Notes: generated by a model from the sequence alone, not told the origin. A stretch of 15,401 bases of DNA from Candidatus Iainarchaeum sp. (GCA_043808155.1 JAZDFD010000025.1:1-15401); one strand, 5' to 3'. Positions 1 to 15,401 are shown, counted from the stretch's first letter. Numbers and translations: made by a program.

Positions 1-22
1 CCTGTAAAGAATACGCATCCAT
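1..22 (-). CDS. Possible 5' end of a divergent gene running off the left edge (MDAYSLQ..., or MRILYR... from ATG at 18)
   Basis: On the - strand, ATGs at 22 and 18 are both open to the window edge. A TATA-like TTTTAAGT (51..44) starts 29 nt upstream of ATG 22. Only 6-7 codons are visible. Confidence 0.25.
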
Positions 23-43
23 ATTATTTATAAATATTGCAAT

Positions 44-51
44 ACTTAAAA
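44..51 (-). promoter_or_regulatory. Putative archaeal TATA box for the divergent gene
   Basis: TTTTAAGT begins 29 nt upstream of ATG 22, similar to the spacing of the other candidate TATA boxes here. Confidence 0.25.
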
Positions 52-84
52 CCCGTGTCTTTTCTATTTTTGTACGGTATAGCC

Positions 85-94
85 TTATTTAAAG
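85..94 (+). promoter_or_regulatory. Putative archaeal TATA box, leaderless promoter for the 116..1645 gene
   Basis: TTATTTAAAG, with TTTAAA starting at 88, 28 nt before ATG 116. No SD motif precedes the ATG. Confidence 0.45.
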
Positions 95-115
95 TTTATT
101 GCATTATGTCTCATA

Positions 116-1645
116 ATGTCTAAACTATCTGAGCTGATTGAGAGAAATGCAGGAAAAGCATTTTTGTTTGTTTTGCTTTTGGGGATTGTTTCAAGAATTA
201 TTTCCTTTTTGATTCTCCCTGAGGCCACATATACTGATGCCGTATATCATCTTGCGATTGTGAAAGACATTCTCCAAACAGGCCTTACTGAGGAAATACT
301 GCAAATTCTCCCAATGCCGCTTTATCATTTTATATTGGTAATTTTTTTCGGATTAACAGCTCTTCCCTTAGATATGCCGTTCCTGCGTATAATGCCTTTC
401 ATAATTTCTGTTTTGCAGATTGTTTTTGCATATTTAGTTTGTAAAGAATTGTTTCCTGAAAATAAAACACTTCAGTTAATGGGCATTGCATTCACCGCAG
501 CACATGCAGTGATAGTTATTTTCAGCGCAGTCAATTATACTGGCCCGATTGCAACTCTTTTTGTTTTAATTTCATTTTATTTGTTAATACGCATCAAAAA
601 ATCAACTAAAGTAACTAATTTTCATTTATGTTTATTTGTAATTTCTGTTTTCCTGCTGTCGCTGACAAAGATGAATGCAACATTTACAATCCCTGCTTTC
701 TTAGTAGGATTATTTTTTGTTCTCAGGGAAAAAAATGTTCCAATGCTTAAAATTTCAGGAATTATTTTTGTTATTGTGCTTCTTTCCCTTTTGTGGTTTG
801 CATTCAATTTCTTTACAACAGGAAATGCGCTTGGTTTTTCATCTGGTGATGTCGAAGCAGTAAATGTAGGTGTTTTTGAAACTAATGGTCTTTTCGAAAC
901 TAATATTACTATTGAAAAAGCCGTCTTTTTTTACTTTTATTTTTGGTATTTCCCAAGTCTCACACTTTTTCCACAGATGGGTCTTTCGGATTCTTTGCTG
1001 ATTTTAACATTAGCAGGTGTTTTTGCATTGGCAATCCTCCCACTGGGTTTGCTAATTTTGAAAGGAATTCACAATTCTCTGAAAGAAAAAAATTTGATTT
1101 ATTTAACAATGCTTCTCAGCATTTTGATGATTCTTCCAATTCTTATTATTCGCGGATTTGAAACAAGGATGTTACTTCCTGTCTTACCTTTGTTCGGATT
1201 GTTTGCAGTCAGCGCTTACTCTAAATTGAATAATGTGACTTTCCGTTCTCTTGCTGTTTTATCATTTGTTTTTTTCGGTATGTTTTCTTTTGTATATGTT
1301 TCTGGAAGTGCTGTTTATTTTTCAGATCAGCATTCAAAAGTTACAGGATTGTATGAATTTATTTCTGAACTTCCAGATGATGTGAAAATAATTTCAAAAA
1401 CTGAATTTCGCAGAATTTCATTTTATTCCGGAAAAAATTCTCGCCCTCTAAAAGACTTATCTGAATCAACTACTCCGTCACAATTCATATCTGCTGCTAC
1501 TGACGAGGGCTTCACACATTTAGCAGTTACGTGTATTGATGATTATCCTCTAAGTGTTGATTTATTTGTCTCACTTCTTGAAGACAACGAAATTACTGAA
1601 GTATATTCTGACGAATGTACTGCACTATACCAGTTAAACAAGTGA
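116..1645 (+). CDS. Polytopic membrane glycosyltransferase, GT-C fold (ArnT/PMT-like, GT39/GT83-like), probably using a lipid-phosphate sugar donor
   Basis: 509 aa with many hydrophobic TM segments. An acidic motif (EATYTDAVYH) lies in the loop after TM1, followed by PLYH and a conserved-looking RI..S segment. A late 'RMLLP' motif and a soluble C-terminal domain follow. It sits in a glycosylation cluster. Confidence 0.7.
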   Translation: MSKLSELIERNAGKAFLFVLLLGIVSRIISFLILPEATYTDAVYHLAIVKDILQTGLTEEILQILPMPLYHFILVIFFGLTALPLDMPFLRIMPFIISVLQIVFAYLVCKELFPENKTLQLMGIAFTAAHAVIVIFSAVNYTGPIATLFVLISFYLLIRIKKSTKVTNFHLCLFVISVFLLSLTKMNATFTIPAFLVGLFFVLREKNVPMLKISGIIFVIVLLSLLWFAFNFFTTGNALGFSSGDVEAVNVGVFETNGLFETNITIEKAVFFYFYFWYFPSLTLFPQMGLSDSLLILTLAGVFALAILPLGLLILKGIHNSLKEKNLIYLTMLLSILMILPILIIRGFETRMLLPVLPLFGLFAVSAYSKLNNVTFRSLAVLSFVFFGMFSFVYVSGSAVYFSDQHSKVTGLYEFISELPDDVKIISKTEFRRISFYSGKNSRPLKDLSESTTPSQFISAATDEGFTHLAVTCIDDYPLSVDLFVSLLEDNEITEVYSDECTALYQLNK

Positions 1646-1649
1646 TATT

Positions 1650-2630
1650 ATGAAAAAAATTCTTTACTATCTTGCAGGTTTGATATTCTTTATCCTTTTT
1701 GTTTCTCAGTTTAATATCGATTTTAGTATCTTTTTATCTGTTCAAAAACCGGAATTTATTCTGCTTGCTTTCATTTGTTTGTTTGTCTCACTAATTTTTC
1801 AGTCTCTGCGTTTGAAAGCATTATTGCTGTCTTTCACATCTGAAAAAACTAAATTTTCTGATTTATTCAAACTTGAACTTATAAATCGTTTTTTCCTTTA
1901 TGTTTTGCCAGCAAGATTAAATCTTCTTGCAAAAGCAGGTATAATATCCCGTAATTATAAACTCACAAAAACAGATTCTGTTGCAATAACAACTTTTGAG
2001 CAGGTTATTGATTTTTGGATGATTTTAATTCCTGCTGCTATTGGTCTGATTTTTTTCATAAGTCTTTTTAACAGTCTACCAGTTCCAATAATTCTTGCAT
2101 TTTTTGCATTAATGTTTGTAGTTTCCATTGGTTTTTTTATGGTCCCGCAGGGATTGTTTGAAGTGTTTATTTTAAAATCAGAAAAAATAAAGATTTCATT
2201 TTTGTCACGTATAATTATTTTCTTGTTGAAGTTTGCACGTGATATGAGGGTTAATTGGATAAAGTTGATTAAAAGCACACATTTCGGAACAGTTTTTATA
2301 TACACTATTCTTTACTGGAGTGCATCGCTTTTATCTTTCTATTTTTTGTTTTTTGCAGTTAATTCCAGTGTGGATTTGATTCCTCTTGCAATAAGCATTT
2401 CATTTGCATTATTCGCAGGTGTTTTATCAACAATTCCTGGGGGCTTGGGTGTCAGGGAAAGTGCAGTTATTTTAGTTCTTGGTTTTTTTGCAGTATCATA
2501 TGATGTGTCTTTTTTTGTAGTTGTCGTGAATCGTTTATTAGTCTGCGTTTTTCTTTTTTTCGGGTATTTTTTACTTCTGAAGAGGGGATATTCAACGCTT
2601 GAAGAAATTAAACGAAAATTTCTGAATTAA
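1650..2630 (+). CDS. Lysylphosphatidylglycerol synthase TM-domain / UPF0104 (AglD2-like) flippase-like membrane protein
   Basis: 326 aa, polytopic. It has 'LR.K.LL' after TM2, 'FF..VLPA', 'EQVIDF' and the family signature 'IPGGLGVRE'. It starts 4 nt after the upstream stop. Confidence 0.85.
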   Translation: MKKILYYLAGLIFFILFVSQFNIDFSIFLSVQKPEFILLAFICLFVSLIFQSLRLKALLLSFTSEKTKFSDLFKLELINRFFLYVLPARLNLLAKAGIISRNYKLTKTDSVAITTFEQVIDFWMILIPAAIGLIFFISLFNSLPVPIILAFFALMFVVSIGFFMVPQGLFEVFILKSEKIKISFLSRIIIFLLKFARDMRVNWIKLIKSTHFGTVFIYTILYWSASLLSFYFLFFAVNSSVDLIPLAISISFALFAGVLSTIPGGLGVRESAVILVLGFFAVSYDVSFFVVVVNRLLVCVFLFFGYFLLLKRGYSTLEEIKRKFLN

Positions 2631-2658
2631 GTCATTCAGTCAATTCAGATTTATATGC

Positions 2659-3783
2659 TCATCTATTTTTTGAGTAAACTTCCAGAGTTTCTTTAGCTTT
2701 TTTTATCCATGTGTTATTTTCTGCAATTTCGATGCCTGCAGCCCCATATGTTTTCCGCATGTTTTCATCACTTAACAATTTAATAATAAACTCTGAAAAT
2801 TGTTTCAAATTATTTGGTTCTGCAAGCAGACCTGCATTACCAACTATTTTTTTTACTTCCTCAAAATCAACACTCACAATTGGCTTTCCTGCAGCCATAT
2901 ACTCGTAGAGTTTTACAGGACACCACCAAAATCCGTTTTTTTCAAGCTGTGGAAATTTCTTGGTTGAAAATGGCGCTATGCAAATATCTGATGCTTTTAG
3001 CAATACTGGTATTTTATCTCTGTCAACTTCGCCTTTTAAAATGAAATAGCGTTCTAAATTTTTTTCTTTAATAATTTCTTTGAATTTTTTCATTTCGTTT
3101 CCAGAACCAATTATCAGAAATTTCACATTGGGATTTTTCTTAATTACGTTTTCTGCAATTTCAGGAATTTCCAGAACTCCGTGCCACTCTCTGAAACTGC
3201 TCATAAAACAAATTATTTTTTCATCATTGGGCGCAATTATCTGTCGTTCCTTTTCAATTAGTGTTTCAAATACATCAAATTTCAAGACATCAACGCCGTT
3301 TGAAACAACATAAACAGGAGTGTTTGTCTGCTTTTCGATTATATTTTTCTGAGTTTCTGTTTGAGTTATTATTGCATCTGCAAAATTAAATTTTATTTTG
3401 ATTGGTATTGTGTAAATCCATTTCTTCAATCCTGTCCATGTTTCAGCACCAGGGTCATTAACCTCCAGAACATAAGGTTTGCCCAGTCCTGCCTGAACCA
3501 TACAAATATATGGATTAACAGAATATCTCTCATGAATTATATCAAATTGTTTAAGTTCATTTTTTAGTTTTGAATAATTATTTATCAGGTTTTTGAGTCC
3601 TTTTTCTAAAAATCTCACTTCAATGTTTTCCAGTTCATCAGGCCTCTTATCCCGCCCACTTTTTATGTAAAGCGTAACCTGATGACCTAAAGATATAAGC
3701 GCTTCGCACATTTCAGATGCATGAACAAAGCCTGCTGTTTTGCCTCCAAATTCTTCTGAGAATGCAATGTATGCTATTTTCAT
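2659..3783 (-). CDS. Glycosyltransferase family 4 (GT-B, retaining)
   Basis: N-terminal MKIAYI, 'GHQV', 'DIIHER', 'VVSNGVD', 'FLIIGSG' and 'PVKLYEYMAAGKPIV'. ATGA overlap with the upstream GT4 stop. Confidence 0.93.
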   Translation of the reverse strand: MKIAYIAFSEEFGGKTAGFVHASEMCEALISLGHQVTLYIKSGRDKRPDELENIEVRFLEKGLKNLINNYSKLKNELKQFDIIHERYSVNPYICMVQAGLGKPYVLEVNDPGAETWTGLKKWIYTIPIKIKFNFADAIITQTETQKNIIEKQTNTPVYVVSNGVDVLKFDVFETLIEKERQIIAPNDEKIICFMSSFREWHGVLEIPEIAENVIKKNPNVKFLIIGSGNEMKKFKEIIKEKNLERYFILKGEVDRDKIPVLLKASDICIAPFSTKKFPQLEKNGFWWCPVKLYEYMAAGKPIVSVDFEEVKKIVGNAGLLAEPNNLKQFSEFIIKLLSDENMRKTYGAAGIEIAENNTWIKKAKETLEVYSKNR

Positions 3784-4889
3784 TCAATCACATCATTATA
3801 CATTTTTTCAAATTTTTTAATCTGATTTGACCATGAATAATTTTTTGATACTTTAACAGCATTTTTTGAAAGCTCTTTTTTTTCCTTATCTGAAAGTTTC
3901 AGAATTCTTTCAATCTGAATCGCTGTGTTTTTTGTATCTGAAAAATTAACAATGAAACCATTTTTTCCTGCAGTAACAAATTTTCTGAATGACGGGATGC
4001 TGTTTAATACTGGTATTAACCCCGACGCCATTGCTTCAATAGTTGAAATGCCAAAGCCCTCGTACTCAGATGCAGAAACAAAAAATTCAGTTTCTTTAAA
4101 AATCTGAATGAGTTCTTTTTCGTTTACTTCACCAGCGAATTTGATTTTATTACTTAGTCCGCAGTCTTTTGCTTTTTTCTCTAGATTGTCTCTTAAGTTA
4201 TCAAAATCTTTTCCTACGATTTTAATTTTGAAATCTTTGTTTTTCAATTTTGAGAATACGTCTATCAGTAAATCAATTCTTTTGTTGTTTGAAATTCGCC
4301 CTACAAACACAAATGTGTTTTTAACAGGTTTTCTTTCAAGTATTTTAAATTTTTTTAAATCAATTGCATTTTCAATCATTTCTAATTGAGCTTCATTTGC
4401 AATTGTTAAAAATAATTTTTTATCATTTTCACTTACTGCAATAATTTTATCTGCATTTTTCAAATGTGCTTTAACAATATTTTGGAAATATATCTTTTTC
4501 AATGAATGAACATTTTTTGTGTGAAATATTCCGCCATGTGTTGAAACAATAACTGGTTTTCTATGTTTCTGTCTGTTTCTCAAAATCAAATCTGTAAGAA
4601 AACCTAGCCCGTGCACATGGATTACATCAGGATTTATTTCTCTTACTGTGCTCATAACATTTGTAGCAACTTTATAATATTTCAAATCAAAAAATTGCAG
4701 TCTCTTAATTTCGATGCCATGATAATCTTCTGTTTCAGGAAGTAAATTTTTTTCTTTTCCACACATATTAAGACATAATACTGAAACATCGTGTCCTCTT
4801 TTTTTCAAATGAATACTCAAATCTTCAACGCTCCTTTCTACACCCCCTTTGCATGGCCAGAAATGATTTGTAATTTGCAGTATTTTCAT
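3780..4889 (-). CDS. Glycosyltransferase family 4 (GT-B, retaining)
   Basis: MKILQITNHFWPCKGGVE, 'DVIHVH', 'STHG', 'FVGRI', and the EX7E motif 'SEYEGFGISTIEAMASG'. Start taken at ATG 4889 (ATGA overlap with the GT2 stop). The ORF track start at 4898 is an alternative. Confidence 0.93.
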   Translation of the reverse strand: MKILQITNHFWPCKGGVERSVEDLSIHLKKRGHDVSVLCLNMCGKEKNLLPETEDYHGIEIKRLQFFDLKYYKVATNVMSTVREINPDVIHVHGLGFLTDLILRNRQKHRKPVIVSTHGGIFHTKNVHSLKKIYFQNIVKAHLKNADKIIAVSENDKKLFLTIANEAQLEMIENAIDLKKFKILERKPVKNTFVFVGRISNNKRIDLLIDVFSKLKNKDFKIKIVGKDFDNLRDNLEKKAKDCGLSNKIKFAGEVNEKELIQIFKETEFFVSASEYEGFGISTIEAMASGLIPVLNSIPSFRKFVTAGKNGFIVNFSDTKNTAIQIERILKLSDKEKKELSKNAVKVSKNYSWSNQIKKFEKMYNDVIE

Positions 4890-5857
4890 TTTTTCCATAC
4901 TCCTGACAAAAGTCCCAGTATTAAACCCAGTCCGAATACAATATTTCTCGTGAAAAGTACGGGTATTATCGGGGCTACCATTGTCAAATCTTTTGACGCT
5001 GTAAAGAGAATGAATGGCATAAAACTAAGCCCTAGTACTCCCAAAAACGTCCCAAAAAGCCATAATGGCAGTATTTTAAGTCCCCACCCTACCAAGGAAA
5101 GCAAGGTCAATGTTGTAAAAATAATCTGAAATTTCAGTGCCTGAGGTGTATATGAGTCATTAATTATCTTGTCTTTGTGCCTTGAATAAAGAAGAACTCT
5201 CCAATAAGCCCTGAAAAACTTAATCTGAAGATATTTCAGAAGGCTTTCAGGATGTTTGTGATAAACAACTGCATTTTCATTAAATACAAGTTTTTCCCCT
5301 TTCTTCGCAAGTTTATAGGCTAACTCAGGATCTTCTCCTGATGCGATTGGGAAGCTCTCATCAAACCCGCCCGTACCTATAAAAATTTCTTTCCTGTAAG
5401 CTGCAGAATAACTGCCTATGAAATCAATATTTTCATGTTTTTTCATTTTCTCATAGCGTTCTTCAATTTCAATCTGCACAAATCTTGCAGTTAAAGATTT
5501 CTGCATGGTTTTATATCTTCCCTGCACACCAACAATTTCTTTATTTTTGAATGGTCTGACCATTTCATTAAGCCAATTTTTTTCTGCAATACAATCCGCA
5601 TCTATAAACACCAGAATTTCAAATTTAGCATTTTTTGCACCTGCATTTCTCGCAATTGCAGGTCCTTTATTTTTTTGAAATAAATATGTTATTTTACTGT
5701 CAAATGATTTTACAACGTCCTTTGTTTCATCTGTGCTCCCATCATCAACAACAATAATTTCATAACTTTCGCCGAAAGTTTGATTTATTAAAGACTCAAT
5801 GCACGGTTTAATTGTTTGTTCTCCGTTGAAAACAGGGATAATAACACTTGCGTTCAT
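4886..5857 (-). CDS. Glycosyltransferase family 2 (GT-A) with C-terminal transmembrane helices
   Basis: SVIIPVFN, 'VVDDGSTD', 'GPAIARNAG', the DXD motif 'FIDAD', 'GGFDESF' and 'GEDPEL', with a hydrophobic C-terminus. Confidence 0.92.
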   Translation of the reverse strand: MNASVIIPVFNGEQTIKPCIESLINQTFGESYEIIVVDDGSTDETKDVVKSFDSKITYLFQKNKGPAIARNAGAKNAKFEILVFIDADCIAEKNWLNEMVRPFKNKEIVGVQGRYKTMQKSLTARFVQIEIEERYEKMKKHENIDFIGSYSAAYRKEIFIGTGGFDESFPIASGEDPELAYKLAKKGEKLVFNENAVVYHKHPESLLKYLQIKFFRAYWRVLLYSRHKDKIINDSYTPQALKFQIIFTTLTLLSLVGWGLKILPLWLFGTFLGVLGLSFMPFILFTASKDLTMVAPIIPVLFTRNIVFGLGLILGLLSGVWKK

Positions 5858-5865
5858 AACAACAC

Positions 5866-7335
5866 TCAGCTTTTGCCTGAAATTTTTTCAGAAATATTTT
5901 CAATAAGATGTTTTGAAAAAGTCTTACTCGCTTTGAACAACCTTGGAATTTCTTTTGGATGTCTTATTGCCTGTGCAATTTTCTGAAAGATGTATTTTGG
6001 GCGCATGTAAAATTCCATTCTTGCATTATTGCACAGTTTTACAAGTTCTTTGTTTGTAAGCCATGGTCTTGAAACCATGCAGTTGTGCATTCCTTCTTCA
6101 TCAAGCCATTTAGTGTAATCCTCACTGAGCAAAAAACCTTTGCTTTTGAAATAATCATATGCTTCCGTACCAGGATAAACCATTATCGGGAAAAACTGTG
6201 CAGTATCAGGATCTAACTCTTTTGCAAACTTCACTGTTTCTACAATTGTTTTTTTTGTTTCTCCTTTGTTTCCGAGCATGAAACATCCATGCACTAAAAT
6301 TTTTGCTTTTTTAGTATCTTTCATGAACTGCCGTATTGTGTCAAGTTTAGTTCCCTTTTTTATATTGTTTAATATTTTCTGATTTCCTGATTCAAAACCA
6401 ACGCAAAGTAATCTGCAGCCTGCCTGTTTCATTTTTTCCAGAGTTTCAAGGTCAACATCTGCTCTTGCGTTTGTGCTCCATGTGATATTCACTTTGCGTT
6501 TTATAAGTTCATCACACAATTCACGCACTCTTTGTTTGTCAGCAGTAAATGTATCGTCTTCCAAAAAGATTTCTTTAACCTGTGGAAATGTTTTTTTAAT
6601 ATACTCAAATTCAGAAACTACATTTTCAATACTTCTTGTTCTGTAATTTCTTCCAGTCATTGTCTGAGGCATTAAACAGAAAATACATCTGAAATTACAG
6701 CCACGGCCTGCAACAATAGTGATTTCAGGATATAAATTTGCAGCATAAAAATAATTTTCTATTTTCAGGTGTTTTTTGTAAATCTTACTCACAAATGGAA
6801 TGTCATCCAAATTATGAATCAGTGGCATATCCCTGTTATGTATAAGTTTCTTGTTTTCCATAAAACTTAATCCTTTAATATTCCAAAGATTTGGTTTTTC
6901 TTTTTGAAGTTCTTCTGCAAGTTCTTTCAAAATTAAATCATACTCCTGTCTTGCGATTGCATCAATTTTATTACTCATTCTCAGAATTTGGTCTGGTAAT
7001 ACACTTACATGCGTTCCCACAAGCACGCAAAAACAATTCTGACTTTCTTTTATTTTTTCAAGAACTTTAACATCTGAATGAACAGAAGCTGTGCTTGTGT
7101 CTACAACAACAAGTTTTGGTTTAAATTTTTTTACAAGTTCAAGTGTTTTTTCAACTGAAATTTTTTCTGCAGGTGCATCAACAAGCTTAACTTCGTGTCC
7201 TTCTTTTTCCAGAACACCTGTAGCATATGCTAACCATAATGGGTAGTATATCGTTCCCCCCTTCGTTACTGCCGGACTTCGCGAAGAGCGTGAATAGTTC
7301 TCAAGAAATGGAGGATTAAGCATCATTATTTTCAT
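5866..7335 (-). CDS. Cobalamin-binding radical SAM enzyme (BchE/HpnJ-like superfamily)
   Basis: CxxxCxxC motif 'GRGCNFRCIFC' (6676..6699), an N-terminal B12-binding-like domain ('LNPP...YYPLWLAY', 'VGTHVS'), and 'EDDTF', 'GFESGNQ', 'FMLG..GET', 'YPGT'. Start placed at ATG 7335 (MKIMML, SD-like AAGTGAT, 4 nt after the rmlA stop) rather than 7407. Confidence 0.92.
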   Translation of the reverse strand: MKIMMLNPPFLENYSRSSRSPAVTKGGTIYYPLWLAYATGVLEKEGHEVKLVDAPAEKISVEKTLELVKKFKPKLVVVDTSTASVHSDVKVLEKIKESQNCFCVLVGTHVSVLPDQILRMSNKIDAIARQEYDLILKELAEELQKEKPNLWNIKGLSFMENKKLIHNRDMPLIHNLDDIPFVSKIYKKHLKIENYFYAANLYPEITIVAGRGCNFRCIFCLMPQTMTGRNYRTRSIENVVSEFEYIKKTFPQVKEIFLEDDTFTADKQRVRELCDELIKRKVNITWSTNARADVDLETLEKMKQAGCRLLCVGFESGNQKILNNIKKGTKLDTIRQFMKDTKKAKILVHGCFMLGNKGETKKTIVETVKFAKELDPDTAQFFPIMVYPGTEAYDYFKSKGFLLSEDYTKWLDEEGMHNCMVSRPWLTNKELVKLCNNARMEFYMRPKYIFQKIAQAIRHPKEIPRLFKASKTFSKHLIENISEKISGKS

Positions 7336-7339
7336 TGAA

Positions 7340-8065
7340 TCACTTTTCCATAAACTTCTTTGTTTCAAGATTCGCATGAAGTAAATCTTCAAAGTCACCT
7401 GCATCAAGCCATTTTCCTTTCAGATAATCTGCTTTAAGAGTTCTTTTCTGCAAATAATGTTTTTGCACATCCGTAATTTCAGTTTCACCGCGTGCAGATG
7501 GTTTTATTTTTTTTATCACATCAAACACACTTGGTTTCATGAAATAAATCCCAATAATAATATTTTTTGCAGGTGGGTTTTTTTGTTTTTCAATAACATT
7601 TGTTACTTTTTTACCCTCACAAACTGCAACTCCGCTTTTTTTTGCTTCCTCTTCTGTACCTTTATAAAGTAAAATCTGCATTGCATCTTTTTCTTTTTCA
7701 AATTCTTTTGCAAAAGGTTTTAAGGATTCAAAAATTATGTTATCTCCGTTAATTGAAATGAATGAATCATTACCGACAAAATCTTCTGCCAGTGAAATTG
7801 CCTGAGGTATTCCTCCTGCTTCATCCTGAACTTTGTAAGTAAATTTAACACCATACTCATTTCCCGAACCAAGCAATGAAAAAATATTTCCTGCATGGTG
7901 CGTACCTGTAATAATCATAATATCTGTTATTCCTGCGCTTTTCAAAGATTCAAGTGGATAGTAAATCATTGGTTTGTCATAAACTGGCAAAAGATGTTTG
8001 TTCGTTACTTTTGTTAGTGGCAAAAGTCTTGATCCTGTTCCACCTGCTAAAATTAATCCCTTCAT
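7340..8065 (-). CDS. rmlA: Glucose-1-phosphate thymidylyltransferase-like sugar-phosphate nucleotidyltransferase (short SpsI/RmlA form)
   Basis: 'MKGLILAGGTGSRLLPLTKVTNKHLLPVYDKPMIYYP', 'GDNI', 'IEK', 'SARGETEITD', 'WLDAG'. SD GGAGTGAT. Same operon as rmlB. Confidence 0.88.
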   Translation of the reverse strand: MKGLILAGGTGSRLLPLTKVTNKHLLPVYDKPMIYYPLESLKSAGITDIMIITGTHHAGNIFSLLGSGNEYGVKFTYKVQDEAGGIPQAISLAEDFVGNDSFISINGDNIIFESLKPFAKEFEKEKDAMQILLYKGTEEEAKKSGVAVCEGKKVTNVIEKQKNPPAKNIIIGIYFMKPSVFDVIKKIKPSARGETEITDVQKHYLQKRTLKADYLKGKWLDAGDFEDLLHANLETKKFMEK

Positions 8066-8069
8066 AAAA

Positions 8070-8804
8070 TCACTCCTTTTTAGCCAAAAAAATAAGATCC
8101 CAACCCCAGTTTATAAAATGTTTTCGAGGCAGTATCTTGTCGATTAATATGTTCAAATTTCTAACGATTAAATTTGAATCAACCCACTGTCCGCCGTAAA
8201 GTGGCTGACTTCTGGTCTGGTCTTTAATTATAAAACCAGCTTTTTTAAGTTTTCTTTTAAGTTCATCTGCACCCTGAACAGAAATATGTCCTTTATCTTT
8301 CCACCCTGGTTTTTTATTTTTTTCAGCAAAACTTTTTTTCATTTTATCTGCTTTTTTTCCAAAAACAAACCCAAACCACACTTTTGGATAATTGGTTCTG
8401 TTGGGCGTAGAAATTATCAAAAAACCATTTCCTTTGGTGAGTGAACTTATTTTTGATAAAAATTTTTCAGGTTCTTCAATATGTTCTAACACCTCAGATG
8501 TAATAACAATATCATATTTCTCATCTGTTTTAAATTTTAAAATATCTTCGCATATAAAATTTAAATTTCCGATTTTCTCTTTGCTTGCTTCTTTAATTTT
8601 AGTTGAATCCATATCAAGTCCTGTGAATTTAATTTTTGGATTCTTTTTAGCAATTGGCTTTATTAATATCCCCATACCACAGCCGACTTCTAAAACCATA
8701 AGTTCTTTATTATTTTTTGAAATTACTTGGTTGAAATACTTTTCAAGTTCTAATCTTAAAAAAGTCCATGATTTTTGAGATGTTGTTAAGTTTGCATCTG
8801 TCAA
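8070..8804 (-). CDS. Class I SAM-dependent methyltransferase (UbiG-like), probable glycan or sugar O-methyltransferase
   Basis: Motif I 'VLEVGCGMG', 'TGLD', 'YDIVITSEVLEHI', 'LIISTPN', 'GHIS'. TTG start preceded by SD-like GGACGTGAT. Confidence 0.85.
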   Translation of the reverse strand: MTDANLTTSQKSWTFLRLELEKYFNQVISKNNKELMVLEVGCGMGILIKPIAKKNPKIKFTGLDMDSTKIKEASKEKIGNLNFICEDILKFKTDEKYDIVITSEVLEHIEEPEKFLSKISSLTKGNGFLIISTPNRTNYPKVWFGFVFGKKADKMKKSFAEKNKKPGWKDKGHISVQGADELKRKLKKAGFIIKDQTRSQPLYGGQWVDSNLIVRNLNILIDKILPRKHFINWGWDLIFLAKKE

Positions 8805-8817
8805 AAAATCACGTCCT

Positions 8818-9450
8818 TCATTTTATCACACTCTTTTGTTTTGATATTGTCATATTATTTTTTGGCGAACATTTTTCTAATTTTATTTCCGCATTGAATT
8901 TTTTTTTCATAATAACTGCGAGTTCCACTGCCGGAAATATTCCTGAAAAAAATCTTTCGTAAATATATGTGATTTTTTTGTTTGAATTTATCAGTTTTCC
9001 GATGAAATTTAACTTATTTCCAAACAAAATTTCATTTTTCATAATTTCAAATCCATAAAAAGGGTGATTTTTATCTGCAAAATGTTCGAATGCAATCCAG
9101 GAAAAACCCTGTATTTTATGTTCACCCATATGTGCTCTGTGATTAGTGTAATGCGGAACAATCATAATGCTAATTCCGCCTGTTTTTAGAATCCTGAGAC
9201 TCTCATTCATTATGTGGCTATAATCTAAATGTTCTAATACGTGGTTGCTTACAATACCGTCAACTGAGTTTTCTCCAAACGGCATGTCTGAATTTAAATC
9301 CACTCTGACATCCACTTCTGGGAAATCTCTGATGTCAATCCCAATCGTTTTTGGAAGTTTATTTCTCCCGCAACCAAGATGTAAAATTTTAGGATTCTTT
9401 TGCATGCTAAAAATATTTGAAAGTAGTATTTCAATTTTTTCAGAATCCAT
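8818..9450 (-). CDS. Class I SAM-dependent methyltransferase (Methyltransf_11-like, small glycan-cluster type)
   Basis: 'ILHLGCGRNK', 'GIDI', 'PFGENSVD.I.SNHVLEHL', 'RILKTGG', 'VPH'. SD GGTGA. Confidence 0.85.
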   Translation of the reverse strand: MDSEKIEILLSNIFSMQKNPKILHLGCGRNKLPKTIGIDIRDFPEVDVRVDLNSDMPFGENSVDGIVSNHVLEHLDYSHIMNESLRILKTGGISIMIVPHYTNHRAHMGEHKIQGFSWIAFEHFADKNHPFYGFEIMKNEILFGNKLNFIGKLINSNKKITYIYERFFSGIFPAVELAVIMKKKFNAEIKLEKCSPKNNMTISKQKSVIK

Positions 9451-9451
9451 A

Positions 9452-10411
9452 TTATTTCACCAGCAGCGTCCACCATGTTTCATTTTCAGCATACCATTTT
9501 ACAGTTTCTTTTATGCCTTTTTCAAAATTTTTCTTAGGTGTCCATCCAAGTTTTTTCTTTATTTTTCCTGAATCTAAAGAATATCGTCTGTCATGTCCTT
9601 TTCTGTCTTTAACATGTTCAATCATTTCTTTTCCTTTTCCAAGCTCACTCAAAATTCTTTTAGTGATTTCAAGATTCGAAACTTCATTACCCCCGCCTAT
9701 GTTGTAAATTTCACCGTTTTTTCCTTTGTGTAAACACACATCAATTGCTTCACAATTATCCAAAACATAAAGCCAGTCTCTCACATTTAAGCCATCTCCG
9801 TAAATTGGGACTTTCTTTCCCTGAATCAGATTTGTAACAAATCTTGGAATTAATTTTTCCGGAAACTGGTATGGTCCGTAATTGTTACTGCTTCTTGTAA
9901 CAACAACAGGCAGTTCATAAGTATTAAAATAACTCAACGCAAGTAGGTCTGCAGCTGCTTTTGCTGCTGAATAAGGATTTTTTGGTTTTATTAAATCATT
10001 TTCAGTGCTTGAGCCTTTCTCCACACTTCCATAAACTTCGTCAGTTCCTATCTGAATGAATTTTTTAACATTCTGTTTCATTGCAGACTCCAGCATTACT
10101 CGTACGCCTTCAAAATTAGTTCTTACAAATGCTGAAGCATCCTCAATACTTCTGTCTACGTGGCTTTCTGCTGCAAAATTAACAACTAAGTCACAGCCCT
10201 TCATTGCTTTTTCAACATCTACTGAGTTACAGATGTCCCCTTTGATAAATGTGTATTTTTCATCATCTTCCACATCACTCAAATTCTCAGTTCTGCCGGC
10301 ATATGTGAGTTTATCCAAATTCACAATTTCGTATTTTGGATATTTCTGAAGCATATACCTTACAAAATTGCTTCCAATAAATCCTGCTCCGCCAGTTACT
10401 AAAACTCTCAT
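9452..10411 (-). CDS. rmlB: dTDP-glucose 4,6-dehydratase
   Basis: 'VTGGAGFIGSNF', 'DKLTYAG', 'FAAESHVDRSI', catalytic 'TDEVYG', YxxxK 'YSAAK', 'NNYGPYQFPEKLIP', 'RDWLYV', 'DRKGHDRRY'. Confidence 0.97.
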   Translation of the reverse strand: MRVLVTGGAGFIGSNFVRYMLQKYPKYEIVNLDKLTYAGRTENLSDVEDDEKYTFIKGDICNSVDVEKAMKGCDLVVNFAAESHVDRSIEDASAFVRTNFEGVRVMLESAMKQNVKKFIQIGTDEVYGSVEKGSSTENDLIKPKNPYSAAKAAADLLALSYFNTYELPVVVTRSSNNYGPYQFPEKLIPRFVTNLIQGKKVPIYGDGLNVRDWLYVLDNCEAIDVCLHKGKNGEIYNIGGGNEVSNLEITKRILSELGKGKEMIEHVKDRKGHDRRYSLDSGKIKKKLGWTPKKNFEKGIKETVKWYAENETWWTLLVK

Positions 10412-10477
10412 AAAATTCCCCTCAAAAAGCTAATTTTCAAATCATATAATATATTACTATATAATGAAATGCGGATT

Positions 10478-10486
10478 CTTTAAAAA
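10478..10486 (-). promoter_or_regulatory. Putative TATA box for the rmlB operon (leadered transcript)
   Basis: TTTTTAAAG in the 110-nt gap upstream of rmlB. SD-like GAGGGG at 10423..10418 precedes ATG 10411. Confidence 0.3.
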
Positions 10487-10521
10487 CCATTTTGAGACAA
10501 AAATCGAAGTATTATGCTTAT

Positions 10522-10875
10522 TTATTTTCGTCTAATTTTAGGTTTGGGTTTAGGTTTCTTAGACTTAAGTCCAAATTTTTTTCGAGGCACATCTGGAGTT
10601 ATGAAATATTTTTTCCTTCCACCAAATAACTTTGGGTTGCCTTTGAGACCCCGAACGACATCCCCTCTGCATATTTCAATAATCTTTGCATTTCTTATAC
10701 CACTATTCCTGCATCTTTCTCTAAAAAGTTCCCTAACTTCTTCTCCATACAAAGCAGGAGTTTCAGGTGGTAAATCCCAACTCATTGTACCTTTTCTTTC
10801 CCCTGCCTCAAAGTGAACGATTAATACATTTCCCGGGAATTCATTCTTTTCATATTTTGCTTTTTTATTTGCCAT
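10522..10875 (-). CDS. Hypothetical small basic protein with a Lys/Pro/Arg-rich C-terminal tail
   Basis: 117-aa ATG-started ORF filling the gap between nadA and rmlB, co-oriented with both. It has its own TATA-like box 29 nt upstream and ends RKKFGLKSKKPKPKPKIRRK. No recognisable family. Confidence 0.7.
   Translation of the reverse strand: MANKKAKYEKNEFPGNVLIVHFEAGERKGTMSWDLPPETPALYGEEVRELFRERCRNSGIRNAKIIEICRGDVVRGLKGNPKLFGGRKKYFITPDVPRKKFGLKSKKPKPKPKIRRK
10537..10557. repeat. Short hexamer tandem (TTTAGG TTTGGG TTTAGG TTT) encoding KPKPKPK
   Basis: 3.5 imperfect 6-bp units inside the 3' end of the 117-aa gene. Confidence 0.5.
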
Positions 10876-10897
10876 AAAATAATAAACTCCCTATTGT

Positions 10898-10904
10898 ATT
10901 TAAA
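10898..10904 (-). promoter_or_regulatory. Putative archaeal TATA box for the 117-aa gene
   Basis: TTTAAAT starts 29 nt upstream of ATG 10875, just after the oligo-T that follows the nadA stop. Confidence 0.4.
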
Positions 10905-10916
10905 TTATTCCAAAAA

Positions 10917-11840
10917 TCAAACTAATTCAAACATCTTTCTAATAGCCAAACCAGCTTTTTCTGCAGTTTCAGAATTAATTTTCACTTCATATTGCTCTTT
11001 TTCAAGTGATTCAAGAAGGTTTCCCAGATTAATTTTTTTCTGCTGAATGCAAACTGCTTCTTCGCATCCTGTATAAAATCTCTTTTCAGGGTTCTGTTTT
11101 TCTAACTGGTGTAGCAAACCAACTTCTGTTCCAATAATGAATTCTTTTGCATTACTTTGTTTTGCAAACGTCAGCATCTGGCTTGTACTCCCAATAAAAT
11201 CTGCTATGTCCTGTACATCCATTTCACATTCCGGGTGAACTAGAATTAATGCATCAGGATGTTCAGCTTTAACTTCTGAAACCTGCCCTTTTGTGAATTG
11301 TTTGTGTGCATAACAAAATCCATTTTCTGGAAGATGAATTATTTTTTTATCAGTGTGTTTTTTCACAAATAGCCCTAAGTTTTTATCTGGCCCAAAAAGA
11401 ATTTCTTCTCCGTCAATTGCATTAACTATTTCAACAGCGTTTGCACTTGTACAGCATACATCTGCATGTGCCCGTGCTTCAATACTTGAATTAACATACA
11501 GAACAACTTTTGCATTTGGGTTTTTTTGTTTTGCTTTTTCAATTTCTGAAACACTTAACATTCCCGCCATCGGACATTTAGCGTCTAATGATGGAATCAA
11601 AATTTTCTTTTTTGGATTTAATGCCTTTGCAGTTTCTGCCATAAAATCCGCACCGCAAAGAACGATAAGTTCTGAATTTATTTCCTGAGCTTTTTTTGCC
11701 AAACCCAAAGAGTCAGCAACATAATCTGCTAATTCCTGAATTTCAGGAATCTGATAATTATGTGCAAGAATTGCAGCATTCTTCTGGTTTTTCAATTCGA
11801 TTATCTTCTCTATCTTTTTTTCATTGTTCACAGCAATCAC
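10917..11840 (-). CDS. nadA: Quinolinate synthase A ([4Fe-4S])
   Basis: 'ILAHNYQ', 'CGADFMAETAK', three cluster Cys ('CPMA', 'CYAH', 'AVCIQ'), 'YVNSS', 'CCTSANA', 'GPDKNLG', 'HPEC', 'GSTS', 'GTE'. GTG start at 11840, or at 11831 if the GTGAT is the SD. Confidence 0.96.
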   Translation of the reverse strand: MIAVNNEKKIEKIIELKNQKNAAILAHNYQIPEIQELADYVADSLGLAKKAQEINSELIVLCGADFMAETAKALNPKKKILIPSLDAKCPMAGMLSVSEIEKAKQKNPNAKVVLYVNSSIEARAHADVCCTSANAVEIVNAIDGEEILFGPDKNLGLFVKKHTDKKIIHLPENGFCYAHKQFTKGQVSEVKAEHPDALILVHPECEMDVQDIADFIGSTSQMLTFAKQSNAKEFIIGTEVGLLHQLEKQNPEKRFYTGCEEAVCIQQKKINLGNLLESLEKEQYEVKINSETAEKAGLAIRKMFELV

Positions 11841-11854
11841 TTTATGATTTAAAT

Positions 11855-12598
11855 TTAATAAATACTGAGTCCGCGCTGAATTTTCTTTATTGTTTCAAAA
11901 GCACTTGTTGTAGCAAGACCGCTTGTTCTTAAATTTGAACTTGGGGCTGCCTCTACTTTGATTGTGAATTTCCCGAAAGCACCTGATGCAGTTATTTCGT
12001 GCGTATTTGATTTTGCTTCAGGATCCGACACAATTTTTACATTTGTTTTGTCAAAACCAATTCCATTCAAAGCAAGAGTTGCGGCAACATTAACATTTCT
12101 TGGAAATTTAGGGCATGCTTCTCTTGCAGTGCCTTCAAAAACAATTGTTTTTGTTGTGTCATCTCTTCCGAGGCTTTTTGGATTTTTTGTAGTTACCAAT
12201 CCAACACTTTCAAGATTATCCTGAACAGTTGTTATTCCGTCAATTCCAATTATTGCACCTGGTGCAACATAGAATTTTGTCCCGTTTCTTCTGCTCGCAA
12301 TCTTAATCTGTTCTTCAAGTTCAGCATTCGCAAGCGCACCAACACTCATCACAAGAAGATTTGTTTTTTCAAGTACTTTTACCGCGTATTCTTTAACTGC
12401 CTCGTGTCCTGCAGCCTCAACAACCAAATCTGTTTCAGTTTTATCAAAATCTTCAAATCTTCTTATCTCATATTTTGACAATTTTGCTGGAATTTCTTTT
12501 TCATCATAAATAAATGAAATCTCCAATGTTGGATCGCCTATGATTTTTTCTGCAATATATTGTCCTATAACGCCTGCGCCGATTATGCCAATTCTCAT
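11855..12598 (-). CDS. nadX: L-aspartate dehydrogenase (NAD biosynthesis)
   Basis: Rossmann 'IGIIGAGVIG', 'VVEAAG', 'MSVGAL', 'GAIIGID', 'FEGTAREACPKFPRNVNVAATLAL' and catalytic-His 'NTHEI'. Adjacent to nadA. Start ATG 12598 (SD GAGGTG, ATGA overlap). The ORF track gives 12607. Confidence 0.94.
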   Translation of the reverse strand: MRIGIIGAGVIGQYIAEKIIGDPTLEISFIYDEKEIPAKLSKYEIRRFEDFDKTETDLVVEAAGHEAVKEYAVKVLEKTNLLVMSVGALANAELEEQIKIASRRNGTKFYVAPGAIIGIDGITTVQDNLESVGLVTTKNPKSLGRDDTTKTIVFEGTAREACPKFPRNVNVAATLALNGIGFDKTNVKIVSDPEAKSNTHEITASGAFGKFTIKVEAAPSSNLRTSGLATTSAFETIKKIQRGLSIY

Positions 12599-13563
12599 TT
12601 CAAACACCTCTTGTAATAGTAAAATGTTTCTCTCAATCCCTTTTTTAAGGTATATTCAGGAGTCCAATCAAGTAATTTGCGTGCTTTTGCAATACTCATT
12701 ACATTTTCATCTTCTTCTTTGCTATCTGCTTTCTTAAATTCAGGCTTTATTCTGCTTCCTGATGCGTCTGAAGCAAGTTTAACTATTTCCGAAATTGATG
12801 TTTGTTTCTGAGTTGCGATATTAAATGTCTCACAGCAGTTTTTATTTTTCAGTATAAATTGCATTATCTTCAGGTATGCGTCAGAAACATCATCTATAAA
12901 TATGAAGTCTCTTTTGGCTTTACCCCTTCCCAGAATTACTGGTCTAGTTCCCTGAAGGATTGCGTTCATTGAACTTGGTATTATTCTTGAAAAATTGTTA
13001 TCGTAAGGACCATAAATATTTGCACTTCTTGTTATTGCAACTGAAAGATTATGTGATTTTTGGAAAGTATGTGCAATGTTTTCTGCAAATATTTTGCTTT
13101 TTCCATATACGGTTGTTGTTTTCAATGCTGATTTTTCATTAACTGTTTTGGTTTTATGTTTGCCGTAAATCTTTCCTGATGATGCAAGCACAAAATTTGT
13201 TATCTCTGAATTTACACATGCCTGTAAAACATGCCATGTACCATAACTGTTAATTTTCATTGTTTTTTCAATTTCATTTTTGCTTAATCTTACTGCTGAC
13301 TGAGCTGCAAAGTGAAGACAAAAATCAAAATCGTCTGAAGACAAAGCTTTTTTCAGTTCATTTTTTTTCATTATGTCTGCTTTCAGAATTGTTAACTCTT
13401 TACTGATTCCGCGTTCTTTCAGCAAATCATCTTTTTTCCTGCTATGAATGATTGCTGAAACATTACATTTGTTTTCCAGAAGTTTTTCACAGACAGCAGA
13501 ACCCACAAATCCGTTTGCACCAGTTACTGCAATCTTTTTCCCTTTCATGTTTATGTTTTTCAT
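12595..13563 (-). CDS. NAD-dependent epimerase/dehydratase, extended SDR (CDP-glucose 4,6-dehydratase/RfbG-like family)
   Basis: 'VTGANGFVG', 'HFAAQS', 'ASSGKIYG', YxxxK 'YGKSK', 'RSANIYGPYD.NFSRIIP', 'RDFIFIDD'. Confidence 0.85.
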   Translation of the reverse strand: MKNINMKGKKIAVTGANGFVGSAVCEKLLENKCNVSAIIHSRKKDDLLKERGISKELTILKADIMKKNELKKALSSDDFDFCLHFAAQSAVRLSKNEIEKTMKINSYGTWHVLQACVNSEITNFVLASSGKIYGKHKTKTVNEKSALKTTTVYGKSKIFAENIAHTFQKSHNLSVAITRSANIYGPYDNNFSRIIPSSMNAILQGTRPVILGRGKAKRDFIFIDDVSDAYLKIMQFILKNKNCCETFNIATQKQTSISEIVKLASDASGSRIKPEFKKADSKEEDENVMSIAKARKLLDWTPEYTLKKGLRETFYYYKRCLK

Positions 13564-14448
13564 TTAAATCAGCAACTTTAAAAATTTTATACTTGCGTAA
13601 AGTCTCATTGTTTTTACTGCAAATACATAACAAATACCAACAAAAATGGTTATTAATGCATGAATCGGAGTTTTGTTTTCTAAATATGTTATTCCGCGAG
13701 GCGAACTCAGGTTAAATTTAGAGTTATTATGCCACAGCCCTGTTGCTGCACCAAAATCTTTCATAGGATTTATTAAAAATCCAAATTTAATATCTAAAAA
13801 GTCTTCTGTAAGTTTATTAGGGTGTTTCTTGTAAAGCAGAACATCATTTTTGTGATTTTTTAAACGAGCCCATACATGTTTTATCATTTGCAATGTGCCT
13901 TTTGGTTTTGTCATTTTGTGATCGTGAACATATCGTTTCGGCACTTTTTTAATTTCAAAACCCTGTTCAATTATTTTAAAAGCAATGTCAGTATCTTCCC
14001 TGTAATAAAAATAATCTTCATCATAGCCACCTACTTTTTCTAAAACATCTTTCCTGAATGCAGTTGACGTTCCGCCATAACCCCCGTAACCTGTAACAAT
14101 TCCGACTTTTTCAGAATCAAAACCGGTCATCATTACTTTCAGCCAGTCTTTTTCAGGTATGCAGTCATGGTCCATATTTATTACAAAATCATATTTTGCT
14201 TTTGCAATTCCCGCATTTCTTGCTTTGCAGACTCCTGATCTAGGCAGATTAATCACACTTATTTTGTCATTTTTATCAAATTGTTTCAGCATTTCTTTAG
14301 TGTAATCATTACTGCCGTCATTTACAACTATAATCTCATAATTTGCAGGATATTCTAATTTGAGCATTCCTTCCAAAACCTTTCTCAAAGTTTCAGGATT
14401 GTTCAAAGTAGGGATGACAATACTGACAGGGGGTGACTTCATCATCAT
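13564..14448 (-). CDS. Glycosyltransferase family 2 (GT-A)
   Basis: 'VSIVIPTLN', 'VNDGSND', 'ARNAG', DXD 'MDHD', 'GGYDEDY', 'REDTDI' and a C-terminal hydrophobic helix. Start placed at ATG 14448 after SD GAGGA. The ORF track start TTG 14460 is an alternative. Confidence 0.9.
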   Translation of the reverse strand: MMMKSPPVSIVIPTLNNPETLRKVLEGMLKLEYPANYEIIVVNDGSNDYTKEMLKQFDKNDKISVINLPRSGVCKARNAGIAKAKYDFVINMDHDCIPEKDWLKVMMTGFDSEKVGIVTGYGGYGGTSTAFRKDVLEKVGGYDEDYFYYREDTDIAFKIIEQGFEIKKVPKRYVHDHKMTKPKGTLQMIKHVWARLKNHKNDVLLYKKHPNKLTEDFLDIKFGFLINPMKDFGAATGLWHNNSKFNLSSPRGITYLENKTPIHALITIFVGICYVFAVKTMRLYASIKFLKLLI

Positions 14449-14456
14449 GCCAATCC

Positions 14457-15401
14457 TCAAATATCTTTTTTCTTGTATGAGTCGTGTGCCATTTTTGGGA
14501 TTTCAAAATAATCCATGTAATTGAATTCTTTTGCGCCTTCGCTTTTTGCCCATTTTATAGTCTCATCAAGCCCTTCACTAAGTGAAATCTTTGCTTTATA
14601 ATTAAGAAGTTTTTTTGCTTTTGAAACATCTGCATAAACAATTTTCACATCTGATGTTCTTTTCGGAACATATTTTATTTCCAAATCAACATTCATTTTT
14701 TTTATTGTTTCTTCTGCAAGATATTTTACAGAATAAGATTCTTCTGCACCTATATTTATCGGATTGTTAATTAGTTTTTTATTTCCTACAATGTCACATA
14801 TTGGTTCAACAATATCTGAAATATAAGTAAATGCCCGTTCCTGCAAACCATCACCAAAAATTACTGGTTGTTCTCCTTTCAGACATTTGTTTATGAAAAT
14901 AGGAACAACTCCCCTGTAAGGGTCATCCATTCTCTGTCTTGGCCCGTAAACATTGAAAAATCTCACAATATAGGGGTCAATTTTTCCCATTTCGTGATAA
15001 ACTCGGAGATAATGTTCAAACGCCATTTTTGTAATTCCGTATGGGTCTTCAGGATTTAATTTTGCAGTTTCAGAAACAGGAAGTTTTTCAGGCATTCCAT
15101 ATGCTGCAATACTGCTTGTAAAAACAAAATCTCTGACTTCTGCATTTATTGCTTCAGTAAGCAGTGTTATTGAACCCATTAAATTTGTTTCAGCATTAAA
15201 AATTGGAATGTAAACACTCTGACCTTCCGCAGCATGCGCACCCAAACAATAAATCGTGTCAACATCTTTCAGTGCTTTTTTGCATGCTTCTCTGTCACAC
15301 ATATCGCCTTCAATAATTTCAACATTTTCTGAAAGATATTTCAGATTGTTTTTCCCGCCGACATAATTATCAAGAACTACTACTTCATTGCCTCGTTTCT
15401 C
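14457..15401 (-). CDS. NAD-dependent epimerase/dehydratase (UDP-glucose 4-epimerase-like extended SDR), 5'-truncated by the window edge
   Basis: The frame stays open from 15302 to 15401 (EKRGNEVVVLDNYVGG...IEGDMCD). Motifs include 'GAHAAEGQS', 'FTSSIAAYG', 'PEDPYGITK' (YxxxK) and 'FNVYGPRQ'. The GxxGxxG motif lies beyond the edge. Confidence 0.9.
   Translation of the reverse strand, partial: EKRGNEVVVLDNYVGGKNNLKYLSENVEIIEGDMCDREACKKALKDVDTIYCLGAHAAEGQSVYIPIFNAETNLMGSITLLTEAINAEVRDFVFTSSIAAYGMPEKLPVSETAKLNPEDPYGITKMAFEHYLRVYHEMGKIDPYIVRFFNVYGPRQRMDDPYRGVVPIFINKCLKGEQPVIFGDGLQERAFTYISDIVEPICDIVGNKKLINNPINIGAEESYSVKYLAEETIKKMNVDLEIKYVPKRTSDVKIVYADVSKAKKLLNYKAKISLSEGLDETIKWAKSEGAKEFNYMDYFEIPKMAHDSYKKKDI

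What the first reader, a model, noticed from the sequence alone, without database searches (positions are those of the whole stretch)
4886..7335. HpnJ/calditol-synthase-like B12 radical SAM next to a membrane GT2 in an archaeal glycan operon
Seen: a B12-binding radical SAM gene (CxxxCxxC at 6676..6699) lies 8 nt upstream of a TM-anchored GT2 and 4 nt downstream of rmlA. Its N-terminus (LNPP...SRSPA...YYPLWLAY) resembles, from memory, the HpnJ N-terminus (xPP...SR...WYPxWLA). Established: HpnJ converts bacteriohopanetetrol glucosamine (built via the GT2 HpnI) to the cyclitol ether, and the related Sulfolobus calditol synthase Cds is required for the ring-contracted calditol head group on GDGTs. 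Inference: this GT2 + radical SAM pair may build and then ring-contract or C-methylate a lipid- or protein-linked sugar. That would give an undescribed cyclitol or modified-sugar surface decoration in a lineage where none is known to me.
Basis: partly seen in the sequence, partly recalled or inferred. Interest (0 to 1): 0.78.

Follow-up and report, generated by a model that had tools for sequence, protein, structure and literature searches.

The report
HpnJ-like radical SAM–glycosyltransferase pair
A DPANN archaeon's surface-sugar gene cluster holds a radical enzyme that is a cousin (not a copy) of the bacterial hopanoid enzyme HpnJ, permanently teamed with its own membrane glycosyltransferase, which hints at an unusual, still undescribed modified sugar on the cell surface.

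Summary
Window 5866..7335(-) encodes a 489-aa B12-binding radical SAM protein (CxxxCxxC at 6699..6676). It lies 4 nt after an RmlA-like gene and 8 nt before a GT2 with C-terminal membrane helices. Its best family match by far is HpnJ (TIGR03471, 466 bits, end to end; 37% identity to an annotated HpnJ). It is still not an HpnJ: the score is under the 577.6-bit cut-off, it falls in a separate, well-supported clade, and an AU test rejects forcing it among true HpnJ (p 0.0003).

The GT2 link is real. A GT2 lies within 5 genes in 11 of 11 close loci (Iainarchaeota, Omnitrophota, Melioribacter). The two proteins are fused in Megalodesulfovibrio gigas. True hpnJ/hpnI show the same adjacency and fusion.

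GT2s of this type are mostly fused to polyprenyl-phosphate sugar transferases. In Iainarchaeota the pair sits beside AglB/Alg7/Alg13/Alg14 genes. So the likely substrate is a lipid-linked glycan sugar.

The chemistry is not resolved: HpnJ-type ring contraction, C-methylation or another radical reaction all remain open. Kinship to calditol synthase could not be tested. Verdict: a new variant of a known kind, of moderate to high interest.

The parts
5866..7335 (-). HpnJ-paralogous B12-binding (class B type) radical SAM enzyme, 489 aa (P0001)
   Evidence: PF02310 plus PF04055. TIGR03471 HpnJ 466.1 bits against a 577.6 cut-off, aligned 1-477 to 1-467 of 472. 37% identity over 481 aa to an annotated HpnJ. 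AF2 model pLDDT 94.9.
6676..6699 (-). CxxxCxxC radical SAM cluster motif (C213, C217, C220)
   Evidence: Read from the DNA. These Cys are invariant in 48 of 48 aligned homologues.
4886..5857 (-). GT2m: family-2 glycosyltransferase with C-terminal membrane helices, the dedicated partner of the rSAM
   Evidence: PF00535 130 bits, plus PF13641, PF13632 and PF13506. Hydrophobic segments at 245-320. 50-56% orthologues lie downstream of the rSAM in 8 of 8 archaeal loci. 44% identical to the GT2 half of the rSAM-GT2 fusion P0129.
7340..8065 (-). RmlA-like sugar-1-phosphate nucleotidylyltransferase (short form, 241 aa)
   Evidence: PF00483 173 bits. TIGR01208 221 bits, below its 320 cut-off.
8070..8804 (-). 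class I SAM methyltransferase (244 aa)
   Evidence: Methyltransf_31/23/11. An orthologue is present in L001 (220 bits).
8818..9450 (-). class I SAM methyltransferase (210 aa)
   Evidence: Methyltransf_11 34.7 bits. A weak relative lies between rmlB and rmlA in L009.
9452..10411 (-). dTDP-glucose 4,6-dehydratase (RmlB)
   Evidence: TIGR01181 467.5 bits, above its 365.1 cut-off.
3780..4898 (-). GT4 glycosyltransferase (GT4a), overlaps the end of GT2m by 13 nt
   Evidence: PF00534 and PF13439. 41-45% orthologues follow GT2m in L001, L005, L006, L009, L010 and L012.
2659..3783 (-). second GT4 glycosyltransferase (GT4b)
   Evidence: PF00534 and PF13439. A 44% orthologue is present in L001.
13564..14460 (-). 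GT2b: second GT2 of the conserved set
   Evidence: PF00535 108.9 bits. 45-59% orthologues lie upstream of the rSAM in 8 of 8 archaeal loci, next to Alg13/Alg14 genes in four of them (L005, L006, L007, L009).
12595..13563 (-). NAD-dependent sugar epimerase/dehydratase (SDR)
   Evidence: PF01370 and PF16363.
14457..15401 (-). NAD-dependent sugar epimerase/dehydratase (SDR), 5' end outside the window
   Evidence: PF01370 and PF16363. 76% identical to the L001 orthologue.
1650..2630 (+). flippase-like membrane protein (LPG_synthase_TM domain)
   Evidence: PF03706 85.2 bits and TIGR00374 71.7 bits. The same Pfam family follows hpnJ-hpnI on a Paraburkholderia plasmid. It is not conserved in the related loci.
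116..1645 (+). polytopic membrane protein, 509 aa, possibly a GT-C type glycosyltransferase (tentative)
   Evidence: Many hydrophobic segments. No Pfam hit. Weak NCBIfam hit to LA_3751/3752 putative glycosyltransferases, E 4e-5. A relative lies next to the rSAM in L011. PMT_2 GT-C genes lie directly upstream of the rSAM in L007, L008 and L014.

Best explanation
The gene encodes a cobalamin-type radical SAM enzyme that is a paralogue of the hopanoid enzyme HpnJ. It belongs to a large uncharacterised clade whose members work as a fixed pair with a membrane GT2, here the next gene, GT2m. The pair belongs to the assembly line of a lipid-linked surface glycan. In Iainarchaeota this is most likely the dolichol-linked N-glycan precursor. 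Proposed course: GT2m adds a hexose or 6-deoxyhexose to the lipid-linked glycan at the cytoplasmic face of the membrane. The dTDP-sugar made by the RmlA-like enzyme and RmlB is one possible donor. The rSAM then cleaves SAM, the 5'-deoxyadenosyl radical takes a hydrogen from that sugar, and the sugar rearranges. By analogy with HpnJ the favoured outcome is pyranose-to-cyclopentitol ring contraction, which turns a glycosidic bond into an ether-linked carbasugar. Neighbouring class I methyltransferases and GT4s decorate and extend the glycan. Shown: family placement, paralogy to HpnJ, the rSAM-GT2 coupling, and the glycan-cluster context. Inferred: the acceptor, the order of steps and the chemistry. 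My sub-probabilities: rSAM and GT2m act in one pathway, about 0.8; the substrate is a lipid-linked glycan sugar, about 0.6; the reaction is ring contraction, about 0.35-0.4.
For: HpnJ is the best family match by a wide margin and the alignment is full length (466 bits against 193 for BchE). Identity to an annotated HpnJ is 37% over 481 aa, E 3e-108. The Atlas structure match to the HpnJ cluster has TM 0.92/0.95. In both trees the query clade and true HpnJ share a 99%-supported clade that excludes BchE-like relatives. Nine positions are shared by the query clade and HpnJ but rare in the outgroup. Coupling to a GT2: a GT2m orthologue lies downstream in 8 of 8 archaeal loci. A GT2 with the same Pfam signature lies 17-18 nt downstream in 3 of 3 bacterial loci. 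A GT2 lies within 5 genes in 11 of 11 close loci, against 8 of 42 distant ones. P0129 (M. gigas) is a natural fusion of rSAM and a GT2m-type GT2, the GT2 half being 44% identical to GT2m. The same design exists for true HpnJ: hpnJ overlaps hpnI by 4 nt, and HpnI-HpnJ fusions exist. Lipid-linked glycan context: 35 of the 45 best long GT2m relatives are fused to a polyprenyl-phosphate phosphoglycosyl transferase. AglB/STT3, an Alg7-like gene, Alg14 and Alg13 lie in line with the module in L005, and some of them in L006, L007 and L009. The rmlA/rmlB genes are absent from L005 and L010 while the GT2b-rSAM-GT2m-GT4a core stays.
Against: HpnJ's own reaction rests on a gene knockout only, with no biochemistry (passages of PMC13459092 and PMC9092360). 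At 37% identity and in a separate clade, the reaction type need not be kept. A published similarity network puts HpnJ near the C-methylases Fom3 and MoeK5 (passage of PMC9204698), and I could not place those in my trees. The B12-binding domain scores higher here (51.6 bits) than in true HpnJ (20.7-42.7 bits), which fits cobalamin-dependent methylation just as well. GT2m is not HpnI-like and there is no HpnK. The best solved-structure match is AprD4, a sugar diol-dehydratase. The N-glycan assignment rests on neighbourhood in small genomes where glycan genes cluster anyway, and no AglB lies in this window. The local GT2 profile used for the neighbour counts was built from GT2s of the close loci, which favours them.
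Confidence: 0.35

Rival explanations
1. Same module and same lipid-linked sugar substrate, but the enzyme is a class B radical SAM C-methyltransferase. It would put a methyl group from methylcobalamin on an unactivated sugar carbon, giving a branched or chain-extended sugar.
For: Most characterised cobalamin-dependent rSAM enzymes are methylases, and HpnJ co-clusters with Fom3 and MoeK5 at a stringent network threshold (passages of PMC9204698 and PMC12931638). The B12-binding domain match is strong, 51.6 bits. Structural neighbours include the methylases TsrM, MgmA, CysS and TokK. The deoxysugar context, with 4,6-dehydratases here and TylC3-type C-methyltransferases in L003 and L004, shows these clusters do build methyl-branched sugars.
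Against: No methylase family scores near HpnJ: the best is PhpK at 139 bits against 466. The protein sits in a 99%-supported clade with HpnJ. No characterised methylase was shown to lie inside that clade, but none could be tested.
Confidence: 0.3
2. The pair modifies a membrane lipid head group, not a glycan. GT2m would glycosylate a core lipid, and the rSAM would ring-contract the sugar to a calditol-like, acid-stable ether head group. This is closest to the HpnI/HpnJ and Cds precedents.
For: True HpnJ acts on a lipid-bound sugar. Equivalog-level HpnJ is fused to HpnI, to a CDP-alcohol phosphatidyltransferase, or to an MGDG-synthase-like GT, all of which build lipid head groups. GT2m matches Glyco_transf_21, the ceramide glucosyltransferase/HpnI type, at 26.9 bits. 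A PF03706 flippase-like gene is nearby, as in the hpnJ-hpnI locus.
Against: The closest long relatives of GT2m are fused to polyprenyl-phosphate phosphoglycosyl transferases, Wzy_C or PMT_2, which are glycan-assembly enzymes. The module lies in line with AglB, Alg7, Alg13 and Alg14 and with several further GTs. The PF03706 gene is not conserved in the related loci.
Confidence: 0.1
3. The enzyme carries out another radical reaction on the sugar, such as AprD4-like 1,2-diol dehydration (deoxygenation), epimerisation or oxidation.
For: The best solved relative by sequence and by fold is AprD4, which acts on an aminoglycoside sugar (E 2.6e-18; TM 0.73-0.79). BchE and OxsB show that the class does non-methylase chemistry (passages of PMC9204698).
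Against: The AprD4 family profile scores only 87.9 bits against 466 for HpnJ. AprD4 is called unrelated to the B12 enzymes in the review's network legend (passage of PMC12931638).
Confidence: 0.12
4. The enzyme acts on the free nucleotide sugar made by the adjacent RmlA-like enzyme and RmlB (dTDP-4-keto-6-deoxyglucose), before any glycosyl transfer.
For: The gene starts 4 nt after the RmlA-like gene, and rmlB is in the same array. rmlB and rmlA lie upstream of the rSAM in L001, L006, L009 and L012. Fom3 uses a nucleotide-linked substrate (recalled, not from a call).
Against: rmlA and rmlB are missing from L005 and L010 and are inverted in L007 and L008, while the GT2 partner is always kept. 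The fusions are to GT2, GT4 and methyltransferases, never to a nucleotidyltransferase or dehydratase, among the 31 long proteins scanned and the 23 longer hits.
Confidence: 0.07
5. It is simply an HpnJ (hopanoid cyclitol ether) or a calditol synthase orthologue.
For: HpnJ is the top family hit. JGI names some relatives HpnJ.
Against: The score is below the equivalog cut-off. It falls in a separate clade, and the AU test rejects union with true HpnJ (p 0.00034). There is no hopanoid gene in the window. A preprint found the TIGRFAM HpnJ domain only in genomes with SHC and HpnH (passage of 10.1101/2025.07.29.667474). The host is a DPANN archaeon. The Cds relationship is untested.
Confidence: 0.02

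Closest known systems
HpnJ (TIGR03471), the hopanoid-associated radical SAM protein needed for bacteriohopanetetrol cyclitol ether
   Same: Same domain order and length, with an end-to-end alignment at 37% identity. Same predicted fold (TM 0.92/0.95 to the Atlas HpnJ cluster). Shared clade with 99% support. Same gene logic: the rSAM is immediately followed by, or fused to, a membrane GT2 (for HpnJ; here).
   Different: 466 bits against the 577.6 cut-off. Separate clade, with AU p 0.00034. Seven fixed differences, six of them in the first 40 residues. The partner GT2 is not HpnI. No HpnK and no hopanoid genes. The host is archaeal and the context is a glycan cluster.
HpnI + HpnJ (+ HpnK) module of Burkholderia and relatives
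   Same: A two-step logic: a GT2 puts a sugar on a membrane-bound acceptor and a radical SAM enzyme then remodels that sugar. A PF03706 membrane protein is nearby in both.
   Different: The acceptor here is probably a polyprenyl-linked glycan rather than a hopanoid. No deacetylase is present. Class I methyltransferases are adjacent or fused instead.
Calditol synthase Cds (Saci_1489) of Sulfolobus acidocaldarius
   Same: An archaeal radical SAM enzyme proposed to ring-contract a lipid-bound hexose (passages of PMC13459092 and PMC9092360).
   Different: Sequence kinship was not tested here. No Cds sequence could be reached, the original paper (PMC6305003) is not held, and no passage I read says that Cds is related to HpnJ.
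Class B (cobalamin-dependent) radical SAM enzymes with solved structures (OxsB, TsrM, TokK, CysS, MgmA) and AprD4
   Same: N-terminal Rossmann-type domain, radical SAM barrel and C-terminal helices. Foldseek TM 0.60-0.74, probability 1.00.
   Different: Only 14-21% identity. None acts with a GT2 or on a lipid-linked glycan.

Membership tests
HpnJ (NCBIfam TIGR03471, equivalog) | Whole-protein score at or above the curated cut-off of 577.6 bits | tested here: not met
   466.1 bits. Among the 100 representatives scanned, true members score 597-818 bits.
HpnJ (NCBIfam TIGR03471, equivalog) | Full-length collinear match to the family profile and to an annotated member | tested here: met
   Residues 1-477 align to profile 1-467 of 472. 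37% identity over 481 aa, E 3e-108, to the P. graminis HpnJ.
HpnJ (NCBIfam TIGR03471, equivalog) | Falls inside the clade formed by proteins above the cut-off | tested here: not met
   True HpnJ rows form their own clade (97-98% SH-aLRT) and the query lies in a separate 35-row clade (96%). Forcing the two together costs 106 lnL units, p-AU 0.00034. The group was named after the tree was seen.
HpnJ (NCBIfam TIGR03471, equivalog) | Sits with hopanoid genes (hpnI, hpnK, shc, hpnH) | tested here: not met
   None is present in the 15.4-kb window. GT2m scores 23.2 bits on HpnI against a 310 cut-off. The rest of the genome is not testable.
HpnJ (NCBIfam TIGR03471, equivalog) | [quoted passage not shown] | not testable with these tools
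   This is a genetic and chemical criterion (passages of PMC13459092).
Cobalamin-dependent (class B) radical SAM enzymes | CxxxCxxC cluster motif in a Radical_SAM domain | tested here: met
   C213, C217 and C220 are present and invariant in 48 of 48 aligned sequences. PF04055 84.7 bits.
Cobalamin-dependent (class B) radical SAM enzymes | N-terminal B12-binding (Rossmann) domain | tested here: met
   PF02310 51.6 bits against a 32.1 cut-off, residues 22-138. The model shows alternating strands and helices over residues 2-128.
Cobalamin-dependent (class B) radical SAM enzymes | Fold shared with solved members | tested here: met
   TsrM, OxsB, MgmA, CysS and TokK at TM 0.60-0.72, probability 1.00. 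The top hit is AprD4, which has the same architecture.
Cobalamin-dependent (class B) radical SAM enzymes | Binds and uses cobalamin | not testable with these tools
   No ligand modelling or assay was possible.
Calditol synthase (Cds) | Sequence orthology to Saci_1489 | not tested
   No Cds sequence was reachable.
HpnI (NCBIfam TIGR03472), for the partner GT2 | Score at or above 310 bits, or similarity to an annotated HpnI | tested here: not met
   23.2 bits. BLASTP E 0.022 against the P. graminis HpnI.
Glycosyltransferase family 2 (PF00535), for the partner GT2 | GT-A catalytic domain with DxD-type motifs | tested here: met
   PF00535 130 bits. D39, D43, D86 and D176 are invariant in 10 of 10 aligned sequences.
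RmlA (glucose-1-phosphate thymidylyltransferase), for the upstream gene | Score above the equivalog cut-offs | tested here: not met
   TIGR01208 221.4 bits against 320.25; TIGR01207 193.2 against 360.65. The family-level domain PF00483 is clear at 173 bits.

The most novel reading that the evidence does not exclude
Iainarchaeota, and the bacteria that carry the same pair (Omnitrophota, Ignavibacteriota, Megalodesulfovibrio), build a surface glycan in which one residue is converted in place into an ether-linked cyclopentitol carbasugar. The conversion would happen on the lipid carrier and be done by an HpnJ paralogue. That would be a calditol or cyclitol-ether type unit in a protein- or polymer-linked glycan, resistant to acid and to glycosidases, and it would define a second, much larger functional branch of the HpnJ family.
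Probability: 0.25. Interest if true: 0.85.

Novelty: new variant of a known kind. Interest (0 to 1): 0.6.

Why it matters
HpnJ and calditol synthase are the only enzymes linked to sugar-to-cyclitol ring contraction on lipids, and neither has been reconstituted. This window shows that HpnJ proper is a small branch of a much larger family. The exhaustive search found 6,784 cluster representatives at E up to 1e-30, and 87 of the 100 representatives scanned had HpnJ as their best family while scoring below its cut-off. One large sister clade is tied by adjacency and by gene fusion to a GT2 of lipid-linked glycan assembly, in DPANN archaea and in several bacterial phyla. This gives a concrete, testable lead. 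Co-expression of two genes, or of one natural fusion from the cultured Megalodesulfovibrio gigas, should reveal the chemistry of the whole family. If the chemistry is ring contraction, it would show a new kind of glycan residue. It also warns that 'HpnJ' labels on such proteins (seen on JGI names) should not be read as evidence for hopanoids.

Tried and rejected
1. Complex prediction of the rSAM with GT2m gave no verdict: score 0.00 against a mark of 0.32, and the controls were not run. It counts neither for nor against binding.
It was not repeated. The source of P0129 later appeared in the listing.
3. The Cds link could not be checked. The original paper PMC6305003 is not held. 'Saci_1489' is found in one review only. 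The passages I read in PMC13459092, PMC9092360, 10.1101/2023.10.20.563219 and PMC10465181 do not state any homology between Cds and HpnJ.
4. GT2m as an HpnI orthologue: rejected. The GT2 next to the bacterial relatives is only weakly HpnI-like (23% over 163 aa, E 5e-8).
5. The PF03706 flippase-like gene as a conserved third member: rejected for this clade. No relative was found in any of the 57 loci at E up to 1e-3, and BLASTP to the hopanoid-locus protein gives only a short match (E 5e-4).
6. The 509-aa membrane protein as a PMT_2 GT-C: not shown. It has no Pfam hit even at E up to 1, and no BLASTP similarity to the L007 PMT_2 protein.
7. A weaker B12-binding domain in true HpnJ as a categorical difference: rejected. 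The scores form a gradient, 20.7-42.7 bits against 51.6 here.
8. Literature searches found nothing on 'HpnJ-like' or 'HpnJ homolog(s)/homologue' (0 papers); on radical SAM + N-glycosylation + archaea + B12-binding (0 papers); on Diapherotrites + glycosyltransferase + radical SAM (1 unrelated paper); or on B12-dependent radical SAM + glycosyltransferase + gene cluster + polysaccharide (1 unrelated paper).
9. No tRNA and no Rfam family lies in the window.
10. The closed collections (metagenome and viral contigs) were not searched, so the synteny counts rest on the 57 genome loci only.

Full report
THE OBSERVATION

On the minus strand, an ORF from 7335 to 5866 gives a 489-aa protein, P0001. It carries GCNFRCIFC, and its three Cys codons lie at 6699-6676. 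Pfam finds a B12-binding domain (PF02310, 51.6 bits, residues 22-138) and a Radical_SAM domain (PF04055, 84.7 bits, residues 208-371).

The gene starts 4 nt after the stop of an RmlA-like nucleotidyltransferase (7340-8065). It ends 8 nt before a 323-aa GT2 (4886-5857, PF00535 130 bits). That GT2 is hydrophobic only between residues 245 and 320.

From rmlB (9452-10411) down to the second GT4 (2659-3783), eight genes follow each other on the minus strand, with gaps or overlaps of at most 13 nt. The only reservation is that 'rmlA' scores below both NCBIfam rmlA cut-offs, whereas rmlB is above its own.

THE ORGANISM

The nearest loci in the species-representative genome set are MAGs titled Candidatus Iainarchaeum/Iainarchaeota (DPANN, kingdom Nanobdellati). 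L001 has the same genes in the same order at 65-76% identity for four of them. The named hits among the 120 best protein relatives are nearly all 'Candidatus Diapherotrites archaeon', with one each 'archaeon' and 'bacterium'. G+C is 29-36%.

FAMILY PLACEMENT OF THE rSAM

- Against NCBIfam the best hit is HpnJ (TIGR03471): 466.1 bits, E 1.3e-139, residues 1-477 on profile 1-467 of 472. The next families are BchE (192.6), PhpK (138.9) and ApyD (127.6). The HpnJ cut-off is 577.6 bits, so the protein is not called HpnJ.
- BLASTP against the annotated HpnJ of a Paraburkholderia graminis plasmid gives 37% identity over 481 aa, E 3e-108, end to end.
- The exhaustive representative search finds 48,688 relatives at E up to 1e-3 and 6,784 at E up to 1e-30.
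- Of its 150 best representatives I scanned 100. These were 100 of the 102 that are 430-560 aa long; the other 48 were outside that length range.
  - 91 have HpnJ as best family. Only 4 of these reach the cut-off (P0169, P0176, P0178, P0206).
  - 5 are BchE-like.
  - 4 have no hit at E up to 1e-70.
- HpnJ proper is therefore a small part of a large HpnJ-like family.

TREES

The first tree has 87 rows (IQ-TREE quick search, LG+C20, SH-aLRT support). L012 was left out because of its intein, and L029 and L057 because my ORF call found no intact gene. It puts the query in a 33-row clade (100%) with all Iainarchaeota loci and with the Omnitrophota and Melioribacter loci. True HpnJ forms another clade (99%). 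Both lie in a 47-row clade (99%) whose inner order is unresolved. BchE-like representatives, Bathyarchaeota, Woesearchaeota and other loci fall outside it.

The second tree has 61 rows and adds the rSAM parts of fused proteins. True HpnJ, including its fused forms, is again one clade (97-98%). The query lies in a 35-row clade (96%). Both are inside a 55-row clade (99%). Forcing the query and L001 into one clade with true HpnJ lowers the log-likelihood by 106, p-AU 0.00034. The group was named after I had seen the tree, which weakens the test formally.

Nine alignment positions are shared by the query clade and HpnJ but are rare in 22 outgroup rows: R19, D88, Y186, P251, R308, F337, H349, Q380, G415. 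Seven positions are fixed differently between the query clade and HpnJ, six of them within residues 15-38.

An AlphaFold2 model is confident (pLDDT 94.9, pTM 0.93). Its best solved neighbours are AprD4 (TM 0.73-0.79), then TsrM, OxsB, MgmA, CysS and TokK. The ESM Atlas lists the HpnJ cluster as the second structural neighbour (TM 0.92/0.95).

THE GT2 PARTNERSHIP

- In all 8 archaeal loci whose rSAM is at least 48% identical (L001, L005-L010, L012), an orthologue of GT2m (50-56% identity) lies downstream on the same strand. It is either directly adjacent (L005, L010) or follows one small class I methyltransferase (L006-L009) or two (L012). In L001 it follows a 4.7-kb insertion.
- A GT4a orthologue follows GT2m in 6 of these 8 loci. 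A GT2b orthologue lies upstream in 8 of 8.
- In the 3 bacterial loci of the clade (L002-L004), the rSAM is followed after 17-18 nt by a 386-390-aa GT2 with the same four Pfam families as GT2m. It is only 24-26% identical to GT2m.
- With a local GT2 profile, the nearest GT2 is 1-2 genes away in 9 of these 11 loci, and 3 or 5 genes away in the other two. Of 42 more distant loci, 4 have a GT2 next door, 4 have one 3-7 genes away, and 34 have none on the stretch held.
- Three loci were dropped for lack of an rSAM ORF. The profile was built from GT2s of the close loci and many distant loci are short, so the contrast is overstated to an unknown degree.
- Gene fusions give independent support. P0129 (842 aa, named by NCBI as a Megalodesulfovibrio gigas protein, on a 3.69-Mb contig) joins an rSAM of the query clade (45% identity) to a GT2 that is 44% identical to GT2m over 271 aa, E 2e-77.
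- Other clade members are fused to a GT4 (P0149), to class I methyltransferases (P0123, and P0048/P0087 with an FkbM domain) or to TPR repeats (P0278). P0158 and P0179 are also fused to class I methyltransferases, but they fall in neighbouring subclades of the 55-row clade, outside the 35-row clade.

THE SAME DESIGN IN TRUE HpnJ

On the P. graminis plasmid, hpnJ overlaps hpnI by 4 nt and is followed by a PF03706 membrane protein. P0282 and P0283 are HpnI-HpnJ fusions with both halves above their cut-offs. P0284-P0288 join HpnJ to a CDP-alcohol phosphatidyltransferase, and P0289 joins it to an MGDG-synthase-like GT.

Across the family, then, the radical enzyme is tied to a membrane transferase that installs a polar group on a lipid-bound acceptor. 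GT2m itself is not HpnI (23 bits against 310; BLASTP E 0.022).

WHAT GT2m WORKS ON

Among GT2m relatives longer than 566 aa, 35 of the 45 best rows (37-49% identity, all rows with E up to 3.9e-58) are fused to a Bac_transf domain, in most (29 of the 35) together with CoA_binding_3. That is a polyprenyl-phosphate phosphoglycosyl transferase, the enzyme that starts lipid-linked glycan assembly. Others are fused to PMT_2, Wzy_C, a GT4 or an rSAM. I counted these by eye from the listing.

In L005 the array reads AglB/STT3, Alg7-like GT, Alg14, Alg13, (a GT4 on the other strand), SDR, GT2b, methyltransferase, rSAM, GT2m, GT4a. STT3 and/or Alg13/Alg14 genes also flank the module in L006, L007 and L009. 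A MOP-type flippase follows in L009. PMT_2 GT-C genes lie directly upstream of the rSAM in L007, L008 and L014.

rmlA and rmlB are present upstream in four loci, inverted in two, and absent from L005 and L010. The constant partners of the rSAM are therefore glycosyltransferases, not nucleotide-sugar enzymes.

INTERPRETATION

The most economical reading is as follows. The pair acts on a sugar of a lipid-linked glycan, which in Iainarchaeota is probably the N-glycan precursor. GT2m adds the sugar and the rSAM remodels it by radical chemistry.

Which chemistry cannot be decided from sequence.
- Ring contraction is favoured by the specific kinship with HpnJ and by the shared gene design.
- However, HpnJ's reaction is itself known only from a knockout (passages of PMC13459092, PMC9092360, PMC9204698). 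A published similarity network places HpnJ near the methylases Fom3 and MoeK5 (passage of PMC9204698), which I could not add to the trees.
- I give ring contraction on a lipid-linked glycan 0.35, C-methylation 0.30, other radical chemistry 0.12, a lipid head-group version 0.10, action on the free dTDP-sugar 0.07, and true HpnJ or Cds orthology 0.02.

COMPARISON WITH WHAT IS KNOWN, AND NOVELTY

The protein works like HpnJ in gene logic and fold, but it fails three of the four membership criteria that could be tested. The link to calditol synthase stayed untested.

I found no paper in the held library that describes HpnJ-like proteins outside hopanoid producers, or a B12-type radical SAM enzyme in archaeal N-glycosylation. 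One preprint reports the TIGRFAM HpnJ domain only in genomes with SHC and HpnH (passage of 10.1101/2025.07.29.667474). Supplements of bioRxiv preprints were closed and I opened no PMC supplements, so tables there may bear on the distribution.

I rate this a new variant of a known kind, with interest 0.6.

Noticed in passing
L012:5745-8828 (also P0127, P0139, P0165, P0272-P0280): A LAGLIDADG-bearing intein splits the HpnJ-like rSAM directly before the third Cys of CxxxCxxC. That Cys serves as the +1 extein residue (...CKYRCTF | intein | CKFPQT...), so the cluster site cannot form before splicing. P0276 carries an insertion at a second site, in the GCRLLCVGFE motif. P0130 carries a LAGLIDADG insertion at a different site, upstream of its CxxxCxxC motif.
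   Followed up: partly
P0282-P0289: Proteins that score as true HpnJ (768-780 bits) occur fused to HpnI, to a CDP-alcohol phosphatidyltransferase (PF01066; the Atlas lists a cluster of 55 members, commonest in Gemmatimonadota), or to an MGDG-synthase-like GT. HpnJ-type chemistry may therefore also act on non-hopanoid lipid head groups.
   Followed up: partly
window 10917-12607 (-): Quinolinate synthase NadA and aspartate dehydrogenase (de novo NAD synthesis) sit in the middle of the glycan gene array, between rmlB and the SDR/GT2b genes. They are not in the corresponding place of L001.
   Followed up: no
window 10522-10875 (-) and the gaps 10412-10521, 10876-10916: A 117-aa ORF with no Pfam or NCBIfam hit and no relative in the 57 loci. 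It lies in the only sizeable break of the minus-strand array and may be non-coding.
   Followed up: no
L001:9972-13860 and L001:1989-3065: In the closest locus, a phosphodiesterase and a CysN-like GTPase plus a CysD/PAPS-reductase-like gene (sulfate activation?) are inserted on the opposite strand between the rSAM and GT2m. A SPASM-type radical SAM gene lies next to GT2b.
   Followed up: no
L059 (Lawsonia intracellularis plasmid 1), 6007-12617: A 27-kb plasmid carries an rSAM (31% identical to HpnJ), a methyltransferase, a second rSAM and four more class I methyltransferases in a row. They are flanked by GT2 and galE genes. This is another glycan cluster built around B12-type rSAM enzymes.
   Followed up: no
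L014:4206-10139 and L011:496-4277: Woesearchaeota and Iainarchaeum contigs carry two B12-type rSAM genes each around a GT2: PMT_2-rSAM-GT2-MT-rSAM in L014, and rSAM / rSAM-GT2 in L011. These rSAMs fall outside the HpnJ-like 55-row clade, so pairing of a GT2 with a B12-rSAM is wider than the clade.
   Followed up: partly
P0212, P0245: Giant proteins of 1,826 and 2,633 aa join two radical SAM domains (one detected B12-binding domain) to DUF362, ferredoxin-type 4Fe-4S motifs, GT4 domains and TPR repeats.
   Followed up: no
window 1650-2630 (+) and L058:7692-8744: A PF03706 (LPG_synthase_TM, flippase-like) protein lies near the rSAM-GT2 pair in the window. One also lies directly after hpnJ-hpnI on a Paraburkholderia plasmid. 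It is not kept in the other related loci, so this may be coincidence.
   Followed up: yes
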